Made by a program: the position numbers and the translations under genes. From the IMG/VR virus record IMGVR_UViG_3300031251_000001, positions 62,001-126,000 of that record: a stretch of 64,000 nucleotides of DNA. The stretch is one strand, 5' to 3'. Shown here piece by piece: positions 1-64,000 of this stretch; positions within the stretch are counted from its first letter, which is position 1; each line of letters opens with the position of its first letter. The notes under the pieces were generated by a model. It had not been told where the DNA came from, did not search any database, and was given only the letters and a program-made list of their open reading frames with translations.

Positions 1-6
1 CCATTG

Positions 7-1659
7 CTATCTCGATACGGGGATGCTGTTGGTGGCGGTGATGGAGATGTCGTCAATCGACGAGAAGAACTGCACGGTACGGTAGCTGATGCCCTGCAGC
101 GGCAAGTAGGGAATGTCGATCAACGTCGCCGAGTCAAACAGGAGGGTGTTGTCCTGGTTATCGACTAACCGTCCTCGTGCTGAGGCTCGTGCCACTTTAC
201 CGTTCGTGCCGATCACCGAATAGACCGCGTTGATGATGTCGCTGACGTAGAGCTTCCCGATGAAGTTAGTCCGGTTGATTACACGGGCCACAGCGTCCTG
301 GATGGCTCCGTTGTCAAAGAGCGGATCGGTGTCCTGACGGGTGAGCGAGAGATCGACGCTGACCCAGCAGGGGAAGGGAGCCCGCACCAGGCAGTCCGCC
401 CCAGGATGGTCCACCAGCTTGTTGGAAGCATAGCCATCCTGAATAGCGGCGATCCGGCTGATGGCGGAGAGCACGACGTTGTAGGACGCTGTGGCTCCAA
501 TCGCCAAGGCTGTGACATCGGTCGCAGTATCAATGAAGTCGATTGTCGCGGTCTGGTAACGGCTATAGCGGCCATCCACCGGGTTACTGACGTCGGGATC
601 ATCGACGCCAATGTTGACGCCCCGTGAGAGGCTCTGCACTGCGAAGGAGCCGCCCAGGGTCGAGCCGACCGGCAGAATGGAGGCGACCTCGTAGAAGCCG
701 GGCATATCGTCTTTGGTGATGAGGATACGCCAGACACTTTTAGGGGTGCCGTCGCTGGTGGTCAGCTTCTCGGAGAGAACAGCGGTTTTGGTGATCTGTG
801 TTTTGAGGGCTACCTCATCCGTTCGCACATACCAATCGACTCGCCCACCAACTCCCACAGGGATCAGGAAACGACGATCACGTCGCATCTCGGCGTCGCC
901 GGCGCCAATGATGGAATCACAGACGAAATCGGATAGGGTGGTGTCGCCACGCAGCAGGGCACGCATGGCAGGGCGGGAAGCGAAGGAGGGACGGGCTACT
1001 CCAGCTTCCAGCTTGTCAATGAGATCTTCGTTGGTCTCGGAATCAATGCCATTGCGGAAATCGCTGGCGGCGTAAGACGAGGTGAAGCCGGTGGGGACCA
1101 CATTCGGCGTGACGATGGCTCCGGCACGAAGCATGCCGACGCTGCCCGTCTGCGAGCAAACAATGGTGATCGTGAACTCGTAGCTGTCGTTGTCAATTTT
1201 GGTGATCAGCCGATCAGTCGGGGTGGCGATATCACCGGGGTCATTGCGTGCCGAGAAGACGGTGGTCGTAGTGAACTGCAGCGGTCCTGAGAAGAAGATG
1301 CTGCCGACGGGTACGACCAAGGGAGTATCGTTATCGCGGATGATCTTGATCTCACCTTCGGCCGCGACAGCGGGGAGACGGTCGATGCCGAAATTGGCCA
1401 CGATGTCGGTGACCATATCGGGGTCGGCCGCAGCGGGGTCATTCTTGATCAGGGTCAAGCTGCGGTTAGCCAGGACTTCGTTGTAGAGCGTGGTGGTCTG
1501 GGCTGTCAGCAGGGCGTGGATACGCGAGAGCACGTCATACACCGCGCCACGGGAGCTGTCGATCTGCGGATCAAACTCCACGATCTGCCGTACCGTGGAG
1601 TCAGCGAGGTTGGTCACCAGATCAGGTGCCAGCGTCTCAAGAGTGGGAGCTGTGATCAT
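7..1659 (-). CDS. Baseplate wedge protein (baseplate J / gp6-like)
   Basis: 550 aa with J-like motifs (NFGIDR...AEG, VPVGS.F, GSVG, G.D.ETNEDL). Follows the gp25-like gene. Confidence 0.8.
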   Translation of the reverse strand: MITAPTLETLAPDLVTNLADSTVRQIVEFDPQIDSSRGAVYDVLSRIHALLTAQTTTLYNEVLANRSLTLIKNDPAAADPDMVTDIVANFGIDRLPAVAAEGEIKIIRDNDTPLVVPVGSIFFSGPLQFTTTTVFSARNDPGDIATPTDRLITKIDNDSYEFTITIVCSQTGSVGMLRAGAIVTPNVVPTGFTSSYAASDFRNGIDSETNEDLIDKLEAGVARPSFASRPAMRALLRGDTTLSDFVCDSIIGAGDAEMRRDRRFLIPVGVGGRVDWYVRTDEVALKTQITKTAVLSEKLTTSDGTPKSVWRILITKDDMPGFYEVASILPVGSTLGGSFAVQSLSRGVNIGVDDPDVSNPVDGRYSRYQTATIDFIDTATDVTALAIGATASYNVVLSAISRIAAIQDGYASNKLVDHPGADCLVRAPFPCWVSVDLSLTRQDTDPLFDNGAIQDAVARVINRTNFIGKLYVSDIINAVYSVIGTNGKVARASARGRLVDNQDNTLLFDSATLIDIPYLPLQGISYRTVQFFSSIDDISITATNSIPVSR

Positions 1660-2120
1660 GAGGTCCTCGGCAGGGTCGGCAACGTCACTTGGATATCCGG
1701 GCTGTCCCCGGCCAGAGTGGTCAATTTCAGGGAAAGCGTCACGCGACCATCGCCGATGTCGGCACTCAGCAACTCCACGTTGTCGATCTGATCCGTGAGG
1801 GTGTCAGTATCAAGCACCTGGAGAGCGAATTGGCGTCGCAGGTCTATCATAGCAGACGCGAAAGACTGGCTTACGTCAGCGGCGGTGCGGAGACGGCCCT
1901 GCTTGACGTCGGTCATGAAGCGACAGCCGGTGTTGGGCCAGAAGAGCACCGAACCCATCTCGGTGAAGAGCAGGATGATGAAGCGCTGAATCGTCTTCTG
2001 AATACCGGAGATGACGGAGCCCGAGCCGCTGCCTCGAAGATCCACGGTCATCTGGTAAGGGATGCCGGGACGGGCGATGACGTTCTCGATACCGTTGATG
2101 ACCGTCATGTCGTAGGTCAC
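1656..2120 (-). CDS. Baseplate wedge / sheath initiator (gp25-like)
   Basis: 154 aa, SGIQK..QRF...L.TE.GS...P..GC pattern. Directly upstream of baseplate J. Confidence 0.7.
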   Translation of the reverse strand: MTYDMTVINGIENVIARPGIPYQMTVDLRGSGSGSVISGIQKTIQRFIILLFTEMGSVLFWPNTGCRFMTDVKQGRLRTAADVSQSFASAMIDLRRQFALQVLDTDTLTDQIDNVELLSADIGDGRVTLSLKLTTLAGDSPDIQVTLPTLPRTS

Positions 2121-2530
2121 TGCTGGTTTTCTCCTCGACCCTGCTTGAGGACCTGTTGCAGGTAATCAAGCTGGGATTGCAGCGGTCCTTGGGGGTCAGC
2201 CTGGGCGATGTCCCGGCCACGGGCCAGGGCAACACACCTATTCCAAGGATAACAGTGGCGGTGCAGAAACGCACGACGCAGTGAATCCAGCAGATCGACT
2301 TGGAGTGGCCCAGCGGTCATGTCTCCCGAGGTCCCAGGAGCGGAAGGATCGGAGACAGCTTTGGCAGTAGCGACGTTCAGATTGCTGGTATTGAGTGCCT
2401 TGGTGTAGGCGGCGGGATCGAAAACGTCTCCCTGGATGGCCGGCAGCACCCAGTCGTCTGCTTGCAGCTGCGCGCGAAGCGTCTCCATCGCTGTTTTTAG
2501 GTCAGAACTGTAGTCAACATAATCCGCCAT
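2117..2530 (-). CDS. Hypothetical protein
   Basis: 137 aa ORF overlapping both neighbours by 1-4 nt (translational coupling). Confidence 0.7.
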   Translation of the reverse strand: MADYVDYSSDLKTAMETLRAQLQADDWVLPAIQGDVFDPAAYTKALNTSNLNVATAKAVSDPSAPGTSGDMTAGPLQVDLLDSLRRAFLHRHCYPWNRCVALARGRDIAQADPQGPLQSQLDYLQQVLKQGRGENQQ

Positions 2531-3240
2531 TATTTACTCAGGTATTGGACGCGATCGAGCATCTGCTGAATGGAACGACGACGCTGACTGATGTAACCGT
2601 CGCTGACCTTCAGCTTACGGGCCAGCTCCGAGGTGGGAAGCACGCTCTTGCCGTTGATCCCCAGCGTGTGGTCGAGGATGTGGCGGTCCATCTTGCCCAG
2701 GTCGTCTGCTACCAGGTCGATGGTGAGTGAGTGGATTGGTTTGCCGGCTGCCTCGCTGTAGATGCCGTCGTCCCCGAAGGATCCTTCTGACAGGCCGTGG
2801 TGGAAGTTCTGCATCTTGCGGACTTGCGATAAGTTGATGCCCAGGTGGTCGGCGATCTGCGAGTCGTTGGGCTCGTAGCCGTGCTCCTCCTGGAGACTGC
2901 GGGTGGCACCCATGATGGCACCGTGCAGTTGAGCGGCTCGTTCCGGGACGCGGATCAGATCGGTTTGTTTCTTGTTCTGCCGCTTGAGGCCTTGCAAGGT
3001 GTTGATGACGTGTGTGCCCAGGGCTGCCTGCTTGGGGTCGTAGTTGTCGAGGCTGCGCAGAGCCATCAGACGGGCCTGGCCCTGGAGGAGGGGGTTGTTC
3101 TGCCCAGGGACGTGGATATTGATTGCTTTGTCGATGGAGGGCTGCAAAGCGGTGAGCATCGCCTTGTTGGTGGTCGGTGACTTACCGGCCTTCCAGGCGG
3201 TATAGGGCTCGGTCAGCTCCTTTTCGAGTTTACTGGCCAT
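2530..3240 (-). CDS. RNA polymerase sigma factor (sigma70 family, group 3-like)
   Basis: Region-2-like 'LRSLDNYDPKQAALGTHV' and 'LIRVPER'; region-3 'HGYEPNDSQIADHLGI'; region-4 HTH 'SELARKLKVSDGYISQ'. Confidence 0.8.
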   Translation of the reverse strand: MASKLEKELTEPYTAWKAGKSPTTNKAMLTALQPSIDKAINIHVPGQNNPLLQGQARLMALRSLDNYDPKQAALGTHVINTLQGLKRQNKKQTDLIRVPERAAQLHGAIMGATRSLQEEHGYEPNDSQIADHLGINLSQVRKMQNFHHGLSEGSFGDDGIYSEAAGKPIHSLTIDLVADDLGKMDRHILDHTLGINGKSVLPTSELARKLKVSDGYISQRRRSIQQMLDRVQYLSK

Positions 3241-4934
3241 TAGGTGTAACTCCTGAACTCAGACAGCAGCGGAGCTCCGTGTAATCCGGCACCGAAGACG
3301 GAGGCACTGGTGAAGAGCGGGTGCTTGCTGATCCCAAAGCGAGCATCAGCATAATCCGACTCGCTGCGCATGTTGGTGAGCATGATCGAGGTACCTGCTG
3401 CCGGCCCTTCAGCACTGAGGTAGTGGCTGACGCGAGCTACCATACCATACTCGTTGGTAGCCAGGGTGTCAGTACCATTCAGCTTGCGACCCATCACTTG
3501 CACGATGGATCCGGGAGCGATATCGAAACGGTGCTTGAGGGCGTAACTGCCGCCGCTGTCAGCCAGGTTGTTCGAGATATAGGCGAACTGAGCGTATTGC
3601 TTGTAGGCGTCACGGATGTCGCCGATGCCCGGTGCGGGGCTGCTATTAGCTTGGTTCTTCCCCGTGTCACTCGGCCCGACTTCGTTGTTGCGGAAGTTGT
3701 CGAGGTTGCTTTTGCCGCTCAGGACGTTGGCGTAGTTGCTGAGCCACATCGGTGCCGGGATGAACTGGTAGACCCCTTCACCAGGAAGGATGGAGCCGGC
3801 AATAAAGCAGCCGCCGACCAGCTGCGGGTTGGCGATCGTCGCTTCTTTCCCGACTCCCGTGGGAGATTCCAACATGGAATAAACGGCCACACCCCGCAGG
3901 GGGTAGGTAAATCGCTTGGTAGAGTCACCGCTCTCGTAGTCGCTGGTCGGGATGCTTCGCCACACCTTCTGGTTGTAGAGCGGGTTGAGGGCTACCACGA
4001 TGGCCCGGTTGACCATGGGCACGATGGCCAGGCCGAACATCGGGAGGATCTCCCCGACCAGCTTGTCCCAGATGGTAAAGTTTGCAAGGCTCCGGATGGA
4101 GGCACTGGCGATGGTGTCGCGGATGGCGATCTGGGCGGCGGTTAGGGCAGGGTCGATTTGGATGGGACAGCCGTAATCATAGGCTAGATCGGTGGTCTCC
4201 CCTGGTCCTTCAATGCGACGGAGGGCCTCCAGGGCCACGTCGTTCTTGAGGGGGTTATCCAGGGAGAATTGAAGGCACTGGGCTGTAATGTTTACACTGA
4301 CCGTTGAAGTATTTGCAATTTTGGAAAAGAGCTTCTTAATCGCTCCCCACAGGTCCACCGTGATGTCGGAGGCCATGAAGTTGGAAAGGGGGATATGACC
4401 CACTAGGCCGTACTGATCCTGGCTGGTGGTACCGCCGGTAGCGACCGCCAGGGCTTTGGCAGAAAACTGCCAAGGGTTGCCGGCGTGGGAGATGGAGGAG
4501 ATCGCCGAGCTGAAGGTCAGCTGCAGGAGCCAGTGACGCAGGAAGACAATGACGGAGACCTTGCCGTCTTCCGACGTGTGGTGGCCATAGCCCTCAAAGT
4601 AGCCGTCGAACACTTTGAGTCGCCCGTTGGGCCAGGTCTTGCCCGTAGCGTCCCAACCTCCGGATGCGGTCTCGTAGACACGGGCCTTATAGAGCCTGCG
4701 CAACTTCGAGGCGCTGGCGTGGATTGTCGCCAGGTTTCCTGCAGCGTCGCCATTGAGGGCCATCCCGACCGCCACAGTCACTTCCGCTGTGGGGATCTCG
4801 TTGAGTCCGAAAGAAGAAGTATACTGCGCGAAGTTGTAGACGTACGTGGTCCCGTTGACGTCGATCTCCAGCTCACCGGCTTTATCGTCGGTGAACGAGA
4901 GCACTACCAGTTTGGCTTGAGGATCAAGCGGCAT
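3240..4934 (-). CDS. Putative baseplate hub protein
   Basis: ~564 aa from ATG 4934, which overlaps the upstream stop. Contains 'KVFDGYF' and a C-terminal 'G...RVSH' pattern like hub proteins; sits between tape measure and wedge genes. Confidence 0.55.
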   Translation of the reverse strand: MPLDPQAKLVVLSFTDDKAGELEIDVNGTTYVYNFAQYTSSFGLNEIPTAEVTVAVGMALNGDAAGNLATIHASASKLRRLYKARVYETASGGWDATGKTWPNGRLKVFDGYFEGYGHHTSEDGKVSVIVFLRHWLLQLTFSSAISSISHAGNPWQFSAKALAVATGGTTSQDQYGLVGHIPLSNFMASDITVDLWGAIKKLFSKIANTSTVSVNITAQCLQFSLDNPLKNDVALEALRRIEGPGETTDLAYDYGCPIQIDPALTAAQIAIRDTIASASIRSLANFTIWDKLVGEILPMFGLAIVPMVNRAIVVALNPLYNQKVWRSIPTSDYESGDSTKRFTYPLRGVAVYSMLESPTGVGKEATIANPQLVGGCFIAGSILPGEGVYQFIPAPMWLSNYANVLSGKSNLDNFRNNEVGPSDTGKNQANSSPAPGIGDIRDAYKQYAQFAYISNNLADSGGSYALKHRFDIAPGSIVQVMGRKLNGTDTLATNEYGMVARVSHYLSAEGPAAGTSIMLTNMRSESDYADARFGISKHPLFTSASVFGAGLHGAPLLSEFRSYT

Positions 4935-5698
4935 CAGGACCTCGATCGGGCGTAGTTGACCAGAGCCATGACGATGCCACACAACCGAGCCTGCGTGTCT
5001 CGACTGCGGTACCAGAGGTTAGTCGAGGTGATGGACTGCATGTCAGTGCCGGCGTTCACCAAAGCACTGATGGTCCCGAAATCGACCTTATCCATGATCT
5101 CCAGTTCGATTTGACCCAAGCTCCAACCCGGTTCACGGGGAACGAGGATGTCAGCGGATTGACCGTTGCTGGGTACGGCATTGAAGACGACGTTCAGGCC
5201 GGTGTTACCCAGGGCAATCGGGTTGCTGACGCCGTTGCTAAAAGTGTAGGGAATGTTGGCGATAGTGACTGAGCGACGGAGGATGGTAGCAGTGCCGAGG
5301 TTATTGATCCGAACGGTATAGAGATCATTGCAGACCCCCTCAGCGTCGTTGGGGGTCACGATGCCGGAGAGCAGGATTCCCAGCGTGGAGTTGCTGATGA
5401 CCTCCTTGCTCCAGTTGACCTGGGTGCCGGGCCAGATCCACGGGTCGTAGGTTGTGCGGCGATCGACCGCTGTAACGGCCTCGGCCCACTTGCTGGCATG
5501 CAGGAGGCGGAGGAACTGGAAACAGCGATAGTTGACCATGAGCCGGTCGGGGTTGGTGCCGAACAGTACATTACGGATGGTCAATTCAAATCGATCCAAG
5601 GTACGTGGTGTATAGTCCGGCGGTACGAAGACTTCACCAGGATCGAAGTCTTGGGTCGGTGTCAGGTTGGCGAGCAGGCAGCGAAAATCGTTGACCAT
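4934..5698 (-). CDS. Hypothetical tail/baseplate protein
   Basis: 254 aa coupled ORF in the tail module. Confidence 0.6.
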   Translation of the reverse strand: MVNDFRCLLANLTPTQDFDPGEVFVPPDYTPRTLDRFELTIRNVLFGTNPDRLMVNYRCFQFLRLLHASKWAEAVTAVDRRTTYDPWIWPGTQVNWSKEVISNSTLGILLSGIVTPNDAEGVCNDLYTVRINNLGTATILRRSVTIANIPYTFSNGVSNPIALGNTGLNVVFNAVPSNGQSADILVPREPGWSLGQIELEIMDKVDFGTISALVNAGTDMQSITSTNLWYRSRDTQARLCGIVMALVNYARSRS

Positions 5699-6165
5699 TA
5701 TCTCTTCTCCGGGATGGAAATGAGTTCGGCGGTCCAGTTCACCACGCCCGACTCGGCGTCGGCGATGTCGAACGGGAAACCGACAAGCAGCGCGTCAAAG
5801 CCGTGCTGCCCGATCATGATGCGGATGAGGCGTTGATAGTTGGAGGCACGAAAATCCGAGTACCACTGGAGAGCCAGTTCGATACCGTGCTGGGTGTTGT
5901 TGTCGCAGCCGCGAGCCGCCGACAGGCCCGAGATCGTCAGCGGGCTGGACCGGTCTCCGAAGATATTGGCATAGACGGTGTTACCCACCGTGTGCATGAG
6001 CTGGAAGTTGACCTTGGGCTGTCCGTTGAGTCGGGTGACGATGGAGCGATGTTCTTGGAACGTGATGGGGTTGTCCATCTTGAGCGGAATGAGGCTGCCG
6101 TCAACGAAGGAATCGTTGAACTGCACAATGCGTCCCGGTCCGCTAGGGAAGAAAGCCGTCGCCAT
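5698..6165 (-). CDS. Putative tail tube initiator / baseplate protein
   Basis: 155 aa, immediately after the tape measure gene, with a tube-like beta pattern (VYANIFGDR...LTISG). Confidence 0.5.
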   Translation of the reverse strand: MATAFFPSGPGRIVQFNDSFVDGSLIPLKMDNPITFQEHRSIVTRLNGQPKVNFQLMHTVGNTVYANIFGDRSSPLTISGLSAARGCDNNTQHGIELALQWYSDFRASNYQRLIRIMIGQHGFDALLVGFPFDIADAESGVVNWTAELISIPEKR

Positions 6166-6174
6166 GCCTGCCTC

Positions 6175-9100
6175 TTAGACGTTGCTCAATTGACCACTGG
6201 TCTTAGTATCCATCGTAATCGAACCGCCCTCCAGGCGGACGGAGCCGGTCAGTTTCAGTGTGCTAGGCCACTTGTCCTTGCCCTGACCCTGGCTCGTCTT
6301 GGCTTGCTCCCGCTGCTCTTCTGTGGTACGGGCTGACTCGAAATCGGTGAGCATCTGTCCGGTGTCGAGTTCGCCGCCACGGAGTCTGCCTTTGAACCGA
6401 TCAGCACGGCGCTTGAAGGCGGTAAAGTCTTCGTCTTTGGTAAGGCCGTAGGTCTTGCGGAACTCCTTAGTGTGGTAATCCGAACCTGATACTTTGTTGT
6501 ACTCGGAGAGGAGCATCGGAATGGGAGCACTGGACAGTTGACGGGCCTTGACCTTATCAGCGTCGGTGCCGCTTTCCATCAGGGCCTGCCCAGCTGCAGC
6601 CACTGCTGCCAGGCTGCGGGCATCCTGGAGACGACCCGACAGGGTATGGCCACCGCCACGGCCGGCAGCATCGGCGATCTCCTGACGCCGTGTCTCGTTG
6701 GCGTCTGATCCGAATAGCTTGAGATAGGAGTCGACCTGCCCGCGGATGTTACCTTGGCCGAGGGACTCTTCCTCGAACTTCTCGCCCAGGCGGTCACGAA
6801 TCTTCTTGAGTCCGGCAACGTCACTTTCGGTGACGCCCATTCCCACACCTTTAAGGTAACGGTCGCGAATCGATGACATGTCGTCGTCAGACTTCATGTT
6901 CTTGATCAACGTGTCACGGGTGACACCCTTTTCCTTAGCTGCGGCATCGAGCGACTTGCCGGCGTTAAGGAAGTCCTCAGCTTCGTTGATGCTGCCGCCC
7001 AGGGCACGATACTTAGGTAGCAGCTTGGCCAAGGAGTCAGCGTCTTTGTCGTTCCCGAAGAGAGAAGCGATCTCGGCCTGATCGGCCTTGGCCTGGGCAG
7101 CTGTTCCTTCGGTAACAGACATCCCGCGCATGCCCTGCTTGGCGTAATTACCGAGTTCAGCGTTAATCGCAGCCAGACGACGAGAGGCGTCCCGCTCAGT
7201 TCTCGCGTTACCCGACTTGCTGAGGTCGAGAGTGCTGACGCCGGCCTGGGCACGAGCTGCATCACCGTCAAAGTAAGAATCAGTGAGGTTCTGCTTCTCT
7301 GCCAGGAGAGCGTTGATCTTCTGGGCTGCCTCCAGGGTAGCTACTGAGCCTTGACCCTGTTTGCCCATCGCGATGATCCGGCTGGCGTTACCGCTCAGCA
7401 TCTGATTGAGATCGCTGTCTTCGTCCTGGACGGCATAGTAGTCTGCAGAACCTTTGAAGTAGTTGAAGCCAGTGTCGCGTGCCTTCTGCCGTTCGCCCAT
7501 GGCACCGGCGTAGCCTTCTTTCGTGATGCCGCCGTGCTTATTGATCTCCGCCATGGTGGGATCGTAGAAGGCATCCAGTCGCTTCTGGATGGCCTTGTTG
7601 ACATCACCATAGTAACCCATGCTCATGGATCGCTTGGAACCGATCTCCGCCTCGGTCAGGCCCAGTCGATCAGCTCGGCGACTAGCGTTGAGTACCGCTT
7701 CGATCTGGACGTGCGACATGCTGGGATTGGCAGCGGCGTACTGTTCAATCTCCTGCCGGCTGGCACGCGGGTTGACCCGCTCGCGGTCCCGGTTAGCCAG
7801 AACACGACCAAACTTGGAAAGGGTGCCTTCGTCCATGTCGAGCTTGCCGGCGTTCAGCTGCTGCTGAGCTTCGGTGATCTGCTGCGCGCTGGGCGATCGT
7901 CCTTGTATCTCTTCGCGGATGTACTTAGCTTTGATGACCGCATCACTGGCGGTGGGGTTGGCTGCTTTGATTTTCTTGGAGTACCAGTCAGGGACGCTGC
8001 CGGCGTCGGCAGCGGCCAGGTTCTTGGTCTTGATGTAGAGCATGGCGTCTTCGGTGGTGGCTTTCCCTTTGATACGCTCAATTGCAGCTGAGCCTTGAGC
8101 AGCCGTGACCTGAGTGCTAAAGTTACCCCCGATTCCAGCCAGATCGGAGCGAGTAGTATCAGAAGCAAGACGCATGCGATTAACATCATTGATGTCCTTA
8201 CTGGTGAAGCCGTTTTCGTTGTAGAGACCTTCTTTGGTGGCGAGTGCAACAAATTGATCGGCTGTAGCCTTCATGCCAAGTTCATGGGCTTCCAGTTCCT
8301 TCGTTAGCCGTTCCCGCTCAGCAGGATCGGTGACCTTGTCGATCGCTGCCTGCTTCTCAGCGAAACCGCGACGGGCCTTCTCGATGTCAGTGACCAGGCC
8401 GGTGAGCTTGCTGCTCACTTCCTTGGTCGGCACACCGAGCACACCGGCGACGACTTGGCTGATGCCGGCAGTATCAGTCAGTTTGACGTCCTGCAGGGAG
8501 CTGACCACGCGCATGAGCAGACCGCCACCCTTGTTGAGGGAGCGTAGCGATTCGCGAGCACGGCTGTCGAAGGAAGCCTGTTGGTTAAGACGGGCTTCGG
8601 CCTTGAATCGGTTGGGGCTGGTGAACGACATGGCGTTAGCGAAGTTCTGGAACTGACCGAATTGGCTGTTGCGGGTCATCTCATCCAGATGACCTGGTAG
8701 CGTCAGGGACAGCTCACGTTCAATCTTGGCCTTCTCCGTGGCGGGCAGCTTGTTGTACTCGGAATCGGCACTCAGGTGACGTTTGACGATCGCCTGGACC
8801 TTCTGGGGATCCTGCATCTCGGAGGGCTGCAGACGGCCCAAGTCACTGATGATGCCCTGGCTGGCTTTGTCAGCAATGGAGCTGGCGGCACCGTCGCTAA
8901 CCCGCTGACCCAGGCTCATACGGACAATGGCACCGGTCTGGGCTGCCGCCATGGTTCGCAGTTCATCGCCCTGGGCCGGCATGACCGATTTACCCAAGTC
9001 GTACTTGTTGATGGTCGCCTGGAGGGCGTAGTCTTGTCGCATCACCTGCTGAGCGGCAGACTGGGTCAGGCCCGCTCGTTGCATGAGGTTGGTGGTCGAC

Positions 9101-10575
9101 ATATTGTCGAAGCTCAAGTTCCTCGACTTGCCGGTGGCAGGGTCGATGAAGGAGCCTTGGCCGGCCTTGGCGGCGGTCACAATGGCTTTGAGTGTGGGAT
9201 CCTTGGCACCGGCTGGATCAGTCTCGTAGGCACGCACAATGGCAGCCAGGTTCTTGGCTGACTGGCTGGCGGAGGCGGTCAGGTAGGAGTTGGCACCCGC
9301 CTGGGTGAACTCGTTGACGTTCATGGCTCCGAAGTAGTTCTGTTGTCCCAGGCCCATGTTGCGATAGGCACCGTTGGCGAGCATACCCTGTTGAGCTGCT
9401 CCCATCGCGAAGGAGGGATCCAGGCCCAGGCGGGCAGCAACGTCGGCTCCGTGCCGCTGGAGGGCCAGGACGTTCTCAATCGGCATGCCGACCCGTTTGC
9501 TGATGGCATAGGTCTGGCCGATCATCTGTGACACCCGAGAGGCTCCCATGCGGTTCATGGAGCCCATGCTCATTTCCTCGAGCGCGGAGAAGATCTTCTG
9601 CATCGGGGCGTTGTGCTCGCCGTTGTCGCCCATGATGTCTTTGATCGCGTCGATGGCTTTGCTGTAACCTTCGAGGGTCTGTTTGACCTTAACGCTATCG
9701 AAGGCCCGCAGCTTGTTGGCCACCTGGTCATCACCCAGGAGCTTGTCGACATCTTTGACGCTGAGGCTGCTGACACCACCCGACATGGATACATTCTGCC
9801 TCTTGGCTGCACTGGCCAGCATGCTGGGGTCGAGGGACATCATGGTGTTCATGGGATTGCCGCCCATCGTGGTCATACCGCGGCTCTGCAGTTGTCCGTA
9901 CATGTCGCCCAGCTGGCCGGCAGTCATGGAGCCAAAGCGGGACGGCTGCCTCATCGCCGTCTGGTAGATGTCGCGAGTCATGGCGTTGACGCTTTGAGTC
10001 GAGAGGCCGAACTGACCGCTTACAGGGTCAATTTGGTACCGTCCTGTGTCAAAAAGGCGTCGAGAGAGGACGGCTGCTGACCCCGCCATCCCGCCCATCG
10101 ACTCCAGGAAGGCAGCTCCCTGCTGGGTTTCGGCCAGGAACGGTGACATGGAAGTCAGGCCGCGGGTAACACTGCGGGAGAATTGTCGTTGACCAGCGTC
10201 GAAGGGCTCACCGCCGGCACGGAACAAACCACGCATGGTTCGCATCTGGTTTTCCTGGTCCAGGGCGGCGGACATGGATGTCGCTTGCCGGCTGGCGAAC
10301 AGGAGCTGGCGGTTCCTCATCTGGTCATAGAGGTTCTGGTCGTGACCGTAGCCAGTCATGGCGATCTGTTGCCCACGCATCAGCTGATGAGCGATAAACG
10401 GCATGGTCATGCGACCGATAAGGTTCCCGGTGAAGGGAAGGTTCTCGGTGCCGAAGCGGGGCATGTAGGGCTGGGGAGACGCAACCGGGGCGTAACCTGG
10501 TCCGTAGTTGTTGCCGAAGTTGGACTGGGGGAACGCTGTTTGCCCCAGCATTCCGTAGTAAAGTTGCGGATCCAT
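6175..10575 (-). CDS. Tape measure protein
   Basis: ~1466 aa, helical and Ala/Gln/Met/Gly-rich, following two chaperone-like genes. Start moved to ATG 10575 because AGGAG lies 6 nt upstream. Confidence 0.75.
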   Translation of the reverse strand: MDPQLYYGMLGQTAFPQSNFGNNYGPGYAPVASPQPYMPRFGTENLPFTGNLIGRMTMPFIAHQLMRGQQIAMTGYGHDQNLYDQMRNRQLLFASRQATSMSAALDQENQMRTMRGLFRAGGEPFDAGQRQFSRSVTRGLTSMSPFLAETQQGAAFLESMGGMAGSAAVLSRRLFDTGRYQIDPVSGQFGLSTQSVNAMTRDIYQTAMRQPSRFGSMTAGQLGDMYGQLQSRGMTTMGGNPMNTMMSLDPSMLASAAKRQNVSMSGGVSSLSVKDVDKLLGDDQVANKLRAFDSVKVKQTLEGYSKAIDAIKDIMGDNGEHNAPMQKIFSALEEMSMGSMNRMGASRVSQMIGQTYAISKRVGMPIENVLALQRHGADVAARLGLDPSFAMGAAQQGMLANGAYRNMGLGQQNYFGAMNVNEFTQAGANSYLTASASQSAKNLAAIVRAYETDPAGAKDPTLKAIVTAAKAGQGSFIDPATGKSRNLSFDNMSTTNLMQRAGLTQSAAQQVMRQDYALQATINKYDLGKSVMPAQGDELRTMAAAQTGAIVRMSLGQRVSDGAASSIADKASQGIISDLGRLQPSEMQDPQKVQAIVKRHLSADSEYNKLPATEKAKIERELSLTLPGHLDEMTRNSQFGQFQNFANAMSFTSPNRFKAEARLNQQASFDSRARESLRSLNKGGGLLMRVVSSLQDVKLTDTAGISQVVAGVLGVPTKEVSSKLTGLVTDIEKARRGFAEKQAAIDKVTDPAERERLTKELEAHELGMKATADQFVALATKEGLYNENGFTSKDINDVNRMRLASDTTRSDLAGIGGNFSTQVTAAQGSAAIERIKGKATTEDAMLYIKTKNLAAADAGSVPDWYSKKIKAANPTASDAVIKAKYIREEIQGRSPSAQQITEAQQQLNAGKLDMDEGTLSKFGRVLANRDRERVNPRASRQEIEQYAAANPSMSHVQIEAVLNASRRADRLGLTEAEIGSKRSMSMGYYGDVNKAIQKRLDAFYDPTMAEINKHGGITKEGYAGAMGERQKARDTGFNYFKGSADYYAVQDEDSDLNQMLSGNASRIIAMGKQGQGSVATLEAAQKINALLAEKQNLTDSYFDGDAARAQAGVSTLDLSKSGNARTERDASRRLAAINAELGNYAKQGMRGMSVTEGTAAQAKADQAEIASLFGNDKDADSLAKLLPKYRALGGSINEAEDFLNAGKSLDAAAKEKGVTRDTLIKNMKSDDDMSSIRDRYLKGVGMGVTESDVAGLKKIRDRLGEKFEEESLGQGNIRGQVDSYLKLFGSDANETRRQEIADAAGRGGGHTLSGRLQDARSLAAVAAAGQALMESGTDADKVKARQLSSAPIPMLLSEYNKVSGSDYHTKEFRKTYGLTKDEDFTAFKRRADRFKGRLRGGELDTGQMLTDFESARTTEEQREQAKTSQGQGKDKWPSTLKLTGSVRLEGGSITMDTKTSGQLSNV

Positions 10576-10595
10576 CCATGGCTCCTGGGCATGAC

Positions 10596-10613
10596 CCAAA
10601 ATACGTATTTTGG
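10596..10613. repeat. Dispersed perfect palindrome CCAAAATACGTATTTTGG, copy 1
   Basis: 18-bp perfect inverted repeat between the chaperone stop codon and the tape measure RBS. Confidence 0.95.
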
Positions 10614-10614
10614 A

Positions 10615-11148
10615 TTAGCGGATGCCCCACTCCTTTTTGCGCAGCTCGATCAGCTTCAACCGTGCTTCTTCAAATTGTACCATCTCATCTTGCTTCCCTT
10701 CAGGGGGAGCCAGGTCGGCGTATACTTTGTTGATCGCCGCATTGAACTTCTTGCGGTAGCTGGGGTCGTTCAGATCGCCGATGGTTTCCTTCACCATTTG
10801 ATCAACGCTACGACGGCTGGCAGTCATCTGCCTCTTTTCCTCTTCCTCATCTACCCAGGGCTGGAGCTGCTGACGCAGATCCTTGTCGAGATCGATGAGG
10901 GTTTCAAAAGTTTTGCGGAACATCGAGCCGTTGTCGTTTGCGGCGATGGTGTGGCCGCACTGCAGAAGAGCGCTGTTGTAGATGATTTGCGTCTGCAGCG
11001 ACGTGACTTTGTCGCTGCGGTAGATCTCCTCGCGAGCCATGTTCAGCAGTCGCCACAAGCGAGGATCATCGCGTCGGTATTTCCTGATATCGATTTTGTA
11101 TTGCAGAATCGCACGTAGCGTCAGGCTCGCTACTGGATCCCCTTCCAA
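10615..11148 (-). CDS. Putative tail assembly chaperone, distal part (possibly reached by -1 frameshift)
   Basis: 177 aa directly before the tape measure gene. Overlaps the upstream ORF in the -1 frame and has no RBS at its TTG. Confidence 0.55.
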   Translation of the reverse strand: MEGDPVASLTLRAILQYKIDIRKYRRDDPRLWRLLNMAREEIYRSDKVTSLQTQIIYNSALLQCGHTIAANDNGSMFRKTFETLIDLDKDLRQQLQPWVDEEEEKRQMTASRRSVDQMVKETIGDLNDPSYRKKFNAAINKVYADLAPPEGKQDEMVQFEEARLKLIELRKKEWGIR

Positions 11149-12089
11149 AAAGACGCATGGGGAGCATTCGTCTCCATGTAACCCATGAGCCGGTTGAACT
11201 CACGGAGCGTCTGAAGGAGCATCCGCTGCATGCCTTCATTCTTGATGTACTTATCGAGCATGAACTTGGTGACGTCATCCAGGGTAGCCGGTTTGACGTT
11301 ATTCTCTCCTTCGGGGCCGCCGTCGAGTTTACTGCCGACGTGCCAGCTGCCGGCTTCCGGATTGGTGTCTTTGTTAAGGCCCATCGGGAACTCAACGCTC
11401 CCACCCTCGTACGGGTTGCCGCTGAGCTTGCGGAGCTGCAAGTAGAGGCGGCAACGCAGGTAAGACTCACCGTACTCCTGTTCGCTGAGGGCAATCTTGC
11501 CGTCTCGCATCAGCTGCATGACGTGGTGGGAGATGGCATCCAGCTCGCGGACGGTGAGGACGCGGAACTGAACCTTGATGTGCCCGTTGAGGATGGAATA
11601 CTCTTTGACGAAATCCAACCCGTTCAGGTGCACCAGGTACTGGAGTTTGTCTTCGGGCGTACAGTCGGGGACGTCGCTCTTGCCCTTCTGCTGGTCGTAG
11701 CCGCAGTAGGGACAGAGGTGAGCGTCGGGGTCTTCGGCCCCGGTATCGCCCGGCTTAGTATCCTCCACCGCCGACTTGGCTGGACCTTCGCTGGGCTTCA
11801 TGGTGCCCACGGCGTCCTCGTCACTCAAGGGAACCTCATCGACCGGGGAGGCGACTTGCTGCTGGGCCGCAGCTGCAGCTGTTTGCATGGCCGCTCCGAT
11901 ACCGGGGTGTCGGGCACTCATGCGTTCCAGGCGGTCCTTATCGACCTCGGTGGCACGAGGGTCCAGAGCCTCGCCCGTCGCCAGGCTGCGCGGCATGGTC
12001 GGCTTGGGAGGAGGCGGCGGCATGGGCCGATCCTCTTTGGTCGCAGTAGCCAGACGGAGTGCTTCGGGCGGGAGGTTCTTGGCTGCCAT
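11130..12089 (-). CDS. Putative tail assembly chaperone
   Basis: 319 aa with a disordered N-terminus, CPYC and 'VQFRVLTVRE'. Synteny before the tape measure gene. Confidence 0.55.
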   Translation of the reverse strand: MAAKNLPPEALRLATATKEDRPMPPPPPKPTMPRSLATGEALDPRATEVDKDRLERMSARHPGIGAAMQTAAAAAQQQVASPVDEVPLSDEDAVGTMKPSEGPAKSAVEDTKPGDTGAEDPDAHLCPYCGYDQQKGKSDVPDCTPEDKLQYLVHLNGLDFVKEYSILNGHIKVQFRVLTVRELDAISHHVMQLMRDGKIALSEQEYGESYLRCRLYLQLRKLSGNPYEGGSVEFPMGLNKDTNPEAGSWHVGSKLDGGPEGENNVKPATLDDVTKFMLDKYIKNEGMQRMLLQTLREFNRLMGYMETNAPHASFWKGIQ

Positions 12090-12091
12090 GA

Positions 12092-14773
12092 TTACCCTAT
12101 CATTACCTTAAAGTTGCCCAGCATGGTTACCATTCGCTGGGTGCCTGGTGTGGCGTTTCCGGTCGCATCTGTTCTATCAGCTACGCGACCATTCTGGAAG
12201 TCGATCACGTCGCTGGCGTCGGTCTGCTGGAGGATCTGGTTCTCCGCCCAGGCCTTGCGACCGGGATAGGGAAACAGGTTCTTGCCCTGATAGGTGATGG
12301 ACTCCTGCCGCCAGGTGCCACCACCGGATGCCAGACCCAGGCGGAGCCAACGCTGCCATCTGGGCTCATCGAGAATCAGGGCGGCACTCCCGTACTGCCG
12401 GGAATCATCATCGTCGCGGAAGGAGAAGCCGGCGTCGCTGATGAGGTCCGTGTTGCCGGGGCGGTTGTCGTCGTAGAGATTATTGGTGAAATAGGTGTCG
12501 TAGAATGGCTCAGCAACGCTCAGGGCGTCTTTGAGCGTTTGCTCGTTCTTGTCGCGGGCATCGTTGAGCCTCTTGCCGAAGTCATCCGGCACCTTGGACA
12601 CGGCTCCCGACTTGTCGGCCATCTGCCCAGCGCAGCTGATGGAAGCACCGGAGTAGATAGGGCCGGAGACAAAGAGCTGAGCGGAGGCACCCACGTCGGC
12701 ACCGATGATCCCGACGTTACCACGGATCACGCACTGATTGCCAATGATGCTGGCGTCGCGGCCGAAGGAGTGTAACGTCGTGAACTTGCCCTGGTCGATG
12801 TTGCCGACCCACATGTTGATGCCGGACTCGGTGAAGTAGTTGGTCTGCTGGGCGTGCAGAATGATGGAGCTTTTTCGTTTGTTGGCATCGAGGACGATGT
12901 CACCTGATTTCTGGGTGCCCACTCCGGTCCGCATGTAGACATTATCGGACCAGGTCACGATCGAGGTCTTGGACTTCAGGATCACTCCTGAAGATATGAC
13001 ATCTTCTCCTACCTTGTCGTGATAGAGGAAGCCGCCTTCCTCGTCGGTAGCTTCGATGATCGCCGATTTGCTCAGCGTCTGAAGGTTGCCCTTCTGGGCT
13101 GCCACTCGCACGTCCCCGTTGGAGGAACTCATGTCCGTGGAGCCGTGCGAAACGGTAACCAGCTCACCTGTCAGGATCAGCGTACGACCGCCAGAGAGGA
13201 TCTCAATGCCGTCCGGGGCGTGCATGAAGATCTTGCCGTTGCGAGCACCAAAGTGGCAACCACTGCCGTCGCCGAGGTCGATCGAGCCATCGGGCCGGAG
13301 CATCAGGAATGAGGTACGGCGATAATAATCGACGTTACCGTAGCGATGGTCAATGCGGCACTGCACGGGGGTAGCCGGGGTCATGGCCCGGCGAGCAGAG
13401 ATCGGGGAGTAATCTACGTTTTCCTGTGACCGCGTAAAAATGGAGTCTCGGTCGTTCTGCAGCTCGAAATCGAGCTTATGGTAGTAAAAGGGGTGGATGG
13501 CCTTCCAGCCCGTCAGGTAGGCCAGTTCGTCGTCTACGGCGGTTCCGGTGGCATCCAGGGCCGCCTTGACCACGTGGGCCGGTCCACCGCCAGTAAGGCC
13601 ACTTCCCTTGTAGTTGGGCGTTTGGCCCTTGGAGCGGTCACCAGTGGGGTCAGCGGGGTCCTTGCGGCGTTGAGGGTAGGCGTTCACCAGCTGCTTGACC
13701 AGACTGATCGACTGGGCCGCTTGGATTGCCAGGCTGCCTTCCAGGCCCTTGCTGATGGTCAGGAGGCCCACAGGATTGTGATCTGGCCCATTGACGGTGG
13801 ATGAAGCGGCAGGGGCGGAGATGGCCTCGTAGCCGCCCTGGCCCAGGTAACCGCCATATTCAACGACCCGCCCATAGGGCCTGATGGCCTTATCGGCTGC
13901 TTTACGGTCCACGGAGCCCTGGAGGGCACTGTACCAGACCTTGTTGTCGGTGGTCGTCTCCGTGGCATCCACGCCGTTCTGGAGGTAGCCAACACCCTCC
14001 CAGTCGTAGATCAGGGACAACCGCTCACTGAAGGGCTCTACGCCGCTGTCCGTGCCCTGGAAGAGCAACTCAGCAGGACTGAAGACCTCCAGGAGCTTGC
14101 CGGCCAAGCGGGTAGCCTCATCGACCCAGTTAAGGGTCAGGCCGCAGATCTCCGACATCCGGAGCTGGATGAGGTAGGGGTTATGCAGAAAGGTGGATCC
14201 GGTGATGAAGGTTCCGCCGGTGTCCAGGAGGAGTGAGTCAATCGGGCTGCCACCTGAGAAGTCGAGCATGCCGCCATTGCGATCGAGCTTGGCACCCTGG
14301 TTGTGGGCAGCGTTGCGGAAGAAGCCGGTGCCGGCACCCTGGAGGAGCCAACCAGGTCGGTAGACCCAGGCGTCGTAGAGACTACTGGGAGCAACGCAGA
14401 GGATGGTCCCCACCGTAGCACCGGGATGGTGCATCACCAGCACACGCTGACCGGGGAGGATCATCTCGAAATCAATGCGACCGAGGGGGCTGTTGTTGGT
14501 CTTACCACGGAAACAACCCAGCGAGCCGTACGAGTTCTCCAGCTCGACTTTGTACCAGCCCATGAAGGGTGCTGCCTGGTTGACCTTGCCGAACGAAAAG
14601 ATGGGCGGAGCATTCTTGGCCCCGAAACGACTGAAGAACGAAAAGGAGTCTCCCGTGGGCTGCAAGGGGGAGAGCCCTGGATTCATACTGAGCTGCTGGC
14701 GGATGATCTTGGGGATACGACTGTCAGGAGCACCCACAGTGCCGTAGTTCGTTCCGCCGATTCGATGTTCCAT
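12092..14773 (-). CDS. Baseplate central spike / VgrG-gp5-like protein
   Basis: ~893 aa from ATG 14773 (GAGG RBS). OB-fold-like N-terminus (ILPGQRVLV) and beta-helix-like repeats (LRPDGSIDLGDGSG). Confidence 0.6.
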   Translation of the reverse strand: MEHRIGGTNYGTVGAPDSRIPKIIRQQLSMNPGLSPLQPTGDSFSFFSRFGAKNAPPIFSFGKVNQAAPFMGWYKVELENSYGSLGCFRGKTNNSPLGRIDFEMILPGQRVLVMHHPGATVGTILCVAPSSLYDAWVYRPGWLLQGAGTGFFRNAAHNQGAKLDRNGGMLDFSGGSPIDSLLLDTGGTFITGSTFLHNPYLIQLRMSEICGLTLNWVDEATRLAGKLLEVFSPAELLFQGTDSGVEPFSERLSLIYDWEGVGYLQNGVDATETTTDNKVWYSALQGSVDRKAADKAIRPYGRVVEYGGYLGQGGYEAISAPAASSTVNGPDHNPVGLLTISKGLEGSLAIQAAQSISLVKQLVNAYPQRRKDPADPTGDRSKGQTPNYKGSGLTGGGPAHVVKAALDATGTAVDDELAYLTGWKAIHPFYYHKLDFELQNDRDSIFTRSQENVDYSPISARRAMTPATPVQCRIDHRYGNVDYYRRTSFLMLRPDGSIDLGDGSGCHFGARNGKIFMHAPDGIEILSGGRTLILTGELVTVSHGSTDMSSSNGDVRVAAQKGNLQTLSKSAIIEATDEEGGFLYHDKVGEDVISSGVILKSKTSIVTWSDNVYMRTGVGTQKSGDIVLDANKRKSSIILHAQQTNYFTESGINMWVGNIDQGKFTTLHSFGRDASIIGNQCVIRGNVGIIGADVGASAQLFVSGPIYSGASISCAGQMADKSGAVSKVPDDFGKRLNDARDKNEQTLKDALSVAEPFYDTYFTNNLYDDNRPGNTDLISDAGFSFRDDDDSRQYGSAALILDEPRWQRWLRLGLASGGGTWRQESITYQGKNLFPYPGRKAWAENQILQQTDASDVIDFQNGRVADRTDATGNATPGTQRMVTMLGNFKVMIG

Positions 14774-14806
14774 AGCTACCTCGTCAGAGCAGTCTAACAA
14801 CAAGCA

Positions 14807-14830
14807 ACCCGCTGGGGAATCCCAGCGGGT
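14807..14830 (-). terminator. Stem-loop after tail tube gene
   Basis: 10-bp perfect stem ACCCGCTGGG/CCCAGCGGGT with a weak U-tract on the minus strand. Confidence 0.6.
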
Positions 14831-14855
14831 CGAGGAGTAAGCGAGGGAACCAGGA

Positions 14856-15392
14856 TTAAGCGCTCTGCAGGTTCATGCCGGTGAACATCAGACCCATCTG
14901 GTCGGAGAACATCGTGATCTCCCCAGCCTGGACTGAGATCTGCACCGAGGTGAGCAGGGCGTACTTGCACAGGTAGTTGGTGAGGTTAGCAGCCTGAGCA
15001 GCGGCCGCCGCTGTCTGCGACACCGTGGCGCCGGCAGGACCGCAACCACGCTGGAAGCGAAGGTTGAGATCGTTGTTGTCCTGCGAGTTGGCCACATTGC
15101 AGACGTCGCCGTACTTGTCGTAGAACGCCTTGATCGCCACGGGTGGTCCAAGGATACGGCTCAGGTTGGCCATACCGCTGGTACGACCAGTCAGGTAGTA
15201 GACGTTGGAGGTGGCGGTGCCGTCCTGCTGGAAGGCCCCGATTTCGTATTGTCGCTGGGCCGCATAATTGTGTTGGAAGCTGACCGTCTGCACGAGAGCG
15301 ACGTCCAGCGTTCCAAAGGCAATCGCGGCCGAATTGGAGTCAAACGCGCCACCGAAGTTGGTGGCTCCGCGTGTATAGATATCTGCGCCCAT
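14856..15392 (-). CDS. Tail tube protein
   Basis: 178 aa directly after the sheath gene; 'QRQYEIG...YYLTGRTSG...LSRILGP'. Confidence 0.7.
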   Translation of the reverse strand: MGADIYTRGATNFGGAFDSNSAAIAFGTLDVALVQTVSFQHNYAAQRQYEIGAFQQDGTATSNVYYLTGRTSGMANLSRILGPPVAIKAFYDKYGDVCNVANSQDNNDLNLRFQRGCGPAGATVSQTAAAAAQAANLTNYLCKYALLTSVQISVQAGEITMFSDQMGLMFTGMNLQSA

Positions 15393-15444
15393 GAAACCTC
15401 CGTGTTACTGATCGTAGTTAGCTGTCATCCTGACCGCTGGAGAA

Positions 15445-18279
15445 TTAGAACGAGATGTACAGATCGACGCCGTTGTTAGGAGCGACGCCTGTGCAGCTGG
15501 CGTACACATTGATGCGATCCTGGTTGATCGGATCGCGTGAGACGAGAACGTCACCGTTGATGCTCTGCAGCTGCGGTCCCAGATCAGGGTTGATGATGGT
15601 ATCCGTCTTGCTGCGGAGAATCGCGTTGGTGAGATCGCGAATCTTGCCCACCAGGCGGTCGGTGGTATTGGTACGACCCTTGAAGGGTTCATAAGCGTCG
15701 GCGAAGGCATAGAGGACGTCGTACTTGTTACGCACCATCATCTCTTCGCGAACACTGATGTTGTTGGTGTCACCGGTGGTCACAGCATGGCGGGTGTAGA
15801 TACGACCCGTCGCTGGATCCTGGGTGATGATGCAACCGCCGGCTGCGGCGATCGTATCCTGGTTGTCGTCGCTGAAGCGGCGAGTGATTCGCTGGACACT
15901 GGAGAAGCCCAGGAGTTCGACGTTGGTGAGGCCCTGGTTAGGCAGAACACCGTACGCCAATCCCACCCAGGCACAGCAAGCGAAGTAACCAGGCACGCTC
16001 TCGGCACCCGACTCGAAGGAGTCGGGGACGATGCGGCTGATCGTTTCGCTGGAGTCAGCACCGCACTGAGCGGCGAACTCGGCGGCTTCCAGGCCGGCGT
16101 CAGTGTTTCGCCACACCTCGCCCTTGCTGGCGACGCTGATGGCAACCGAAGTACCGGTCACCAGACGCAGCTCCTCCTCCGACACGACTTCGGCGATGAC
16201 GTATTCAGCGTAAGTGACGCCACCGAAGCCATTGGTACCGTAACCGAAGCGGAAGATATCACCAGCGTGAACGCCATTGGTGATGAACCCGGCGTTGGAG
16301 GTGGTGCAAATGACACGGGTGTATTGAGTACCCGTGGTATCGGGATCGTCCGAGGTCGTGAACAGGGCCACTGCCTCGTCCAGGGTAGTAGGCAGTGTAT
16401 GGCCTACCACGCTCGAGCCGGCGGAGACGACCGGGATCGCCGGAGTGGCGAAGGTCGGCAAGAAGACGCGACGGAACTTCTTGTTGATGGCAGAACCCAT
16501 CGCCGCCACGTGTGCGATCGCCAGGTCATGCACGTCGGGGTCGTTGCTGCAGACCGCGATGGCTCCCACGTCGTTTCGCTGAGCCAAGTCACCAAAGCCT
16601 GAAGCCCAGGAATTGATGTCATCGGGGTTAGCGATACAGCGGAACAGGATTGTGGAGGTGTTGTTGCCACCGTTCTGCAGGGCGTAACGGACACCACGAT
16701 AACCGGGGTTATCATTGCTGTCGTCGCCACCCAGCAACGTCGGTAGCTGGCTCACGTCCGTGAAGGACAAGACGGAGTCAGAGATGTCACCACGCCAGTA
16801 TTGAGCTTCGACGTACAGCACGCCGTAACCCTTGCTCGCTTCCGAGACCAGGGGGATACGGAGCAGGGCACCACCGTTGGTCCAGCTTGGATCGGTGAGG
16901 GTGATACCGGACTTGACGGTCAGCTGCGTCTGGGTCGTCGAGAAGCTGACATTCGGGGGCGACCAGGTCTGGTTGCGAGGCAACTGGATTGAGGGCACCC
17001 GGATGAACAGAGTCAAGTCGACTTCAGTGTCATCGTCGATCGTGGAGTCGAAGTTGTTGGTGAGCTCCAGGTACTTCATGGCCCCGGTCGTCGCGGCGGT
17101 GGCGGCAATGGTGTACTTGTCGCCCTTCCGCAAGCCGGTGTGGCTGAAGGCTCCGGTGACTCCCAGGGAGCCGATGAGGACAGGGGTAGCGGCAGCCGTC
17201 ACACTGGTTGGCCCGCTCTGATCGATACCATTGCTGGTGGAGACGGTGATCTGAGGAGGAGTGCCGTCCGTGAACTCACCGCCACGGGTCACTTCGATGA
17301 TGTAGACGGTATCCTGCCCGCCGCTGTAGGTGCCGGCAGCCGTGACCGCGGAAGCGGTGTGAGCACCGACCACAGCGTAGGACCAGACCTGACCGACCAC
17401 AATGTTGCTGGGGCTGATGCCGGCGGATGTGGCGGTCGAGATACAACTAGAACCAGTGGTGTAGGTGAAGGTCACTGTCAAGCCACGGGTACCGACTGCC
17501 TTGGCGACGCCGGTGGCGGCAGGCGAGAAGCTGGCGACGTCATCCAGGCCCGAAGCACTGGTAACACGGAAGACGGCTGTGGTCAGATCGCCACCGATGG
17601 AGCCTTCGAGCACCGTGAAGGTGTAGGTATCGGTGATGAAGCCATCGTGCTGGCCGTTATAGCCAGCTGCGCTGCCGGTGGCGAAAATACAATTCACGCC
17701 GCCGCCTGTTTGCGTCGGAGTAGCGGAAGCAGAAGTGGTACCGGCGTTCCCGGCCACTGCGGCAGCCGAACCGACCACAGCATCGACTGTCACACCCTTG
17801 ACGCTGCGGACGGTGCTCCACAGGGTGATCGGGGCGGAAGCGTTGTTAATCGCTCGCACTTTGACCACGTCACCGGCCTGGACGTCGCGGTCCTTGAAGG
17901 CACCGCTGCGGGCGATGCCGCCGTTGGCAGCGAAGTTCAGATCGGAAGAGAAGATAAGGTTGGGGCCGTCACCAGACTTGGTGATGGAGGAACCACCGGT
18001 GGAAGAATCGGTGAAATACTGGAGCAAGGCGTCTTTGACGAACACCTTGGTAAAGGTCTCGCTGACTCGCGAGGTTCCGGGTTTGCCTGGCCAGCTGAAT
18101 GTCTGGTCGAGAAGACCATCGTAGTAATCCAGACGCCCCTGGGCCTGCTCGGCGGGAACGCCGAAACGAATCAGCTGGGCCACTGGCGCCATGACCACAC
18201 CGCGGCGTGGGCTGACGTTGACAGTGGGCTGAATCGTCGAGGTCTGGAAAATGCGGTTTTGAGGCCGGATATACGTCAC
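15445..18279 (-). CDS. Tail sheath protein
   Basis: 944 aa. N-terminal 'YIRP', C-terminal sheath core (HVAAM...FRR; PNQGLTN; TRHAVTT; P.N.VDLY) and inserted beta-rich domains. GGAGG RBS. Confidence 0.8.
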   Translation of the reverse strand: MTYIRPQNRIFQTSTIQPTVNVSPRRGVVMAPVAQLIRFGVPAEQAQGRLDYYDGLLDQTFSWPGKPGTSRVSETFTKVFVKDALLQYFTDSSTGGSSITKSGDGPNLIFSSDLNFAANGGIARSGAFKDRDVQAGDVVKVRAINNASAPITLWSTVRSVKGVTVDAVVGSAAAVAGNAGTTSASATPTQTGGGVNCIFATGSAAGYNGQHDGFITDTYTFTVLEGSIGGDLTTAVFRVTSASGLDDVASFSPAATGVAKAVGTRGLTVTFTYTTGSSCISTATSAGISPSNIVVGQVWSYAVVGAHTASAVTAAGTYSGGQDTVYIIEVTRGGEFTDGTPPQITVSTSNGIDQSGPTSVTAAATPVLIGSLGVTGAFSHTGLRKGDKYTIAATAATTGAMKYLELTNNFDSTIDDDTEVDLTLFIRVPSIQLPRNQTWSPPNVSFSTTQTQLTVKSGITLTDPSWTNGGALLRIPLVSEASKGYGVLYVEAQYWRGDISDSVLSFTDVSQLPTLLGGDDSNDNPGYRGVRYALQNGGNNTSTILFRCIANPDDINSWASGFGDLAQRNDVGAIAVCSNDPDVHDLAIAHVAAMGSAINKKFRRVFLPTFATPAIPVVSAGSSVVGHTLPTTLDEAVALFTTSDDPDTTGTQYTRVICTTSNAGFITNGVHAGDIFRFGYGTNGFGGVTYAEYVIAEVVSEEELRLVTGTSVAISVASKGEVWRNTDAGLEAAEFAAQCGADSSETISRIVPDSFESGAESVPGYFACCAWVGLAYGVLPNQGLTNVELLGFSSVQRITRRFSDDNQDTIAAAGGCIITQDPATGRIYTRHAVTTGDTNNISVREEMMVRNKYDVLYAFADAYEPFKGRTNTTDRLVGKIRDLTNAILRSKTDTIINPDLGPQLQSINGDVLVSRDPINQDRINVYASCTGVAPNNGVDLYISF

Positions 18280-18303
18280 GTCACTTCCTCCGTGTCGGGT
18301 GGC

Positions 18304-19014
18304 TTATTGCAAGACGGTATTGGCAGTCAGGATCACATCTTTAAGTATGGGTGATTCCTGATTTAATTTCCACATGTAGTCGAAGGCCCAGGAGATGTTG
18401 ATGGGGCAAGCGAAGGCTTCGCGAGCCTCTTCGATCTCGGACGGCCCCTCCATCCCAACGACCTTGTAGTCCCATAATCTGAGCTTCGTGCCGATGATGG
18501 GAGCGGTCTCCGCCAGGGCCATGGCCGCTTCTACACCCAGCCAGAGAGCGCCTTCTCCGTTGGAGTGAATAGCGAAGACAGTGTGTGTCCCCAGGATGCG
18601 AAAGGTGTAGCAGGCTTGGTTGTCTTCATAGCCGAGGCGGTTGGCGATGCTGGTGACCTGGAACTTCATTCCGTGCGACTTGACCACCAGAGCAGGGCGA
18701 ACTCCGACGTCTCTCATCTTGATGCGATAGATCGATTCAATGGTGATGTCGGAGGGTGTGGAAGAGGTGGTGGGTCGCCAGACCTTATTGCGCAGGGTCG
18801 TCTCCCCGAGTGTCTGGGGTTGGGAGAACTGGGTCCGCAAGATCTGGATGATGGAGCCCTTGATGGCGATCGGGTGCATAGCCCGGCTGCAGACGGTATC
18901 CAGCAGGTCGCTGGGAACGAGCTGGACGATCTCCGGTGGCGTATCCGATGAAGAGTCATCGGGTGGACACCACTGGTTCTGTGCGTCATCACTGACTGGC
19001 TGACTGTTCGGCAT
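18304..19014 (-). CDS. Putative tail terminator / neck protein
   Basis: 236 aa just upstream of the sheath gene, with an 'RPALVV' motif. Confidence 0.5.
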   Translation of the reverse strand: MPNSQPVSDDAQNQWCPPDDSSSDTPPEIVQLVPSDLLDTVCSRAMHPIAIKGSIIQILRTQFSQPQTLGETTLRNKVWRPTTSSTPSDITIESIYRIKMRDVGVRPALVVKSHGMKFQVTSIANRLGYEDNQACYTFRILGTHTVFAIHSNGEGALWLGVEAAMALAETAPIIGTKLRLWDYKVVGMEGPSEIEEAREAFACPINISWAFDYMWKLNQESPILKDVILTANTVLQ

Positions 19015-19205
19015 TAGCGTCCTTGCTTATTCCGGTCGTCGTAACCACGATGGCTGGTATCGGCTGGTGGCTTCTGGAGACGTTCGATAACAGCTTGCGG
19101 GTGCTCGAACGTGTAGTGGTTCAAGGAGATTTTCCCGATGAGGGGATTGCTCTCCTTGGACTTTTTCTTTTTCTCTTCGTTTTCATCCCGCGAGAAGGGC
19201 GGCAT
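19014..19205 (-). CDS. Small hypothetical protein
   Basis: 63 aa ORF filling the gap; its stop overlaps the next start. Confidence 0.45.
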   Translation of the reverse strand: MPPFSRDENEEKKKKSKESNPLIGKISLNHYTFEHPQAVIERLQKPPADTSHRGYDDRNKQGR

Positions 19206-20061
19206 AGGCGGCCTGCTGTGGTATTTGGACTTTGTAAATGACGTCGTTTACCGGAGCGAGCTTCAGCTCTACGGACCCCAGGATGGGGGTGCCGCGAATC
19301 TCCTTGGTGTTCTGGATCGGGCCAATGTAGTAGCGGTCATCGGTCCGCAGGTTGACCCAGACGTCGTAAGGGTCGACCATGGGAATGAGCAACATCTCCC
19401 CTTTGATCTTAACCAAGGACCAGGGTCCTTTGGTCTCGCCGTCGAGCTGCAGATCCGTCTCTGAGGGGGTAGGACGAATCCAGACGCAGTCGACAGGGTA
19501 GAAGTAGCCGCAGGTAAAACCTGTGCCAACACAGACTTCGCACTGCGGATCTTTGATGTCGCCTGTCTCTTCACTGGTGCAGCGAGGACAAGGGGTGCCG
19601 GTGATCCGCCGCTTGAGCAGGAGCCCAAGCTGGCAGCGTAGGTCACGGCGGAACTTGAGCGTCTCGGTGAAGTAGGTGTGCTGCAGGATTCGCCACGATT
19701 CCGGATCCAGCGTCCCTTCGATCGATGTGGGCTGTGAGTAGTAGACACCCAGGTCGGTGGTGAGGCGGATGCGGTAGTGGGTATAGACGATGTCGCCGCT
19801 GATGTGGTCATCGGGGTCCGTCATGCTGAAGGCGTCAACGACGTCGGAGCCCACGGGCGTCCAGTCGGTGGCGCTGGCATTGCCGGTGTAGCCGATCTGT
19901 ACCTGGAAGGTGTACGGCCCTGGATCGGTGAAATCTGTTCGCAGATCCCAGTAGATCGACGTGCCGCCCCGGTTGATGAACGACACAATGACCCGCTCAA
20001 AGACGGAATCGCAATTCCGGGGGTCACAGGCGACGTCAGTGGTGTTGCAGGTATTGGTCAA
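19183..20061 (-). CDS. Putative head closure / neck protein with Zn-binding motif
   Basis: 292 aa with 'GTPCPRC...CEVCVGTGF..GY'. Located in the neck position. Confidence 0.55.
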   Translation of the reverse strand: MTNTCNTTDVACDPRNCDSVFERVIVSFINRGGTSIYWDLRTDFTDPGPYTFQVQIGYTGNASATDWTPVGSDVVDAFSMTDPDDHISGDIVYTHYRIRLTTDLGVYYSQPTSIEGTLDPESWRILQHTYFTETLKFRRDLRCQLGLLLKRRITGTPCPRCTSEETGDIKDPQCEVCVGTGFTCGYFYPVDCVWIRPTPSETDLQLDGETKGPWSLVKIKGEMLLIPMVDPYDVWVNLRTDDRYYIGPIQNTKEIRGTPILGSVELKLAPVNDVIYKVQIPQQAAYAALLAG

Positions 20062-20064
20062 GGT

Positions 20065-20928
20065 TTAGAGGTACCCGCTGAGCATGCTGTAATCAGAGTT
20101 CACTTCACCCCAGCACTGGTTGAAGCTGTTGGCTGCCTTCTGACCAGCCACGAACTTCTCGTACGCTGCCAGGTCAGTACGTGCCCAGCGATCGTAGGTG
20201 GCATCACGGTTGAAGGGATCGTCCGGGGAGTTCATCTTGTTACGGGCGTAGCCGGCTGCGGCCCCGAGCTGCAGGAGGGCCACGGTGGCACGCAGCCATT
20301 GTTCGCGGTACGGGAAGCTCCTGGTGTGATAGACGTATTGCGGCATCTGCGGTCGCATCTCGTTCCATATCGTCACCGGGCGGGTGTAGGCCATCATGAT
20401 CTCGTCGGCCCCGAACTCGGCCCGCTGCAAGAGCACGTTATCGACTCGCCCGTTGTCGCGGATGGCGTAACGGATTTCGGAGATCGTCGGTGGTCCACGC
20501 CTGGTAGCAAGTTCGTTGGCAAGCATGACCCAGTTGGATCGTTCAATGCTGAGGACGCTGCGGGCGATGCGATTAGGCCGAGTGGTCCCCGTAGGCACGA
20601 TTCCCCATTCAATGCCCCAGATACCGGGGCTGTCGAGGAGGTCGTCCGGCAAGTCGACTGACATAAGTGTGGGCGACGTCCTAGTGGCTGTGACTTTGTA
20701 AATGGGATCGCTGCAGCGGTCGGATGTCTGATCACGGTTGCCGTGGGATAGAGGTTCACGGATGACGGCGTAGATGGTATCGCTGTCCAGCGTGGTAATG
20801 GGGGCGCCGCTGGGGTCGCGAAACGAGAACTGCAAGGTAGCGGAAACACCGCCGTCAATGACGTACGCCCTGGCGCGTTCCAGGGTCTTGCAGCCGTCGA
20901 TAATCGGAATGGTTTCAGGGTAGAGCAT
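20065..20928 (-). CDS. Putative head-tail adaptor / neck protein
   Basis: Start moved to ATG 20928 (GGAG RBS, downstream of a terminator). Contains 'IRYAIRD...N.LL...EF...EI'. Confidence 0.5.
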   Translation of the reverse strand: MLYPETIPIIDGCKTLERARAYVIDGGVSATLQFSFRDPSGAPITTLDSDTIYAVIREPLSHGNRDQTSDRCSDPIYKVTATRTSPTLMSVDLPDDLLDSPGIWGIEWGIVPTGTTRPNRIARSVLSIERSNWVMLANELATRRGPPTISEIRYAIRDNGRVDNVLLQRAEFGADEIMMAYTRPVTIWNEMRPQMPQYVYHTRSFPYREQWLRATVALLQLGAAAGYARNKMNSPDDPFNRDATYDRWARTDLAAYEKFVAGQKAANSFNQCWGEVNSDYSMLSGYL

Positions 20929-20977
20929 GGACTCCCATCCTTGGTCGTCGTGTTTCTCCAGTATACCCTGAGTGACG

Positions 20978-21009
20978 GCTAAAGAAAAAGATCGGGGCCG
21001 AAGCCCCGA
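20978..21009 (-). terminator. Intrinsic terminator with TTTTCTTTAGC tail
   Basis: TCGGGGC-TTCG-GCCCCGA followed by TCTTTTTCTTTAGC. Confidence 0.85.
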
Positions 21010-21019
21010 CCTCGTGAGT

Positions 21020-21577
21020 CTATTTCTTGCATAAGGCGGTGAAGGCATCCTTCTCGTTGTAAGGCTTGCTCTTGTCGGCGATCGCCTTTGTCTCGGCGGT
21101 CGCCAGACCGTCCAGAATGCCCATGATCTCCTCGGTGGTGGAGACCTGGTTGAGGTTGGTGCTGGCGGTGATCAGGTCGGCAATGCGTCGATATGACACG
21201 GCCACCTTAACGGCGTAGTCGTGCTGCTCTTTGCCGGCATATCTCCATTCTTCAATCGCTGCATCGGCCAGGGCCGCTGCATTGATGTACTGCTGGGCTA
21301 CCTTGCCCGACCGCCAGCCCTTCCACCAGATGCTGGAGACCGTCTCCATGTTCCAGAGACGGATCTTGGTAGCGTAACTGGTCAGCTCTCGGCTGGCTTC
21401 CTCTTTGTCGGTGGCGGCGTTGCCCACCCAGATCTTCTGCCCAAACAGACCAAAGCACCAGGTCTTGTCCTCAATCTGAAGATTGCGGAAAGACTCGTGA
21501 CGCTGAGGACCGTAGTCCTGGGCGGAAGCGAGGCCAGTGGAAACCAACACGGCCAGGATTGCGACGAACTTCTTCAT
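21020..21577 (-). CDS. Secreted hypothetical protein (moron-like)
   Basis: Start MKKFVAILAVLVSTGLASA-QD is a classical Sec signal peptide. GGGAG RBS. Confidence 0.75.
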   Translation of the reverse strand: MKKFVAILAVLVSTGLASAQDYGPQRHESFRNLQIEDKTWCFGLFGQKIWVGNAATDKEEASRELTSYATKIRLWNMETVSSIWWKGWRSGKVAQQYINAAALADAAIEEWRYAGKEQHDYAVKVAVSYRRIADLITASTNLNQVSTTEEIMGILDGLATAETKAIADKSKPYNEKDAFTALCKK

Positions 21578-21668
21578 AACTCGGACTCCCTTGAAAGGGT
21601 GAAACGGAACAACCCAACCGACCATCGGCTGGGCTTAGGTGCGTGTTTAACGTCACGCCGGACGAGCC

Positions 21669-22031
21669 TCAGACGACGATACGCGCGTTATCGATCATGC
21701 GACCGGTGAGTGTCGGTTCGTCGTGCTGAGCTTGACGATCGGCCATGGCAGCCCGCAGGTCTGCCGCTGACCATTGTTTGATCCTCTGCTGTGGCTCCCG
21801 GACGGGAGCAAATTGACTGATCCCGCTCGGCTGGTGGGGAGCGTCGATCCAACGGACCACCGGGGAGCCGCCAGGCCCGAAGGCCTCAACGATCCAGGCG
21901 ATCCCCTTGGTCAAGTGACCAGCCAGATTCGCTATGCCTTGAGCCAGCATAACGACTAGGCCGGCCAGAGAGCCGAGGGAGCCCTCAAAGCACTTCATGA
22001 AGATGAATCCAGTCAGTAACCAGAAAGCCAT
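21669..22031 (-). CDS. Membrane hypothetical protein (moron-like)
   Basis: Hydrophobic N-terminal half; lies downstream of the candidate promoter. Confidence 0.55.
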   Translation of the reverse strand: MAFWLLTGFIFMKCFEGSLGSLAGLVVMLAQGIANLAGHLTKGIAWIVEAFGPGGSPVVRWIDAPHQPSGISQFAPVREPQQRIKQWSAADLRAAMADRQAQHDEPTLTGRMIDNARIVV

Positions 22032-22086
22032 GTTAAGCCCCAAAGTAAGAGATGATGTATACCGGTGAGGTATACGATCTTCATGT

Positions 22087-22115
22087 GTTATGACGCAAAT
22101 AGGGCTGTAATTTAG
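22087..22115 (-). promoter_or_regulatory. Candidate promoter CTAAA-N13-TGCGTCATAAC, copy 1
   Basis: The identical bipartite motif with identical spacing recurs at 51672-51700. Confidence 0.55.
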
Positions 22116-22132
22116 TGGTTTTCAGAGCCTTC

Positions 22133-22148
22133 CAAAATACGTATTTTG
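22133..22148. repeat. Dispersed palindrome CAAAATACGTATTTTG, copy 2
   Basis: 16-bp perfect palindrome between a terminator and the candidate promoter. Confidence 0.95.
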
Positions 22149-22153
22149 CAACG

Positions 22154-22181
22154 AAAAAACGGCGAGGAAAACCTCGCCGTT
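22154..22181 (-). terminator. Intrinsic terminator ending the capsid operon
   Basis: AACGGCGAGG-TTTT-CCTCGCCGTT followed by TTTT. Confidence 0.85.
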
Positions 22182-22202
22182 GTCATAGTTAGATCAGCTC
22201 GA

Positions 22203-22817
22203 TTAGGAGGTCGAGTGAGTGCCGATGCCGCTGGCGGTGCCTTGACCTTCGGCTGTGACAGCACGGACTCGGAAGTCGTAGCTGGTGGCAGTCGTGAGGC
22301 CGGTCACCGTGTGGGTCGTACCAGTACCTGCGGAAGGTACCTGGGTCCAGCTGTTGGCGCTGTGGACAGACCATTCCACAATGTAGCTGAGGATCGGTCG
22401 AGTACCGGGGTCGGTAGGAGCCGTCCAGTTGACGACCTGGGTCGTCGCTGCGGTAGTACCGAAGGTCGGCGTACCAGGAGGGCCAGCAACCACTTCTGTG
22501 GAAGGTACTTTGGTTCCGACAGTTCCGCTCGCCGAGGTGATGTCGTAGAGACCACCATTGACGGTATCCAGAACTTGCGGTGCTGGGGGGATAATAGCAA
22601 TGGTGCCAGCGACAACCAATGCTTCGATTTCAGCGCTCATCCGCTTGGGAGAACGACGATTGCCTGCAGAGATGAGATCTCCGATCGACCCGATGTTATC
22701 GAGCATCACGGAGCCATTTGCGGGAATCGTGCCACCCCACGGAGGCAAGAAGGCGATGTATTGATCCTGAGCTGTCAGGTTCTTTACAACCGTCTTCAAG
22801 CTGTTGGCAGTTGACAT
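22203..22817 (-). CDS. Putative capsid-associated protein with C-terminal fibronectin type III domain
   Basis: FN3 signature 'PGTP...VNWTAP...YIVEW...TVTGL...SYDFRVRAV...G'. Confidence 0.75.
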   Translation of the reverse strand: MSTANSLKTVVKNLTAQDQYIAFLPPWGGTIPANGSVMLDNIGSIGDLISAGNRRSPKRMSAEIEALVVAGTIAIIPPAPQVLDTVNGGLYDITSASGTVGTKVPSTEVVAGPPGTPTFGTTAATTQVVNWTAPTDPGTRPILSYIVEWSVHSANSWTQVPSAGTGTTHTVTGLTTATSYDFRVRAVTAEGQGTASGIGTHSTS

Positions 22818-22879
22818 GATCACCTCGTTAATCCGGCCGCGATCGACCGGTGGGATAGTTGGTTATTGAGTACCTGGGG

Positions 22880-23233
22880 TTATTCCTGATCGGCTTCCGC
22901 CTCGAAAGCCACTGCTGCGGCCTCCGAGAGGACAGCATCGCTTGCCAGCTTACTGACCAGTTCGCCGAGGTCGTTTTCCTCGGTGGACTGGGTGGTGAAG
23001 CGGCTGACGATGTCGTTGGCCTGCTTGGCCACGCCGGCGAATCGATCCTGAGTAGCGATCAATCCGTGTTCCTGCGCGGTCACCAGGTCATCAGCCAGTT
23101 TGATCAGGCTGTAGCGTTCCGCATCATTTTCCGGAACCAAGTCGAAAGCGTGCTTCAGCTTATCGAACATCACGTTGTCGCGGAGTTCGGTGAGCTGACC
23201 ACGGGACCTCTCGATCACTTGGATATTGTTCAT
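22880..23233 (-). CDS. Hypothetical head-module protein
   Basis: 117 aa after the major capsid gene, with three K-x-A motifs. Confidence 0.65.
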   Translation of the reverse strand: MNNIQVIERSRGQLTELRDNVMFDKLKHAFDLVPENDAERYSLIKLADDLVTAQEHGLIATQDRFAGVAKQANDIVSRFTTQSTEENDLGELVSKLASDAVLSEAAAVAFEAEADQE

Positions 23234-23302
23234 GTTTGAATCCTTGTGTCTGTAAGTGAGGAAGAGACACCGCTAGCTTACACTAGCGGCACTCCCGTGG
23301 GA

Positions 23303-24256
23303 TTAGTATTGGATGCGGACCAAGCCGTTGGTGTTGGCGATGACAGCACCGAAGCGCTGGTACACCGACATCCTCACGACTTCTTTATGACGCTCAATAA
23401 AGAGCATCGGCTCCGACATGTAGATATGTTTGCCCAGGCAATCTGGCTTCGCAAAATAGTAAGCCTCGCCGGTCTGCACCAGGGCCTTCTTGATGGTGAT
23501 TCGCCAGGTCAAGTCGAACAGGTTGTCCTGAACCTTGAACTCCTGGGAATAGAGACCACGCTTGGCGATCAGTTCAGCGGTGTCACCACCCCATTCCTGA
23601 CGATTCCACTTGGCCACATCGAAGAAGGTGATGTGATTGACCAGGCCCACCTTGGCGGGGAAGCTGGAGGGGGTGTCGGCCAGAGTCTTGAGAGACTCGA
23701 CCAGGGACTCACGGGAGAACCCGCCGCCCACGTCCTTGTACTGGACGGAGCCGGAAGTAGCGACCGTGCTTCCCATCGTGCCGACAGCGAACTGGCAGGC
23801 CGATGTAAAGACGGTATCTTTTTCCGCTGAAAGATCTTTCGTCATGTTATCGACGACGATCTGGCGGATGTCCATGTCGTAGGTGACGAGATCGCCAACG
23901 TCGACTTGGACTTCGGGGGTTTCCACGTGCTGAACGGTGAGGCGGTAGCGATCACCACGCAGGTAGAAGTCATCGGTGCTGGAAGCGAAGGCCATGCTGA
24001 TGGCAGCAGGGCTATCGGGTTCCATGTCGAGCACGTACCCAGGGCGTGGGTCGTCGATCGACTTGTCATACCGACCCTCGGCCTTCTCGCCGGGGATAAT
24101 GTCATCAAGATACCCGGTTTCACGGAGCATCTTGCGGATGAACGATCGGATGCCGTCTTCGGCCTTCTTGGTCCGCATCGGGTCGCCACTGAGGTAGTTA
24201 TCACGCCATTGGGCGTTTGCCTGCCTCATGTCTTCCCGAGTGTATGTCTGCGTCAT
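23303..24256 (-). CDS. Major capsid protein (HK97-fold, inferred)
   Basis: 317 aa at the end of the protease-scaffold-decoration run; 'IRKMLRE.G....I.P' and C-terminal 'FG.VIAN..G'. Confidence 0.75.
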   Translation of the reverse strand: MTQTYTREDMRQANAQWRDNYLSGDPMRTKKAEDGIRSFIRKMLRETGYLDDIIPGEKAEGRYDKSIDDPRPGYVLDMEPDSPAAISMAFASSTDDFYLRGDRYRLTVQHVETPEVQVDVGDLVTYDMDIRQIVVDNMTKDLSAEKDTVFTSACQFAVGTMGSTVATSGSVQYKDVGGGFSRESLVESLKTLADTPSSFPAKVGLVNHITFFDVAKWNRQEWGGDTAELIAKRGLYSQEFKVQDNLFDLTWRITIKKALVQTGEAYYFAKPDCLGKHIYMSEPMLFIERHKEVVRMSVYQRFGAVIANTNGLVRIQY

Positions 24257-24318
24257 GCGTAATTCCTTTTACAGCATTGTGAGTTGAGGGGAAGTCAGTT
24301 CATTCCTGGTACACAGGA

Positions 24319-24873
24319 TTAGGACACAGGCCAGGACAGCCAAGTCCAGAATGCACAGGCTTCCGCCTTGCGCTGAGGATTGAGTTGAATACCACGGCTG
24401 ACGATGCCCACGATGGTGTTGGTGGGGTGAACACCGACCACCAGCTTGCCCACCGTGCCACCTGAAGTGGGGCTGGTGAGCGGAGCATTACGGACATAGT
24501 CACCGAGGTTATCGGTGTCGATTTCCGTGCTGAGCAGCTCGTAACCACCGGTGGCTACCAGGGTGTTGAACACACCAGTAGGGCCGGCAGGGACGAAGGC
24601 TCCCTTGTCAACAGAGGGATCGCCGCCGTAGTTATTCACATCAGCGTCGTACTCATTGTTGCGGAGGAACAGTGGCATCACCTTGGTGTTGCCGACACCA
24701 GGCAGCAGAGTGCCGGTGGATGTTTGGTGACAGACCATGCCTTCATAGGCGATGAGGTCGTCAGGCCAGCTCGCGTCTTGCTTGGCGCGATAATCGAGGC
24801 ACTTCTCGTTGATCTTCCAGTTTTTCAGGGCATCAAGAGTGTGCTCACCGATTCGGCGGGGCTTCGTAATCAT
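24319..24873 (-). CDS. Putative head decoration / cement protein
   Basis: 184 aa, beta-rich, directly upstream of the major capsid gene. Confidence 0.5.
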   Translation of the reverse strand: MITKPRRIGEHTLDALKNWKINEKCLDYRAKQDASWPDDLIAYEGMVCHQTSTGTLLPGVGNTKVMPLFLRNNEYDADVNNYGGDPSVDKGAFVPAGPTGVFNTLVATGGYELLSTEIDTDNLGDYVRNAPLTSPTSGGTVGKLVVGVHPTNTIVGIVSRGIQLNPQRKAEACAFWTWLSWPVS

Positions 24874-24933
24874 CGTGATCAGACCTCCATGTCGGATGCA
24901 GTTAAAGAGCCGGCCAGAGCCGGGTTAGGATTG

Positions 24934-25314
24934 TTATTGCTGACTTTCCACGAACTCATCGTTCGCTTCATCGCGACCGATGCGAATCCGGTCGCCTGCC
25001 GTCTTGGGCATGGCGCGACCAGGTCCACCGACCGTCACCTCGTCCTGTTCCTTGGAAATCATTTCAGCTACCTTGCGGAGCTTGATGAGAGCCTCGGCGT
25101 GAGAGGACAAGTTGGCAGCAGCGGTCTTACGCTGCTCATGCTTGACGAGCCCGACTTTGATAAGGGCGTCAACGGTTGGAAGGACTTCATCTTGAGCGGC
25201 CTTGTGAGCCAGCTCATGAAGAGCAATTTCCTCTGCGGACTTGGCGACCGTCGCATGCGAGATCATCGCATAGGACGCCACCTTCCGGAGGAAGTTTTGA
25301 AGTTTGGTGCTCAT
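24934..25314 (-). CDS. Hypothetical head/scaffold-associated protein
   Basis: 126 aa, helical, with six K-x-A motifs. Confidence 0.65.
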   Translation of the reverse strand: MSTKLQNFLRKVASYAMISHATVAKSAEEIALHELAHKAAQDEVLPTVDALIKVGLVKHEQRKTAAANLSSHAEALIKLRKVAEMISKEQDEVTVGGPGRAMPKTAGDRIRIGRDEANDEFVESQQ

Positions 25315-25352
25315 AGTTACCTCAGTATCGGAATTGTTAAGAGGAAGCGATC

Positions 25353-25376
25353 ACCCCGGAACTCATGTTCCGGGGT
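25353..25376. other. Intergenic stem-loop
   Basis: ACCCCGGAAC-TCAT-GTTCCGGGGT with no U-tract. Confidence 0.55.
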
Positions 25377-25389
25377 AACCGGGAGTTGA

Positions 25390-26673
25390 CTAGCGTGATC
25401 GGCGAATGATCTCTTCCGCGAGAGCCGCTGCGGCCTTCGGGGTGAGCTTGGTGACCTTGGCTGGCACCTTATCGGCTGCCATCTTGGGGGCACCTGCTGC
25501 GGGTGGAGGAGGAGCACCACCGCTGGCGTCAGCACCACCGGCTGCACCGGCATCGGGAGGAGGAGGTCCGCCGGCACCTGCGTCAGCACCGCCGCCTTGG
25601 GCGTGGGCCTGATCAAGCAACTGCTGGATTTCCTCATCGGACATGCCCTGCTGCTTGAGCAGCTGGACGATCTCTTCGTCGCTCATCTCGCCGCCTTCGC
25701 CACCTGGTGCACCGCCGCCTGGAGGGCCACCGGCTGCAGCATCAGGAGGAGGGGGACCGCCGCCACCCATGTCAGCACCACCGCCGCCACCGCCATCGGG
25801 TGGGGGAGGAGGAGCATCAGCAGCCCGCTTGGCGGGAGTGACGACCTTGGTTGCGGCAGCCGTCTTGGCTCGGGCATTCTTGGTCAACTGAGCCTTGGCT
25901 TCGGCGATCTTGTTGTCGGAAGCGATCTTGGATAAGTGCTGGCCTACCAGTTCAGCACGATCAGCACCAGCGCGAACGAACACCTCCAGAGTCTGGCGGC
26001 GATCTTCGGCGGATGCCTTCTTGCTGATGGTGCCGGCTACGGGAGCCTTGCCCTGGCCAACCTTAGCGTCACCGGCAGTCTTGGCACTCTTGCCAGCTGC
26101 GGGAGCCACTTCGATTTCACCGAGCATGTCGTTGATATCAAGCATCAGCTCACCAGCGGCCTTGTTGAAGGCAGGGTAGAGATCCTTGATGTCCATGGAG
26201 GCATACTTCTTGCCGTCCAGCTCCTCGTTGTCGACTCGCAGGGGAGTCGTGGAGCCTGGGTCCTCTTTCTTGTTGCTGAGGACGCCGGACAACTCGTTCT
26301 TGGGGTCTTCACCCGTCAGAGCGATGCTGTCGTTGGCAGCGGTGTGGTCCATGCCATTGTCCCCGGCAACCTTACCGGTGAGACGATTGATAATTTTGTC
26401 CATAGCGGTTTTATCCAGGGGTTCGACGCCAAGATCCTTGACGTCCTTGTCGTTTTCTTTTGCGTGACTTCCTTCCTCATTGGGCTGAGTCTGGTCGTCG
26501 ACGGTCTTGGAGGGACTTTCAGTTTTACCGTCCATGTTGGTTTCGGACGGCTGTGGTTCTGATTCAGCTTCCGCTTTCTTCTTCTTGACGGGAGCCACGG
26601 CAACGGCGGAAGCGGTCTTCCGGGTTGCAATGAGTTCGTCCAGCTGAGAAAGCAGCGAAGGTCGCTTGGACAT
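25390..26673 (-). CDS. Putative scaffolding / internal head protein
   Basis: Low-complexity, charged, with a Gly/Pro-rich tail and more than 10 K-x-A motifs. Follows the protease. Confidence 0.6.
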   Translation of the reverse strand: MSKRPSLLSQLDELIATRKTASAVAVAPVKKKKAEAESEPQPSETNMDGKTESPSKTVDDQTQPNEEGSHAKENDKDVKDLGVEPLDKTAMDKIINRLTGKVAGDNGMDHTAANDSIALTGEDPKNELSGVLSNKKEDPGSTTPLRVDNEELDGKKYASMDIKDLYPAFNKAAGELMLDINDMLGEIEVAPAAGKSAKTAGDAKVGQGKAPVAGTISKKASAEDRRQTLEVFVRAGADRAELVGQHLSKIASDNKIAEAKAQLTKNARAKTAAATKVVTPAKRAADAPPPPPDGGGGGGADMGGGGPPPPDAAAGGPPGGGAPGGEGGEMSDEEIVQLLKQQGMSDEEIQQLLDQAHAQGGGADAGAGGPPPPDAGAAGGADASGGAPPPPAAGAPKMAADKVPAKVTKLTPKAAAALAEEIIRRSR

Positions 26674-26717
26674 GTGGGAAGTTCCTTTTTGGTTATTGCA
26701 CCTGCGAGAGCCCGTAC

Positions 26718-28124
26718 TCATATATCTTGCGCTATTGTGCCCCGCAGCGTCAACGAGATGTCAACAGCGGAAGGGAGGTAGCGAGATAGTGCAGCGAGGC
26801 GGTAATCCACGTAATCGCTGGCGAGCTTCCTGCCTTCCGCGGTGACAGAAACGGAAGACAGGGTGGGACGACGTGGAGAAACAGACGAGCGGATGGCACG
26901 TGTGGTGTACCCGAACTCAATCCCTAACTCCCCGGCAACCTTGGACACGGTCGACGCCATATTGACGTTTTTGCTGTCAGCCTTGGCCCAGCGATCGGAA
27001 CGTGGATCATAGCTGTCGCACGTGTCGCGGGCTTCTTTGTACATATCGAACAAGCAGGATCGGGCAGCGCCGAGGTGATCGACTCGTCCGGACAAGGCGG
27101 CGAAATCGTTCAGGTTGGCGAAGATGCCACGGTCGGCCAGGGCAGCCAACTGATCAGGAAGATCACGAGCCGTGACGATCTTGCTGAGCTGAGGCAGGTC
27201 ACAATGCCATTGATAGGCGACGTGAGCCGGCATCTCTTCTTCGCTGAAGTCACACAGGAGACTGGCGATCTTGAACCGCATCTTGGATTCGGGACCCGCA
27301 TCGTTGGTCATCACCCAGGAGGGACCACGGATACCCATAAGCAGGGCCAGCTGAGCTGAGCCGATGATGCCGCCATCCGCCCGCTTCTTGGCGAAGTCGG
27401 AGATGGTGGCATAGGAGGTACGTCCAGCAGGGCGGTGGACCGTGGAGATATCCACGAAATAAGAATCAGGATTGAACACGCCCATCTGGACCATGTCATT
27501 CCCGACCTTCACAACCTGGCCAAGGTGCTCGGCACACCCGCCGCCGGGGCAGGTCGCTGCGGTACAGTAGTCCGCAGCTGTCTTGGCCTTGTTCTTGCAG
27601 ACGCCGCAGACGTCATGAGCCACGCGGGCACCCATTGAGATCGGCAGATCGTCACCAGCTTCGAGCCTGTTGATTTCGTAGCTGGCGACTTTACCCTTGT
27701 TCCGATCGGCAGCGGTCTTATTGCTGCTGAGACCGGCGAGCAGCTCGATGCGACCCATGTCGGGGTTGTGCATCGACGCCACGACTCGACCAAAGCTATT
27801 GGTAGGATCTTCGTCGTCGTGATTGCGGTACCAGCGGGCATACTTGACGAAGGTGTGGTGGCGGTCCTCGCATTCCTTGCGGGTCCAGCCATCACCCTTG
27901 CGGTTGAAGCCGGTGGTCTCGTGATCGGCGACCGCCAGGCCGTGCACCAGCAGCTCATCAGGGAAGAGCTTGGTGTTGGCGACCTTTCGCATCAGGTCAT
28001 CACTGGCGCGTTTACGGAACTCGTTCTTATCGTTGCCACGCAGGCCACGACGAGAAACTTTCACGGGGTAGAGCACTTGCTCGCCGTGAAAGTCGAAGTC
28101 CAGCGGGTCGACGATTTTGAACAT
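26718..28124 (-). CDS. Prohead (capsid maturation) protease
   Basis: 'N..GDGW', 'YRNH', 'ISMG' (catalytic Ser candidate), then CxxC and 'FVDIS.V..PA'. Upstream of scaffold and major capsid genes. Confidence 0.7.
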   Translation of the reverse strand: MFKIVDPLDFDFHGEQVLYPVKVSRRGLRGNDKNEFRKRASDDLMRKVANTKLFPDELLVHGLAVADHETTGFNRKGDGWTRKECEDRHHTFVKYARWYRNHDDEDPTNSFGRVVASMHNPDMGRIELLAGLSSNKTAADRNKGKVASYEINRLEAGDDLPISMGARVAHDVCGVCKNKAKTAADYCTAATCPGGGCAEHLGQVVKVGNDMVQMGVFNPDSYFVDISTVHRPAGRTSYATISDFAKKRADGGIIGSAQLALLMGIRGPSWVMTNDAGPESKMRFKIASLLCDFSEEEMPAHVAYQWHCDLPQLSKIVTARDLPDQLAALADRGIFANLNDFAALSGRVDHLGAARSCLFDMYKEARDTCDSYDPRSDRWAKADSKNVNMASTVSKVAGELGIEFGYTTRAIRSSVSPRRPTLSSVSVTAEGRKLASDYVDYRLAALSRYLPSAVDISLTLRGTIAQDI

Positions 28125-29288
28125 TTACTTCCCTACGATTTTCTTGATGTTTTCGAGTCGTGCTTGCTGTTCGGGTGAGGTATTCGGGGCGGTCAGTGAC
28201 CGGTAGATGTCGTAGCCGGCACCCATAGCCATGGGTCCCAGGGCTCGACCCATCTGTCCGCCCGGCCTGATCCCGCGAGTGAGGAAACCGCGGTAGAGCT
28301 GGGGAGCAGCGGTCACCTTGGGGGCCTTGACTCCGGCAACGCCAGCTGCGGCACCAGCACTACCAGCGGCATGAAGAGCATTGCGGCCCTTATCGGCAAA
28401 TTGCTCAGCAGCGTTGATGGAGACGGACTTGCCGGCCGTGCCCATCAATGCTGGTTTGCCGGCTTCCATGGTGTGATTACCTCTCCACTGTTTGAGCGCT
28501 TCTTTACCAGTGTCGAAGATATTGCGTGTCTTCCTGAGTTCGCGTTCCTGGAGATTACGGGCCAGGCTGTTTTGTCCTTTCTCGCCCATGTTGAGCACGT
28601 TTTTAGCGTTGTCGGAAATAGTAGCGTCGCCATGACTCTGCATGGCGTTAGCGCCTTCGACGAGGTTCCTGGGGTCGCCGAGAACTGTGGATTTTACCTT
28701 GGGGCTGAGACCGGCGTTAAGGATACCGACACCGGCACCGATGGTGGTACCAGGTGCGGCTTCAGCCAAGTCCTTGCCTTTGTCGTAACCAAAGCGAACG
28801 CCGCCCTTGATGCCTCGCTGTGCCCAGGAGGGACCAGGATCATTCTTGTAATCCTGGAAGTCCTTGGTGTGCAGCGCGTCGGTCATTTTCGACGGATCAA
28901 TGGCTCCGCCTGGATAAGAGAAGTCTCCCTTGGGGGTGACAGGCGGGGCCGCCTTGTTGAGGCTCTGATAGGCCATGCGACCACCGTAGCCCATCGCTCC
29001 ACCGACGGCAGCACCGCCAGCAGCGCGACGCAGACGATCCTTGATGCCGTTTCCGGTCAAGAGACCCGCAGCACCGCCGGCAACCGCACCGCTGACGGTG
29101 GGGTTGCTGAGGATCTGGCTACCGATGCCTTTGACTGCAGCGGGTGTTTGGACGATGGGATCACGCATGGTGTTCCCGATGCCCTTGAGCTTTTCCATGA
29201 TGGTGGACATCACGCTTGGGTCCGTCGCCTGCTTGTTGTGATAGGCGTTCCCCAGAATCTCCGCGATGTCAGCAGCGACCTTATTCAT
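28125..29288 (-). CDS. Putative internal virion protein with glycine-zipper segments
   Basis: 387 aa with GxxxG hydrophobic runs and N-terminal KVA/KQA. Confidence 0.55.
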   Translation of the reverse strand: MNKVAADIAEILGNAYHNKQATDPSVMSTIMEKLKGIGNTMRDPIVQTPAAVKGIGSQILSNPTVSGAVAGGAAGLLTGNGIKDRLRRAAGGAAVGGAMGYGGRMAYQSLNKAAPPVTPKGDFSYPGGAIDPSKMTDALHTKDFQDYKNDPGPSWAQRGIKGGVRFGYDKGKDLAEAAPGTTIGAGVGILNAGLSPKVKSTVLGDPRNLVEGANAMQSHGDATISDNAKNVLNMGEKGQNSLARNLQERELRKTRNIFDTGKEALKQWRGNHTMEAGKPALMGTAGKSVSINAAEQFADKGRNALHAAGSAGAAAGVAGVKAPKVTAAPQLYRGFLTRGIRPGGQMGRALGPMAMGAGYDIYRSLTAPNTSPEQQARLENIKKIVGK

Positions 29289-30492
29289 TGGGCTTCCTTG
29301 CTTCGCGTGGGGGAGAGATGGTGCGCTCGAGGTTACTCATCTCCTGCAGCTCAAAGGGCTGAGGAGCCGATTGCAGGGCACGACGCAGGAGCGGTTTGAG
29401 GGCTCCTGGCATGCGGGCAATGTGCGGGGCGACGGCGGCGATGTCGTTGGTCTTCTGCACAATCTTGTGCAGCGGTACATCACGGATAGGGTCATCCGGA
29501 TCGTTGATCACGTGACTGAGCACCGCCTTGGAGCGGATGCTGTTCAGATCCTGGGTGTGGTTAGGATCGTTGAGGTCGTCGTAGAGCGACTGGACCTGGC
29601 TGCCGTCCGAAGGCTTGCCCATGATGGACTGCCCCAGGGCGGTACCGATACCGATGTTGCCGATGTCACCCAGGCCGGCTTGTTTCTCGAAATCCAAAAT
29701 ACGTATTTTGGCTTGCTCCACCTGGTCGATCGCGGTCTTGACCCGATCCACGTCGGCAATGAGTTCCTTCACATAGGTGAAGGGAGCCGAGTTCAGGTTG
29801 ATCCGTCCGGTGACGACGTGATGATCACTGGCCCGCTTGTCGGTGTGCTCCAGGCCGATGTCGGTAAACAGGCCATCCATATCGAAGTCGGCGTGGACGT
29901 GCTTGCAGACCGCTTCCACGTCGGCCAGGGAGAGTCGAGAGTGTTGTGGCATCTTGAAGTAGTTGGCCAGCTTCCGCATGTTGAGCAGGGCCGTCTCGCG
30001 GGATGATTCGATATCGACGTTGAGCCGTTCGACTGTTTCGCGGTCGGCAGCCAGCTTCTTCATGATGCCGAAGAACGGACGCTCGGCCGGTTTCTCGACG
30101 TCGGAGGCCGCTTTTTGAAAGAAAACGGCCGGTACTTCGGGCAACGGGTCGACATGGAGCTGCAGCGGGGCAAAAGCGTCGCTAGCCACCTTCACCCGCG
30201 CTGCAGGTGTACTCTTGGGCTTTTCGCCGTAGACGTGGTCGATCGCTTTGTCGATGTCGGCCAGGGGCATGCTGGCCAGTTTGTCGGCGGCGGTCTTGCC
30301 TCGCTGGAATTGATCGACCTGGGCACCGGAGTTATAGATGCTGCCGGCCACGCGGATGAAGCCGGGCTGGAGGTCGAGCTCCTGGGCCGTCTTGACCAAG
30401 GCGTCCGTAGGGTGGCAATCAGCGTCGACGTGGTAACCGATGCGGTCCACGGCTCGTACCAACTTTTGTTCGTCGGCGCTAGTTAGCTTCAC
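29281..30492 (-). CDS. Putative internal virion protein
   Basis: 403 aa with about 10 K-x-A motifs. Confidence 0.6.
   Translation of the reverse strand: MKLTSADEQKLVRAVDRIGYHVDADCHPTDALVKTAQELDLQPGFIRVAGSIYNSGAQVDQFQRGKTAADKLASMPLADIDKAIDHVYGEKPKSTPAARVKVASDAFAPLQLHVDPLPEVPAVFFQKAASDVEKPAERPFFGIMKKLAADRETVERLNVDIESSRETALLNMRKLANYFKMPQHSRLSLADVEAVCKHVHADFDMDGLFTDIGLEHTDKRASDHHVVTGRINLNSAPFTYVKELIADVDRVKTAIDQVEQAKIRILDFEKQAGLGDIGNIGIGTALGQSIMGKPSDGSQVQSLYDDLNDPNHTQDLNSIRSKAVLSHVINDPDDPIRDVPLHKIVQKTNDIAAVAPHIARMPGALKPLLRRALQSAPQPFELQEMSNLERTISPPREARKPNE
29694..29711. repeat. Dispersed palindrome CCAAAATACGTATTTTGG, copy 3 (intragenic)
   Basis: 18-bp palindrome encoding AKIRILD with AT-rich codons. 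Confidence 0.95.
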
Positions 30493-31600
30493 TTTCGACT
30501 CCTTCTATTCCGTCAGGGAACATGCTGGCTCGCACAGCCCCTTCCATACGGTCCCGCAACTGATCAGGACGAAGTGCCGGTTTGGGTTCACGGGCAGGCA
30601 TGCCTTCGACGGCGTGTAGTTCGTGTCCAAGCGCTACCGTAGCCAATTCACCCGACCGCAATTCATCACTGTCTCCATCGTAACGGTACGTGGATTCTGC
30701 CGCTATACCTAGCGGGTCCAGCGAAGGTGAAAACCACTGTTGGGCAGTATGTTCGACCACTTCGTGCATCGCGGTGATGATGCGGGAGTCACCGCTGCCA
30801 CCGCTGCCCTGAGCGTCGGCGTTTCGCTGCACTTCGAGGATGCGAGCGAAGACGTTGAACATTTCCGTGATGTTGTCGGCGTGGAGGATGACTTCCTCGG
30901 CCGCGATCGCCGCACGCCTGGTGATCGTGTTGATGGCGTGCTCAATGATGAATCTCTTGGCCTTCTCTTTGCCCACGGGAATATCTTCGATCGCCTTACT
31001 GCCGCCATTGAGCAGGTAGTCAGCGACAGCAGGGCCGCCACGGTAGGAGAGCAGGCGGATACCGGCGTTGATGAAGGGACGGGCCACACCGACATAGTGG
31101 CTGTGCTGACCATCCACGATGATCTCATGGGATCGCTGGTAGGACGGGATGATGATCTGATTCATGACCCAGTCGTGCTGCTTGAGGCGGTCGCGGACAG
31201 AGAACCAGCAGCGTTCGTACCATTCGACGGCTCGGGGCGAGGCTCCGCACTCCTCACCGATCTCCTCGAACGACTGGCCGGCCAGGAGGCGGGCCTGGAG
31301 GGCTACGGTGACCGTGCTGTTGAGAATGGACTCGTGCCATAAGGCGTGAGCGATCCAGAGGTCCGGATCGCTCTGGTAGAGACGTTCGCGGACGTTGCCG
31401 CGATCACGACCCTTGATCTTCCATTTACGAGTGAACTCAGTCAGGCCTCGCGTCCACGTATCGTCGGCTACGGAGGCTCGTGGCCTGCCTGACTTCTTCT
31501 CCTTCTTGAGGATCATGTTGACGCGACGCGACCGCCAATCCGGTTTGGCTAACGGATTGAGGAGCTGGATATCACTGTAGGTGCGTAGCTTCTTGGTCAT
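30479..31600 (-). CDS. Hypothetical protein
   Basis: 373 aa coupled ORF with a possible HTH (SFEEIGEECGASPRAVEWY). Confidence 0.7.
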   Translation of the reverse strand: MTKKLRTYSDIQLLNPLAKPDWRSRRVNMILKKEKKSGRPRASVADDTWTRGLTEFTRKWKIKGRDRGNVRERLYQSDPDLWIAHALWHESILNSTVTVALQARLLAGQSFEEIGEECGASPRAVEWYERCWFSVRDRLKQHDWVMNQIIIPSYQRSHEIIVDGQHSHYVGVARPFINAGIRLLSYRGGPAVADYLLNGGSKAIEDIPVGKEKAKRFIIEHAINTITRRAAIAAEEVILHADNITEMFNVFARILEVQRNADAQGSGGSGDSRIITAMHEVVEHTAQQWFSPSLDPLGIAAESTYRYDGDSDELRSGELATVALGHELHAVEGMPAREPKPALRPDQLRDRMEGAVRASMFPDGIEGVESEAN

Positions 31601-31602
31601 AG

Positions 31603-32025
31603 TTAGCTGGAGATGGCCACGGCAATGTCGGTCTTGAGATTGATCACATCCGCTCCGACAGGAGACGCCGAATTGAACGTCATACGAGCGTAGATGGTGT
31701 TGCTGAGCTGGGACGACATGTTGTTCCCCAGCGAGTAGATGTTGTCGTTGAGGCCGTACTGCGAATAGTGAACGCCATCGCTGATGTCGGCACTCATGAT
31801 GAAGTAGGCATCATCAGCCAGGGGGAAGACCACAGGGTCAACCGTGTTAGCTCCCTCCAGGAAATCGATCGAGATCGGAATAGCTACGTCCGTCTCCATG
31901 GCAATGCGCAGGATCGAGCCGGCACGGGGTACGGAGATAGGCACGTACACCGTGATTGGCGTATTATTCCCGCTGTGCCCTGGGAAGTTCAGGGTGCGGG
32001 TTCGGGTGTTGACTGATTGATACAC
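31603..32025 (-). CDS. Hypothetical beta-rich protein
   Basis: 140 aa ORF filling the gap. Confidence 0.6.
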   Translation of the reverse strand: MYQSVNTRTRTLNFPGHSGNNTPITVYVPISVPRAGSILRIAMETDVAIPISIDFLEGANTVDPVVFPLADDAYFIMSADISDGVHYSQYGLNDNIYSLGNNMSSQLSNTIYARMTFNSASPVGADVINLKTDIAVAISS

Positions 32026-32035
32026 GGCTTACCCT

Positions 32036-34483
32036 TTAGTTGGAAGTTGACTCAGTCAGCTCCGGGGAAGAGGCAGCGGACAGGTTGAACCCGTTGCTGC
32101 CGCCTACCGACTTCTCCTTGAGATAGAGAGTCGTGTCGCCCAGCGAGGTGAAGGTGTTGCGAACACCGTCTTCGAGCTGCGGCATATCGGAGCTGCCGTA
32201 CCGCTCGGAGAGGGCTTCGTAATTGTTGTAGATGTGGAACAGGGTGCGACCGAGGCCGTCGATGGCACTCATGTACCGGCCCAGGAAGCGATCGACCATC
32301 GTCTCGGTGTCGGTGGTGTTAGCCAGGGCCACGAGCACGCCGATGTCGAACAGATCCTTCTGACCCGATGCCGAGGCCTGCTGTGCCAAGTTCAACATCT
32401 TGCTGTCAGGAGAGAACCACTGGTCCTCGCTGTAGTATTGGCCTGGGTCAGGGTGCACCATGTCCTGGACGGGGACGGCTTCACGCTGACGGTAGGTAGC
32501 ATCGATCGTACGTGGGCCGACCTGCTCGGTGCCGGTCCAGGGATCGGGGATCTGTGGTGAGTAGTTGCTGTTGGCCCCGTCCGCCTGCTTGATCAGGCAA
32601 TTGACGTTCTGGGTCTCGCGAGCCTTGGCGGTCAGGTCGCGGGCTTCCTTCTCCCGCAGGCCGCCACGCAACATGAGGTCAATCACGACTTCACGGTCGC
32701 GGACGAAGCTGGCCGACTTGCTGTTGAGCTTGACCTCGAACTTCTCGCCGTCGTGGAAGAGAGAGCACTTGGCGTACTTCTTCTGGATCGAAGAGAGTAC
32801 GTGTTCGATGTTGCCGATGTCGGGAACCTTGCCATCCTTCCAGCGGTCATCCTCGGATCGCTGTTCCAGCTTCACCAAGGTAGCGCTTTCGGGGATGGAG
32901 ACCCAGCCACGACCGCTCATGATCTTACGGCCAGGCTGACCCAGGCTGAAGTCGATGTTGCAGTCGGACATCATGATCGGTTGCGGGCTGAAGGTCTTGG
33001 TGTCGTCGACACCCAGGCGGGCGGTCTGGTATTCACGCCAGTCAGCGGTGAACCGCTTATCGTTGGTCTTGGCGGTCACGATGAACGGCAAGGTGGAGTT
33101 CAGGTTGTCGTCGACCGCGATATAAATGCCGTTGATTGATACGTCAGTGGTACCGTTGCTCTTGAGCCATTTGCGGAGTCCAGCACGAGCACTGATATCG
33201 TCTTCCAGGATCGTGTCAATGTGGCTGTCCGGACGGGCGAGGACTTCGTTGGTCGGGAATCGGCCATACTGTTCCTTCTCCTTGGGGTTGATGACCAGCG
33301 TGCCGCTGGTGTTACGACCGGGGGAGGCCTTCACCGAGGTGAGGATTACCATGTCCTGGAACTCACCGTCGCGCATGGCCGTCTCGTAAACGCCGGCACT
33401 GTTGGGAGAGAGGACCTCGTTATTGATGTCTTCGGCGACCTTGTTCACTTCGGCGTCGACGCGGTTGTCGATCGCCACGAACCCATCGCGAGCAAACTTC
33501 CGCTTGCTCGACTCGTCCATATCGTAGACCGACTCCATCGTCCGCAGCACATTGACCTTGGCGCTGGGGTGAGCAGGTGTCTCATCGGAGAAGAGTGAGC
33601 CCAGACCAGCTGACTTCTTGTTGAACTTGAAGCGGGCCGGCCACTGGAGAATGGCAGCGTAGGGATTGAGCTGCGGGAAGAGCGACGGTTTGAGGTTATC
33701 CGACAGGATGTCGCCGGCGGTCTTCTTGTGGGCGACGGCCAGCTCGGTGATCATGTCCGGCCCGTACCAGGTATCCAGACCACGCTTGATGAGCGGGTAG
33801 GTATTGGCCAGGTGATTCAGCTTGATCAGGAAAGTTGGGTCGGCCGCAGCTTCCTTGCGTAGGTCAAACGGGCCGCTCCAATCAGCGGTCTTACGATGTG
33901 ACCGTTCAGGAGCCAGTTCGGCAGCGGCAAACAGAGGCAGGATGGGCTCTGTCCAGGCAGCGAACTTGTGGCCGAAGAACTGCGGCGTGAAGAGACGGCG
34001 GAAGCTGGGCTTGCGACCACCCAGATCCTGGTAGCTTCCCTGTGAGGGTTCGCCGATTTCGGTGGGCTGGCGGTTGATGAGGAAGGTGACCCAGTTCTCT
34101 TTACAGGGCAGGAAGTTGTCACGGTTCTTGACCCACAGGAGCTCGTGGCCCTTGAGATCTCCCTGGAGGAAGAAGACAGGGACGAAGAGCCAGAGGTCAT
34201 CGACCTTGAAGCCGAAGACGCCGACCGCCTTGGAGCGAGCAGGATCGTCGACCCGCTTGATGGTCTGGAAGCCGATGGCGTAGTCGATGAGCTGTGGTGC
34301 TCGACTCTTGATGTACTGGTGGGCCAGTGACGAGAACGACCGCTCGAAGTCATCCGTACCGGGGTTATCGTCGGCACGCTTGGGGCGAGCGATGATCTCT
34401 CGCAGATCGTCAGCACGGGCATTGGATACCCAGTATTGTCCGACGTCCGACTGCTTCGCCTGGAAGATCGATCGCATGCTCAT
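32036..34483 (-). CDS. Large putative virion protein
   Basis: 815 aa with an AGGAG RBS and about 9 K-x-A motifs. Confidence 0.7.
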   Translation of the reverse strand: MSMRSIFQAKQSDVGQYWVSNARADDLREIIARPKRADDNPGTDDFERSFSSLAHQYIKSRAPQLIDYAIGFQTIKRVDDPARSKAVGVFGFKVDDLWLFVPVFFLQGDLKGHELLWVKNRDNFLPCKENWVTFLINRQPTEIGEPSQGSYQDLGGRKPSFRRLFTPQFFGHKFAAWTEPILPLFAAAELAPERSHRKTADWSGPFDLRKEAAADPTFLIKLNHLANTYPLIKRGLDTWYGPDMITELAVAHKKTAGDILSDNLKPSLFPQLNPYAAILQWPARFKFNKKSAGLGSLFSDETPAHPSAKVNVLRTMESVYDMDESSKRKFARDGFVAIDNRVDAEVNKVAEDINNEVLSPNSAGVYETAMRDGEFQDMVILTSVKASPGRNTSGTLVINPKEKEQYGRFPTNEVLARPDSHIDTILEDDISARAGLRKWLKSNGTTDVSINGIYIAVDDNLNSTLPFIVTAKTNDKRFTADWREYQTARLGVDDTKTFSPQPIMMSDCNIDFSLGQPGRKIMSGRGWVSIPESATLVKLEQRSEDDRWKDGKVPDIGNIEHVLSSIQKKYAKCSLFHDGEKFEVKLNSKSASFVRDREVVIDLMLRGGLREKEARDLTAKARETQNVNCLIKQADGANSNYSPQIPDPWTGTEQVGPRTIDATYRQREAVPVQDMVHPDPGQYYSEDQWFSPDSKMLNLAQQASASGQKDLFDIGVLVALANTTDTETMVDRFLGRYMSAIDGLGRTLFHIYNNYEALSERYGSSDMPQLEDGVRNTFTSLGDTTLYLKEKSVGGSNGFNLSAASSPELTESTSN

Positions 34484-34492
34484 AGCTCCTGA

Positions 34493-34978
34493 CTATTTGA
34501 CTAGCCCAGCTGCTTGAAACAGCCTGTTGTATTGTTGGTCTTCCTGGTCCACCGCGGGGCCAGTCTGTTCACCCGTGCCGTAGTAGGAGGGGATGTTCTT
34601 CCCGTTCCAGGCTTGGGGGTTCTGATTTTTACCCAGGTAGCCGGCAGTACCCGCTGCACCGATGATGCCGGCGCCAGCCGCCCATGGCTTCCAGCTCTGG
34701 CCGCCTGTTGCGGGGGCAGGCGCTGGCGGTACTAAGCTACCGACCGTTGCTCCAGCGGGAGCTGGTTTGGCCATGGGCGGGGCGTGAGCAGCGAGAGGAG
34801 GAGCATGTGCCGCCATCGGCGGGGCGAGCTTGGCTACGGGAGCGTGAGCTCCCAGACCCAACGCGGGCTTCACCATCGGCAACTTAATGCGTGGCGGACC
34901 TGCGAGCTTCCTCAATCGACTTTGAATCAGACTGTCCATGAACATCCTTGTTCGGTGGTTAAGTCCACTATACACCAA
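34493..34978 (-). CDS. Ala/Pro-rich protein with one hydrophobic glycine-rich segment
   Basis: 161 aa with KLA, AAHAPP repeats and WAAGAGIIGAAGTAGYLG. Confidence 0.6.
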   Translation of the reverse strand: MVYSGLNHRTRMFMDSLIQSRLRKLAGPPRIKLPMVKPALGLGAHAPVAKLAPPMAAHAPPLAAHAPPMAKPAPAGATVGSLVPPAPAPATGGQSWKPWAAGAGIIGAAGTAGYLGKNQNPQAWNGKNIPSYYGTGEQTGPAVDQEDQQYNRLFQAAGLVK

Positions 34979-34993
34979 TGGCCGACGTTACGT

Positions 34994-37900
34994 CTAACTC
35001 TTGACGGCCTTCTTTTCGTCTTCGATCTTGGTGTTCAACTCTTGCTGTCGAGCCAACAGTTTCGGGTCGTTCGGGGTCGCGGCCAACTGTTTGTCCAGTT
35101 GAGCCCGTTCTGAGTGATAGCTCTTCATCTTAGCCAGGGCATGGAATTGACCCCATTCGAGGTTTTCCGGAGCCTGGTTGAGACGTTGTACGTACTCCTG
35201 GCTGTTAGGAGATTTCTCCACATCGGCGTCCCGCAGCAGGGCCTTGCTGAGGGTGGAAGCACTGAAGGAGGAAGGATTCGTCAGCTCCTGCTCGGTACTC
35301 TTGACGACCTTGTTGATGTCGATGAGCTGACCCTGCAGCTTGGCGTACTCGGCCTGGGGCAGTGGGTTCTGACCGGAGTCGGACATCTGCAGCTGGGAGC
35401 GGATGTCAGCTCGCTGCTGCAGCTTGTCCCCGACTTCCTTCTCCACGTCGGCGAAATCGTTAGGCCGGGCCTTGGTCGCCAGGTTGGTGCGGAACTCCGA
35501 CAACTCCATGTCAGCCTTGCCGCGATTGTTCCGCATCACCTGTTTCTGGGCTTCAGCGACGTCGGGGTTGTTCAGAGCCTCATCGGTCTTACGCTCAAAG
35601 TATTGCTTGGAGAAGTTAGTGCTGTCTTGCACGCCTTTGACGTACTGATCATGTTGACCGCTGATCTGGGCAGCAGCACGGGCTGAGGTGACCGGAGTCA
35701 TGGCGGCGCCAAGCATACCCTTGGCTCGTGTTAATCCGGAGTCAGGCGTACCCAGAGCAGGGCTGCTCTGTTCGAGCTGCTGGGCACGGTTATTGATGTC
35801 TTCTTGGCTGACGGTACCCAGCAGGTTCTTGCCAGCGTCCACGAGAGCAGGAGCAGCAATCATGCCGGCACCGAGCGGAGCTACACCGGAGATAGCACCC
35901 TCCAGGGTGTTCTCAACGACGTCTTTGGTCTCAAGCGGATTGCCGGCAGCCAAGTCGTAGATCATGCCTGCCGTCGAGCCGCCGACGCCGCCCATTGCTC
36001 CACCCCGGATCATGCTCTTGGGACCGAGGGTCTTACCCAGGGAACGACCTACCGCGACCTGGGTGCCGTTCTGGGCAATCTGGTTACCGATCCAATTGGT
36101 GGTAGAGTTGCCTTCCGGAGCCTGGGCAAAATCAGCCGGCGGTTGCTCCGCTGCCGACTCGTGCTCAGGGTACTGCTCAATTTGCTGTTGTGGTTGCTGA
36201 CGTGGAGGTCCCCATTGGTGCTGGACGCCATATTGTTCCAGACCGGGTTGCTGATATTGAGGTCGCATTTGCGGAGGCAGTTGCGGAGCAGGGAACGGAG
36301 ACTGGCCTTGCTGCGGTTGCTGGGCCTGGTGAGCCGCCATACCCGCCATCGGCGTGTATTGGTTGCTACTGTTGAAGCCGGGCTTCGGCATGTTGTTCTT
36401 GGGAGCACCAGCGCTGTAGGGATTGTGCTGTCCCTGCCCTGGCGGCTTTTCCCAGGGGACTTCGGGTGGCTTCACCGGATCCAGCGGGCTGATCTGGCTT
36501 CGGCTTGGATCGGGCTCGAAGTCGGCGGTCTTGTCGAACGCTTTATCGAAGGAGTCTTTGTAGCCCGGCGTGCAGTTCTTACACTCACTCGACGGGATGT
36601 CATAGACTGGCACCGCACCCATCGATCGAGGGCCGTGGCAGGGTTTACGACAGCCCTCGCAGTAATGGTACTGAGGGCGTGGCCCCTTGTACCAATGCTC
36701 TTTGCCGCCGTGTGTCACGAGATAGTGAGTATCTGTGTCACGAGAAGTATCAGGATCGTGTGTGTCACTGGCTACCTTGGGCAACGGTTTGCCTTCAGGT
36801 GGGAGCTCGACCGGCTTGCTCTTGTGTTGGAAGTAGCCTTCGCGGCCGAAGTCAGCAGCATGGGCCAGGCTCGGCACAAAACTGGTACCGGTTCGGTCGC
36901 TGACCGCACCCCGGTGAACCGAAGCCAGGAGACCCTTGCTCAGGTTCGAGCCGTACATGCGGGTGATCGGGTCGGGATCGTGCAGCAGGTTATCACTGGC
37001 TCGCACCATCTCGAAGTTGAACGGTGGTGGCTGGTCGTGGACGTGGACCTCATCGAGTTTGAGATCGTCCATCTCTTTGGCCATCTTGGGCGTCACCTTC
37101 ACACCGATCGTGTGGTGCAGGATCGGCGATTCCAGGTACTTCCCGATGGCCTTCTTGGGGTGGAGACGTTGCCCGCCCTCACGGGGTTCGTACGCCGCCT
37201 CGATCATGTGGTAAGGGACGACATCGTCCGGGATGTAGTCACCGACAAAGTCGTTGAGCCTGACGTGATTGATGAGGCCACGGCTGATGAGTTCCAGGTT
37301 ACGGCGATCGGCTCGCATGTTCTGGCTCTTGGCCAGATCCATCATCGTGTTGGTCCAGTAGCGACGGCCCTCACCGATGCCTTTGTGCATCGTGATCTTT
37401 TCGGGGTTGGGGATGCCGTTGGAGAGCGTATCGCCGGCCTCGACGGAATCACCAACCTTGACCGTGGCTGCTTGCTCCGGAGCTACGTAGTGGCGATTGG
37501 AGCCGACCCAGACGTAGCTACCGCCGGCAGGTGCCTTCTGGATACGTTGCACCGTGCCGTCAGCGACAGCGTGAGCAGCTCCGCCCTGGAAGGTGCTCGG
37601 GATCTGTGCCATCTGCTCGAACGACTTAAAGCCGGAGACAGCGACTTGACCGGCCACGCCGCCGGTGTGCTTAGAGTTGAGACCCATCTGGGTGACGGGC
37701 TCACTGACACCCTGGGAGGTGGTCATCCCTGGCATGTCGCCACGCTGCACCAGGTGCCCGTTTTCATCGAGACCTACGTCGTAGGCGTAGACGCCACCGT
37801 CAGGGCTGCTGCGGGCGATGGGGGAGCGGACAACCAGCTTCTTATGCCCGCCACGGTCGAGAGAGTCCAGGATCTTCTGCGTGATGACCGTATTGGCTTT

Positions 37901-38695
37901 GAACGGGCCGGTATCGCGGGCGAGGAGTGCCCCCACGCTTCCTTTATCGGATACGTCAACGGGAAGGCCCCGAAGGTACTGCTTGCGATCTTTAACGTGT
38001 TCGTCATCATCGGACACGTCGGTATCGACGACCACATTCCGGTGGGAGACTTGGTTAAGTAGTTTGTTGTAGTATCCAGCATTGGCCACCCCCAGCTTGA
38101 CGTCCACGACTCCCTTGCGGGCACCGAAGAGGCTGGCGTGATATTCAGGGTAAGACAACCCTTGTGAGTAGCTACGGTACACCGGCAGGAGCAGCGGGTT
38201 GTCCTGGTTATCGTTGTACTGCAGATCGCCGCCGACCAGGCTGTTGTAGTTGGCTTTGTTGCCGCGAGCTCCGGAGTGGATCTGCATCGCCAGAGGGTTC
38301 TTGGCGGCAATACCTTCATCGTAGACCTCGCTGTTCTGCTGTTGCTGAGCAGCCGAGGTGAGTTCGATAATCTTCTTCTTGCGTGTTTCGGGGGATAGGC
38401 CGGCGTGAAGTACCCGTTGGATCTGGGTATCGAGCTTGGCTTGGATACGCTGGGCCGTGGGGCTCTTGCGCATGTGCTCCAAGTCGAAGGAGTAACCTCC
38501 GGTGGACTGGGCGTGGAAGCGACCGATGTCCGAGAGTTTCTTGCTGACGTCGACGTACTGGTCGGGGTGCCGCTGAGCGACCTCCCGTAGTAACGTCTCA
38601 AGGCCCTTCTTGTCGAGCACCCGCGTGTAATCGCGGAGATCGGCAGGAAGGGCCATGTTAGCCTTGAGCTGGCCAGCGGTTGTTCTGATTGGCAT
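34994..38695 (-). CDS. Phage RNA polymerase beta'-like subunit, C-terminal part, with long non-RNAP extension
   Basis: 'SGARGN', 'GARKGVVD', bridge helix 'AGYYNKLL' and trigger loop 'SEPVTQMGLNSKHTGG'. The last ~590 aa are unrelated to RNAP. Confidence 0.85.
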   Translation of the reverse strand: MPIRTTAGQLKANMALPADLRDYTRVLDKKGLETLLREVAQRHPDQYVDVSKKLSDIGRFHAQSTGGYSFDLEHMRKSPTAQRIQAKLDTQIQRVLHAGLSPETRKKKIIELTSAAQQQQNSEVYDEGIAAKNPLAMQIHSGARGNKANYNSLVGGDLQYNDNQDNPLLLPVYRSYSQGLSYPEYHASLFGARKGVVDVKLGVANAGYYNKLLNQVSHRNVVVDTDVSDDDEHVKDRKQYLRGLPVDVSDKGSVGALLARDTGPFKANTVITQKILDSLDRGGHKKLVVRSPIARSSPDGGVYAYDVGLDENGHLVQRGDMPGMTTSQGVSEPVTQMGLNSKHTGGVAGQVAVSGFKSFEQMAQIPSTFQGGAAHAVADGTVQRIQKAPAGGSYVWVGSNRHYVAPEQAATVKVGDSVEAGDTLSNGIPNPEKITMHKGIGEGRRYWTNTMMDLAKSQNMRADRRNLELISRGLINHVRLNDFVGDYIPDDVVPYHMIEAAYEPREGGQRLHPKKAIGKYLESPILHHTIGVKVTPKMAKEMDDLKLDEVHVHDQPPPFNFEMVRASDNLLHDPDPITRMYGSNLSKGLLASVHRGAVSDRTGTSFVPSLAHAADFGREGYFQHKSKPVELPPEGKPLPKVASDTHDPDTSRDTDTHYLVTHGGKEHWYKGPRPQYHYCEGCRKPCHGPRSMGAVPVYDIPSSECKNCTPGYKDSFDKAFDKTADFEPDPSRSQISPLDPVKPPEVPWEKPPGQGQHNPYSAGAPKNNMPKPGFNSSNQYTPMAGMAAHQAQQPQQGQSPFPAPQLPPQMRPQYQQPGLEQYGVQHQWGPPRQQPQQQIEQYPEHESAAEQPPADFAQAPEGNSTTNWIGNQIAQNGTQVAVGRSLGKTLGPKSMIRGGAMGGVGGSTAGMIYDLAAGNPLETKDVVENTLEGAISGVAPLGAGMIAAPALVDAGKNLLGTVSQEDINNRAQQLEQSSPALGTPDSGLTRAKGMLGAAMTPVTSARAAAQISGQHDQYVKGVQDSTNFSKQYFERKTDEALNNPDVAEAQKQVMRNNRGKADMELSEFRTNLATKARPNDFADVEKEVGDKLQQRADIRSQLQMSDSGQNPLPQAEYAKLQGQLIDINKVVKSTEQELTNPSSFSASTLSKALLRDADVEKSPNSQEYVQRLNQAPENLEWGQFHALAKMKSYHSERAQLDKQLAATPNDPKLLARQQELNTKIEDEKKAVKS

Positions 38696-38715
38696 CCTTG
38701 CCTCAGTCCCTGCTG

Positions 38716-39576
38716 CTATTGGTTATCGAGGTCCTCGTGATTGAGATCCTCGTTCTTGGGCTCTTCATGAACCTCTTTCACTTTACCATGATCGTCCGTT
38801 TCGGACTTCTCTTCGGTATGAGTGTGCTCCGCTGTGGTGTGTTCGGTCGTGCCGCCGACAGGGACCGTAGCGGTTGCATGTTTTGCAACTTCTGATTCAA
38901 TTTTTGAAACAGTTGGTGCAACGTGAGGAGCGGGGGCAGGGGCAGGTTTGGTGGCAACCGGCTTGACCGGTTCAGGACCCTTGTGCGGAGCCGCTACAGG
39001 TGCCACGACTGGCTTGGGTGTCGTGTGCACTGCTGCTGGTGGCTGCTCGTGCTCGGTGATTGTTTCCGGGCAGTTGGGAGCATTCACGGGACGAACGATA
39101 GCCCAGCCTTCGGGGATCTCGGCTTCACTGACCAGGTAATCACACAGGGTGACCAGTGCTTCTTCCTGGCCCTGGGGTACACGAATGATCGTGCGGTTCT
39201 GATCGGCTGCCGCAGCAGTCACGATGGCGTGCTGCCAGGCGTCGACAGGGAGATGGATCAGAGTGATGTGGGGTGATGCGGTACCACCCTTGGAGTTGCG
39301 TGGCACCACTCGCGGGGGCTGGGCTGCAGGGAGCTTCTTGGCGTTGGCGTAATAAGCATCAGGAGCCGAAGTGAGGTCCTGGGGGTTACGGCCGCGAATC
39401 GGGGTTCCTTGTTGTCGTTCTGCGTTCATGCGAGCACCATCGAATATGTCGACGGCCATGGCGCCTGCTGAGGTGCCCTGACCGGTGCGACGGGGTTGAG
39501 GCTTCTTGGGACTTCCGTAGTAAGCGTGTTCAGGGGATTCAATACCGCCATTGAGATCGCGGTGTGGTAGGGACAT
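38716..39576 (-). CDS. Hypothetical protein
   Basis: 286 aa with a disordered Pro/Glu/His-rich C-terminus. Confidence 0.65.
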   Translation of the reverse strand: MSLPHRDLNGGIESPEHAYYGSPKKPQPRRTGQGTSAGAMAVDIFDGARMNAERQQGTPIRGRNPQDLTSAPDAYYANAKKLPAAQPPRVVPRNSKGGTASPHITLIHLPVDAWQHAIVTAAAADQNRTIIRVPQGQEEALVTLCDYLVSEAEIPEGWAIVRPVNAPNCPETITEHEQPPAAVHTTPKPVVAPVAAPHKGPEPVKPVATKPAPAPAPHVAPTVSKIESEVAKHATATVPVGGTTEHTTAEHTHTEEKSETDDHGKVKEVHEEPKNEDLNHEDLDNQ

Positions 39577-39578
39577 GA

Positions 39579-39803
39579 CTAACCTCCCAGTCGGATGAGT
39601 TGGGCTGGCTTTTCCCCGAGCCGACTGAGTACCGCAGGGAAATCGGGTTCACCGTGTTTACTGACAACGATCTGGCGACCTACGCTGTAGCAGACCACCA
39701 GGGCGTTGCCGTCAATGTCACGGATGACCACCTGCTCGATAGGAATCACGTCGCGTTTAGCTCCGCGACCAATGCCTCCGGCAGTGACGATATCCGCAAA
39801 CAT
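39579..39803 (-). CDS. Small hypothetical protein
   Basis: 74 aa, tightly packed, GGAG RBS. Confidence 0.6.
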   Translation of the reverse strand: MFADIVTAGGIGRGAKRDVIPIEQVVIRDIDGNALVVCYSVGRQIVVSKHGEPDFPAVLSRLGEKPAQLIRLGG

Positions 39804-39804
39804 A

Positions 39805-40632
39805 CTAGCTCCGCTTCAGGCTGTTGAGTCTGGACAGGATGGATTGGTTCATAGGTCGCACCGATGGTAACGGACGCATAGCCGGCATGGCAACCCCATC
39901 TCCGGCATCGGAAGCCTGCTTACCCTGGAGAGGGTCGATCGGCTGGATGGGGTCGGTAGGCATGCCAGGGATACCCTGGGAAGGATCCTGACCGCCGCCT
40001 GCAGCTCCACCAGCACCGCCACCAGACATAGCTCCGCCTGGTTGTTGCTGCTGAGCCATCATCTCGTCCGGCGTGGCAACCATGTGGCTGGCGGGCATAG
40101 GAATGCCCTTAGCGTCGATCATGGCAGCGGCCAGCTTCTGGATAAGCACCAGACCGTTGTTGATGTCGACCTTGCTCTTGCCGCCCTCGCCCTGTTGGAC
40201 CAGGGTGGGCATGGAGTTCTGCACCTGGGTCAAGGCTGCCTGGATCACACCAGGATCAACCAACTCATTACCCGACTGCTTGCCCTGCTCGTCTTCAAGG
40301 ACAGCGCTCATCATGCGGATGCACTGGATGATAACCGAGCCTGGGTCGATCTTCACCTTGGGAGCCTGGGGCGGCATCATGCCGGGCATACCGGGTTGAC
40401 CCATGCCGGGTTGACCACCGGGGGCCATCATGCCGGGTTGCGGTTGGGGGATGTCCATAGGCTGATCAGGAGCAACGCCAGGAACGGGGGAACCGCCTCC
40501 CGATGGATCGGCAGGCGGTGCGCTGGCTCCTGGATCGTTACCACTGACTCCCGCCGGCATCATCCCGTCTGCTGTCTTGTAGAGACCGTAGTCAGCACGA
40601 CGACGGAGGCGAGCGAAAATGGAATCAGTCAT
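39805..40632 (-). CDS. Pro/Gly/Met/Gln-rich putative virion protein
   Basis: 275 aa with KTA near the N-terminus, KQA near the C-terminus, and two similar 'K(V/I)D...(I/V).(C/I)...(S/A)A' helices. Confidence 0.65.
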   Translation of the reverse strand: MTDSIFARLRRRADYGLYKTADGMMPAGVSGNDPGASAPPADPSGGGSPVPGVAPDQPMDIPQPQPGMMAPGGQPGMGQPGMPGMMPPQAPKVKIDPGSVIIQCIRMMSAVLEDEQGKQSGNELVDPGVIQAALTQVQNSMPTLVQQGEGGKSKVDINNGLVLIQKLAAAMIDAKGIPMPASHMVATPDEMMAQQQQPGGAMSGGGAGGAAGGGQDPSQGIPGMPTDPIQPIDPLQGKQASDAGDGVAMPAMRPLPSVRPMNQSILSRLNSLKRS

Positions 40633-40634
40633 GA

Positions 40635-43600
40635 CTACCCCTTGTCTTGCAAAATCTCGACCTCATCGTGAGGATCGATGGTTCTTTGTTCTAACGCTTT
40701 TAGCACATCCTGGATGTTGCGGAAAGTACGCAACGGACGTTTGCTCTTATTGGATGTTAGCTCATAGAGCCCACCCACGTACTCCTGTGACGGCATGGCC
40801 ACTGGTGTTTTACGGTCAGTCGGGCTGATCAGGTGCTTGCTGGGGAGCATGCGTTCGTAGGTCTCTTTTGCCGCCTCTTCGGTGGCGGGCACGTGGAACT
40901 GCGAGGCGTCGCCATCGAAGTCCATGTTGAAACCCTTGAGCACCAGCGTGGGCACGTGGACGGCGTTGCCGGCCACCAGCTGCGGACGGAAGCCCATATA
41001 GCCCAGTTTGTGGAGCACCGGGGCGCGATTCATTTGGACCGGCTTTTGATCCATGACGCGGAGAAGGGAGCGGTGTGCCTCGTCATCTTGTTGGTTGATC
41101 GATTCCATGGCGTTAGCCACCGTACGACCGCGGCGAACCATGTCACGAACGATCTCTTTCTTGTAGACATCGAACGCCAATCGCTTGGGGATACCGATCT
41201 GGTCCATGTTCAAGTCAGGGTTGGGCACCACTACCGAGCGACCAACCTGGTCCACGGCGGAGCCAATGAGACGCCGTTGAACCGTGCCCATTTTAGGATT
41301 GCTTCCAAAGATATGCTGCAGAACTCCCCGTACGTTGCGCTCCTTGGACTTCTTTGTAACAGGATCTCCAAGACCCGTGACTGCCTTGAGAGCGTTGTAG
41401 AGGGTGAGATGTTCTGGTCCGACGTAGTCATCGCCCATCTCCTTGTGGAAGTCCTTCACCGCTTCGTTGGCGGAGTGGAGTTCTTTATAGAGCGGGTTGG
41501 CGTCAGCCACCATAGGAACACCTGAGCCGCCCAGTGTCGAGATGCGACGGTAAGCAGGTGGGATCACTGGGGCGGACTTCAGGGTCCAATCGCGTGGGTG
41601 CATGCCCACACGTTTGGTGTCCATCATGTAGTACAGCTTCCGAATCGCTTCATCCCGCTTGGTCTTACTACCCGACTGAAATGCTTGTTTAGCCGTCGCA
41701 ATCTCATGGTCGAGGTTAATACCTTCCAACGCTTTGACGATCGCATCAGGGCCTGTCTTGCCATTCAAGTGCTCCTTCCCGGCCAGGATGTCCTCGAACT
41801 TGCCTTGCGTCAGACCGAGGACTCGTTTGACCGGGTCTTCCATGACCGGGTTGACGAGAGGAGTAACGAGAGGAATCTTCGACCACTTCATGCCGCCATG
41901 TCCACCGGTGATCTCCGGATCGAACAGGCCACCGGGAACGGGGTCCAGGGCTTCACCTGATTTGACCGTCTCGGCGTTCTTGAGGGTGCGACCCTCAGCC
42001 AGATCCTCGACTGACTTGTTAGTCATCGCCAGGAAGTGCGTACGCTTGCCGTCCGGCACGGGATCGATGCCAGCTGCCCGGAGTTGGGCCAGATATTTCT
42101 GGTAAACGGTGGTCGTGTGCGGCTCGACCGGCTTCTGTCCACGCTGATATTGCAGCCAGTAAGTGTCATTACGCTGGCCACGAACCAGGCCCGCATCGCG
42201 GAGGACTTCATAAGCACCGTGGGAAAGGATGGCGTTCACATCCAGGAGCGAGACGCGCTTGGAGTTGGAGACGTGAGCACCGTTCTTGAGGTAGTAGCTG
42301 GCACCGTCTTCGACCGTGATGTCGTAGACCTTCTCACCGGGCCTCTTGAACCGGGTGTAGATGGTGGCGACTACGAGCGTGGCCGGCCCATAAAGGCGTT
42401 GTGAACTTTTCCGAGGAAACCGCTCATGGCCCCGGTAAAGGTCTGTCCGATCGACGTCCGCATCCGCCGAACCAAGTCGGCGGTCGGCTTTGGACCTGGC
42501 TGGTCGAGCTTCTTGAATATGCTTTGCGTCCTTTCGGGCGTGAAGGCTGGTAAGACGTACGGTCGCTGCGGGGCAGCGGCTTCCTGGCCATCGATAGGGG
42601 CGGACTGCTGAGTGGGGTCCATCGCAATAAATCTCCTGACCGGGCTGCAGCAGATTAGCAGCGATCTTCGTGTCGTGGATAAAGAACTCGTGACCGGGGG
42701 TGCATTCCACCACGGAACCATCGGTGAAAGTGATGACCACCAAGTAACGGGGAGCATCGTACTCCATCCAATCGGTGATCTCGCGGTAGACCGGAATCAT
42801 GTTCTCGTTGAGCAGGACCTTCGTGGGAACGCGAACGGCTTTCCGCTTCTTGACAATCTCACCGATCGTGTCGGAACCGAACTCGGTCCACAGCTTGGTC
42901 GTCCCGACAAAGCAGCCACCGTAACCACCCTTGGCCGGCTCGTCATCCTGGTTATAGGCCCCGCTCGAGCGGGCCTGTCCCTTGGATTCCGAAGTGTGAT
43001 GCAGTTTCATCATGAAGCGGGTGCCGGTCGCCACGCCGGGGATCTTCTGTCCTGTCTCGGGATCGGTGATCTCTTCCGAGAGCTTCATGCCGTGTTTGCC
43101 CAACTCGTTGCGGACGTACTCGTCGTGATCTTGCCCAGTGAAATCCTTCACCAGGTAGGGTTGACCTGTCTTGCGGGCGATCTTCCCCAGGCCGAGCTCG
43201 TGGGCCTGGGCAGCGTTGGTGCGGGAGATCATGCCGTTGGGGCTGAGCAGTAGCTCGAAGGGGTTGCCGTCTTTGTCGTGCGGCATCTGGCTGTCAGGAA
43301 GGATCTTCGAGATCACCCCCTTATCACCGAAACGCCCTGAGAGCTTATCCGCCTCTACAGTCGGGTGGTAGGATTTGACGATGACGACGGGGCCTTTCTT
43401 GCCCTGCTGCACGTCCACGACTTCACCATCGTGGTCATGGTCCCAGGCGACCGAGGCGTCCTGCCAGGAGTCCGACTTGCGTCGCAGGAGGCGGTTGGGA
43501 TTCATGCCCTTCTGCTTGGCGGCGACGATGAGTGGCTGACCGTGGGTGACCTTCTGGCCGACCTTGATGACGCCAGTGTCGTCCATCTTGCCGAGCTGCT

Positions 43601-45659
43601 CACGAGTGAAGCGGCCAGGGAACAGATCAGAGAAGGCCTGGCGGCCCTGCTTGGTCTTGTTGTCGACCTCCAGCTCGTGCTGGTAGGCGTGCTCTGAAGT
43701 CATCTTCCTGGCAAGAGAATCCGAGATGACCACGGCGTCGTTGTGATTAAGGCCCTTCCAGGGGACGTAGGCGGAGTAAGCATTGATGCCCATCGCCATG
43801 GTCCCGTGCTGATCGGTATAGTTGCTGCCGGCGAGAAGCTGACCCTTCTGTACGGTGCTGCCTTCCTGGACAATGGGTTCCTGGTTGAGCAGGGACTTAC
43901 GGTTGAAGGGCAGGTTCTTGTAGTAGGGCTTGATGCTGGTCGTGCCGTCCGGGTGCTGCATGTGGATTTCATCTTCCGTCACCTTCGTCACACGACCAGG
44001 CTTATCGGCCGCGACGGCTCCAAAACGATGACCCAACCATTGTTCGTAGGGCTGGTTGGTCTCCTCGTCCACGTTCTGTACGTGAGGAGCCTCGCGATGC
44101 TGGAGGGATAGCGCCTGCATGTACATGCGGGCACCCATGGAGTTTCGCTGTCCCTTGTTGGAGCTCTGGAACGGGATGGTGTTGGTCAGCGGGCTGAAGT
44201 TACGCGACCCGTGCGGGGAGACATAATCCAGCTCGGACTTCTTGGCATAGTCGAGCTCACCGTTGCGGATCACCGGCACATAATCATTCTTCGATTCCAT
44301 CGACTTGTAGAAGCCGATCGTCTTGCCGGCCAGGTCCTGGGGCGATCGCCACAGCTTCTTGCCGCTCTTGGGATCGATGAACTGGCTGTAGAGCCTGCCG
44401 TCGCTGCCTTTGCGTGAAGCAACGCTGGCAGAGAGATCGACGCCGGCCCGTTCCGATTCCGGTGTCTTGACGACATCAAGGAAGCCCAGGTGCGAGTTCT
44501 GCACCGAGCGGGCCTCCAGCGGGATGGCAGCTCCGGAGATGCCACCCTCACCCATGCGGGTGACGTTATGCAGGCGGTCAGCAAACTCAGAGGTATTGAT
44601 TTCTTCCAGGGGCTGGGCGACGCCGCTGCGCAGCAGGACGTGATCCAGTTGATGGGTCAGGGCACCCGAAGGCATGTGCTGCAGGTGGCCCGCTTTGGAC
44701 ATCTTGTAGAGGAGTTTCTTCTGCCAACCCTCAGAATCCTTGGCGATACGCTCGGCAAAGAGGTCTTCTGGCCCCAGGAACTTCTGATACTCGAGCGCGT
44801 CACGATCATCGGGTTTGGCCTCGCCCCGGTTGATCTTGATCAGCTTACTGGTGGCAGCCAGGAGCACGTCCTTGTTGAGCGTGGGGCTGACGTTGCCGAT
44901 CGTGCTCTTGTTGACGAACGGATTGACCTTGTAGCCCTGATACTTCTCGACGAGCTTGGCGATACGATCGACGCCCGGTGCCGCCAGCTCTTCTTTGGAG
45001 AGTAGCTTGTGAGACAGTCGATCAAGTGCGTCACGTTCCTTGACCCCGCGGTTGGACTGGGCGATCTCTTTGCCCCAGTGGTGTTCGATCTCGTCGTCCT
45101 TGGCTCCCATGGCGGTCAGCAGCGGCAGGAGGGGTGCGGTGGATCCGGCGATGTTGAGATGGAAGGTGCCCTTGTCGGGATCGAAGCCGATGCGGTGCGT
45201 CAGGCCTTCACCAGGAAGGATATTGAGGTAAGTCTCCAGTTCGCCGTTACCTTTGCGTCGGTTGTAGACGCCCGGTTCGAGACGCTGTTGGTTACGAACG
45301 GCGTACTTGGTCCCGTTACGCACGACGGTCCCGAAGTCGCTAAAGTGTGGCACGGTGGCAACGACTTGCTTGCGGGAGTCAACCATCTTGTCGGTGGCAT
45401 TGTCGTAGAGCTCCCACGTCCCTTCGACACGCCGGCCCAGCGATCCACGCGAGAGGATGGCCTTCTTGACCTCGCTGGGCTTGCGGTATTCAGGGTCGAT
45501 ATATTTGGGGTTGGTGAGCTTGAGCGTGTGCGTGCGATTCTTCACCGGGGGCAGATTCTGCATAGCACCGAGCACGTTGCCGTACACGTTTTTACGCAAC
45601 GCCCCAGTATCGCCGAACTCACGGAGGGTCACTCCCTCCGGGACTCCATCGAGATCCAT
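40635..45659 (-). CDS. Phage multisubunit-type RNA polymerase: beta fused to beta' N-terminal catalytic part, intein-containing
   Basis: Beta motifs 'KTPESERAG', 'DKLSGRFGDKGVI', 'RFMMKLHH'. Beta' motifs 'NRAPVLHK' and catalytic 'NMDFDGD'. Confidence 0.92.
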   Translation of the reverse strand: MDLDGVPEGVTLREFGDTGALRKNVYGNVLGAMQNLPPVKNRTHTLKLTNPKYIDPEYRKPSEVKKAILSRGSLGRRVEGTWELYDNATDKMVDSRKQVVATVPHFSDFGTVVRNGTKYAVRNQQRLEPGVYNRRKGNGELETYLNILPGEGLTHRIGFDPDKGTFHLNIAGSTAPLLPLLTAMGAKDDEIEHHWGKEIAQSNRGVKERDALDRLSHKLLSKEELAAPGVDRIAKLVEKYQGYKVNPFVNKSTIGNVSPTLNKDVLLAATSKLIKINRGEAKPDDRDALEYQKFLGPEDLFAERIAKDSEGWQKKLLYKMSKAGHLQHMPSGALTHQLDHVLLRSGVAQPLEEINTSEFADRLHNVTRMGEGGISGAAIPLEARSVQNSHLGFLDVVKTPESERAGVDLSASVASRKGSDGRLYSQFIDPKSGKKLWRSPQDLAGKTIGFYKSMESKNDYVPVIRNGELDYAKKSELDYVSPHGSRNFSPLTNTIPFQSSNKGQRNSMGARMYMQALSLQHREAPHVQNVDEETNQPYEQWLGHRFGAVAADKPGRVTKVTEDEIHMQHPDGTTSIKPYYKNLPFNRKSLLNQEPIVQEGSTVQKGQLLAGSNYTDQHGTMAMGINAYSAYVPWKGLNHNDAVVISDSLARKMTSEHAYQHELEVDNKTKQGRQAFSDLFPGRFTREQLGKMDDTGVIKVGQKVTHGQPLIVAAKQKGMNPNRLLRRKSDSWQDASVAWDHDHDGEVVDVQQGKKGPVVIVKSYHPTVEADKLSGRFGDKGVISKILPDSQMPHDKDGNPFELLLSPNGMISRTNAAQAHELGLGKIARKTGQPYLVKDFTGQDHDEYVRNELGKHGMKLSEEITDPETGQKIPGVATGTRFMMKLHHTSESKGQARSSGAYNQDDEPAKGGYGGCFVGTTKLWTEFGSDTIGEIVKKRKAVRVPTKVLLNENMIPVYREITDWMEYDAPRYLVVITFTDGSVVECTPGHEFFIHDTKIAANLLQPGQEIYCDGPHSAVRPYRWPGSRCPAATVRLTSLHARKDAKHIQEARPARSKADRRLGSADADVDRTDLYRGHERFPRKSSQRLYGPATLVVATIYTRFKRPGEKVYDITVEDGASYYLKNGAHVSNSKRVSLLDVNAILSHGAYEVLRDAGLVRGQRNDTYWLQYQRGQKPVEPHTTTVYQKYLAQLRAAGIDPVPDGKRTHFLAMTNKSVEDLAEGRTLKNAETVKSGEALDPVPGGLFDPEITGGHGGMKWSKIPLVTPLVNPVMEDPVKRVLGLTQGKFEDILAGKEHLNGKTGPDAIVKALEGINLDHEIATAKQAFQSGSKTKRDEAIRKLYYMMDTKRVGMHPRDWTLKSAPVIPPAYRRISTLGGSGVPMVADANPLYKELHSANEAVKDFHKEMGDDYVGPEHLTLYNALKAVTGLGDPVTKKSKERNVRGVLQHIFGSNPKMGTVQRRLIGSAVDQVGRSVVVPNPDLNMDQIGIPKRLAFDVYKKEIVRDMVRRGRTVANAMESINQQDDEAHRSLLRVMDQKPVQMNRAPVLHKLGYMGFRPQLVAGNAVHVPTLVLKGFNMDFDGDASQFHVPATEEAAKETYERMLPSKHLISPTDRKTPVAMPSQEYVGGLYELTSNKSKRPLRTFRNIQDVLKALEQRTIDPHDEVEILQDKG
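42264..42914 (-). mobile_element. Intein (217 aa, no homing endonuclease) in the RNAP gene
   Basis: GG|CFVGTT block A, 'ECTPGHEFF' block B, 'VYDITVE' block F and 'HVSN|S' C-terminal junction. Confidence 0.9.
42371..42622 (-). CDS. Nested 83-aa ORF inside the intein (+1 frame)
   Basis: AGGAG 10 nt before the ATG, GC-ending codon bias, and boundaries matching the intein linker. Confidence 0.6.
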   Translation of the reverse strand: MDPTQQSAPIDGQEAAAPQRPYVLPAFTPERTQSIFKKLDQPGPKPTADLVRRMRTSIGQTFTGAMSGFLGKVHNAFMGRPRS

Positions 45660-45662
45660 GTA

Positions 45663-46433
45663 TTACTCCGCTGAGGCACCAGCCAGGACGGGCGGTTGGC
45701 TGAGGCTGCCAGGCAAGATGATTTCCGTGGGAGCTGAACGAGCACGATTGGCCTGTCGCATGGACAGTGCCTTCTGGAGGGCCTTGCGATTCTTATCTTT
45801 GCTGGCACTATAGGCCAGGGCGCCGGCACCGAGACCGGTACCGACAGCATAGAGGCCGTAACCCTTGAGTGCGCCATCGACAATGTCCTGTAATCCGGCG
45901 TTCTTCTTGACGGTGTCAAAGAGGATTACCAGGCAATCACCCAGGTCGCAGTCACTGGCCAGCTTGCTGACGGGAGCCAGGGTCTTGGTCAAAGCCGCAT
46001 CGAACTGAGCACGAGCGTTTTCTTCCTTGGCCTTGCGGTTGCTGGCTGCCATGCGACCGGCGGTGCTGCGGATGAGACCAGCAGTACCGACACCAGCGAT
46101 CAAACCACCGGCCAGGGCAGCCGGGGATTTCCACCAGACGTGGTCGGAGTCGAGAGCGTTGTTGGCGTGGAGGGCGTCGCGGATGATGTTGTCATCGGCT
46201 GTTTTGACGGGCAAGATGGCTTCTTCGGGGCTGGTCCGCTTGGTGACGCGGGGGTCTTGTTTCTTGAGCATTCGGTAGAGGGCGTAGCCGCCACCGGTGA
46301 GGAGACCAGCACCCACGCCGGCTTTGATCGTGTTGCCGACGTCGCCGACAGCCTGCTGCTTGGCGACGTCATTCGCAGCACCACGAAACGCCGACTCAAA
46401 GTTAGGGTAGCCTGTGCCGCTCATAGTCGCCAT
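45663..46433 (-). CDS. Putative internal virion protein with three glycine-zipper segments
   Basis: 256 aa; hydrophobic GxxxG segments separated by KTA/KLA/KNA. Confidence 0.65.
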   Translation of the reverse strand: MATMSGTGYPNFESAFRGAANDVAKQQAVGDVGNTIKAGVGAGLLTGGGYALYRMLKKQDPRVTKRTSPEEAILPVKTADDNIIRDALHANNALDSDHVWWKSPAALAGGLIAGVGTAGLIRSTAGRMAASNRKAKEENARAQFDAALTKTLAPVSKLASDCDLGDCLVILFDTVKKNAGLQDIVDGALKGYGLYAVGTGLGAGALAYSASKDKNRKALQKALSMRQANRARSAPTEIILPGSLSQPPVLAGASAE

Positions 46434-47122
46434 CCTTGGTTACTAGGCAATTCGATCTCGGTTTCCTTCACGGCGACCCACACCATGAAGATTTTTCGCT
46501 TCTCTTGATCGTACTGGATTTTTATGCAGTCACACAAGCACTCCTTAGCCAGGATGGAGTCCAGGGCCACGTGGAAGCGAGCCATGCTCTCGGCGTCAAG
46601 GATATCGAAGATCCCGCTATCAGTGTAGTAGTTCTTGACCCGCCGTACCGTCGTCTCCTCGTCTTCGACTTCTCCTTTATTCTCGCCCAGACCAGTGATT
46701 TGCGTGACCAGGTCGATGGCAGTGTGGAAGATGGTGTCGGTCGGACTGAGGGCTCGTACTGCCTCGGTGCGGTTGAAGTTGAACTGGCTCTTGGACATTT
46801 CGACGTTGTAGTTAACGCCCCAGACGGTGAAGATGTATCGCTCTTCCTCGTCGAAGAGGACGTTGTTGTGGAAGATGCTGAACCAGCCGGAATACTGACG
46901 ATCGATGAGACCGTTGTACTCTTTCATGTCGCTGGGATTGAAAGCATCAAACACACGGCTGTAGGACAAGACCTTGTGGCCCCGCCGTTCCAGCCGTTCT
47001 TCTTCTGTGAGGAGGGAGTTCTGCTTGCCGAGGAAGGGGAAAGGATCATCACCTACGCGACCAAAACTGGCCTCCGGTGTCGTGTCAGCGAACCGGAGGA
47101 TAGGACTGAGTTCAGTGGTCAT
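46421..47122 (-). CDS. Hypothetical protein with internal duplication
   Basis: Two related halves: VFD...IFTVW and IFD...IFMVW. Confidence 0.7.
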   Translation of the reverse strand: MTTELSPILRFADTTPEASFGRVGDDPFPFLGKQNSLLTEEERLERRGHKVLSYSRVFDAFNPSDMKEYNGLIDRQYSGWFSIFHNNVLFDEEERYIFTVWGVNYNVEMSKSQFNFNRTEAVRALSPTDTIFHTAIDLVTQITGLGENKGEVEDEETTVRRVKNYYTDSGIFDILDAESMARFHVALDSILAKECLCDCIKIQYDQEKRKIFMVWVAVKETEIELPSNQGWRL

Positions 47123-47493
47123 GGTGCTAGCGAGGGAGCCCTGAGTGGTTGACGCGATCTCTTTTGTAACTTGGACAGGCGACGAAGTCTATCCGTCTCC
47201 GTCTGGTAGGCACTCGTCAACTCCTGCGACTTGATGTCGTCGATGTCGGCGGCAGGGTCGGTATCGGTCATGCGGGCCAGACCGTGGCCGGCTGCGGCAC
47301 CGAGCAGGGGAGGAGCTACCAGGCCGGCCAGGATAGCGGGCTTGGCGACACCAGCCAGGGTGTCGAGAACACCACCGGCATGCTTGACCCGTTCGGTCAT
47401 GTCGCGGGCGACCTTCTTCATCTGTTCGATGGAGAGCCCCTTGAGCGTGCACTCGGTCAGGAACCCGGCGGCAAATTGTTGGTATTCGGTCAT
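47119..47493 (-). CDS. Putative internal virion protein
   Basis: Starts MTEYQQFAAGFL..C; KHA followed by a hydrophobic segment. Confidence 0.65.
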   Translation of the reverse strand: MTEYQQFAAGFLTECTLKGLSIEQMKKVARDMTERVKHAGGVLDTLAGVAKPAILAGLVAPPLLGAAAGHGLARMTDTDPAADIDDIKSQELTSAYQTETDRLRRLSKLQKRSRQPLRAPSLAP

Positions 47494-47501
47494 AGGATGT
47501 C

Positions 47502-47933
47502 CTAGAATCGGAACCACTTGGGTAGACGTCCCCGGTGTCGCTCGGGGCCTTGAGGATCTTCCGGGGCACCGTGTTCGCGGGCGGCCCGTACCAGCCTCAT
47601 TCCATCATCATACCACTGTTTCACGGTTTCTTTCTTCTTGACGCCGAGCATCTCCAACTTCATGCCCCGATAATCGCGATCGTCACCATTCTGGAAGTGG
47701 TGCTGATAGATGTCTTTGAAGAGATCGAGTGTTGCCTCGAACTGGGTCGGAGTGACACTCCCCCATTGTCCGGTTTTCTCGTCGAGGCGGTGGATGACGC
47801 CGCCTTCATGCCAGAAGGTCAGAGCACCGATCTTGACCAACTCATGGTTAACAGCGGAGACAATGTGCTTGCCGTCCGCTCCCAGAATCCCCGGTGTCTT
47901 GGCCTGTTTACTGGCCAGTAACAGTGTTGCCAT
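47502..47933 (-). CDS. Hypothetical protein
   Basis: 143 aa, GGAG RBS. Confidence 0.65.
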   Translation of the reverse strand: MATLLLASKQAKTPGILGADGKHIVSAVNHELVKIGALTFWHEGGVIHRLDEKTGQWGSVTPTQFEATLDLFKDIYQHHFQNGDDRDYRGMKLEMLGVKKKETVKQWYDDGMRLVRAAREHGAPEDPQGPERHRGRLPKWFRF

Positions 47934-47944
47934 CTCTCCCCCGG

Positions 47945-47964
47945 TCCAAAATACGTATTTTGGA
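47945..47964. repeat. Dispersed palindrome TCCAAAATACGTATTTTGGA, copy 4
   Basis: 20-bp perfect palindrome abutting the upstream stop codon. Confidence 0.95.
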
Positions 47965-48957
47965 TTAGCCGAATAACTTGGGTAGCGCCAGGTTGACGAT
48001 ACCCACCGCTGCTCCGTAATTCCCCCAACTCTTGTCGGGCATCCCGGTGGCGATGTTCAGCGCTTTGCCCACCACCTTGCCCATAACGTACCCTTGTCCC
48101 GCCGCCATCGCAAGCTGACCTAGCTGATTAGCGGTCACCCAGCCTGGCGTCGCGTTGTCATCCGGGAACTGCTGAGCGGCGTGCATAACCCCCATCGTCG
48201 CTCCGGTGATCGGTGCCGGGGCCTGCCCCTGCCAGAGGGTCTGACCCAGAGCATTGACGTTGATGTCACCAGGATTAGACTGTGCGGGTTCGGCCCCCTC
48301 ATAGCCAATGGTATCCATCGCTACTTTGGGGATGGGCACATGGGGTGTCTGGTGGAAAGGCACGACCGAGGGAACTGGTTCTATCGGTTCCTGCACACCA
48401 GGCCAACCATCTGTCATGCTGTGCCCGTTAGCGTGGTTGGTCAGAGCCCACAACGCCCCAGGGGCGGCACCGAGGAGGCCACCCATCAAGGCACCATTAC
48501 GTCGCAGCCTCTTCTTGTCCCAGCCATCTGGTGTTTTGGAGGCAACCAGGGAACCGGCACCATAGCCCAGGCCCGTACCCAGGAGCCCTGAAGCGATCAT
48601 GGCAGCCAGGGGTGAGGGGGCATTGGGGATGCCAGTCGTGGAAGGCAGGAATTGAAGAGCCTCCAGCCCCTCCCGCAAGGGCCTCGACTCGGCCACCTTG
48701 ATCCAGCTGTCCTGGCGTGCCTCTTCAGCGGTGATCGGCATTTTCTGGACAGGGAGAGCTGAGCACTTGGCGAGCTTCCGCAGATAGGCTACCGGCAGAT
48801 CGGTTTGAATATCGAAGGCGACTTTGCGAGTGAGCGGGTTGGCGTAGATCCGCACCGGACCTGGTAGCAGGAAGAGGTGGGGACGCAGGCTGGCAGCCAC
48901 CGGGCGGGCGAAGGCTGCATACTCGTCGATGCGGTCGGTGATGGTGTCCCAACTCAT
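47965..48957 (-). CDS. Putative internal virion protein with glycine zippers
   Basis: 330 aa with GLLGTGLGYGAG, GGLLGAAPG and several KVA motifs. Confidence 0.65.
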   Translation of the reverse strand: MSWDTITDRIDEYAAFARPVAASLRPHLFLLPGPVRIYANPLTRKVAFDIQTDLPVAYLRKLAKCSALPVQKMPITAEEARQDSWIKVAESRPLREGLEALQFLPSTTGIPNAPSPLAAMIASGLLGTGLGYGAGSLVASKTPDGWDKKRLRRNGALMGGLLGAAPGALWALTNHANGHSMTDGWPGVQEPIEPVPSVVPFHQTPHVPIPKVAMDTIGYEGAEPAQSNPGDINVNALGQTLWQGQAPAPITGATMGVMHAAQQFPDDNATPGWVTANQLGQLAMAAGQGYVMGKVVGKALNIATGMPDKSWGNYGAAVGIVNLALPKLFG

Positions 48958-50105
48958 TTGAGGAGCCCCTCGATACGGAGGATGTCGAGGATACGCTGCA
49001 GCTGCTTGGCTACCGGGCCTTCAGCTCGCACGGCCCGATCGTCGAGGTAGACGTCAGCGTAGATCTTGTTGGAGCCGCCTTCGGGCTGGAATGGGCTGTC
49101 ATTGATGTAATCGAACTCGACGCCGGCAGCTTTAAGGTGGCTGGTGAGCAAGAGCCGATCGCTGCGAACGGTCCAGATGCAGATCGTGCAGCCCAGCTTC
49201 TTGAGGGCGTTGACCAGGATCACCATCTGTGGTTTGACGGGGCCGATCTTGGTGTTGTCGAACGGCTCCATTGTCTCGCAGAGGGTGCCGTCGACATCGA
49301 TCGCGACGATAGGTTTACGGTCGCCGGCATACTTCTGCCATCGCCGCAGGAGAGCGGCACTGGCCCGCTTGCGAAAGGCACGATCGACAAAAGGAAAAGG
49401 ATCAACCGCCAGCTTCACCAGCTCCTCCATATCGGAGAAAGTGGGGGCGACAGCAAGCTGGGAAGCAGCCTTGCGAACAAGTTTCTTCCAGCTCGCTACA
49501 AACACCGAGTCACGGTCAGTACGAACACCCCGAGCGTAGTCTTCGTACCAATTAAGCCAGGCGGTCTTGCGGCGTGTATCCAGAAGCCCGAAGCGGGCCA
49601 GATCAGAGACAGTATAGTCGGGAGTGAAGTCAAAGGCACGCTTGGCTGCCTTGCCGCCGGGGAGGAAGTCTTCTTCGCTCACCTCGGACTGGGTGTCTCC
49701 TCTTTCCAGCCACCATTCCAACTGATAGGGAGTGACGGCTACGATGCTGCCAAAGCCGGTCCAGCCTTCTTTGTAGCAGCTGAGATATGCTTCCTTGGCC
49801 TCTTGGGCGGAACCTGGTCCCAGGATGACTTTGTGCTCGTCGAATGCACCAGACTGCTTAACCTGGTTAATGATAAAGGCAACGTCGTTTTGGTATGGAT
49901 CAGAATCGATAAACACATCGACATGATCGCCATCATCGTCCGTTGATGAATCGGGAAAGTAACCGTAGTGAAGTGGGAGATCAACTCCATGACGCACCTG
50001 GCCTTTAGCATACTCCAGGGCAATAGGGATGCCCTTCCACTTGAGCTCCCTGATCGTCGGCCTGTCCTTGGCGATCTTATCCGGCATCGTTAGTTCCAGA
50101 TTCAT
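48954..50105 (-). CDS. Inorganic pyrophosphatase-like domain fused to HAD-superfamily hydrolase
   Basis: N-terminal 'HYGYF...DGDHVDVF...FDEHKVILG'. C-terminal 'IDVDGTL...IWTVR...KIYADVYLDDRA'. Confidence 0.8.
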   Translation of the reverse strand: MNLELTMPDKIAKDRPTIRELKWKGIPIALEYAKGQVRHGVDLPLHYGYFPDSSTDDDGDHVDVFIDSDPYQNDVAFIINQVKQSGAFDEHKVILGPGSAQEAKEAYLSCYKEGWTGFGSIVAVTPYQLEWWLERGDTQSEVSEEDFLPGGKAAKRAFDFTPDYTVSDLARFGLLDTRRKTAWLNWYEDYARGVRTDRDSVFVASWKKLVRKAASQLAVAPTFSDMEELVKLAVDPFPFVDRAFRKRASAALLRRWQKYAGDRKPIVAIDVDGTLCETMEPFDNTKIGPVKPQMVILVNALKKLGCTICIWTVRSDRLLLTSHLKAAGVEFDYINDSPFQPEGGSNKIYADVYLDDRAVRAEGPVAKQLQRILDILRIEGLLK

Positions 50106-50323
50106 AAGGGTGGTTGCTGAGCCCCTCGGAAACCCCTAGTACCGAGGACCTTTGCTCCGAAAAGCATTGACAGCGCACATGAGGCGTCGCGCTGTCTCCT
50201 CCGCGGGTTAAACCTAGCGTCAATCCCCGCTGTCAGCGATCAAGCCGACATCCGTGCCCGTCCGCATCCTTGCGGTCGAGCGCCTACCAATCGCGCCTGC
50301 GATTAACCCAGCAACCGACCCTC
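50106..50323 (-). ncRNA. Candidate structured RNA (~220 nt) of unknown family
   Basis: 17-bp terminal helix enclosing at least five hairpins. G-U pairs and a UUCG loop favour the minus strand. Confidence 0.6.
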
Positions 50324-50343
50324 ACGAGTCCCATTGTAACTCG

Positions 50344-51210
50344 TTAGCTAAAGAAAAGATTGTCTTCGTGCTCGGAGATGTCCATCATCTCCCTCACGGT
50401 GGAACTTGCCTTCTTCCGCACTTCCGTGTAATTCGCCACTCGACTTTTGATCGGGTAGGGATGGAGTGAGGCCATGGGAATGGCACCGAAACCATCAACG
50501 GGGAGCCGGAGGTAGTTGGCTAGGATAGCTTGAAGCTCGTTCAGGTTCAACAGCCATCGATACTGAATTAGGCAATAATCCTCGGTAGCCTGCTGGATCG
50601 TCCGTAATGTGTGATCACGTGTTGCCAGGCTGGCGTGGACGAACTCCGAACAGAGAGCGGGGTCGATTGAGACCGGCAGCAGTGGCCGCTTGGTATGACC
50701 AATCCACTTACCATAGCGTTCCCCGGTGTAGTAGCTGACGTAGCAGTCGAAGGGGTTGCGATCCACGAAGATGATGGCCACGTCTTTGGTGCGGCACCAG
50801 CGGTGGATCGAATCGGCGAGCTGCGTGTTGCGTAGCGTCTCGAACGTCAGGCGGACGCCGATGTGCGTTTCCCCGCTGATTGGGTTGGGGAAGAGTGTTT
50901 TCTCGATGTAGTTATGCAAGACCGGATTGAGTTCGATCCAGTGGTCATCATCATCAGGGTTGGCATGAGGATGGAGGGCCATTGGCGACATGCCGCACAT
51001 GCCGTACGGACGCCTGACATCCTCGGCACCGAAGTAACCATAGTGAGCCAGCATCCTGTCTCTGGCTTCTCTGTGATTGACCGCCTGGCTGTGGCATGTG
51101 AGTCCATTCTGGGTATTGAGCAGCGACGTAATCGGCCACGAGCCGCTGCGGTGCTCGCCTAACACAACGAAGTTGACCAACACCAAACTCCATTTCGGTG
51201 CGATACCCAC
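50344..51210 (-). CDS. Sulfotransferase-family protein (start uncertain)
   Basis: 5'-PSB-like 'FVVLGEHRSGS' and 3'-PB-like 'DRNPFDCYVS'. Confidence 0.65.
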   Translation of the reverse strand: MGIAPKWSLVLVNFVVLGEHRSGSWPITSLLNTQNGLTCHSQAVNHREARDRMLAHYGYFGAEDVRRPYGMCGMSPMALHPHANPDDDDHWIELNPVLHNYIEKTLFPNPISGETHIGVRLTFETLRNTQLADSIHRWCRTKDVAIIFVDRNPFDCYVSYYTGERYGKWIGHTKRPLLPVSIDPALCSEFVHASLATRDHTLRTIQQATEDYCLIQYRWLLNLNELQAILANYLRLPVDGFGAIPMASLHPYPIKSRVANYTEVRKKASSTVREMMDISEHEDNLFFS

Positions 51211-51250
51211 AGACTATACGGGGCCTTCCCAGAGGCTGCAATACCGGATA

Positions 51251-51291
51251 GCTAAAGAAAAACACGCCGGCCCGTACGAGGGGCCGGCGTG
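51251..51291 (-). terminator. Intrinsic terminator with TTTTCTTTAGC tail
   Basis: 11-bp stem CACGCCGGCCC/GGGCCGGCGTG then TTTTTCTTTAGC. Confidence 0.85.
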
Positions 51292-51295
51292 AGAA

Positions 51296-51598
51296 TCAGG
51301 CAGGAACGAGGAGTTCATGCTCTTCCGTGATACGTTCTCTCACGCTGTGCACCAGAGCCATGTGCTCCATGTGTTCTTCGTAGAGATCGGCCAGGTCAAG
51401 CCAGTTGGGTTCATCGTGGTTACGACGAATGTCCTTGTCGGTGGGTTCCGCCATCGCCACACAGGCGTCAAGGCAGGCGTCACAGAGCTGGTTAGCTTTG
51501 CGACACGCCTTGCAGAGAGGAGCTCGGCAACTGCCGCACTTGGCGGTAGTACGCTTGGACTCGCAACAAGTGCAGCGTTTCTTGAGCGGTTCAGACAT
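51296..51598 (-). CDS. Small Cys-rich (Zn-finger-like) protein
   Basis: Four CxxC pairs; AAGGAG RBS. Confidence 0.7.
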   Translation of the reverse strand: MSEPLKKRCTCCESKRTTAKCGSCRAPLCKACRKANQLCDACLDACVAMAEPTDKDIRRNHDEPNWLDLADLYEEHMEHMALVHSVRERITEEHELLVPA

Positions 51599-51625
51599 GA
51601 CTCGGACTCCTTGAGAGGGGACATG

Positions 51626-51654
51626 AAAAAACCCGCTGAAACCAATCAGCGGGT
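51626..51654 (-). terminator. Intrinsic terminator / attenuator
   Basis: ACCCGCTGA-N6-TCAGCGGGT followed by TTTTT. Confidence 0.75.
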
Positions 51655-51671
51655 AACAATACCGTTCAATA

Positions 51672-51700
51672 GTTATGACGCATTTACGCCTCTTCTTTAG
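51672..51700 (-). promoter_or_regulatory. Candidate promoter CTAAA-N13-TGCGTCATAAC, copy 2
   Basis: Matches 22087-22115 in both boxes and in spacing. Confidence 0.5.
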
Positions 51701-52109
51701 CTTCTTCTTCAGGTTTATCCTTCTTGGGTGGATCCGGGGGACGCTCAGCCTTGGCGCTGTGTTTGGCCACTTCGGCTACCAGGAGACGCAGTTGGTTCAG
51801 TAGCTCGATGGGGGCCTTGTTACAGTCGAGACGATCGATGACGACGCGGAGCATCATGACTTCGCTGACCATCGATAGATGGATCTTGGCGATACGGGGC
51901 GTCGGTTGGTTCAGCTCGACGAAGGCATACTGGTCGTAAAGGGGACCGGTGCCGACCGCGACGGAGAGAGGAGGGAGATCGCCTTCAGGCCGTAGGTTGG
52001 CGTCGACGAAGGTCTCCCCCATGAGGCGGTAGTTGTCTTTCTTGAAGTGGCGATCGAGCTTGGGCTTGGCCTCGTATGCCTTCTGAAAGACGCTGCTCGT
52101 GTTATCCAT
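51684..52109 (-). CDS. Hypothetical protein
   Basis: 141 aa, closely packed after the membrane-protein genes. Confidence 0.65.
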   Translation of the reverse strand: MDNTSSVFQKAYEAKPKLDRHFKKDNYRLMGETFVDANLRPEGDLPPLSVAVGTGPLYDQYAFVELNQPTPRIAKIHLSMVSEVMMLRVVIDRLDCNKAPIELLNQLRLLVAEVAKHSAKAERPPDPPKKDKPEEEAKEEA

Positions 52110-52110
52110 G

Positions 52111-52458
52111 TCAACCTGCGCGTTGCCGTTGCTGCATATTGTGAATCACCGTGCAACGGGTCTGATGCCCCATGTGGTGGACTGCGGGGTACTCGCATTT
52201 CCCAGGCTCGAACGCCAGCGAATAGAAAACGCCGGCGATCACCCCATGCGTGGCGATGATAGTAACAGATCGCCCCGCGTCAAGCGAGACCGCTGAGTAG
52301 ATGCTATAAAGCATGTCGAGGGCCACCGCTCCCAACATGAGTACCATCGCTGCCCGCAACCGCGACGGGTTGTCGCGGTTTTTCCATAGATAGTAGCCAC
52401 CGATCATGAGGGCAATCAGGCAGACAAAGATGTCGCCGAAGCGAAACGTCATCATCAT
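52111..52458 (-). CDS. Small multi-pass membrane protein
   Basis: Starts at MMMTFRF overlapping the holin-like stop; three hydrophobic segments. Confidence 0.65.
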   Translation of the reverse strand: MMMTFRFGDIFVCLIALMIGGYYLWKNRDNPSRLRAAMVLMLGAVALDMLYSIYSAVSLDAGRSVTIIATHGVIAGVFYSLAFEPGKCEYPAVHHMGHQTRCTVIHNMQQRQRAG

Positions 52459-52886
52459 TTCTTGATCTCCGGGGGCTGAGCAGGCACCGAGGGAGTCAGC
52501 GTCGCAGGTGGCGGTGCTGGGACGCCTGCAGCGGGCGGAGCAGGGGTTTGAGCTGTCGGCACCTGCGGGATGAGCACAGAGGAACCAGACCAGGCGTTGG
52601 CCCAGGCCGACATCTTCTTCAATACTACCGTGAGAATCGTCCAACCGCCAAACCCTACCGAGGCGGCGCCGGCGATCCAGACATCCATCTGGGTGGAATC
52701 CATATTGGCGTAACGACAAGCAATGCCTGTGAAAACGCTAGACGCCAAAACGCCGACAAGGAACTTCCGAACCGAGAGTTTTAGAGGGTCCTCGGTGGAG
52801 AGCAGCACGTAAAGCAGCGAACCGATAAGTCCTGCCGCAGTAGCGATGCCCAGACGAAAGATGACATGATTAACATTCGCATCCAT
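52455..52886 (-). CDS. Holin-like membrane protein
   Basis: Three transmembrane segments, a 'GAASVGFGG' pattern and an AGGAGG RBS before ATG 52886. Confidence 0.5.
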   Translation of the reverse strand: MDANVNHVIFRLGIATAAGLIGSLLYVLLSTEDPLKLSVRKFLVGVLASSVFTGIACRYANMDSTQMDVWIAGAASVGFGGWTILTVVLKKMSAWANAWSGSSVLIPQVPTAQTPAPPAAGVPAPPPATLTPSVPAQPPEIKK

Positions 52887-52973
52887 GCGGTACCTCCTAT
52901 TTGGCATCGTAACAGATCGAGCGTTGTTGCGGTTATGATCAGGTAGAGACGAACAAAATCGAGGAAGGTATCA

Positions 52974-55900
52974 ATGGGCACTTTGACAGGGCACACACCG
53001 GCAACCACGTACCCCAGCCTCATGCACATCGACCCCAACGTCGATGGGACGCTTCGCCGGATGACAGACGGTCTGGGCAACCCGTTGCCTATCCTGGTGT
53101 CGTCGACCGCTGTAGAGATCGACCAGCCATTATCGCTGACTACACTCGACATTACCACTTTAACGTCCGGCGGCGTGAACAGTTCTCTCGTCCCTTCCGT
53201 CGACAATACCTACAGCCTGGGCAGCAGCTCCAAACGCTGGGCCTACCTCTACGTCGATCACCTCGACTTTGCTGATCCTATCCCCATTGATTCGGGTGGT
53301 ACCGGGTCCACCACGGCGTACGATGCTCGTGTAGCACTACTCCCCAGCATGCTCGGGTCGGGGAACCATCTCTTCCAGGTCAACACCGGCGGCACCGACA
53401 TTGCGGTGAGCGTCATCACCGTTGATCAATTAGTCGTGACGTTGAACGATCAGACCATTGCTGGTAACAAGACCTTCACCGGCAAGACCTCTTTCGCTAC
53501 GATTCTCAGCTCCTTCATTCCGGATGCTGACAACACTTACGATCTGGGTAGTACCTCTAAACGCTGGCGTTCTGCTGACGTGGTCGGTATCGATATCTCC
53601 GGTAGTATCACCGGCAATGTGAATCCGGCAACGAGCCTGGCTTTCAACGTCGGCACGCCCACTGCGCGTTGGAACACGCTTTACGCTAATGCCGTCAACA
53701 CCAATTTCCTGGGTGTCGTTGGCTTCGTGCAGACCAACTTGTCACCCTACGTATCAGGACTTAGCCTGGGCGTCACCGCCAATCGTTGGTCCAGTGCCTA
53801 CATCGATACCCTGACTCTCACCAATCCTTTGACTGCCGCCAATGGTGGTACCGGGGCAGCCACCGCAGCCGCTCATGCTGCCTTGATGGGACCAACCAGC
53901 GGATCAGCTGCAGCTCCTTCCTTCCGCGTCCCGGTCGTAGCCGATCTTTCCGACTTCGACACCGCTGTGCGTGCCTACCGCCTGGATCAGTTCGCGGCAC
54001 CCACCGCCGACGTGTCGATGAACTCGCACAAGATCACCAACTTGGCAGTGCCTTCGGCCTCCAATGACGCGGTGAACAAGGCGTACGCTGATGGTCTGGT
54101 GACTGGCCTCATCCAGAAGGCCAGCGCTACCGTGGCTGCCACCTCGGCCCTGCCGGCTTGCACGTACGCCAATGGGACAGCGGGTGTCGGTGCCACGTTG
54201 ACGGGCAACAGCAACGGTGCTCTCACCGTGGACACCTATGCTGTTCAGGCAGGTAATTTCGTCCTGGTAGCAGGTCAGGCATCTCAGCTGCAGAACGGTG
54301 TCTACCTCGTTACCCAGGCTGGCGACGGCTCTCACCCCTTCATCCTCACCCGTCATGCTTCGATGGATGAAACCAATGAGTTCTCGGGCTCCCTGGTGCC
54401 AGTCGAAGATGCCGGCTCCGCTAATGCCAATTCACTTTGGCTCTGCACCAACACCGGCTCCCCGGTCGTGGGCACCGATGCCATCACTTTCGTGCAGCTC
54501 AACAAAGGTACTGATCTTCAGTCCGGCACCGGCATCACTATCAGTGGGAACACGGTCTCGGTCACCGGTATCCTGTCGACGTTCTATGGTTTGTCGTCTA
54601 CCGCCGGCTGGCTGCACAACAACGGGTCAGGAACACTCACCTACTCGACACCGACGCAGTCCGATGTCGGTCTCTCCAACGTCGAAAACACAGCCCTCTC
54701 GACCTGGGCCGGCACCACTAACATCACCACACTGGGGACGATCGCGACCGGCACCTGGGCTGGTACGGCGGTGGGTGTCACGCACGGCGGCACGGGCGGC
54801 ACGTCGGCCAATGCCGGCCTGAATAACCTGTTACCGTCGCAAACCGGCAATAGCGGTAAGACGCTCGTCACAGATGGCACGAATACCTCCTGGGGTGTCG
54901 GCGGCGGTTCAGTAACCAGTGTGGGTTTAGCACTTCCTTCCAGTGAGTTTGTCATCAGCGGTTCACCAGTCACGGGTAGCGGCACCCTGACAGGAGCCTG
55001 GCAGGTCCAGCTGCAGAATTACGTTTTTGCCGGCCCTTCTGCCTCTTCCTTTGCAACGCCTGGATTCCGCCTGCTTGTCAGCGGCGATATTCCGCAGACA
55101 CTGGATCACACCTGGATCACGGACTTCGACACCCAAGTTCACACGTCTCGACTAGATCAACTGGCTGTGCCGACTTCTGACGTATCGATGAACAGCCACA
55201 AGATCACTAACGTGGCGACACCGACTTCATCAGGTGACGCAGTCAACAAAAGCTATGCTGACGCGCTGGCTTTGGGTTCGATTCCCAAAATCACGGCTCA
55301 ATTGGCGACGGCCGGTGCTCTCCCTGCCTGTACCTACGCTAACGGTACGTCAGGCGTGGGTGCCACATTAACCGGTAACAGCAATGGTGCGTTGACAGTC
55401 GACGGTACGGTGGTTCAGTCCGCCTGGCGGGTTCTGGTTACCAGTCAATCGTCCGCCCTGCAAAACGGCCTCTACGACGTGACGACCGTGGGCGATGGCT
55501 CTCACCCCTTCGTGCTCACCCGCAATGCGTCGATGGATCAGAACTCGGAGTTTGCCGGTTCCTTCATTCCAGTCGAGGATGAGGGCACATCGCAAGCTAA
55601 TTCAATCTGGCTCTGTGTGACAACAGCGGCTCCTACCATAGGCACTGATCCGATCGCCTTCACCCGACTCAACAAGGCAACCGATCTGGCTGCCGGCACG
55701 GGTATTGGTATCAGCGGTAACACGGTCTCTGTGGCTGGAATCACGTTGACCTTCGCCAGCCTGGGTAATAGCTCTGGTTGGCTGCATAACGATGGGTCCG
55801 GCACACTTATCTATTCAACTCCCACGCCAACCAACCTGGGTCTGGGGAACGTGGAGAATACCGCCCTGTCGACCTGGGCAGGTACCACGAATATCACCAC

Positions 55901-58844
55901 GGTCGGTACCATCGCGACCGGCACCTGGGCCGGTACAGCGGTGGGCACCACGCATGGCGGCACCGGCGCCACGTCAGCCAATGCAGGATTTAATGCCCTG
56001 GCTCCGTCGCAGACAGGCAACTCAGGCAAGTTCCTTACCACGGATGGCACCAACACTTCTTGGGGTACCGTCTCCGGTGGCGGCGGTAGCGGCACCGTCA
56101 CCAGCGTCGGCTTGGCACTCCCGGCTGAGTTCAGCGTCAGCGGCACCCCAGTCATCAGCACTGGCACGCTTACTGGCAGCTGGGCTAACGCCACAGCCAA
56201 CCAGGTCTTCTCCGGACCTACTACGGGCAGCCCTGGTACGCCTGCCTTCCGTGCCTTGGTGGTCGCTGACATTCCGACGCTCACCTCGGCCAAGATCAGC
56301 GACTTTGACACGCAGGTTCGCACTTCGACGCTGGCACAGATGGCTGCTCCTGGTGCCGACGTCTCGATGAACAACCATAAGCTCACGAGTGTTGCCGATC
56401 CTGTTTCCTCTCAGGACGCTGCCAACAAGCAATACGTCGATATGGCGATTCAGGGGCTGAAGCAAAAGCCGACCGCCACGGTGGCCACGACTGCCGCGCT
56501 GGCTGCCTGCACCTACGGCAACGGCTCGGCAGGATTGGGTGCCACGCTGACTGGGAACAGCAACGGTGCCCTGACCGTTGATACGCACGCTGTCGCAGTC
56601 GGTGAGCGGGTGCTGGTGAAGAATCAGGTCGCTGGAGAACAAAACGGCCTCTACACCCAGACACAGTTGGGTGATGGATCGCATCCATTTATTCTGACTC
56701 GTGACATCTCTATGGATGTCAGCACCGAGTATTCCGGTGCCTTTATCCCGGTGCTGGACGTCGGTTCAGTCAACAACAATACGATCTGGCTGTGTGATAA
56801 CACTTCCACGCCCACCGTGGGCACGACGGCCATCACTTTCGTCCAGATCGCTGCGGCCGGCAGCTACACTGCCAGCACAGGCATTACTATCACTGGTTCC
56901 GCTATTTCATTAACAGCCCCTGTGACTCCAGCCCTGGGCGGTACCGGCACGACGACCGTCTTCACTTCAGGCAACATGGTTTTCGCGGGAGCGTCGGGCG
57001 TCTACACGCAGGACGCCAACTTCCACTATGACTCGACCAACCACTACCTGGTAGTTGGTACGACCGGCTCGGCCCAGGGCATTCTGCACGGTACCTCTTC
57101 AGCCGCGATTCCAGTGCTATTTGGCTACACCAATACCACATCATCTGGTCAGCTTATTGATGTCTACAATGGTGGTTCGCGTCGATTCATGTTCGACGGT
57201 TACGGGCAGCTTTACCTGAATGACATTCAGAACTCGGGCTGCAACGCAACTGGATCGCTCGCTTGTATCACTTGCCCTGCCAACGCCGGCGACAAGATCT
57301 ACCTCTATTCCAACGCTGGTAGTTCCCGCTGGGGCTTCGGGATCAGCTCCTGGACATTCAACATGTTCATGGACGGTGGCAATCCCGGTACCGGCAAGTT
57401 CACCTGGAACACGTCGCCTAGCAGCGGCAACTGCTCTGGCAACGGTACCTCCATCGCCAACCTCTACACCATTGGCACGTTTGAGCTGCTGCTCAATACC
57501 GACGCAGCCAAGGGTGTTTCGGTCAAGAACAATAGTGCCAGCTCTTCCGGCAACTGTTTCGAGATGAAGGATAGCAGTAGCAACGTCCTCTTTGCTGTGG
57601 CGGCCAAAGGTAACACCAGTCTGACACAGTTGGCCCAGACGACGGGAGCTCCGCCAACGCTACTCACGCTGACAGGTGCTGCCCACACCGGCATGACCGC
57701 CTCAACTGAGTTCATCAACGCTAACTTCAACTTCGCGCAGTCCGTGCAATTCGCTACGGGTAACATCGCCCTGCAACGCTGTGTGCTCTTCCAGGCCCCG
57801 AGCTACGCCTTCGTGGGTGCCTCGACCATCACCACGTCGGCCACCGTCTACATTGCCGGTGCCCCCAACCAGGGTTCCAGCAACACCACGACTAACCCTG
57901 TTGCCTTGATGGTGGGCAATGTCCACACCGCTGACATCGGCATGATCATCCAGGGGGCGGCCAGTGCCACTGGTGATCTCCTCCGGCTCTGGGACAGCAG
58001 CAGTGCCATCCTGGCTAAGTTTGCCGCAGCGGGTGACTTCACGCTCTCGCCTGGCGTGCGTACCACGGGATCACCGACGCACTTCACGCTGACCGGTGCC
58101 GCTCACACTTCGCTGACAGCCTCCACCGAGGCGTCAGACATTAACATCAACCTGAACCGTACTGTTCAGTTTGCCACCGGTGCTCTGACCACCCAGCGGG
58201 CGGTGCGTATTCAGGCTCCGACGTACGGGTTTGTAGCAGCCTCCACGCTCACAACTGGCGTCACCTGCGACATCAGCGGTGCCCCGGTGGCCGGCACTAA
58301 CGCTACCATCACCAACCAGATTGCCTTACGTGTCGCTGCTGGCGTTGCCAGTGGTGTTCCGCTCGTCGTCCAGGGTGCCAGCAGCCAGTCGAAAGACTTG
58401 ATGCAGATCCAGGACAGCTCGGGCACGGTAATCAACAACTGCGATAAAGACGGCTACATGTTCCCGTTTGCCATGGGCTTCAACCTGGCGGTGGGAGTGG
58501 CTGCGACCACAGGCACCAATCTGACTTGTGTGCTCCAGCTTCCCTGTGACTGTAAAATCGTCGACGTCGCGGCCTACGCTAAGACAGGGCCGACTGGTGC
58601 GGATTTGATCTTCGATCTTCTCTATCACGCTACTGACGATGCCAGTGCTACGACGATCTGGACTACCACAGGTAATCGTGTCAAGATCACGGCTGGCAAC
58701 AAGACCGGACACTCCTCGGCCTTTGATGTTTCGACGTTCGCCAAGTACGGTGTGATCGTCGCTAACATCTTCCAGGTGGGTAGCACCATCGCCGGAAAAG
58801 ACATCACTCTCACCTGCTGGTTCCGCGGCAAGGAAGCACGATAA
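52974..58844 (+). CDS. Long repeat-built fibre protein (tail or head fibre)
   Basis: 1956 aa, Thr/Gly/Ser/Ala-rich, with GGTG repeats, 'HKITN...DAVNK.Y.D' fibre motifs and three modules spaced ~390 aa apart. Confidence 0.8.
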   Translation: MGTLTGHTPATTYPSLMHIDPNVDGTLRRMTDGLGNPLPILVSSTAVEIDQPLSLTTLDITTLTSGGVNSSLVPSVDNTYSLGSSSKRWAYLYVDHLDFADPIPIDSGGTGSTTAYDARVALLPSMLGSGNHLFQVNTGGTDIAVSVITVDQLVVTLNDQTIAGNKTFTGKTSFATILSSFIPDADNTYDLGSTSKRWRSADVVGIDISGSITGNVNPATSLAFNVGTPTARWNTLYANAVNTNFLGVVGFVQTNLSPYVSGLSLGVTANRWSSAYIDTLTLTNPLTAANGGTGAATAAAHAALMGPTSGSAAAPSFRVPVVADLSDFDTAVRAYRLDQFAAPTADVSMNSHKITNLAVPSASNDAVNKAYADGLVTGLIQKASATVAATSALPACTYANGTAGVGATLTGNSNGALTVDTYAVQAGNFVLVAGQASQLQNGVYLVTQAGDGSHPFILTRHASMDETNEFSGSLVPVEDAGSANANSLWLCTNTGSPVVGTDAITFVQLNKGTDLQSGTGITISGNTVSVTGILSTFYGLSSTAGWLHNNGSGTLTYSTPTQSDVGLSNVENTALSTWAGTTNITTLGTIATGTWAGTAVGVTHGGTGGTSANAGLNNLLPSQTGNSGKTLVTDGTNTSWGVGGGSVTSVGLALPSSEFVISGSPVTGSGTLTGAWQVQLQNYVFAGPSASSFATPGFRLLVSGDIPQTLDHTWITDFDTQVHTSRLDQLAVPTSDVSMNSHKITNVATPTSSGDAVNKSYADALALGSIPKITAQLATAGALPACTYANGTSGVGATLTGNSNGALTVDGTVVQSAWRVLVTSQSSALQNGLYDVTTVGDGSHPFVLTRNASMDQNSEFAGSFIPVEDEGTSQANSIWLCVTTAAPTIGTDPIAFTRLNKATDLAAGTGIGISGNTVSVAGITLTFASLGNSSGWLHNDGSGTLIYSTPTPTNLGLGNVENTALSTWAGTTNITTVGTIATGTWAGTAVGTTHGGTGATSANAGFNALAPSQTGNSGKFLTTDGTNTSWGTVSGGGGSGTVTSVGLALPAEFSVSGTPVISTGTLTGSWANATANQVFSGPTTGSPGTPAFRALVVADIPTLTSAKISDFDTQVRTSTLAQMAAPGADVSMNNHKLTSVADPVSSQDAANKQYVDMAIQGLKQKPTATVATTAALAACTYGNGSAGLGATLTGNSNGALTVDTHAVAVGERVLVKNQVAGEQNGLYTQTQLGDGSHPFILTRDISMDVSTEYSGAFIPVLDVGSVNNNTIWLCDNTSTPTVGTTAITFVQIAAAGSYTASTGITITGSAISLTAPVTPALGGTGTTTVFTSGNMVFAGASGVYTQDANFHYDSTNHYLVVGTTGSAQGILHGTSSAAIPVLFGYTNTTSSGQLIDVYNGGSRRFMFDGYGQLYLNDIQNSGCNATGSLACITCPANAGDKIYLYSNAGSSRWGFGISSWTFNMFMDGGNPGTGKFTWNTSPSSGNCSGNGTSIANLYTIGTFELLLNTDAAKGVSVKNNSASSSGNCFEMKDSSSNVLFAVAAKGNTSLTQLAQTTGAPPTLLTLTGAAHTGMTASTEFINANFNFAQSVQFATGNIALQRCVLFQAPSYAFVGASTITTSATVYIAGAPNQGSSNTTTNPVALMVGNVHTADIGMIIQGAASATGDLLRLWDSSSAILAKFAAAGDFTLSPGVRTTGSPTHFTLTGAAHTSLTASTEASDININLNRTVQFATGALTTQRAVRIQAPTYGFVAASTLTTGVTCDISGAPVAGTNATITNQIALRVAAGVASGVPLVVQGASSQSKDLMQIQDSSGTVINNCDKDGYMFPFAMGFNLAVGVAATTGTNLTCVLQLPCDCKIVDVAAYAKTGPTGADLIFDLLYHATDDASATTIWTTTGNRVKITAGNKTGHSSAFDVSTFAKYGVIVANIFQVGSTIAGKDITLTCWFRGKEAR

Positions 58845-58846
58845 TC

Positions 58847-59491
58847 ATGTCGACAGACACTTACAACTCGTCAACCACCTGGGTCTGCCCAGCTGGTGTT
58901 ACTTCAGCTGCTGTGGAGTGCTGGGGCGCTGGAGGTGGCGGAGGAAACGCCAGCGGACTGGCTGGCGGTGCGGGCGGCACGGGAGGAGCGTACGCCAAGA
59001 AAAACACATTTACCACGACTCCTGGTAATAGCTACACTGTTCACGTTGGTTCCGGATCGGCTCACACCAATGGTGGTGACTCCTGGTTCGACAGTGGGGC
59101 GGCAATCTACGCCAGCGGTGGGCCAGCAGGAGGCCTCACCACTACCGACAACTCCGTCGGAGATGTTATCCACCTCGGTGCAGCCGGTGGTGGCCCTAGC
59201 GGCACCAACGGCGGTGGTGGAGGCAGCTCTGGCGGCACCAGTGCAGCGGGAAATGCCGGAAGCGGAGTGACCGCAGGTGCAGCGGTCAGTGGCGGTGGTG
59301 CGGGCGGCAACGGCGGTGCAGCTAACACGATTGGAAGCGCGGGAAGCACCCCTGGCGGTGCTGGCGGTGGTGGAGGTAAATCTACCGGCACGGGAGCGGC
59401 AGGCGGTAACGGTCAGGTCTCGATCACTTATACCCCGCCCGCTGGAACTCCACGAGTCAACCGAAGCTGTGTCGGCATGTTTTGCAACTGA
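58847..59491 (+). CDS. Glycine-rich virion-associated protein
   Basis: 'WVCPAGVT...VECWGAGGGGG' glycine-rich domain typical of phage fibre loci. Confidence 0.75.
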   Translation: MSTDTYNSSTTWVCPAGVTSAAVECWGAGGGGGNASGLAGGAGGTGGAYAKKNTFTTTPGNSYTVHVGSGSAHTNGGDSWFDSGAAIYASGGPAGGLTTTDNSVGDVIHLGAAGGGPSGTNGGGGGSSGGTSAAGNAGSGVTAGAAVSGGGAGGNGGAANTIGSAGSTPGGAGGGGGKSTGTGAAGGNGQVSITYTPPAGTPRVNRSCVGMFCN

Positions 59492-59493
59492 CA

Positions 59494-59530
59494 GCTAAAG
59501 AAAAGAATCCCGGCCGCGATGGCCGGGATT
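59494..59530. terminator. Terminator between convergent genes, with TTTTCTTTAGC tail on the minus strand
   Basis: 10-bp stem AATCCCGGCC/GGCCGGGATT. Confidence 0.85.
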
Positions 59531-59554
59531 GAGTTGTTTTGCCTTACTGCTTCA

Positions 59555-60499
59555 TTAGACTTTAGGGTGCTTCAGGCCAACACCTTGTGGCGAGCAGCTG
59601 TTGTCGACGATCACATCATCAAACAATTCAGGGATAGTACCTTTACACACGCTGAGGATGCCGTGTGTCAGGTAGCGGATTTCCTCGTCAGCGTGCTTGG
59701 ATCCACGCATGCTGATGAAGTGCCGCAAGGCCCGAACATTGGCAGTAGCGATCATCATCGTCTCGGTGCAATTCGGCAGGCAATTGCGGGCGGTCTGGAA
59801 ACCGATCTTTCGCTTCTCGGTCTTCTCCATGTTGTCAAAGTCGGGACCTGAGAGCTCAGCCGTGATCATATCAGCCGTAGCGTTGTATTCAGCGACATTG
59901 GCGAATCGCTGTTGCAGCCAGAGATAACCAATCTCCGTCTCTTCTTTGGTAGCGTTTCTACCCCAGTTCTCAACGAGCGTTTTATTCCCGGCGTCAACCT
60001 GAAACTCAGGTGGGTCCTGCATGCTGATTGCGGTAATCCCGAAGCTCAGTGACGAGAAGATGCCCTTAGTCAATCGTGGAGGGACCACGAAGGCCAGACG
60101 TTTGGCGTCGACGTATCGTTGACTGAGTTGTGAGTATCCCCAGCCGGCACGGTGACGGACGAACTCGTGGGTCAGGCTGCGGGAGACGCCGGAGATGGCC
60201 ATGGTGATGTTGGAGTGTTCCAGCACCGAACCGTGCCCACTGGAGAGGATGTTACCAACGTAGGCAGCAATGCCACCCGGTCGTGGTTTGTCGAAGCTCA
60301 GGTAACAGGTGCGACCAGCTACTTCGCAGTTTCTGGCTCCGTGGGAGACACCAGGTACTTCGGTCTGATCTTTGATGCCGAGTTGGTCGAGCCAGCTGCG
60401 GAAGTTCTCGGAGTGGAACTCCGGACGCGAGATCATCGTCACCACGGGAGCTGAGATGATGGTGATCGATTGGTTGTGCCGATGGACTTTGATTCTCAT
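59555..60499 (-). CDS. thyX: Flavin-dependent thymidylate synthase
   Basis: ThyX motif RHR-x7-S-x-R (RHRAGWGYSQLSQRY), 'GHGSVLEH', 'ARNCLPN' and 'HADEEIR'. Confidence 0.95.
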   Translation of the reverse strand: MRIKVHRHNQSITIISAPVVTMISRPEFHSENFRSWLDQLGIKDQTEVPGVSHGARNCEVAGRTCYLSFDKPRPGGIAAYVGNILSSGHGSVLEHSNITMAISGVSRSLTHEFVRHRAGWGYSQLSQRYVDAKRLAFVVPPRLTKGIFSSLSFGITAISMQDPPEFQVDAGNKTLVENWGRNATKEETEIGYLWLQQRFANVAEYNATADMITAELSGPDFDNMEKTEKRKIGFQTARNCLPNCTETMMIATANVRALRHFISMRGSKHADEEIRYLTHGILSVCKGTIPELFDDVIVDNSCSPQGVGLKHPKV

Positions 60500-60522
60500 A
60501 GGACCTCGTTGGTTAGGGGTTT

Positions 60523-60538
60523 CAAAATACGTATTTTG
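60523..60538. repeat. Dispersed palindrome CAAAATACGTATTTTG, copy 5
   Basis: 16-bp palindrome about 24 nt upstream of thyX. Confidence 0.95.
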
Positions 60539-60690
60539 GATTAGTTAGTTGTGGCTACCGACCACCAATGGACTCGGCCCGATCGCCTAATGGACGTAAG
60601 GGGTTTGCCCGACCATCGTGCGTTGTGCCGGCGACCACCCACCAGGAGTGGCCTCACCAGCTGTAGGCCTGTCGGAGGCCCCTTGAACTG

Positions 60691-60993
60691 TCATTTAGAC
60701 GGGTAAGGTCTGCCGCCCAGATTGTTGATAGCGTTATCAGGCGTGACGAAATCAGCCTTGTTACCACCCACCATGATGGGCGGCATAGTGATACCCATGA
60801 CTCCCACCCAGATACGACCCGTTCGATTGACTTCATCAAGTTCTTCCTGGGTTAGCTTCCATGAGGAAATAACCGCAGCAAAACCTTGAATCAAACGACG
60901 TGAGATACACAACGGGTCACAGTCGTCAGCCCTGACGTCGTTAGGACGACCCAAGACTGCTTCAGACTCGTCGAACGACGCGGCGACTGCCAT
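60691..60993 (-). CDS. Hypothetical protein
   Basis: 100 aa with 'SSWKLTQEELDEVNRTGRIWV'. Confidence 0.65.
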   Translation of the reverse strand: MAVAASFDESEAVLGRPNDVRADDCDPLCISRRLIQGFAAVISSWKLTQEELDEVNRTGRIWVGVMGITMPPIMVGGNKADFVTPDNAINNLGGRPYPSK

Positions 60994-63010
60994 CTTTCCT
61001 CCAGTTCGCTTTGACCAGGGCCTTCACCATCGGAGGCGGGACGCTGTTGCCGATCTTAGCCACCTGGTTGGCTTTGGTGCCGGTCAGGATGTAATCCTCA
61101 CCGAACCCCTGAGCCGTGGCCAGCTCGCGTGGCTGCAGCATCCGTAGACCAATGTCCACGATGATGTGTGGCTCACCATCAACCATCACAGTCACCAGGC
61201 CAAAACGATCCTTAGTGGAGATCGTATGGAGCGAATCAGCACAACTCTGATCCTGCCCGCCCGTCGAGTAGTGCTTCGTCAGGAAGGCGTAAACCAGACC
61301 AGCTTTGTTAGCCTGGGCGGTCGTGACGCCGAGCGGAAGCTCGATGTCCTGACCATCCTGGTGATTCTGGAACCGCAGCAAGGAAGCCGCCGCCAGGTTG
61401 TTACGGTTGGTCTGTGTTGTAATGGGCGGCAGCGGTTCGTCAATAGGCTTCGAGGAGGGCTCACCGTGGTTGTTCTTGACGATCGTGGCAGCCAGTAGAC
61501 CCAAAGCATGAGCAGCGCCGGCAGGTCGTTTAGCCCCCGCCCCGCTGGTGATCGTGGGCATGGGTTCTTTAACCGACTGACCCGCGCTCTTGCCGCGATG
61601 CTTCATCAGACTGACGGCTGTCAGGCTGCTGTGGTCTACTGCAGTGATGGTAGGTGCCGGCTGATCCAGCTTCTGTCCGATTACGCCCGTGTAGTGCTTG
61701 TTCAGGAAGGCGGTGACCAGTCCTGATTTCTGCTTCTTCACGATCGTGTTGACCGGCTTATCGACTCCACGCACTCGCGGCTTCTGACCCTTGCGTTCAC
61801 CGTAGCCCTGATCGATGATGCCGGCGGCAGCGGCCAACTCCGTCTGGACCACCGCATGTCGCTTGCTGGCAGTCTGCGTACGTAACGGCTCATCGACTGC
61901 AGCCCCACGGAACTTGTTGGATTCCTTGTTGGTACCGTTGAAAGTCGAGATGTGTGGCGTCACGAGAGCGAAGCCGTTCTTCTTGACAATGGTACCCAGA
62001 GGTTTGTCGGTCGGCTGACCACGAAAGTGTTTGCTGCCGGCGTTGTCTACCCGGACGACGTAGGGGTCAACGACGCAGTGTTCCTGCTTAGAGACCACCG
62101 TCGTCAGTGGATCATTGATGTCGTTGGTATAGTCGCCATTTCCACCCGTTTGTCCGAGTCGTACGATGAACGGGGTTGGATTGTCGATGACGTACTTAAA
62201 GACACCCCGAGCCACTCGGTCAAGGGTCTTCTCCTTGTGCTTAATCTTGCGATCGAAGATAGATGGGCATGGAATGGACCAATCGATGCACTCGGCAGCC
62301 GTGCGGTAAGGCAGGAGACCTGGACCGTGTGTTTTGTCGGGCCAAACGATCGCTTGGCCGTCACGTCGCATGATGATAAACAGGCGACGCCGATTGGTGG
62401 GTGCACCGTAATCAGCGGCGTTGAGGATGCGATACTCGATGACATACCCGATGTTCTCCAGTCTTTTCTTCCAACGGTTAAAGGTTTGCCCCATCTTCTT
62501 TGGGTTCGGGAACCAGCCCCAGACCATCTTGGTGATTTTCTTCCCGCTCTTGGTCTTCACCTTGGCCTTGACCTTCTTCCGAGTGAGCGGCCCCCAGCCG
62601 AGGAACTCACGCACGTTCTCCATGAAGATCATGTCGGGCTTAACCTTCTCGGCCCACTCCGGGATGCACCAGGCCAGGCCACGGATCTTCTTTGAGACGG
62701 GCTTGCCGCCCTTGGCGCGGGAGAAGTGACGGCAATCGGGCGAGAACCAGGCCAGGCGTACCGGCTTGCCGTGCGTGACGGCCACCGGATCCAGCGAGCC
62801 CAGGTCCTCGCAGTAGTGCAACGTCTCCGGATGGTTGGCGGCGTGCATCCACAGCGCTGAGACATCATGGTTGATGGCGATATCAGGCGGACGCCCGATA
62901 CCGGCCTCAATCCCCGTGGACGCCCCACCGCCGCCGGCGAAGTTATCGATGACCAGGTAGTCCCGGTCTTTCAGGTGCTTCGCTGACTTGCGGGTGGGGC
63001 GACGAGACAA
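60962..63010 (-). CDS. DNA (cytosine-5)-methyltransferase, phage type with internal repeats (start approximate)
   Basis: Motif I 'DNFAGGGGAS', IV 'SPDC', VI 'ENV', VIII 'RRRLF', X 'IGNSVPP'. TTG 63010 chosen to avoid overlap with the upstream gene. Confidence 0.92.
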   Translation of the reverse strand: MSRRPTRKSAKHLKDRDYLVIDNFAGGGGASTGIEAGIGRPPDIAINHDVSALWMHAANHPETLHYCEDLGSLDPVAVTHGKPVRLAWFSPDCRHFSRAKGGKPVSKKIRGLAWCIPEWAEKVKPDMIFMENVREFLGWGPLTRKKVKAKVKTKSGKKITKMVWGWFPNPKKMGQTFNRWKKRLENIGYVIEYRILNAADYGAPTNRRRLFIIMRRDGQAIVWPDKTHGPGLLPYRTAAECIDWSIPCPSIFDRKIKHKEKTLDRVARGVFKYVIDNPTPFIVRLGQTGGNGDYTNDINDPLTTVVSKQEHCVVDPYVVRVDNAGSKHFRGQPTDKPLGTIVKKNGFALVTPHISTFNGTNKESNKFRGAAVDEPLRTQTASKRHAVVQTELAAAAGIIDQGYGERKGQKPRVRGVDKPVNTIVKKQKSGLVTAFLNKHYTGVIGQKLDQPAPTITAVDHSSLTAVSLMKHRGKSAGQSVKEPMPTITSGAGAKRPAGAAHALGLLAATIVKNNHGEPSSKPIDEPLPPITTQTNRNNLAAASLLRFQNHQDGQDIELPLGVTTAQANKAGLVYAFLTKHYSTGGQDQSCADSLHTISTKDRFGLVTVMVDGEPHIIVDIGLRMLQPRELATAQGFGEDYILTGTKANQVAKIGNSVPPPMVKALVKANWRKDGSRRVVRRV

Positions 63011-63023
63011 GGCGTAGCTGAAA

Positions 63024-63503
63024 TCAAGAGGGCTTGCGGGCGGCGAGGTAGTCCTCTTCCGTTGGGTTGTTGTGGGTGACTTGGATGCTGGTGGCGTGCG
63101 TGCCGGGGAGGATGACTTGCGCGACGTTGGCATAGAGGAACTCAGATCCTTGTTCGGGGTTGATGATCCAGTCATCGAGCTTGCCGGTGAAGCCGCACAA
63201 GCGGCACAGTTGTTGAAGAGACTTGGGGTCAATCATGTGGCCGAAGGGCTTGTCGGTCAGCCAGGCCTTGAGGAAGCGAACGTACTGGCCGGTCTTGACC
63301 TGCTGCACGATCAAGGAGATCGCCAGACCGCCAATGTTCATGCGGAACTGGGGACGCATCGGGATGGGCGGTGCTCCCTCGACGGCCTTGAGCTCGATGA
63401 ACTTCGGCAGGGAGATCTTCTCCTTGTGCTGCCGATCGGCGAACTCGATCAAACGAATCCGATCCTCTTCGAGGAGGACCGGACGATGGGTCGTGTCACT
63501 CAT
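63024..63503 (-). CDS. Hypothetical protein
   Basis: ORF from ATG 63503, 2 nt after the upstream stop. Confidence 0.65.
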   Translation of the reverse strand: MSDTTHRPVLLEEDRIRLIEFADRQHKEKISLPKFIELKAVEGAPPIPMRPQFRMNIGGLAISLIVQQVKTGQYVRFLKAWLTDKPFGHMIDPKSLQQLCRLCGFTGKLDDWIINPEQGSEFLYANVAQVILPGTHATSIQVTHNNPTEEDYLAARKPS

Positions 63504-63505
63504 GA

Positions 63506-64000
63506 TTACCAGGACTTCCTTTGGTAGACGGACAGGCCATTGTTGTTGGTAGCTTGGTGGATCAGATCCCACTCACCCCGCACCGCTGGGTCAGTGAATC
63601 CCAGGTGGATACCGGAAAGCAGGCCCGTCTCACCAGGTGTTTCACCGTTAAGGCCGAACGTGGTCGTGTCATGGAACACGATGTACTTGTTGACCTTGTT
63701 GGCGTGGGTGATGATCTCACGTTCGACAACCGGACCGTCGTGCTTGGTGTCAATGAAGAGCATGTCGCATCGTTGCAGATAAGGCAACTCTTTGGTGGTG
63801 TCAGCGATGGTACAGCCAGGTACGAAATCAGGATGGCAATGCTTCACCAAATTACCAATCACCATTGCACAGGCAGAATTGATGTCGTAACCGACGTACT
63901 TAGCCGGCAACCCCAGTTGTTTTCTGGCGTTTTGACCGGCCACCAGGGCAACAGTTGAGACGCCAGCTCTGATACCGAACTCCGCGACCCCTTCACAGCT
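63506..64000 (-). CDS. Class I SAM-dependent methyltransferase (5' truncated by window edge)
   Basis: Frame is open to the window end: 'EFGIRAGVST...GYDI...DMLFIDTKH...IVFHDT'. Confidence 0.8.
   Translation of the reverse strand, partial: SCEGVAEFGIRAGVSTVALVAGQNARKQLGLPAKYVGYDINSACAMVIGNLVKHCHPDFVPGCTIADTTKELPYLQRCDMLFIDTKHDGPVVEREIITHANKVNKYIVFHDTTTFGLNGETPGETGLLSGIHLGFTDPAVRGEWDLIHQATNNNGLSVYQRKSW

What the first reader, a model, noticed from the sequence alone, without database searches (positions are those of the whole stretch)
34994..45659. Two-gene RNA polymerase with a non-cellular split and variant catalytic motif
Seen: one ORF joins a compact beta-like region to the beta' N-half, so both catalytic barrels are in one chain, with NMDFDGD in place of cellular NADFDGD. 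The bridge helix and trigger loop are on a second gene located three ORFs downstream. No alpha or omega subunit is in the window. Known: bacterial RNAP splits at beta/beta', and phiKZ-like RNAPs split each subunit in two. Inference: a distinct phage RNAP architecture embedded in the morphogenesis region.
Basis: partly seen in the sequence, partly recalled or inferred. Interest (0 to 1): 0.68.

Follow-up and report, generated by a model that had tools for sequence, protein, structure and literature searches.

The report
Two-chain phage RNA polymerase
A 214-kb soil phage encodes a stripped-down bacterial-type RNA polymerase in two genes. One gene joins beta to the first half of beta-prime and carries an intein; the other encodes the rest of beta-prime. 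This layout is shared by hundreds of uncultured phages and a few isolates, probably travels in the virion with a phage sigma factor, and has never been studied biochemically.

Summary
ORF 40635-45659(-) encodes beta joined head-to-tail to the N-half of beta-prime, with both catalytic barrels and NMDFDGD, interrupted by a 217-aa mini-intein. Three small ORFs follow. ORF 34994-38695(-) then encodes the beta-prime C-half (bridge helix, trigger loop) plus a variable tail of about 600 aa.

The 214-kb phage genome has no alpha or omega, no second RNAP set, and two sigma-70-family genes.

The layout is not unique to this window:
- At least 373 metagenomic proteins share the fusion. Every neighbourhood I inspected (four metagenomic contigs, Arash and Vibrio phage D69) keeps the split beta-prime C gene downstream.
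- Isolates with the fusion are Salmonella phage Arash and Vibrio phages D69, D148 and D181.
- Published Arash virion proteomics found both subunits and the sigma homologue.

NMDFDGD is a minor variant at a position that varies across the family.

Best reading: a virion-associated, probably sigma-dependent RNAP that lacks alpha, omega and both zinc sites. It differs from the phiKZ/AR9, crAss/YonO and most listed mReC enzymes. No paper I could search describes or characterises this layout.

Verdict: a real, uncharacterised variant of phage multisubunit RNAP, and a divergent member of an existing family. Virion packaging and sigma dependence in this phage are inferred, not shown.

The parts
40635..45659 (-). 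Precursor gene (1674 aa) for beta fused to beta-prime N-half. It gives 1457 aa once the intein is removed.
   Evidence: ORF and translation. Pfam Rpb2_3, Rpb2_6 and Rpb1_2 in one chain. PDB and NCBIfam alignments to bacterial beta and beta-prime.
42915..45659 (-). Beta part before the intein (aa 1-915). It includes the beta barrel with the two catalytic lysines in the motif ADKLSGRFGDKGV (aa 770-786, window 43302-43352).
   Evidence: The AF2 model of aa 475-1674 best matches bacterial beta chains (Foldseek E about 1e-34).
42264..42914 (-). Class-1 mini-intein of 217 aa (Cys916 to Asn1132, followed by Ser1133). It sits in the conserved beta motif GG..G|SKR, equivalent to E. coli GGQRFGEME. No homing endonuclease domain.
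   Evidence: Intein-free relatives close the gap exactly. NCBIfam intein_Nterm scores 35.8 bits (cut-off 24.5) and intein_Cterm 21.1 bits (cut-off 15.6). Pfam Intein_splicing E 8e-5. Nine listed relatives carry an intein at the same site, 161-396 aa long.
42048..42263 (-). Beta C-terminal segment after the intein (aa 1133-1204). It ends at ...AAGIDPVPDG and runs into beta-prime with no linker.
   Evidence: Alignment with relatives, motif coordinates and my own reading against the E. coli beta C-terminus (from memory, marked as such).
40638..42047 (-). Beta-prime N-half (aa 1205-1674). It has the clamp helices (aa 1386-1404) and the barrel with NMDFDGD (window 40908-40928). The N-terminal zinc ribbon is deleted and there is no Cys.
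   Evidence: The chain ends at rpoC model position 535 of 1147.
39805..40632 (-). Intervening ORF 1 (275 aa), rich in Pro, Gly, Met and Gln, with one conserved helical core.
   Evidence: Same position in relatives L008, L009, L010 and L012. No Pfam or PHROG match.
39579..39803 (-). Intervening ORF 2 (74 aa), a small protein conserved in position (74-91 aa in relatives).
   Evidence: No family match. The Atlas search was uninformative.
38716..39576 (-). Intervening ORF 3 (286 aa), low complexity with an acidic C-terminus.
   Evidence: No family match.
36821..38695 (-). Beta-prime C-half core (aa 1 to about 625). Bridge helix at window 38048-38143, trigger loop at 37649-37705. It starts at rpoC model position 548. 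No Cys, so the second beta-prime zinc site is gone.
34994..36820 (-). Clade-specific C-terminal tail of the beta-prime C gene (aa about 626-1233, plus the stop codon). In order: a CxxC...CxxC element (aa 679-708), a Pro/Gln-rich stretch, a Gly/Ala-rich stretch, then a long helical region.
   Evidence: Tails of comparable length occur in L008 (1089 aa), L009 (1210 aa) and P0122. There is none in Arash gp216 (606 aa), L011 (626 aa) or D69 0264 (609 aa). No Pfam, PHROG or Atlas match.
2530..3240 (-). Sigma-70-family factor (236 aa, P0123), the likely specificity subunit. It is a homologue of Arash gp10, which was detected in virions.
   Evidence: Pfam Sigma70_r3 scores 29.9 bits, over the cut-off. 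BLASTP to Arash gp10 gives E 3e-14. The profile hits RpoS and SigA in PDB at E 9e-12. All top 50 Foldseek matches of the AF2 model are sigma chains. A homologue also occurs in Vibrio phage D69.
47947..47962 (.). 16-bp palindrome CAAAATACGTATTTTG, 16 nt upstream of the first gene of the tightly packed minus-strand run 47933 to 34994 that contains both RNAP genes. Candidate promoter or operator (unproven).
   Evidence: There are 22 exact copies in the genome and 5 in the window, against 0 in shuffles.

Best explanation
The two genes encode the core of a minimal, bacterial-type, phage-encoded RNA polymerase.

Chain 1 is translated as a 1674-aa precursor. A mini-intein in a conserved beta motif must splice out. 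The product is a 1457-aa polypeptide in which the beta C-terminus continues directly into the beta-prime N-terminus. One chain therefore carries both catalytic barrels: the beta lysines and the NMDFDGD aspartates.

Chain 2 supplies the bridge helix, the trigger loop and the rest of beta-prime. In this subclade it also carries a disordered or helical tail of about 600 aa.

The enzyme has no alpha, omega or zinc sites. The covalent beta to beta-prime link may replace the alpha-dimer assembly platform (inferred).

By homology with Salmonella phage Arash, and from the genes' position in the head and tail gene module, the polymerase is most likely made late, packaged into virions and delivered with the DNA to start early transcription. 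It would use a phage sigma-70-family factor (window 2530-3240) for promoter recognition.

Shown: gene layout, motifs, intein, family membership, absence of alpha and omega. Inferred: splicing, packaging, sigma dependence, role of the tail.
For: Layout and motifs.

Clean split: chain 1 ends at rpoC model position 535 and chain 2 starts at 548.

Intein: over-threshold N- and C-terminal splicing regions. Intein-free relatives are colinear across the site.

Family: 373 proteins scored at E<=1e-5. The 120 best all score over 1340 bits, on contigs up to 233 kb. Gene order is conserved in four unrelated contigs.

Tree: Arash plus D69 are sister to the metagenomic family that holds the window, and three bacteria lie on a long separate branch. 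All these splits have SH-aLRT 100.

One RNAP only: a single set by Pfam in the 214-kb genome. No alpha or omega. No T7-like enzyme was found, but the controls were silent in that search.

Virion link:
- Arash gp206 had the highest spectral count in virions, and gp216 and sigma gp10 were also detected (PMC10585845).
- The window's capsid protein, gp222-like and gp236-like genes are colinear with Arash's structural module.
- The spliced core has 0 Cys in 2087 aa, against 0.8-1.6% Cys in the phage's other proteins.
- There is no sigma-70-type promoter excess and no minus-strand terminator across 31-50.5 kb.

Sigma:
- It is homologous to virion sigma gp10.
- It co-occurs with the fused RNAP in the window, Arash and D69, and is absent from a Rhizobium phage with an unsplit beta-prime.
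- The beta-prime clamp helices are retained.
- Predicted sigma to beta-prime N complex: ipSAE 0.46 against a best control of 0.00, partner pLDDT at least 66, runs agreeing in at least 22% of contacts. The tool calls this 'weak support'. The mark was reached by 58 of 80 solved complexes and 2 of 110 mismatches, but a score of 0.60 or under was seen in only 7 of those 80 and in both mismatches that passed.
Against: - There are no proteomic, transcriptomic or biochemical data for this phage. Only DNA runs from rhizosphere metagenomes hold it.
- The Arash authors note that abundant enzymes might contaminate virion preparations.
- The complex prediction gives only weak support. It could reflect memory of solved sigma-core complexes, and it cannot tell binding to the phage core from binding to the host core.
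- The intein's penultimate residue is Ser, not the usual His, and splicing is untested.
- Pfam cannot exclude a divergent analogue of alpha or omega. The three conserved ORFs between the genes are unexplained.
- The AF2 model of chain 1 has pTM of only 0.52, and the relative placement of the two barrels could not be measured with the tools available.
Confidence: 0.7

Rival explanations
1. The enzyme is functional but not packaged. It is made after infection and serves only middle or late transcription, like T7 RNAP or the phiKZ non-virion enzyme. Its position among structural genes is incidental.
For: There is no virion proteomics for this phage. The Arash paper concedes that highly expressed enzymes may co-purify with particles. 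In this genome the portal gene lies far from the RNAP genes, whereas in Arash it is adjacent.
Against: Arash gp206 and gp216 are among the five proteins with the most spectra, with 100% and 89% coverage, and sigma gp10 was also found. The genes sit in a terminator-free run with capsid-module genes. An enzyme expressed with late genes and not packaged would have no way to start the next infection, and there is only one RNAP set. The core is free of Cys.
Confidence: 0.2
2. The two phage sigma factors redirect the host RNAP, as in T4, SPO1 and RNAP-less jumbo phages. The phage polymerase would then use a different, unrecognised specificity factor, as phiKZ gp68 or AR9 gp226 do. One of the three conserved intervening ORFs could be that factor.
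For: Reviews state that known phage multisubunit RNAPs lack sigma, and that phage sigmas act on host core. The complex prediction is only weak. Three conserved genes of unknown function sit between the RNAP genes.
Against: The sigma homologue is a virion protein in Arash together with the RNAP. It co-occurs with the fused RNAP in three distant lineages. The clamp helices that dock sigma region 2 are conserved. The complex scored 0.46 against 0.00 for controls.
Confidence: 0.3
3. The genes are decaying relics. The intein insertion and the Ala-to-Met change at the active site have inactivated the enzyme.
For: The window has the longest terminal branch in the family tree, 0.76. The intein lacks the penultimate His and the endonuclease domain.
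Against: Both ORFs are intact over 1674 and 1233 codons. All catalytic motifs are kept: the three aspartates, the beta lysines, the bridge helix and the trigger-loop His. Met at this position also occurs in 9 other family members, and the position varies among N/G/A/S/T-A/M. The intein has Cys1, the TxxH block, a terminal Asn and Ser at +1. All the listed inteins at this site share the ending VSN|S.
Confidence: 0.03

Closest known systems
Salmonella phage Arash gp206 and gp216 (plus sigma gp10); also Vibrio phage D69 genes 0261 and 0264
   Same: Same layout: a 1525-1527-aa beta::beta-prime N fusion, then a separate beta-prime C gene downstream on the same strand within the structural genes. 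A gp10-type sigma is encoded elsewhere in the structural module. Chain 1 is 30.6% identical over 85% of its length. They form the sister clade in the tree.
   Different: Arash and D69 have no intein. (D181 and D148 have an annotated homing endonuclease under the match to the gene.) Their beta-prime C is 606-609 aa with no tail. Arash keeps three Cys at the second zinc site. Nine Arash genes, some on the opposite strand, separate the two RNAP genes, against three here. The portal gene is adjacent in Arash and distant here.
phiKZ and AR9 jumbo-phage multisubunit RNAPs (virion and non-virion)
   Same: Phage-encoded beta/beta-prime-type enzymes without alpha or omega. Beta-prime is split into N and C polypeptides. 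One set is packaged in virions (PMC7598289, PMC7824862).
   Different: In those phages beta is also split, giving 4-5 polypeptides with no fusion. There are two paralogous sets, no sigma-70 homologue, and a fifth subunit (gp68 or gp226) for promoter recognition. Their sequences are so divergent that none appeared in the tblastn search at E<=1e-5 or among the top PDB hits, whereas this enzyme hits bacterial beta at 1e-52.
Natural bacterial beta::beta-prime fusions (Helicobacter type NF007172, Wolbachia type NF011417)
   Same: The beta C-terminus is joined directly to the beta-prime N-terminus in one chain. Both models match both halves of the phage protein.
   Different: The bacterial fusions carry the whole beta-prime (about 2,840-2,890 aa) and work with alpha2 and omega. 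Here beta-prime is cut after the catalytic barrel. Scores are far below the family cut-offs (165 against 5372 bits).
Cyanobacterial and plastid split beta-prime (gamma or rpoC1, plus beta-double-prime or rpoC2)
   Same: Beta-prime is divided between the catalytic barrel and the bridge helix. Chain 1 matches rpoC1 models and chain 2 matches rpoC2 models.
   Different: The phage split (rpoC model positions 535|548) lies about 20-30 residues upstream of the cyanobacterial one. Chain 2 residue 24 aligns to rpoC2 position 4, and gamma extends 67 model positions beyond the end of chain 1. It is therefore probably an independent split. Beta is separate in cyanobacteria.
mReC, the multisubunit-RNAP-encoding Caudovirales of Weinheimer and Aylward 2020 (PMC7481178)
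   Same: Metagenomic tailed phages, some over 200 kb, with bacterial-like but deep-branching beta and beta-prime genes that sit among virion genes.
   Different: The rows I read of their table mostly pair a separate beta (about 1000-1560 aa) with an undivided beta-prime of 900-1300 aa carrying NADxDGD. The paper mentions no fusion or split in mReC. Its NADxDGD filter would exclude this window. Whether the two groups are one lineage was not tested. One listed pair (1487 aa, then 1303 aa three genes later) looks like the present layout.
Virion RNAPs fused to structural or ejected proteins (Thermus phage P23-45 tape-measure RNAP; crAss-like phage virion RNAP)
   Same: These are precedents for a packaged two-barrel RNAP that carries extra modules for packaging or ejection (bioRxiv 10.1101/2022.12.01.518664, abstract seen). 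That is a possible analogy for the beta-prime C tail.
   Different: Those are single-chain, highly divergent two-barrel enzymes with no recognisable beta or beta-prime sequence similarity. Here the Pfam and NCBIfam matches to bacterial beta and beta-prime are strong.

Membership tests
Bacterial-type multisubunit RNAP catalytic core (beta/beta-prime) | Two double-psi beta barrels carrying the beta lysine pair and the beta-prime DFDGD aspartate triad | tested here: met
   Rpb2_6 E 1e-48 and Rpb1_2 E 1e-23. Motifs at aa 770-786 and 1578-1584.
Bacterial-type multisubunit RNAP catalytic core (beta/beta-prime) | Bridge helix and trigger loop | tested here: met
   P0002 aa 185-216 and 331-349 align to PDB beta-prime chains at E 1e-32.
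Bacterial-type multisubunit RNAP catalytic core (beta/beta-prime) | Orthology to rpoB and rpoC (NCBIfam equivalog cut-offs) | tested here: not met
   Scores are 250.6 against 896 bits for rpoB and 215.6 and 176.1 against 963.5 bits for rpoC. The proteins are homologous but far outside the cellular orthologue range.
Bacterial-type multisubunit RNAP catalytic core (beta/beta-prime) | Alpha dimer and omega subunits encoded alongside | tested here: not met
   PF01000, PF01193 and PF01192 have no match at E<=1 in the 214-kb genome, while all 14 control genomes gave hits. Use of host alpha or omega cannot be excluded.
Bacterial-type multisubunit RNAP catalytic core (beta/beta-prime) | Two beta-prime zinc sites (N-terminal ribbon, and the Cys cluster before the trigger loop) | tested here: not met
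   There is no Cys in spliced chain 1 or in the chain 2 core. About 70 residues are missing where the ribbon lies.
Arash-like fused phage RNAP (beta::beta-prime N plus beta-prime C) | A single ORF carrying beta and the beta-prime N-half, about 1,450-1,530 aa without inteins | tested here: met
   The product is 1457 aa after intein removal. 89 of the 120 best relatives are 1450-1500 aa.
Arash-like fused phage RNAP (beta::beta-prime N plus beta-prime C) | A separate beta-prime C gene a few genes downstream on the same strand, within the virion-gene module | tested here: met
Arash-like fused phage RNAP (beta::beta-prime N plus beta-prime C) | Monophyly with Arash and D69 relative to cellular RNAP | tested here: met
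   SH-aLRT is 100 for phages against three bacteria. The outgroup sample is very small, and phiKZ and mReC were not included.
Arash-like fused phage RNAP (beta::beta-prime N plus beta-prime C) | A co-encoded gp10-type sigma factor | tested here: met
   P0123 against Arash gp10 gives E 3e-14. A homologue is present in D69.
Arash-like fused phage RNAP (beta::beta-prime N plus beta-prime C) | Presence of the subunits in virions | not testable with these tools
   This is known only for Arash, by mass spectrometry. No proteome exists for this uncultured phage.
phiKZ/AR9-type phage multisubunit RNAP | Beta and beta-prime each split into two or more polypeptides; two paralogous sets; no sigma homologue | tested here: not met
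   Here beta is whole and fused. There is one set and two sigma-70-family genes.
mReC (Weinheimer and Aylward 2020) | A separate beta, plus a beta-prime of at least 800 aa carrying NADxDGD | tested here: not met
   The motif lies in the fused chain and reads NMDFDGD. The phylogenetic relation was not tested.
Class 1 intein (HINT domain) | N-terminal Cys, block B TxxH, C-terminal Asn, and Ser/Thr/Cys at +1 | tested here: met
   Cys916, TPGHEF, Asn1132 and Ser1133. TIGR01445 and TIGR01443 score above their cut-offs.
Class 1 intein (HINT domain) | Penultimate His | tested here: not met
   The ending is ...HVSN|S. All the listed inteins at this site end VSN|S. Some active inteins lack this His (my own knowledge).
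Sigma-70 family (for ORF 2530-3240) | Regions 2, 3 and 4 in order | tested here: met
   Pfam r3 is over the cut-off and r4 is weak. The profile aligns positions 59-223 to RpoS residues 134-313 at E 9e-12. All top 50 Foldseek matches are sigma chains. Region 2 falls below Pfam's threshold.

The most novel reading that the evidence does not exclude
This family would be the first virus-encoded RNA polymerase holoenzyme of the bacterial sigma-70 type. It would have a core of only two polypeptides (beta::beta-prime N and beta-prime C) that assembles without alpha, omega or zinc. It would be packaged in the capsid together with its own sigma factor and injected to start transcription independently of the host. 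The Cys-free composition and the beta-prime C tail would be adaptations to packaging and ejection. That would make it the smallest known sigma-dependent multisubunit RNAP. It would also contradict the current statement that phage multisubunit RNAPs lack sigma.
Probability: 0.4. Interest if true: 0.75.

Novelty: new variant of a known kind. Interest (0 to 1): 0.58.

Why it matters
Known phage multisubunit RNAPs (phiKZ, AR9) are very divergent, are split into 4-5 pieces and use non-sigma specificity subunits. Reviews up to 2026 state that such enzymes lack sigma, and that phage sigmas serve host RNAP.

This family is different. It is a much more bacterial-like core reduced to two chains. It has no alpha, omega or zinc sites, it co-occurs with sigma-70-family factors, and in one isolate it is found in virions.

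If the inferences hold, it offers three things:
- a natural minimal system for asking what alpha, omega and the zinc sites are needed for;
- a test of how a covalent beta to beta-prime link substitutes for the assembly platform;
- a test of how a large RNAP is packaged and ejected.

It would also add a well-alignable viral lineage to RNAP phylogenies. A cultivable member (Arash, on Salmonella Typhimurium ATCC 14028) makes all of this directly testable.

Tried and rejected
- **IMG/VR pattern scan.** A scan with P0001 found nothing. The method needs near-identical peptides, so this says nothing about relatives.
- **Neighbouring proteins.** PHROG and Pfam scans of the three intervening ORFs, the tail and most neighbours gave no matches.
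- **Atlas look-alike search.** It gave nothing usable for the tail and only noise for the 74-aa ORF.
- **Word-based search with the tail alone.** It found one relative. The tail evolves too fast for this search.
- **mReC.** I considered filing the enzyme under mReC. The paper's criteria and the rows I read of its subunit table do not fit, so I left the relation open.
- **NMDFDGD as a defining variant.** Rejected after family statistics.
- **AF2 model of chain 1, aa 475-1674.** pLDDT 74.6, pTM 0.52. Foldseek confirms the beta fold. It cannot show the relative placement of the two barrels, because beta and beta-prime are separate chains in the PDB matches.
- **Complex prediction, sigma with beta-prime N.** The verdict was only 'weak support': 0.46 against a best control of 0.00. 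Partner pLDDT was at least 66 and contact agreement at least 22%. The mark was reached by 58 of 80 solved complexes and 2 of 110 mismatches, but at 0.60 or under by only 7 of the 80 and by both mismatches. I used it as a minor point only.
- **Expression.** No RNA runs hold the locus, so I did not use read laying.
- **T7-like RNAP search.** None was found, but the controls were silent in that search, so the negative is weak.
- **Host-type signals.** The sigma-70 promoter and terminator scan showed no enrichment.
Full report
**Where the window lies.** The window is bases 62001-126000 of a 214,229-bp IMG/VR virus record that CheckV rates 100% complete. DNA runs that hold it come from rhizosphere metagenomes, and no RNA run holds it. 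GC content is about 59% throughout. Nearly all genes in the first 52 kb of the window are on the minus strand.

**Checking the observation.**
- ORF 40635-45659(-) is 1674 aa (P0001) and ORF 34994-38695(-) is 1233 aa (P0002).
- Pfam places Rpb2 domain 3, Rpb2 domain 6 (E 1e-48) and Rpb1 domain 2 (E 1e-23) in P0001, and Rpb1 domain 5 (E 1e-19) in P0002.
- Against solved structures, P0001 aa 80-925 align to bacterial beta (E 1e-52). Residues 1296-1669 align to beta-prime residues about 165-560 (E 1e-45 to 1e-48). P0002 aa 3-500 align to beta-prime from about residue 660 (Mycobacterium numbering) onward.
- The beta lysine motif, NMDFDGD, the clamp helices, the bridge helix and the trigger loop are all present.
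- Three ORFs of 275, 74 and 286 aa lie between the two genes.

**The intein.** Intein-free relatives align colinearly with P0001 except for aa 916-1132. That segment starts with Cys and contains TPGHEF. It ends ...VSN and is followed by Ser. NCBIfam's N- and C-terminal intein splicing models both score above their cut-offs. The insertion interrupts the conserved beta motif GG..G|SKR, which I equate with E. coli GGQRFGEME from my own knowledge. At 217 aa with a basic, low-confidence linker, it is a mini-intein without an endonuclease. Nine listed relatives carry inteins of 161-396 aa at the same site.

**Junction and split.**
- After the intein, the beta C-terminal helices end at ...AAGIDPVPDG (aa 1204), and beta-prime starts immediately.
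- About 70 residues that hold the N-terminal zinc ribbon in bacteria are missing.
- On NCBIfam's rpoC model, P0001 ends at position 535 and P0002 begins at position 548. The cut is therefore clean and loses nothing.
- Compared with the cyanobacterial gamma and beta-double-prime models, the cut lies about 20-30 residues earlier, which suggests an independent event.
- Models of the Helicobacter- and Wolbachia-type beta::beta-prime fusions also match. Each of the two rearrangements thus has a cellular precedent. The combination does not, as far as I found.
- All scores are far below the orthologue cut-offs. Bacterial models score well above archaeal ones: 250 against 90 bits for beta, and 216 against 83 bits for beta-prime N.

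**What the genome does and does not encode.**
- Pfam searches of all six frames find one RNAP set only.
- They find no alpha N-terminal or dimerisation domain and no omega, while all 14 control genomes gave hits.
- They find no T7-like polymerase, but the controls were silent in that search.
- They find two sigma-70-family genes, one in the window at 2530-3240 and one at genome 26732-27358.

**The sigma in the window.** The window sigma (P0123) has region 3 above Pfam's threshold. Its profile hits RpoS at E 9e-12 over regions 2 to 4. Its AF2 model matches only sigma chains among the top 50 Foldseek hits.

**It is a family, not a singleton.**
- The word-indexed protein search scored 373 proteins at E<=1e-5. 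The 120 best all score over 1340 bits and carry both Rpb2_6 and Rpb1_2. Most are 1450-1500 aa, and some lie on contigs of 200-233 kb.
- Four contigs from different sources keep the gene order: fused gene, then 2-4 small ORFs, then beta-prime C.
- In the phage collection the only matches covering at least 80% of the query are Salmonella phage Arash (gp206, 30.6% identity) and Vibrio phages D69, D148 and D181. The Vibrio genes are annotated as hypothetical.
- Other hits in that collection are bacterial rpoB/rpoC contigs filed as phage, and Rhizobium phages with an unsplit 1127-aa beta-prime.
- A quick maximum-likelihood tree (20 rows, 1453 columns, LG+G4) separates three bacteria from all phage sequences. 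It places Arash plus D69 as sister to the metagenomic family that contains the window. All these splits have SH-aLRT 100. The window has the longest terminal branch, 0.76. This tree has too few outgroups to say anything about deep origin.

**The catalytic-motif variant.** Among the 120 relatives the heptad reads NADFDGD (58), GADFDGD (41), GMDFDGD (5), NMDFDGD (3), AADFDGD (2), TMDFDGD (1) or SADFDGD (1). In 9 the pattern was not found. The Ala-to-Met change is therefore a minor variant at a tolerant position. It is not a signature of the architecture.

**Link to the virion.**
- Mass spectrometry of Arash particles gave gp206 the highest spectral count (3516 spectra, 100% coverage). gp216 (1210 spectra) and sigma gp10 (100% coverage) were also found. 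The authors note both the early-transcription reading and the contamination alternative (PMC10585845).
- In this genome, tblastn links window ORFs to the Arash major capsid protein (23303-24256), structural protein gp222 (26718-28124) and gp236 (15445-18279). They follow the same order after the RNAP genes as in Arash.
- The window sigma is homologous to gp10 (E 3e-14). Like gp10, it sits among baseplate and tail genes. D69 has one too, and the Rhizobium phage has none.
- The stretch 31-50.5 kb shows no excess of host-type promoters and no minus-strand terminator.

Packaging of the enzyme in this phage is an inference from these points.

**Composition.** All four Cys of P0001 lie in the intein. 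The spliced chain 1 plus the chain 2 core (2087 aa) have none. The phage's predicted proteome has 1.6% Cys and the structural region 0.8%. 79 of 95 intein-free relatives are also Cys-free. Arash gp216 still has three Cys at the second zinc site. Loss of both zinc sites is a fact. A connection with passage through the tail or an oxidising compartment is speculation.

**The tail of chain 2.** The beta-prime core ends near aa 625, in line with the 606-626-aa proteins of Arash, D69 and contig L011. The remaining 600 aa or so hold, in order, a CxxC...CxxC element, Pro/Gln-rich and Gly/Ala-rich stretches, and a long helical region. Tails of similar length but poor conservation occur in the closest contigs. 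No family or look-alike was found. By analogy with virion RNAPs fused to ejected or structural proteins, a packaging or ejection role is possible but untested.

**Sigma and core.** A two-chain prediction of beta-prime N (49-row alignment) with sigma (5 rows) scored 0.46, against 0.00 for the best of three controls. Partner pLDDT was at least 66, and the runs agreed in at least 22% of contacts. The tool rates this 'weak support': 58 of 80 solved complexes and 2 of 110 mismatches reached the mark. At 0.60 or under, however, only 7 of the 80 did, as did both mismatches that passed. Solved sigma-core complexes may be remembered by the model, and the test cannot distinguish phage core from host core.

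**Literature.**
- The Arash paper annotates the genes as beta and beta-prime without describing the fusion or the split.
- Two reviews of jumbo-phage RNAPs and a 2026 review of jumbo phages describe only the phiKZ/AR9 type. They state that these enzymes lack sigma.
- The mReC paper reports phage beta and beta-prime genes among virion genes. The rows I read of its subunit table mostly pair a separate beta with an undivided beta-prime of 900-1300 aa, its text mentions no fusion in mReC, and its NADxDGD filter would exclude this window.
- Further searches found no paper on this layout.

Only the open-access library was searched, so an unseen description cannot be excluded.

**Verdict.** The finding is real and its anatomy is now precise. 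The window holds a divergent, intein-bearing, tail-bearing member of an uncharacterised family of phage RNAPs. The family's layout is beta::beta-prime N plus beta-prime C, with no alpha, omega or zinc sites and with a co-occurring sigma. No paper I could search describes that layout. Function as an RNAP is very likely. Virion delivery and sigma dependence are plausible but rest on one proteomic study of a 30%-identical relative and on context.

Noticed in passing
window 10597-10612, 22133-22148, 29695-29710, 47947-47962, 60523-60538 (and 17 more copies elsewhere in the genome): The perfect 16-bp palindrome CAAAATACGTATTTTG occurs 22 times exactly, plus once with one mismatch in its 12-bp core, in the 59%-GC genome. 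Shuffles give 0. Most copies lie in short gaps, and several inspected copies lie about 15-20 nt before the ribosome-binding site and ATG of a minus-strand gene. It is absent from the loci of relatives. It is a candidate phage promoter or operator, possibly read by the phage sigma and RNAP.
   Followed up: partly
P0001 relatives (proteins P0003-P0121); window intein at 42264-42914: The fused RNAP gene is an intein hot spot. 25 of the 120 sequences are over 1560 aa, nearly all through 1-3 inteins (a few also, or only, through C-terminal extensions). The inteins lie at nine or more different conserved sites, for example GEGG|S, GDKL|SGRYGDKG, ISR|TNP and FG|SSPK. Many are about 340-410 aa, and several proteins carry LAGLIDADG domains. 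The window's intein is a shrunken 217-aa version.
   Followed up: partly
window 40635-45659 and 36821-38695; also 6175-10575: The spliced RNAP core has no cysteine in 2087 aa, and 79 of 95 intein-free relatives have none either. The 1466-aa ORF at 6175-10575 is also Cys-free. That ORF sits where Arash has its virion cell-wall hydrolase gp8. Cys-free composition may mark proteins that are ejected.
   Followed up: partly
window 38716-40632: Three fast-evolving, low-complexity ORFs (275, 74 and 286 aa) keep their order between the two RNAP genes in distant relatives. They could be extra RNAP subunits, scaffold-like proteins or internal head proteins. Nothing identifies them.
   Followed up: partly
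genome 26732-27358 (minus strand, outside the window, about 35 kb upstream of window base 1): A second sigma-70-family gene of 208 aa, with Pfam region 2 at 39 bits and a clear region 4. Two sigmas with one RNAP suggest temporal classes of phage promoters.
   Followed up: no
L018 (Vibrio phage D69, OZ195729.1 143288-150339); hits H2 and H3 (D181, D148): The fused RNAP gene and the beta-prime C gene of the oyster-associated Vibrio phages are annotated as hypothetical proteins. In D181 and D148 the match comes in three pieces, with an annotated homing endonuclease under it.
   Followed up: no
phage collection hits H5-H21 (e.g. CAKLQH020000005.1 'Acinetobacter phage MD-2021a', AFYI01000006.1): Several records filed as phage are bacterial contigs that carry nusG, rplKAJL and rpoBC. 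They produce false 'phage RNAP' hits in searches of that collection.
   Followed up: yes
window 48954-50105, 52974-58844(+), 60962-63175: ORF 48954-50105 pairs an N-terminal domain that Pfam calls InPase (PHROGs: minor head protein) with a C-terminal domain that PHROGs name phosphoheptose isomerase. A 1956-aa plus-strand ORF has no family match at all. A 737-aa DNA methyltransferase scores PHROG E 3e-92.
   Followed up: no

What the first reader, a model, noticed from the sequence alone, without database searches (positions are those of the whole stretch)
42264..42914. An intein that carries a nested, out-of-frame passenger gene instead of a homing endonuclease
Seen: the RNAP gene contains a 217-aa intein (CFVGTT...HVSN|S). 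Between the N- and C-terminal splicing halves, where endonucleases normally sit, the in-frame translation is Arg-rich and looks off-frame. The +1 frame holds a clean 83-codon ORF (42622-42371, MDPTQQSAPIDGQEAAAPQRPYVLPAF...FMGRPRS) with AGGAG 10 nt upstream and mostly G/C-ending codons. Its start and stop coincide with the linker edges. The RNAP frame has no stop and no ATG/GTG/TTG restart in the linker, so this is not a conventional split intein. Known: mini-intein linkers tolerate arbitrary sequence, and phage split inteins can flank a free-standing gene. Inference: the intein acts as a neutral container that lets an independent gene sit inside an essential polymerase gene, or this is an intermediate in the gain or loss of a split intein.
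Basis: partly seen in the sequence, partly recalled or inferred. Interest (0 to 1): 0.9.

Follow-up and report, generated by a model that had tools for sequence, protein, structure and literature searches.

The report
Intein carrying an out-of-frame small gene
A self-splicing protein insert (intein) in a giant phage's RNA polymerase gene has a real small gene hidden in another reading frame; in related phages the same gene lies free between the two halves of a split version of this intein.

Summary
The RNAP beta-beta'N gene (40635-45659, minus strand) carries a 217-aa intein (42264-42914). Its middle is translated in the RNAP frame as an Arg-rich stretch that is predicted to be disordered. An 83-codon ORF (42622-42371) with AGGAG 10 nt upstream lies in the +1 frame.

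This span is the only place in the 5-kb gene where another frame beats the RNAP frame on the phage's codon usage.

Four distant homologues have the same layout. In three of them dN/dS in the linker is 0.09-0.26 in the +1 frame and 1.7-2.7 in the RNAP frame.

At least ten other related loci have a truly split intein at this site. There IntN ends in a stop, a free-standing ORF of about 100 aa follows, and its stop overlaps the IntC start. A profile built only from the free-standing ORFs picks the window's nested ORF as the best hit in the whole window. The score is weak (12 bits, E 0.01).

The ORF family is tiny, has no known domain and has no nuclease signature.

Best reading: this is a read-through (cis-splicing) form of a split-intein cassette, with its companion gene now overprinted on the linker. 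Out-of-frame endonuclease genes in inteins and "fractured genes" are already described, so this is a new variant and not a new kind. The ORF's function is unknown.

The parts
40635..45659 (-). RNA polymerase beta fused to the N-terminal part of beta' (1674-aa precursor; about 1457 aa after splicing). This is the host gene of the intein.
   Evidence: ORF list and translation. Pfam Rpb2_6 at 1e-48 and Rpb1_2 at 1e-23. Over 1000 homologues, mostly 1455-1480 aa without an intein.
42264..42914 (-). The whole 217-aa intein, inserted between ...KGGYGG and SKRVSLLDVNA... of the beta part.
   Evidence: Cys1, block B TPGH, C-terminal Asn and Ser+1. Pfam Intein_splicing E 8e-5, below the gathering score. 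Best PDB sequence match is the Npu DnaE intein. The AF2 model matches mini-intein structures, TM 0.8-0.85 on the target.
42615..42914 (-). N-terminal splicing half (intein residues 1-100), equivalent to IntN of the split relatives.
   Evidence: pLDDT about 90, all-beta. Aligns with the IntN of split loci, which end ...PGDDL(L/M)E* at this point.
42387..42611 (-). Linker as read in the RNAP frame (intein residues 102-176): Arg-rich and predicted disordered. The sequence shows no constraint in this frame except that it stays free of stops.
   Evidence: pLDDT below 50 and no secondary structure. Arg 16.7%. Frame-0 translations are not conserved among homologues and apparent dN/dS exceeds 1.
42633..42637 (-). 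AGGAG, the probable ribosome-binding site of the nested ORF. It is formed by the Gln-Glu codons at the end of the N-terminal splicing half.
   Evidence: An equivalent GGAG lies 8-13 nt before the ATG in four homologues (GAGG in the fifth, L002) and in the split loci.
42371..42622 (-). Nested ORF in the +1 frame: 83 codons plus TAG. It encodes a small protein predicted to have a disordered N-terminus, a short helix and a long C-terminal helix.
   Evidence: Codon-usage LLR. Positional homologues are under purifying selection. Top hit of the free-standing-family HMM in the window, E 0.01. C-terminal motif shared with the family. AF2 model.
42264..42383 (-). C-terminal splicing half (intein residues 178-217), equivalent to IntC of the split relatives but without a start codon. 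The nested ORF's TAG overlaps its first strand (GTA GTC).
   Evidence: pLDDT 81-95. Compare codons ACG CTC GTA GTC here with the GTG AAG GT... starts in split loci.

Best explanation
The locus is a contiguous, cis-splicing mini-intein in the essential RNAP beta-beta'N gene of an uncultured phage of about 214 kb. It belongs to an intein lineage that usually occurs as a three-cistron cassette: IntN with a stop, a small ORF of about 100 aa, and IntC with its own start. In the window the IntN stop and the IntC start are absent, so ribosomes translating the polymerase read through the small ORF in a different register. This produces a disordered junk linker of about 80 aa at the canonical endonuclease or split site. 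The linker is removed with the intein by protein splicing (inferred). The small ORF itself is translated separately from its own AGGAG-N10-ATG in the +1 frame and gives an 83-aa helical protein (inferred from sequence evidence). Selection acts on the +1 frame for protein sequence and on the RNAP frame only to avoid stops. The small protein is not a recognisable nuclease and is not needed for splicing, because sister inteins lack it. Its function is unknown. My best guess is an accessory gene of the intein element or the phage that uses this slot as its niche. I favour an origin by re-fusion of a split form through loss of one stop codon, but the direction is not settled.
For: Shown in the window:
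- The anatomy is as described.
- The coding signal switches to the +1 frame only in the linker.
- The two intein halves fold as a HINT domain and the linker is disordered.

Shown in relatives with the same layout:
- Four homologous RNAP genes from other samples (L002-L005) have an ATG-started +1 ORF of 85-91 codons at the same intein position, with an upstream GGAG (GAGG in L002).
- Substitutions shift from RNAP-frame position 3 in the flanks to RNAP-frame position 1 in the linker.
- BLASTP scores for +1 frame / frame 0 / +2 frame are 59/24/30, 85/67/59 and 20/9.6/12 bits.
- dN/dS is 0.085-0.26 in the +1 frame and 1.65-2.7 in frame 0 in the linker; flanks give 0.02-0.23.
- Synonymous resampling shows that the open RNAP frame is unlikely by chance in L003-L005: P = 0.034, 0.004 and 0.019. 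For the window alone P = 0.165.

Shown in split relatives:
- L006, L009-L025 and L028 have IntN with a stop, the ORF, and a stop-start overlap with IntC. The halves are sometimes in different frames.
- An HMM built only from free-standing ORFs ranks the +1 pieces of L003, L005, the window and L004 above all other six-frame pieces. It also ranks the nested ORF first among 859 pieces of the window.
- Sister inteins without the ORF exist: minis P0004 and P0008, and the ORF-less split L027.
Against: - There is no expression, read-mapping or splicing data. All of the evidence is comparative sequence analysis.
- No close relative of the window was found, so purifying selection on the window's own ORF is inferred. 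The support is its codon usage, a 31%-identical ORF in L002 (E 0.002) and a weak HMM score (12 bits).
- The window's ORF and L002's ORF lack the family's N-terminal LLAAKAAALRxK helix, so they could be degenerating.
- Profile-profile tests between the clades were not significant.
- The fused homologues were found through a protein search that can return only long read-through products. This is an ascertainment bias for the open-frame statistic.
- The window's intein sits on a long branch. It lacks both the penultimate His and the block F His, so splicing competence is assumed from the essentiality of the host gene.
- The trees do not resolve the direction of change.
Confidence: 0.8

Rival explanations
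1. The nested ORF in the window is a decaying relic. The cassette re-fused, the small gene lost its role and is no longer expressed, and it still looks coding only because too little time has passed.
For: The window and L002 lack the N-terminal motif that all split-form ORFs keep. The HMM score is only 12 bits. Internal initiation inside a translated gene is usually inefficient (general knowledge).
Against: The window and L002 are only 56% identical in RNAP. Even so, both keep an intact ORF with the same MDP start, the same FTPxRT motif, the same stop position and an upstream SD-like motif (AGGAG in the window, GAGG in L002). The codon-usage signal in the +1 frame is strong. In the second fused clade dN/dS of the +1 frame is 0.09-0.26.
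Confidence: 0.1
2. Assembly or sequencing artefact. The true genome has a stop after IntN and a start before IntC, making it an ordinary split intein with a free-standing gene. Indel or base errors created the read-through.
For: The source is a metagenome assembly and reads cannot be inspected here. The codon before the nested ATG is TGC, one change away from TGA.
Against: Five independent assemblies from different samples and two clades all show an open RNAP frame. No start codon exists for the C half in the window, so at least two separate errors would be needed. Stop avoidance in L003-L005 is statistically non-random.
Confidence: 0.04
3. Chance ORF. A GC-rich gene throws up long alternative-frame ORFs, and the linker is simply a degraded endonuclease remnant of a mini-intein.
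For: Alternative same-strand ORFs of 82-104 aa occur elsewhere in the gene. LAGLIDADG-bearing inteins occupy the same site in relatives.
Against: Only this span shows a +1 coding signal. The +1 frame is conserved and under purifying selection in homologues. Free-standing homologues exist. No frame of the linker matches the endonuclease parts of the LAGLIDADG-bearing inteins.
Confidence: 0.02
4. The direction is the reverse of the one I favour. The read-through form with an overprinted ORF is ancestral: a small gene cassette invaded a mini-intein out of frame, and the split forms arose later by gaining a stop and a start.
For: In the C-extein tree the two fused clades branch outside the split clade. 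The secondary-invasion model is the one proposed for out-of-frame endonucleases (bioRxiv 10.64898/2026.09.14.751524). No relic of an IntC start is visible in any fused form.
Against: The insert would have had to be stop-free in the RNAP frame on arrival. Split forms are more numerous and more diverse. In GC-rich split loci a single stop separates the halves (L014), and P(open) is 0.82 in L002, so re-fusion is a one-step event. Deep nodes of both trees are weakly supported.
Confidence: 0.35

Closest known systems
Non-canonical inteins with an out-of-frame or antisense homing-endonuclease ORF: cyanobacterial DnaX intein and actinobacteriophage inteins with a frame-3 endonuclease VII-like gene (Gorbalenya 1998, NAR 26:1741, known to me only through citations in the papers read; bioRxiv 10.1101/2025.01.02.630785; bioRxiv 10.64898/2026.09.14.751524)
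   Same: A separate ORF sits in the endonuclease slot of a contiguous intein in another reading frame. The in-frame translation of that region is unstructured. Selection is low-omega in the ORF's frame and apparently above 1 in the intein frame (paper sections read).
   Different: Here the ORF is 83-91 codons with no nuclease motif, family or fold. It has free-standing homologues between split intein halves.
Fractured genes: split inteins flanking a free-standing endonuclease gene (Dassa et al. 2009, PMC2677866)
   Same: The relatives L006-L025 have exactly this layout. The 3' end of the intervening gene overlaps the IntC start, as in 15 of Dassa's loci. That paper's model foresees re-creation of a contiguous gene.
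   Different: Dassa's step IIIa puts the intervening gene in frame with the intein. Here the re-joined gene reads through it out of frame. The intervening gene is not a GIY-YIG or Vsr-like endonuclease. The host gene is a phage multisubunit RNAP, which is not mentioned in that paper (0 occurrences of 'RNA polymerase').
ShiLan insertion: a hidden out-of-frame HNH endonuclease in a phage methylase gene (PMC11855218)
   Same: The insert is stop-free in the host frame and hides a gene in another frame. The host-frame translation is predicted to be a loop (abstract read).
   Different: ShiLan has no splicing domains, so the loop stays in the protein. Here intein halves flank the insert and should remove it.
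Fully embedded out-of-frame phage genes such as lambda Rz1 within Rz (from my own knowledge, not checked here)
   Same: A small gene with its own SD and ATG lies entirely inside another gene in the +1 frame.
   Different: In Rz/Rz1 both frames encode functional protein. Here the outer frame in the overlap is disposable and is excised after translation.

Membership tests
Intein (HINT splicing domain, class 1) | Nucleophile (Cys/Ser) as first residue; Asn as last residue; Ser/Thr/Cys as first C-extein residue | tested here: met
   Cys916, Asn1132 and Ser1133. These residues are invariant in the five-sequence alignment.
Intein (HINT splicing domain, class 1) | Block B TxxH | tested here: met
   TPGH at intein residues 72-75; T72 and H75 are invariant.
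Intein (HINT splicing domain, class 1) | Penultimate His (block G) and block F His | tested here: not met
   The C-terminus is HVSN. The penultimate residue is Ser in every intein at this site, including those that carry an endonuclease. The block F His present in most relatives is absent in the window. These residues are frequent in inteins but not universal.
Intein (HINT splicing domain, class 1) | HINT fold | tested here: met
   AF2 pLDDT is about 90 for residues 1-100 and 178-217. Foldseek matches Mtu RecA, Npu/Ssp DnaE, gp41-1 and NrdJ-1 inteins at E down to 1e-7 and target TM up to 0.85.
Intein (HINT splicing domain, class 1) | Curated profile match (Pfam PF14890) | tested here: inconclusive
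   22.9 bits, E 8e-5, below the gathering score of 35.8.
Intein (HINT splicing domain, class 1) | Protein splicing activity | not testable with these tools
   Inferred from insertion in a conserved stretch of beta (between the KGGxxG and SKRxSLLD motifs conserved across homologues) of an essential enzyme. Most homologues have no insert there.
Non-canonical intein with out-of-frame ORF | Separate ORF in another frame inside the endonuclease slot, under frame-specific purifying selection | tested here: met
Non-canonical intein with out-of-frame ORF | The ORF encodes a homing endonuclease | tested here: not met
   No hit in Pfam, PHROGs, NCBIfam or PADLOC. The model is two helices with no PDB match. 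No catalytic-type residues are conserved.
Fractured gene / naturally split intein (Dassa 2009) | IntN ends in a stop codon and IntC has its own start codon | tested here: not met
   The window has no stop and no start codon after intein codon 69. The feature is met in relatives L006, L009-L025 and L027.
Fractured gene / naturally split intein (Dassa 2009) | Intervening free-standing gene whose 3' end overlaps the IntC start | tested here: inconclusive
   In the window the ORF's TAG overlaps the first strand of the C half, but the ORF is not free-standing. In relatives the overlap is GTGA or ATGA.
Small ORF family of the split RNAP intein (P0121-P0134 and the intervening ORFs of L006-L025) | Position between the N and C splicing halves, with its own SD-ATG at the IntN edge | tested here: met
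Small ORF family of the split RNAP intein (P0121-P0134 and the intervening ORFs of L006-L025) | C-terminal motif R..L/R...........G..G+(F/V)H..(F/Y) | tested here: met
   The window has RRMRTSIG...GFLGKVHNAF. The HMM from free-standing members scores 12.2 bits, E 0.01 over 859 pieces, and this is the top hit. The match is weak.
Small ORF family of the split RNAP intein (P0121-P0134 and the intervening ORFs of L006-L025) | N-terminal helix (M)DxLxLLAAKAAALRxK | tested here: not met
   Absent in the window and in L002; degenerate in L003-L005.

The most novel reading that the evidence does not exclude
The small ORF is a previously unrecognised, non-nuclease gene family that lives only in the endonuclease or split slot of this intein lineage. 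It can persist free-standing between split halves or overprinted on a read-through linker. If so, one insertion site documents the whole series: mini-intein, split with cargo, split without cargo, and out-of-frame re-fusion. This would mean that inteins can host and protect cargo other than homing endonucleases, and that splitting of an intein is reversible in nature.
Probability: 0.45. Interest if true: 0.75.

Novelty: new variant of a known kind. Interest (0 to 1): 0.62.

Why it matters
Inteins are thought to carry only homing endonucleases in their central slot. Split inteins are thought to arise when a free-standing endonuclease gene breaks a contiguous one. This site matters for three reasons.

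1. It carries a conserved cargo gene under purifying selection that has no nuclease features.
2. At one site, the window and its relatives show every state of the proposed pathway, plus one not foreseen: re-joining of the two halves out of frame with the cargo. The cargo survives as an overlapping gene and the host-frame copy becomes disposable linker.
3. Annotation pipelines miss such genes. None of the five nested ORFs was present in a database of 5.8 billion proteins.

The split relatives are also new natural split inteins that could be tested as protein-ligation tools.

Tried and rejected
- Searches with the 83-aa peptide alone found nothing in Pfam, PHROGs, the GenBank phage collection or the 5.8-billion-protein set.
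- Peptide-pattern scans of viral contigs with nested-ORF alignments failed or found nothing.
- The word-indexed profile search was swamped by low-complexity candidates and returned only one member.
- Profile-profile comparisons between the three ORF clades were not significant: probability about 2%, single-comparison E 0.02-0.07. Homology across clades therefore rests on position, frame, architecture and the family HMM.
- I tested whether the linker is a degraded LAGLIDADG endonuclease. Nine endonuclease-bearing inteins at the same site match only the splicing halves and no frame of the linker.
- P0100, a possible split form from its 974-aa length, proved to be only N-terminally truncated.
- No promoter-like or terminator-like site lies in 42000-43200.
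- A scan of 185,579 reference genomes found no copy.
- Foldseek on the low-confidence ORF model found nothing.
- The trees could not settle whether the split or the fused state came first.
Full report
WHAT IS IN THE WINDOW

The window is part of a 214-kb viral contig, IMGVR_UViG_3300031251_000001. A 5025-nt ORF on the minus strand (40635-45659) encodes a fusion of RNA polymerase beta with the N-terminal part of beta' (Pfam Rpb2_6 and Rpb1_2). The rest of beta' is encoded three genes downstream, as in relatives.

Residues 916-1132 interrupt the conserved sequence ...KGGYGG / SKRVSLLDVNA.... The insert starts with Cys, contains TPGH, and ends in Asn followed by Ser.
- the 83-codon +1 ORF runs 42622-42371;
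- AGGAG lies 10 nt upstream of the ATG;
- the polymerase frame has no stop and no restart codon in the linker.

IS THE +1 ORF MORE THAN CHANCE?

Length alone is not evidence. The same gene has other same-strand alternative ORFs of 82-104 aa.

Two composition tests are specific.
- GC by codon position is 0.63/0.40/0.73 for the gene. In the linker it becomes 0.70/0.60/0.53, which is the gene's usual pattern shifted by one base.
- I took a codon-usage table from eleven neighbouring genes and scored 162 sliding windows across the gene. The +1 frame beats the polymerase frame only in the four windows covering 42659-42390. There the log-likelihood difference is +8.5 to +17.5; elsewhere it averages -42 with sd 14.

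In the polymerase frame the linker is 16.7% Arg against 5.7% elsewhere.

AlphaFold models residues 1-100 and 178-217 as a confident all-beta domain. Residues 102-176 have pLDDT below 50 and no secondary structure. The ordered part matches mini-intein crystal structures: Mtu RecA, Npu and Ssp DnaE, gp41-1 and NrdJ-1.

HOMOLOGUES WITH THE SAME LAYOUT

A region-restricted protein search found more than 1000 related polymerases. Most are 1455-1480 aa and have no insert at this site. Four of them carry an intein of 208-224 aa at exactly this site with a linker of similar length:
- P0002 / L002;
- P0003 / L003;
- P0006 / L004;
- P0009 / L005.

They come from different samples and are 42-56% identical to the window's protein.

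In all four the +1 frame holds an ATG-started ORF of 85-91 codons. It begins 295-307 nt into the intein (292 nt in the window) and has GGAG 8-13 nt upstream, or GAGG in L002.

The +1 translations are conserved and the in-frame linkers are not. BLASTP scores for +1 / frame 0 / +2 are as follows:

| Pair | +1 frame | frame 0 | +2 frame |
|---|---|---|---|
| L003-L004 | 59 | 24 | 30 |
| L004-L005 | 85 | 67 | 59 |
| window-L002 | 20 (E 0.002) | 9.6 | 12 |

Substitutions sit at polymerase-frame position 3 in the flanks. In the linker they sit at polymerase-frame position 1, which is the wobble position of the nested ORF.

Nei-Gojobori dN/dS in the linker core is 0.085, 0.26 and 0.22 in the +1 frame, against 2.5, 2.7 and 1.65 in the polymerase frame. 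Flanking intein and extein give 0.02-0.23 in the polymerase frame.

I also kept each nested protein fixed and redrew synonymous codons from the host gene's usage. The polymerase frame then stays stop-free with these probabilities:

| Locus | P(no frame-0 stop) |
|---|---|
| L003 | 0.034 |
| L004 | 0.004 |
| L005 | 0.019 |
| window | 0.165 |
| L002 (70% GC) | 0.82 |

So in at least one clade the polymerase frame is kept open by selection. The caveat is that these homologues were found through their long read-through products.

SPLIT RELATIVES

A degenerate DNA pattern for the C-terminal junction (VSN|SKR...DVNA) does not depend on gene calls. It found 2-5 loci in IMG/VR and 14 in JGI metagenomes, counting the window's own contig in each set.

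Nearly all of these are true split inteins at the same site. L006 (219-kb contig) is a clear example:
- the N part ends ...PGDDLLEG with TAG;
- one base later an ATG opens a 95-codon ORF preceded by GGAGGGG;
- that ORF's TGA overlaps the GTG that starts a 42-aa IntC (ctGTGAaa).

The same plan recurs in L009-L021. The IntC start lies 37-45 codons before the intein end and usually overlaps the ORF's stop. In L009, L015, L019 and L020 the N and C parts are in different frames, so they cannot be one gene.

The intervening ORFs share an architecture:
- an N-terminal helix, (M)DxLxLLAAKAAALRxK;
- a variable middle that is Pro-rich, or Gly/Ala-rich and hydrophobic;
- a C-terminal motif, R..L...........G..G+(F/V)H..(F/Y)..G.

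A full HMMER scan of 1.84 billion representative proteins with a profile of twelve such ORFs found only 13 small proteins of 95-194 aa at E below 0.001. I checked the genomic context of four of them, and all four sit between IntN and IntC of this split polymerase intein.

I built an HMM from free-standing members only. Among all six-frame pieces of the five fused inteins, it ranks the +1 pieces of L003, L005, the window and L004 first. Among the 859 stop-free pieces of the whole 64-kb window, it ranks the nested ORF first (12.2 bits, E 0.01). The window's GFLGKVHNAF aligns with RAAGKFHHQF and GIASRFHNTF of free-standing members.

The window and L002 lack the N-terminal helix. Profile-profile tests between the clades are not significant. 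Membership is therefore supported, but weakly at the sequence level.

OTHER STATES AT THE SAME SITE

- Mini-inteins without any linker: P0004 (138 aa) and P0008 (161 aa). P0008 is closest to the split L006/L019 pair.
- A split intein with only a 43-nt spacer and no ORF: L027.
- Inteins of 370-396 aa with LAGLIDADG endonucleases. These form their own clade (98% support), and their endonuclease parts match no frame of the linker.
- The window's nearest relative by C-extein, P0015, has no intein at this site but has two elsewhere.

The small ORF is therefore not needed for splicing, and the element is patchily distributed.

HOW IT MOST LIKELY WORKS

Shown: the polymerase frame runs through the nested gene, and selection acts on the +1 frame.

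Inferred:
1. The 1674-aa precursor is translated through the linker.
2. The two intein halves fold around a disordered loop at the canonical endonuclease or split position.
3. The intein splices itself out, giving a polymerase of about 1457 aa.
4. The 83-aa protein is made separately from its own ribosome-binding site. AlphaFold predicts a disordered N-terminus, a short helix and a 30-residue helix (pLDDT 69).

The protein's function is unknown. It has no hit in Pfam, PHROGs, NCBIfam, PADLOC or the PDB and shows no nuclease-like conservation. My rough estimates for its role are:
- about 0.35 for an element-associated accessory that favours persistence or spread of the intein cassette;
- about 0.35 for a phage-beneficial small protein that found a safe slot;
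- about 0.15 for a helper of fragment assembly in the split forms;
- about 0.15 for a decaying relic in the window's lineage.

ORIGIN

I favour re-fusion of a split cassette, at about 60:40. The reasons are:
- the ORF's start sits exactly where IntN stops in relatives, and its stop sits on the first strand of IntC;
- the codon before the ATG in the window is TGC, one change from TGA;
- in GC-rich split loci a single stop separates the halves (L014);
- two separate fused clades contrast with one larger and more diverse split group.

The reverse remains possible: out-of-frame invasion of a mini-intein followed by splitting. The deep nodes of both trees are weak.

COMPARISON WITH WHAT IS KNOWN

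- Out-of-frame or antisense endonuclease ORFs inside inteins are described. The sources are Gorbalenya 1998 (known to me only through citations) and two recent preprints from the Gogarten group.
- An out-of-frame HNH gene hidden in a phage methylase insert is also described.
- Split inteins that flank a free-standing endonuclease gene, with a 3' overlap onto IntC, are the "fractured genes" of Dassa et al. 2009. That paper's model includes in-frame re-fusion.

The present case combines both themes and differs in three ways:
- the cargo is a small protein with no nuclease features;
- the re-joined gene reads through the cargo out of frame;
- the host is a phage multisubunit RNA polymerase.

It is therefore a new variant of a known kind.

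LIMITS

There is no expression, splicing or read-level evidence. No close relative of the window was found. The ORF's function is unknown. The direction of evolution is unresolved.

Noticed in passing
L027:11500-11700 (IMGVR_UViG_3300036768_001863, minus strand): A split intein at the same RNAP site with no intervening ORF. IntN ends ...GDDLMEC with TAG, a 43-nt spacer containing GGGAGGG follows, and then ATG starts IntC. The halves are in different frames.
   Followed up: partly
L015:1715-2863 (+); the same ORF is partly present in L011: The intervening ORF here is 383 aa. It has the family's N-terminal motif twice, a hydrophobic Gly/Ala-rich segment and an HELGH (zinc-peptidase-like) motif. 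The only Pfam hit is weak (Zn_peptidase_2, E 0.07).
   Followed up: partly
L016, oriented coordinates 326-511 (between the family ORF and IntC): An extra 61-codon ORF lies between the small family ORF and the IntC start, so the gap between the intein halves can hold more than one gene.
   Followed up: no
P0015 (2055 aa), the window's nearest relative by C-extein: It has no intein at the window's site but has two large inserts elsewhere in the same polymerase: one after ...RTPEC and one inside the NADFDGD active-site region. Several homologues reach 2200-2900 aa with multiple inteins, so this polymerase family is an intein hot spot.
   Followed up: partly
window 34994-45659 (-): The polymerase is encoded as beta fused to the N-terminal part of beta' (40635-45659). 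Three small genes follow, and then a 1233-aa ORF (34994-38695) for the rest of beta'. The same synteny is seen in L002-L005. The closest phage records are Vibrio phages D181, D148 and D69 and Salmonella phage Arash, at about 35% identity over a 601-aa query around the intein site, without the intein.
   Followed up: partly
window 43700-43972, 44270-44584, 45200-45448 (-): Other same-strand alternative-frame ORFs of 82-104 aa lie inside the RNAP gene. None shows a coding signal in the codon-usage scan, so they are useful negative controls.
   Followed up: yes
L014, oriented coordinates 7944-8005: The IntN reading frame runs 20 codons past the start of the intervening ORF before it reaches its only stop. 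This is a partial overlap, intermediate between the clean split form and the full read-through form.
   Followed up: partly

What the first reader, a model, noticed from the sequence alone, without database searches (positions are those of the whole stretch)
50106..50323. Unannotated ~220-nt multi-branched RNA heading the internal-protein/RNAP block
Seen (minus strand): 5' GAGGGUCGGUUGCUGGGU pairs with 3' GCUCAGCAACCACCCUU (17 bp, one bulge, G-U pairs). It encloses hairpins AAUCGC/GCGAUU, CCGCA/UGCGG, GCGGG/CCCGC, GACAGCGC/GCGCUGUC, UGCUU-UUCG-GAGCA and CCUCGG/CCGAGG. Two loops carry the self-complementary CUAG (CUAGGUUU and CUAGGGGUUU). A TACAAT hexamer lies just upstream, and the helix ends at the next ATG. 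I see no tRNA, tmRNA or RNase P signature. Inference: a novel phage ncRNA or cis-regulatory leader, and the CUAG loops could form kissing or oligomer contacts.
Basis: partly seen in the sequence, partly recalled or inferred. Interest (0 to 1): 0.72.

Follow-up and report, generated by a model that had tools for sequence, protein, structure and literature searches.

The report
Conserved structured RNA in jumbo phage
A 218-base multi-hairpin RNA fold just ahead of an enzyme gene in an uncultured giant phage is real and is kept by matching mutations in a distant relative, so it is a genuine new structured RNA; its job, most likely control of the genes behind it, is not yet known.

Summary
Window 50323-50106 (minus strand) folds into a 17-bp closing helix around seven hairpins (MFE -107.6 kcal/mol, z -5.35). 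It is the most structured of 65 intergenic gaps in the 214-kb genome. It matches no Rfam family, tRNA or tmRNA.

One relative lineage (L002/L003) has flanking proteins only 50-62 % identical and about 47 % of aligned RNA positions changed. It keeps the same architecture:
- Of 36 alignable pairs, 20 are identical, 2 changed on one side, 14 are double compensatory and 0 are broken.
- The outer closing helix has an entirely different sequence but is still fully paired.
- None of 400 simulated neutral mutants folded as stably as the relative.

The sense strand has 11-13 G·U pairs and the antisense 1, so the structure acts as RNA in the operon's sense. Frame-breaking indels exclude coding.

The element ends 15-18 nt before a weak ribosome-binding site. 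That site belongs to an InPase/HAD gene heading the block with the phage's multisubunit RNA polymerase. A recurring TAC(A/T)AT motif precedes the element.

My best reading is a cis-acting leader, at moderate confidence. An excised stable ncRNA remains possible. The CUAG kissing-loop idea is only weakly supported: one loop stays palindromic (CCGG) and the other does not (CCAG). Only two distinct sequences exist and no RNA-seq was listed.

The parts
50333..50338 (-). -10-like hexamer TACAAT (gTTACAAT), a possible promoter that would start transcripts 1-3 nt before P1
   Evidence: Read directly. The relative has TACTAT 3 nt before its P1, overlapping the upstream stop codon, so it keeps its place relative to the RNA and not to the ORF. 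TAC[AT]AT is about 2.7-fold enriched in intergenic DNA, and TTACAA is the most enriched hexamer upstream of genes. There is no sigma-70 -35 match. Promoter function is inferred.
50306..50323 (-). P1 5' strand (RNA positions 1-18)
   Evidence: It pairs with 50122-50106: 17 bp, one bulge, 3 G·U. The relative has a 14 + 6 bp P1. Its proximal part covaries with the window's, and its distal part has an unrelated sequence that is fully paired.
50288..50305 (-). H1 hairpin UAAUCGC-AGGC-GCGAUUG, stacked directly on P1
   Evidence: It is nearly invariant in the relative, with 1 compensatory pair, 2 conserved U·G pairs and the same AGGC loop.
50254..50283 (-). H2 hairpin (apex CCGCA-AGGA-UGCGG), a variable region
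   Evidence: The relative has a single hairpin where the window has H2 and H3, with a 17-nt deletion.
50231..50250 (-). H3 hairpin UGUCGGC-UUGAUC-GCUGACA, a variable region
50203..50230 (-). H4: basal stem GCGGG/CCCGC, and apical GAC-GCUAG-GUU inside the conserved block UGACGCYAGGUUKA
   Evidence: The basal stem has 2 compensatory pairs and the apex is invariant except CUAG to CCAG.
50197..50202 (-). Junction J4/5, GGAGGA: an invariant, unpaired Shine-Dalgarno-like GGAGG in the central multiloop
   Evidence: It is unpaired in both independent folds and invariant in alignment A3. Its role is inferred only.
50169..50196 (-). H5 hairpin GACAGCGC...GCGCUGUC with conserved apical loop CGCCYC
   Evidence: Five of 8 alignable pairs are double compensatory and none is broken.
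50153..50166 (-). H6 hairpin UGCUU-UUCG-GAGCA, optional
   Evidence: It is absent from the relative (11-nt deletion).
50123..50148 (-). H7 hairpin UCCUCGG-UACUAGGGGUUU-CCGAGGG
   Evidence: Four of 7 pairs are double compensatory. The loop GGGG is conserved, and CUAG in the window corresponds to CCGG in the relative.
50106..50122 (-). P1 3' strand (RNA positions 202-218)
50085..50105 (-). Linker with a weak RBS (UGGAA) and the conserved start codon ATG at 50087-50085 of the downstream gene
   Evidence: The N-terminus from Met7 aligns with the relative's protein, and gene callers start there. UGGAA lies 7-8 nt before the ATG in both phages. Most genes in the genome use AGGAG-type sites. The linker has no significant structure of its own.
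48954..50087 (-). Downstream gene: N-terminal InPase domain (PF18823) and C-terminal HAD-like phosphatase region
   Evidence: Pfam 2.2e-28. PHROG hits include minor head and virion proteins and a phosphoheptose-isomerase-like family. The orthologue P0005 is 62 % identical.
50344..51210 (-). Upstream gene: sulfotransferase-like protein
   Evidence: A profile search found 181 relatives. Some of them hit Pfam Sulfotransfer_3 or Sulfotransfer_1. The orthologue P0003 is 50 % identical.
51263..51291 (-). Intrinsic terminator upstream of the sulfotransferase-like gene, which bounds the transcription unit
   Evidence: The relative has a terminator in the same place with the identical tail TTTTTCTTTA.

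Best explanation
The element is a compact RNA domain that folds on its own: P1 closes a junction of 5-7 helices. It is transcribed in the sense of the operon and acts in cis as the leader of the mRNA. That mRNA begins with the InPase/HAD gene and runs into the multisubunit RNA-polymerase block.

Shown:
- The fold exists.
- Selection maintains it at the RNA level on the sense strand.
- It ends 15-18 nt before a conserved weak ribosome-binding site.
- There is no room for a promoter between it and that site, so any mRNA for the downstream gene that starts upstream must carry it.

Inferred:
- Transcripts start at the conserved TAC(A/T)AT motif, so the 5' end is locked into P1.
- The invariant apical and junction blocks form a tertiary core bound by a factor, either a protein or a small ligand. 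These blocks are H1 with its AGGC loop, UGACGCYAGGUU, the unpaired GGAGG, the CGCCYC loop and the GGGG loop.
- That core sets how well the weak start site directly behind it is translated, and how long the transcript survives.
For: - Fold stability: z is -5.35 in the window and -6.93 in the relative, and the gap is the most structured of 65 in the genome.
- Covariation: of 36 alignable pairs, 20 are the same, 2 changed on one side, 14 are double compensatory and 0 are broken. The distal P1 has a new sequence but stays paired.
- Divergence: about 47 % of aligned positions differ, yet none of 400 neutral mutants folded as stably as the relative.
- Strand: 11-13 G·U pairs on the sense strand against 1 on the antisense.
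- Context: same orientation as all neighbouring genes. P1 ends 18 nt (window) or 15 nt (relative) before the conserved ATG, with a conserved UGGAA.
- Weak start site: the SD is weak compared with the genome norm.
- Promoter-like motif: a -10-like motif holds its position relative to the RNA and recurs in the genome.
- No terminator follows the element.
- It is single-copy.
- Conserved operon frame, with the same terminator upstream of the preceding gene.
- Precedent: giant phages have positionally conserved structured 5'-UTR RNAs (PMC11512511).
Against: - No transcript data exist, and no RNA run was listed.
- Only two distinct sequences are known, so the covariation cannot be tested with R-scape-type statistics.
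- No expression platform was found. The linker and early coding region have ordinary folding energy (z 0.0 and +1.2), and no alternative SD-sequestering helix is evident.
- The element is larger and more ornate than most protein-binding leaders.
- Other InPase-domain genes lack such a leader, so the link to this gene class rests on one clade.
- A closing helix that joins the 5' and 3' ends is also typical of stand-alone stable RNAs.
Confidence: 0.45

Rival explanations
1. It is a stand-alone stable ncRNA. The long P1 helix, 17-20 bp and stacked on H1, is cut by RNase III or a similar enzyme, as in rRNA processing stems. This releases a compact RNA of about 190-200 nt that acts in trans. It might act as a homo-oligomer through the palindromic H7 loop, or as a scaffold or decoy for a phage or host protein.
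For: - A closing helix joins the 5' and 3' ends, and P1 continues directly into H1.
- The apical loops and junction are highly conserved, beyond what pairing requires.
- The H7 loop palindrome is kept through two changes, CUAG to CCGG.
- No terminator follows the element, so release would need processing.
- Natural ornate RNAs that form multimers are known (bioRxiv 10.1101/2024.12.08.627333, listed).
Against: - The second CUAG loop is not palindromic in the relative (CCAG).
- A 4-nt palindrome is a weak contact, and its retention has a chance probability of roughly 0.25.
- The element sits tightly against the next gene's RBS in both phages.
- No transcript data exist.
- There are no tRNA neighbours as for GOLLD or ROOL, and no Rfam match.
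Confidence: 0.27
2. It is a processive antitermination or RNAP-modifying RNA, like HK022 put or the Bacillus EAR element. The nascent structured RNA would bind the transcribing polymerase at the head of a very long operon of co-oriented genes and make it resistant to termination.
For: - It lies close to a putative promoter, at the head of a gene array of more than 50 kb on one strand.
- It is intercistronic after the first gene of the unit, as EAR is (my own knowledge of EAR, not tested here).
- The operon encodes RNAP subunits.
Against: - No sense-strand intrinsic terminator was found in the 18 kb downstream. Sites on the other strand occur at the chance rate.
- No Rfam match to known antitermination RNAs.
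- It is far larger than put RNAs.
- The termination signals of this phage's own RNAP are unknown, so the terminator test is incomplete.
Confidence: 0.08
3. It is a DNA-level element, with the inverted repeats acting in the DNA. Candidates are a replication origin, a packaging or recombination site, a remnant of a small mobile element with terminal inverted repeats, or a degenerate intron.
For: - The antisense strand also folds far better than shuffles (z -7.2), as any set of inverted repeats would.
- P1 resembles terminal inverted repeats.
Against: - 11-13 G·U pairs exist only on the sense strand, and five of them are conserved. They would be A·C mismatches in the complementary strand or in a cruciform.
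- Changes pass through G·U intermediates.
- The element is single-copy and sits at the same syntenic site in both phages.
- The flanking ORFs are complete, separate genes with their own stop and start, so nothing is interrupted.
- No Rfam match to group I or group II introns.
Confidence: 0.04
4. It is a chance fold of GC-rich spacer DNA, or a small unannotated protein gene.
For: - The genome is 59 % GC, and several other gaps reach z of -4 to -5.
- A 48-aa ORF overlaps the element.
Against: - The fold is conserved through 14 double compensatory changes with none broken.
- None of 400 neutral mutants folded as stably as the relative.
- The indels of 17 and 11 nt are not multiples of three.
- The homologous stretch is read in different frames in the two phages, and no peptide is shared.
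Confidence: 0.02

Closest known systems
Riboswitch aptamers built on a multi-helix junction closed by P1 (lysine five-way and FMN six-way junctions, cobalamin)
   Same: - P1 closes a junction of 5-7 helices.
- Stems covary while junction and loop nucleotides stay invariant.
- There is a possible loop-loop contact: H5 loop GCCYC with H7 loop GGGG.
- It lies in a 5' UTR, in sense, directly ahead of a start site.
   Different: - No match to any riboswitch model in Rfam.
- No recognisable expression platform.
- Known from only one phage clade and one gene context.
- Ligand binding is untested.
5'-UTR-derived structured sRNAs of giant phages (201phi2-1 sRNA005 and the phiKZ gp182 leader; PMC11512511)
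   Same: - Jumbo phage with its own multisubunit RNAP.
- A structured RNA conserved by position in the 5' UTR of a late gene.
- Function unknown.
   Different: - Those sRNAs arise by premature termination, whereas this element has no terminator at its 3' end.
- The phage clade is different: the RNAP is only about 30 % identical to any cultured phage.
- Sequence relatedness could not be tested because I held no sequences of those sRNAs.
- This element is larger and multi-branched.
RNase III processing stems (rRNA precursor stems; T7 intercistronic R sites; the rplL-rpoB spacer of E. coli)
   Same: - A long duplex forms between sequences flanking a structured RNA.
- It is intercistronic, in an operon that contains RNAP genes.
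   Different: - P1 is 17 bp (14 + 6 in the relative), at the short end for RNase III.
- The conserved interior is much more elaborate than a processing site needs.
- Cleavage is untested.
phi29 packaging RNA (pRNA, RF00044)
   Same: - A phage-encoded RNA.
- A 5'/3' closing helix with a helical junction.
- Loops that could make intermolecular pairs.
   Different: - No Rfam match even at E <= 10.
- Different junction topology and size.
- The genome is a 214-kb jumbo phage, not a phi29-like podovirus.
- Only one loop keeps self-complementarity.
Ornate large RNAs associated with phages or prophages (GOLLD, ROOL, raiA, OLE)
   Same: - A complex multi-stem RNA of unknown biochemical function.
- Homo-oligomer formation through loop contacts is a live hypothesis.
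   Different: - No Rfam match.
- It is 2-4 times smaller than GOLLD or ROOL.
- There are no neighbouring tRNA genes.

Membership tests
Any Rfam 15 family (riboswitches, ribozymes, pRNA, 6S, RNase P, tmRNA, HEARO/omega RNA, GOLLD/ROOL/raiA, EAR and the rest) | Covariance-model score at or above the family's gathering threshold | tested here: not met
   There were no matches in the whole window at gathering score. At E <= 10 over 49800-50700 there were only two chance hits outside the element, snR76 and BcKCsr7, both far below threshold.
tRNA / tmRNA | Cloverleaf or tmRNA architecture detected by ARAGORN | tested here: not met
   No genes were found in the window.
Riboswitch (generic) | Conserved aptamer: P1-closed junction, covarying stems, invariant junction and loop nucleotides, sense 5'-UTR position | tested here: met
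Riboswitch (generic) | Expression platform: a terminator, or an SD/AUG-sequestering alternative helix that competes with P1 | tested here: inconclusive
   No terminator follows P1. The linker and start region fold no better than shuffles. A platform in which P1 itself is the switch cannot be excluded.
Riboswitch (generic) | Specific ligand binding that changes structure or expression | not testable with these tools
   This needs in-line probing, ITC or reporter assays.
Group I / group II intron | Interrupts a gene whose exons join into one reading frame, with a catalytic core recognised by intron models | tested here: not met
   The flanking ORFs are separate genes, each with its own stop codon, RBS and start, in both phages. 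There is no Rfam intron match.
phi29-type pRNA | Two loops with conserved intermolecular complementarity, in a phi29-like genome | tested here: not met
   Only the H7 loop stays self-complementary (CUAG to CCGG). H4 changes from CUAG to CCAG. The genome is a 214-kb phage with a multisubunit RNAP.
Retron msr-msd ncRNA | An ncRNA flanked by inverted repeats, with an adjacent reverse transcriptase gene | tested here: not met
   The neighbours are a sulfotransferase-like gene and an InPase/HAD gene. No RT domain was found.
Processive antitermination RNA (put, EAR) | Terminators downstream in the same operon that are read through | tested here: not met
   No sense-strand terminator-like site lies between 32000 and 50200. 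The caveat is that this phage RNAP's own termination signals are unknown.
RNase III processing stem | A duplex of roughly two helical turns formed by the flanks of the released RNA, cleaved by RNase III | tested here: inconclusive
   P1 is 17 bp stacked on the 7-bp H1 in the window, and 14 + 6 bp stacked on a 9-bp H1 in the relative. Cleavage cannot be tested here.
Giant-phage 5'-UTR-derived sRNAs (PMC11512511) | Produced by premature termination within the 5' UTR | tested here: not met
   There is no terminator-like site at or after the 3' end of the element. Homology to those sRNAs was not tested.

The most novel reading that the evidence does not exclude
The element is the founding member of a new functional RNA class in uncultured jumbo phages. 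One possibility is a ligand- or protein-sensing aptamer that gates translation of the injected-enzyme and virion-RNAP operon, perhaps by presenting the invariant junction GGAGG to the ribosome next to a weak start site. The other is an excised RNA that self-associates through its palindromic H7 loop, as recently seen for ornate RNA-only assemblies.
Probability: 0.25. Interest if true: 0.8.

Novelty: new variant of a known kind. Interest (0 to 1): 0.52.

Why it matters
Structured RNAs of this size and complexity, with a six- to seven-way junction, invariant loops and covarying stems, are usually riboswitches, ribozymes or ribonucleoprotein scaffolds.

This one sits at the entry to the operon that encodes a jumbo phage's own RNA polymerase and an InPase/HAD enzyme of the type found in virion or polyvalent proteins. 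It could therefore reveal how such phages time or dose the proteins they package.

It is short enough (about 205-218 nt) to synthesise, and two natural variants are available. Structure probing, oligomer tests, cryo-EM and reporter assays are therefore feasible even though the phage is uncultured.

The main limit is that only two distinct sequences exist in the collections I could search, and there is no expression data.

Tried and rejected
Homologue searches that found nothing further:
- blastn against GenBank phages gave no match.
- Single-protein scans of IMG/VR with both flanking genes and with the RNAP found no relatives.
- A family-profile scan of IMG/VR found none.
- The metagenome scan returned only the window's own contig and the known relative.
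- Exact-motif scans of IMG/VR gave 24 loci. All were chance matches to single hairpins when screened with model R1.
- A composite three-motif pattern gave 0 hits in IMG/VR.
- The same pattern gave 18 hits in GC-rich bacterial genomes. None matched R1, and none carried an Rfam family at the site.
- R1 found no second copy in the phage's own genome.
- The lineage L004 has the upstream gene but a different, AT-richer downstream region with no R1 match. That contig is cut off at 1255 bp.

Context checks that were negative:
- Other InPase-domain genes (L032, L033 and one JGI contig) have no comparable upstream gap and no R1 match.
- The equivalent regions of Salmonella phage Arash and Vibrio phage D69 have different gene order and no R1 match.
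- The exhaustive profile search with the upstream protein showed only that it is a sulfotransferase-like family. It gave no new syntenic lineage.

Expression and variation:
- No RNA sequencing run was listed.
- Four DNA runs hold the same phage with identical sequence, so they add no variation.

Analyses that did not work as planned:
- The MAFFT and CM alignment leaves P1, H3, H4 and H7 out of register, so its pair counts understate conservation. I replaced it with a loop-anchored helix correspondence.
- A fixed-phase sliding-window scan missed the element because P1 needs both ends in the window. I replaced it with a per-gap analysis.
- The z-score does not tell the strands apart. The G·U count does.
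- The apical motifs H1 and H4 do not recur in the genome beyond chance, so there is no sign of a regulon operator.

Not done or not available:
- The supplements of the IMG/VR structured-RNA screen (PMC10690425) are not held as text. Whether that screen already lists this element could not be checked.
- I did not run an RNA dimer prediction. The tool gives no verdict for RNA, and the claim is not strong enough to justify the job.

Full report
**Setting.** The window is bases 62001-126000 of a 214,229-bp IMG/VR virus record from a rhizosphere metagenome (contig Ga0265327_10000075), about 59 % GC. The finding lies in a 238-nt gap between two minus-strand genes.
- The upstream gene (50344-51210) has no direct Pfam or PHROG hit. 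A profile search found 181 relatives, and some of those match Pfam sulfotransferase families. I therefore call it sulfotransferase-like.
- The downstream gene (48954-50087/50105) has an N-terminal InPase domain (PF18823, 2.2e-28) and a HAD-like C-terminal part. Its PHROG hits include minor head and virion structural proteins.
- Further downstream on the same strand lie a beta/beta'-N RNA polymerase fusion (40635-45659) and a beta'-C subunit (34994-38695).
- The nearest cultured phages share only about 30 % identity in the RNAP: Salmonella phage Arash and Vibrio phages D69 and D181. This is a deep, uncultured jumbo-phage lineage.

**The observation.**
- The closing helix P1 has 17 bp, one bulge and three G·U pairs.
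- It encloses seven hairpins, H1-H7.
- CUAG occurs in the H4 and H7 loops. TACAAT lies 9 nt upstream of P1, and an ATG follows directly after P1.
- The fold is -107.6 kcal/mol against -82.7 ± 4.65 for shuffles (z -5.35).
- I called genes crudely and folded every intergenic gap of at least 120 nt. This gap ranks first of 65.
- Rfam 15 gives nothing at gathering score across the window, and nothing relevant at E <= 10 around the element. ARAGORN finds no tRNA or tmRNA.

**Conservation.** Searching 5.8 billion proteins with the two flanking proteins found one syntenic relative lineage.
- It is a 9.6-kb ENA contig (L002) and a 2.8-kb JGI contig (L003). Their spacer sequences are identical.
- The flanking proteins are 50 % and 62 % identical to the window's.
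- The relative's 221-nt gap folds into the same closed multi-branch architecture (-108.9 kcal/mol, z -6.93).

A loop-anchored, helix-by-helix correspondence of the two independent folds gives 36 alignable pairs:

| Class | Pairs |
|---|---|
| Identical | 20 |
| Changed on one side through G·U | 2 |
| Changed on both sides, pairing kept | 14 |
| Broken | 0 |

- The double changes fall in H5 (5), H7 (4), H4 (2), proximal P1 (2) and H1 (1).
- The distal part of P1 has an entirely different sequence in the two phages and is fully paired in both: GAGGGUCGGUU/CAACCACCCUU in the window and AUUGGGCAGGCGAG/CUCGCCUGCCCAAU in the relative.
- The relative lacks H6 (11-nt deletion) and has one hairpin where the window has H2 and H3 (17-nt deletion). 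Optional peripheral stems around a conserved core are typical of real structured RNAs.
- The two elements differ at about 47 % of aligned positions. I mutated the window's sequence without constraint to that divergence, and none of 400 mutants reached the relative's folding energy per nucleotide (mean -76.6, best -99.8, against -107.7).
- With only two distinct sequences the evidence is pairwise rather than phylogenetic, but it is strong.

**RNA or DNA, and which strand.** Both strands beat shuffles, as any set of inverted repeats must.
- The sense-strand folds contain 11 and 13 G·U pairs, and the antisense folds contain one each.
- Mirroring the sense structure onto the antisense strand loses 11-13 pairs and 22-27 kcal/mol.
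- Five of the G·U pairs are conserved in both phages.
- The structure is therefore selected as RNA, in the orientation of the operon.
- Coding is excluded. The indels are not multiples of three. The most conserved stretch is read in different frames by the only sense ORFs in the two phages, and they share no peptide.

**What is conserved beyond pairing.** These blocks are nearly invariant:
- H1 with its AGGC loop (UUARUCGC-AGGC-GCGAYUGGU);
- the H4 apex (UGACGCYAGGUUKA);
- an unpaired GGAGG in the junction between H4 and H5;
- the H5 loop (CGCCYC);
- AGGU before H7;
- GGGG in the H7 loop.

This pattern of covarying stems with fixed loops and junctions is what tertiary cores or binding sites look like. 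The H5 loop (GCCUC or GCCCC) could pair with the GGGG of the H7 loop in both phages. There is no covariation to test that.

- The H4 loop becomes CCAG in the relative, which is not self-complementary.
- The H7 loop becomes CCGG, which still is.
- Keeping a 4-nt palindrome through two changes is only weak evidence, with a chance probability of roughly 0.25.

**Link to transcription and translation.** The transcription unit is framed the same way in both phages.
- An intrinsic terminator with the identical tail TTTTTCTTTA precedes the sulfotransferase-like gene.
- No terminator lies between that gene and the element, or after the element.
- A TAC(A/T)AT hexamer lies 9 nt (window) or 3 nt (relative) before P1.
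- In the relative the hexamer overlaps the upstream stop codon, so it keeps its position relative to the RNA and not to the ORF.
- gTTACAAT recurs at several intergenic sites, and TTACAA is the most enriched hexamer upstream of genes. A promoter that starts transcripts at the foot of P1 is plausible but unproven.
- P1 ends 18 nt (window) or 15 nt (relative) before the conserved start codon, with a conserved UGGAA as the only Shine-Dalgarno-like sequence. Most genes in this genome use AGGAG-type sites.
- There is no room for a promoter between the element and the start. Any mRNA for the downstream gene that starts upstream must carry the element.
- The linker has no structure of its own, so no classical expression platform is visible.
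- No sense-strand terminators occur in the next 18 kb. This argues against an antitermination role, as far as host-type terminators are relevant.

**Reach of the family.** Model R1 (245 positions, 72 pairs) finds only the window (263.8 bits) and L002/L003 (191 bits). It finds nothing in the following:
- the rest of the genome;
- 24 IMG/VR loci recovered by exact-motif scans;
- the third lineage of the upstream gene, L004, whose downstream region differs;
- contexts of other InPase genes;
- Salmonella phage Arash and Vibrio phage D69;
- 18 chance pattern hits in GC-rich bacterial genomes.

No RNA run was listed. Other DNA runs hold the same phage with identical sequence.

**Interpretation.** I am about 90 % confident that this is a real, selected, structured RNA element on the sense strand. 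What it does is inferred.
- Cis-acting leader: 0.45. It is tightly and conservedly placed against a weak start site, oriented with the operon, has a promoter-like motif at its foot, is single-copy and has no terminator. This favours a leader that binds a factor and sets translation or stability of the InPase/HAD and RNAP operon.
- Excised, stable, trans-acting RNA, possibly self-associating: 0.27. This is the main rival, because P1 joins the two ends and the interior is unusually ornate.
- Antitermination: 0.08.
- DNA-level element: 0.04.
- Chance or coding: 0.02.

**Comparison with known systems.** The element resembles junction-type riboswitch aptamers in architecture. It resembles the positionally conserved 5'-UTR sRNAs of giant phages in context (PMC11512511). 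It resembles rRNA-type processing stems in its closing helix. It is not a member of any of these by the features I could test (see the membership table). I rate it a new RNA family within a known kind, structured phage leader or ncRNA elements. Interest is moderate: the element is solidly real and experimentally tractable, but only two sequences are known and there is no functional readout.

Noticed in passing
window 50344-51210 (-): The gene upstream of the RNA is a phage-encoded sulfotransferase-like protein with GExRSG and VDRNPFD..S motifs. A profile search found 181 relatives of about 260 aa, and some of them match Pfam Sulfotransfer_3 or Sulfotransfer_1. It has no direct Pfam or PHROG hit of its own.
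   Followed up: partly
window 51263-51291 (-) and L002 5891-5914 (+): A strong intrinsic terminator sits upstream of the sulfotransferase-like gene. It is conserved in position in the relative and has the identical T-tail TTTTTCTTTA, although the stem sequences differ.
   Followed up: partly
window 40635-45659 (-) and 34994-38695 (-): The multisubunit RNA polymerase is encoded as a beta + beta'-N fusion (1674 aa) plus a separate beta'-C protein (1233 aa). The best cultured relatives are only about 30 % identical: Salmonella phage Arash and Vibrio phages D69 and D181.
   Followed up: partly
window 50197-50202 (-): An invariant, unpaired GGAGG sits in the central junction of the RNA, while the adjacent gene's own ribosome-binding site is only GGAA. 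The structure might present a displaced Shine-Dalgarno sequence. This is speculative.
   Followed up: partly
whole genome; examples at window 50333-50338 (-), and outside the window at genome 142420, 144878, 156855, 179354: The motif gTTACAAT / TGTTAC(A/T)AT recurs in intergenic regions, and TTACAA is the most enriched hexamer upstream of genes. It may be a phage promoter element resembling an extended -10.
   Followed up: partly
window 19015-19182, 22044-22202, 38696-38922; genome 177508-178315 and 5077-5244 (outside the window): Other intergenic gaps fold well below shuffled controls (z -4.2 to -5.5). This used crude gene calls and only 30 shuffles. They may hold terminators or further structured RNAs.
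   Followed up: no
window 52974-58844 (+): A 1956-aa protein on the opposite strand carries repeated head-decoration-like domains (PHROG 2647, three stretches). It diverges from the minus-strand operon at about 52907-52974.
   Followed up: no
window 60962-63232 (-): A large (756-aa) C5 cytosine DNA methyltransferase (Pfam PF00145, PHROG 116).
   Followed up: no
L004 949-1255: A third lineage of the sulfotransferase-like gene (51 % identical) is followed by a different, AT-richer multi-hairpin region (z -2.8) with no match to the RNA model. The contig ends at 1255, so it is unclear whether a diverged element or a different gene follows.
   Followed up: partly
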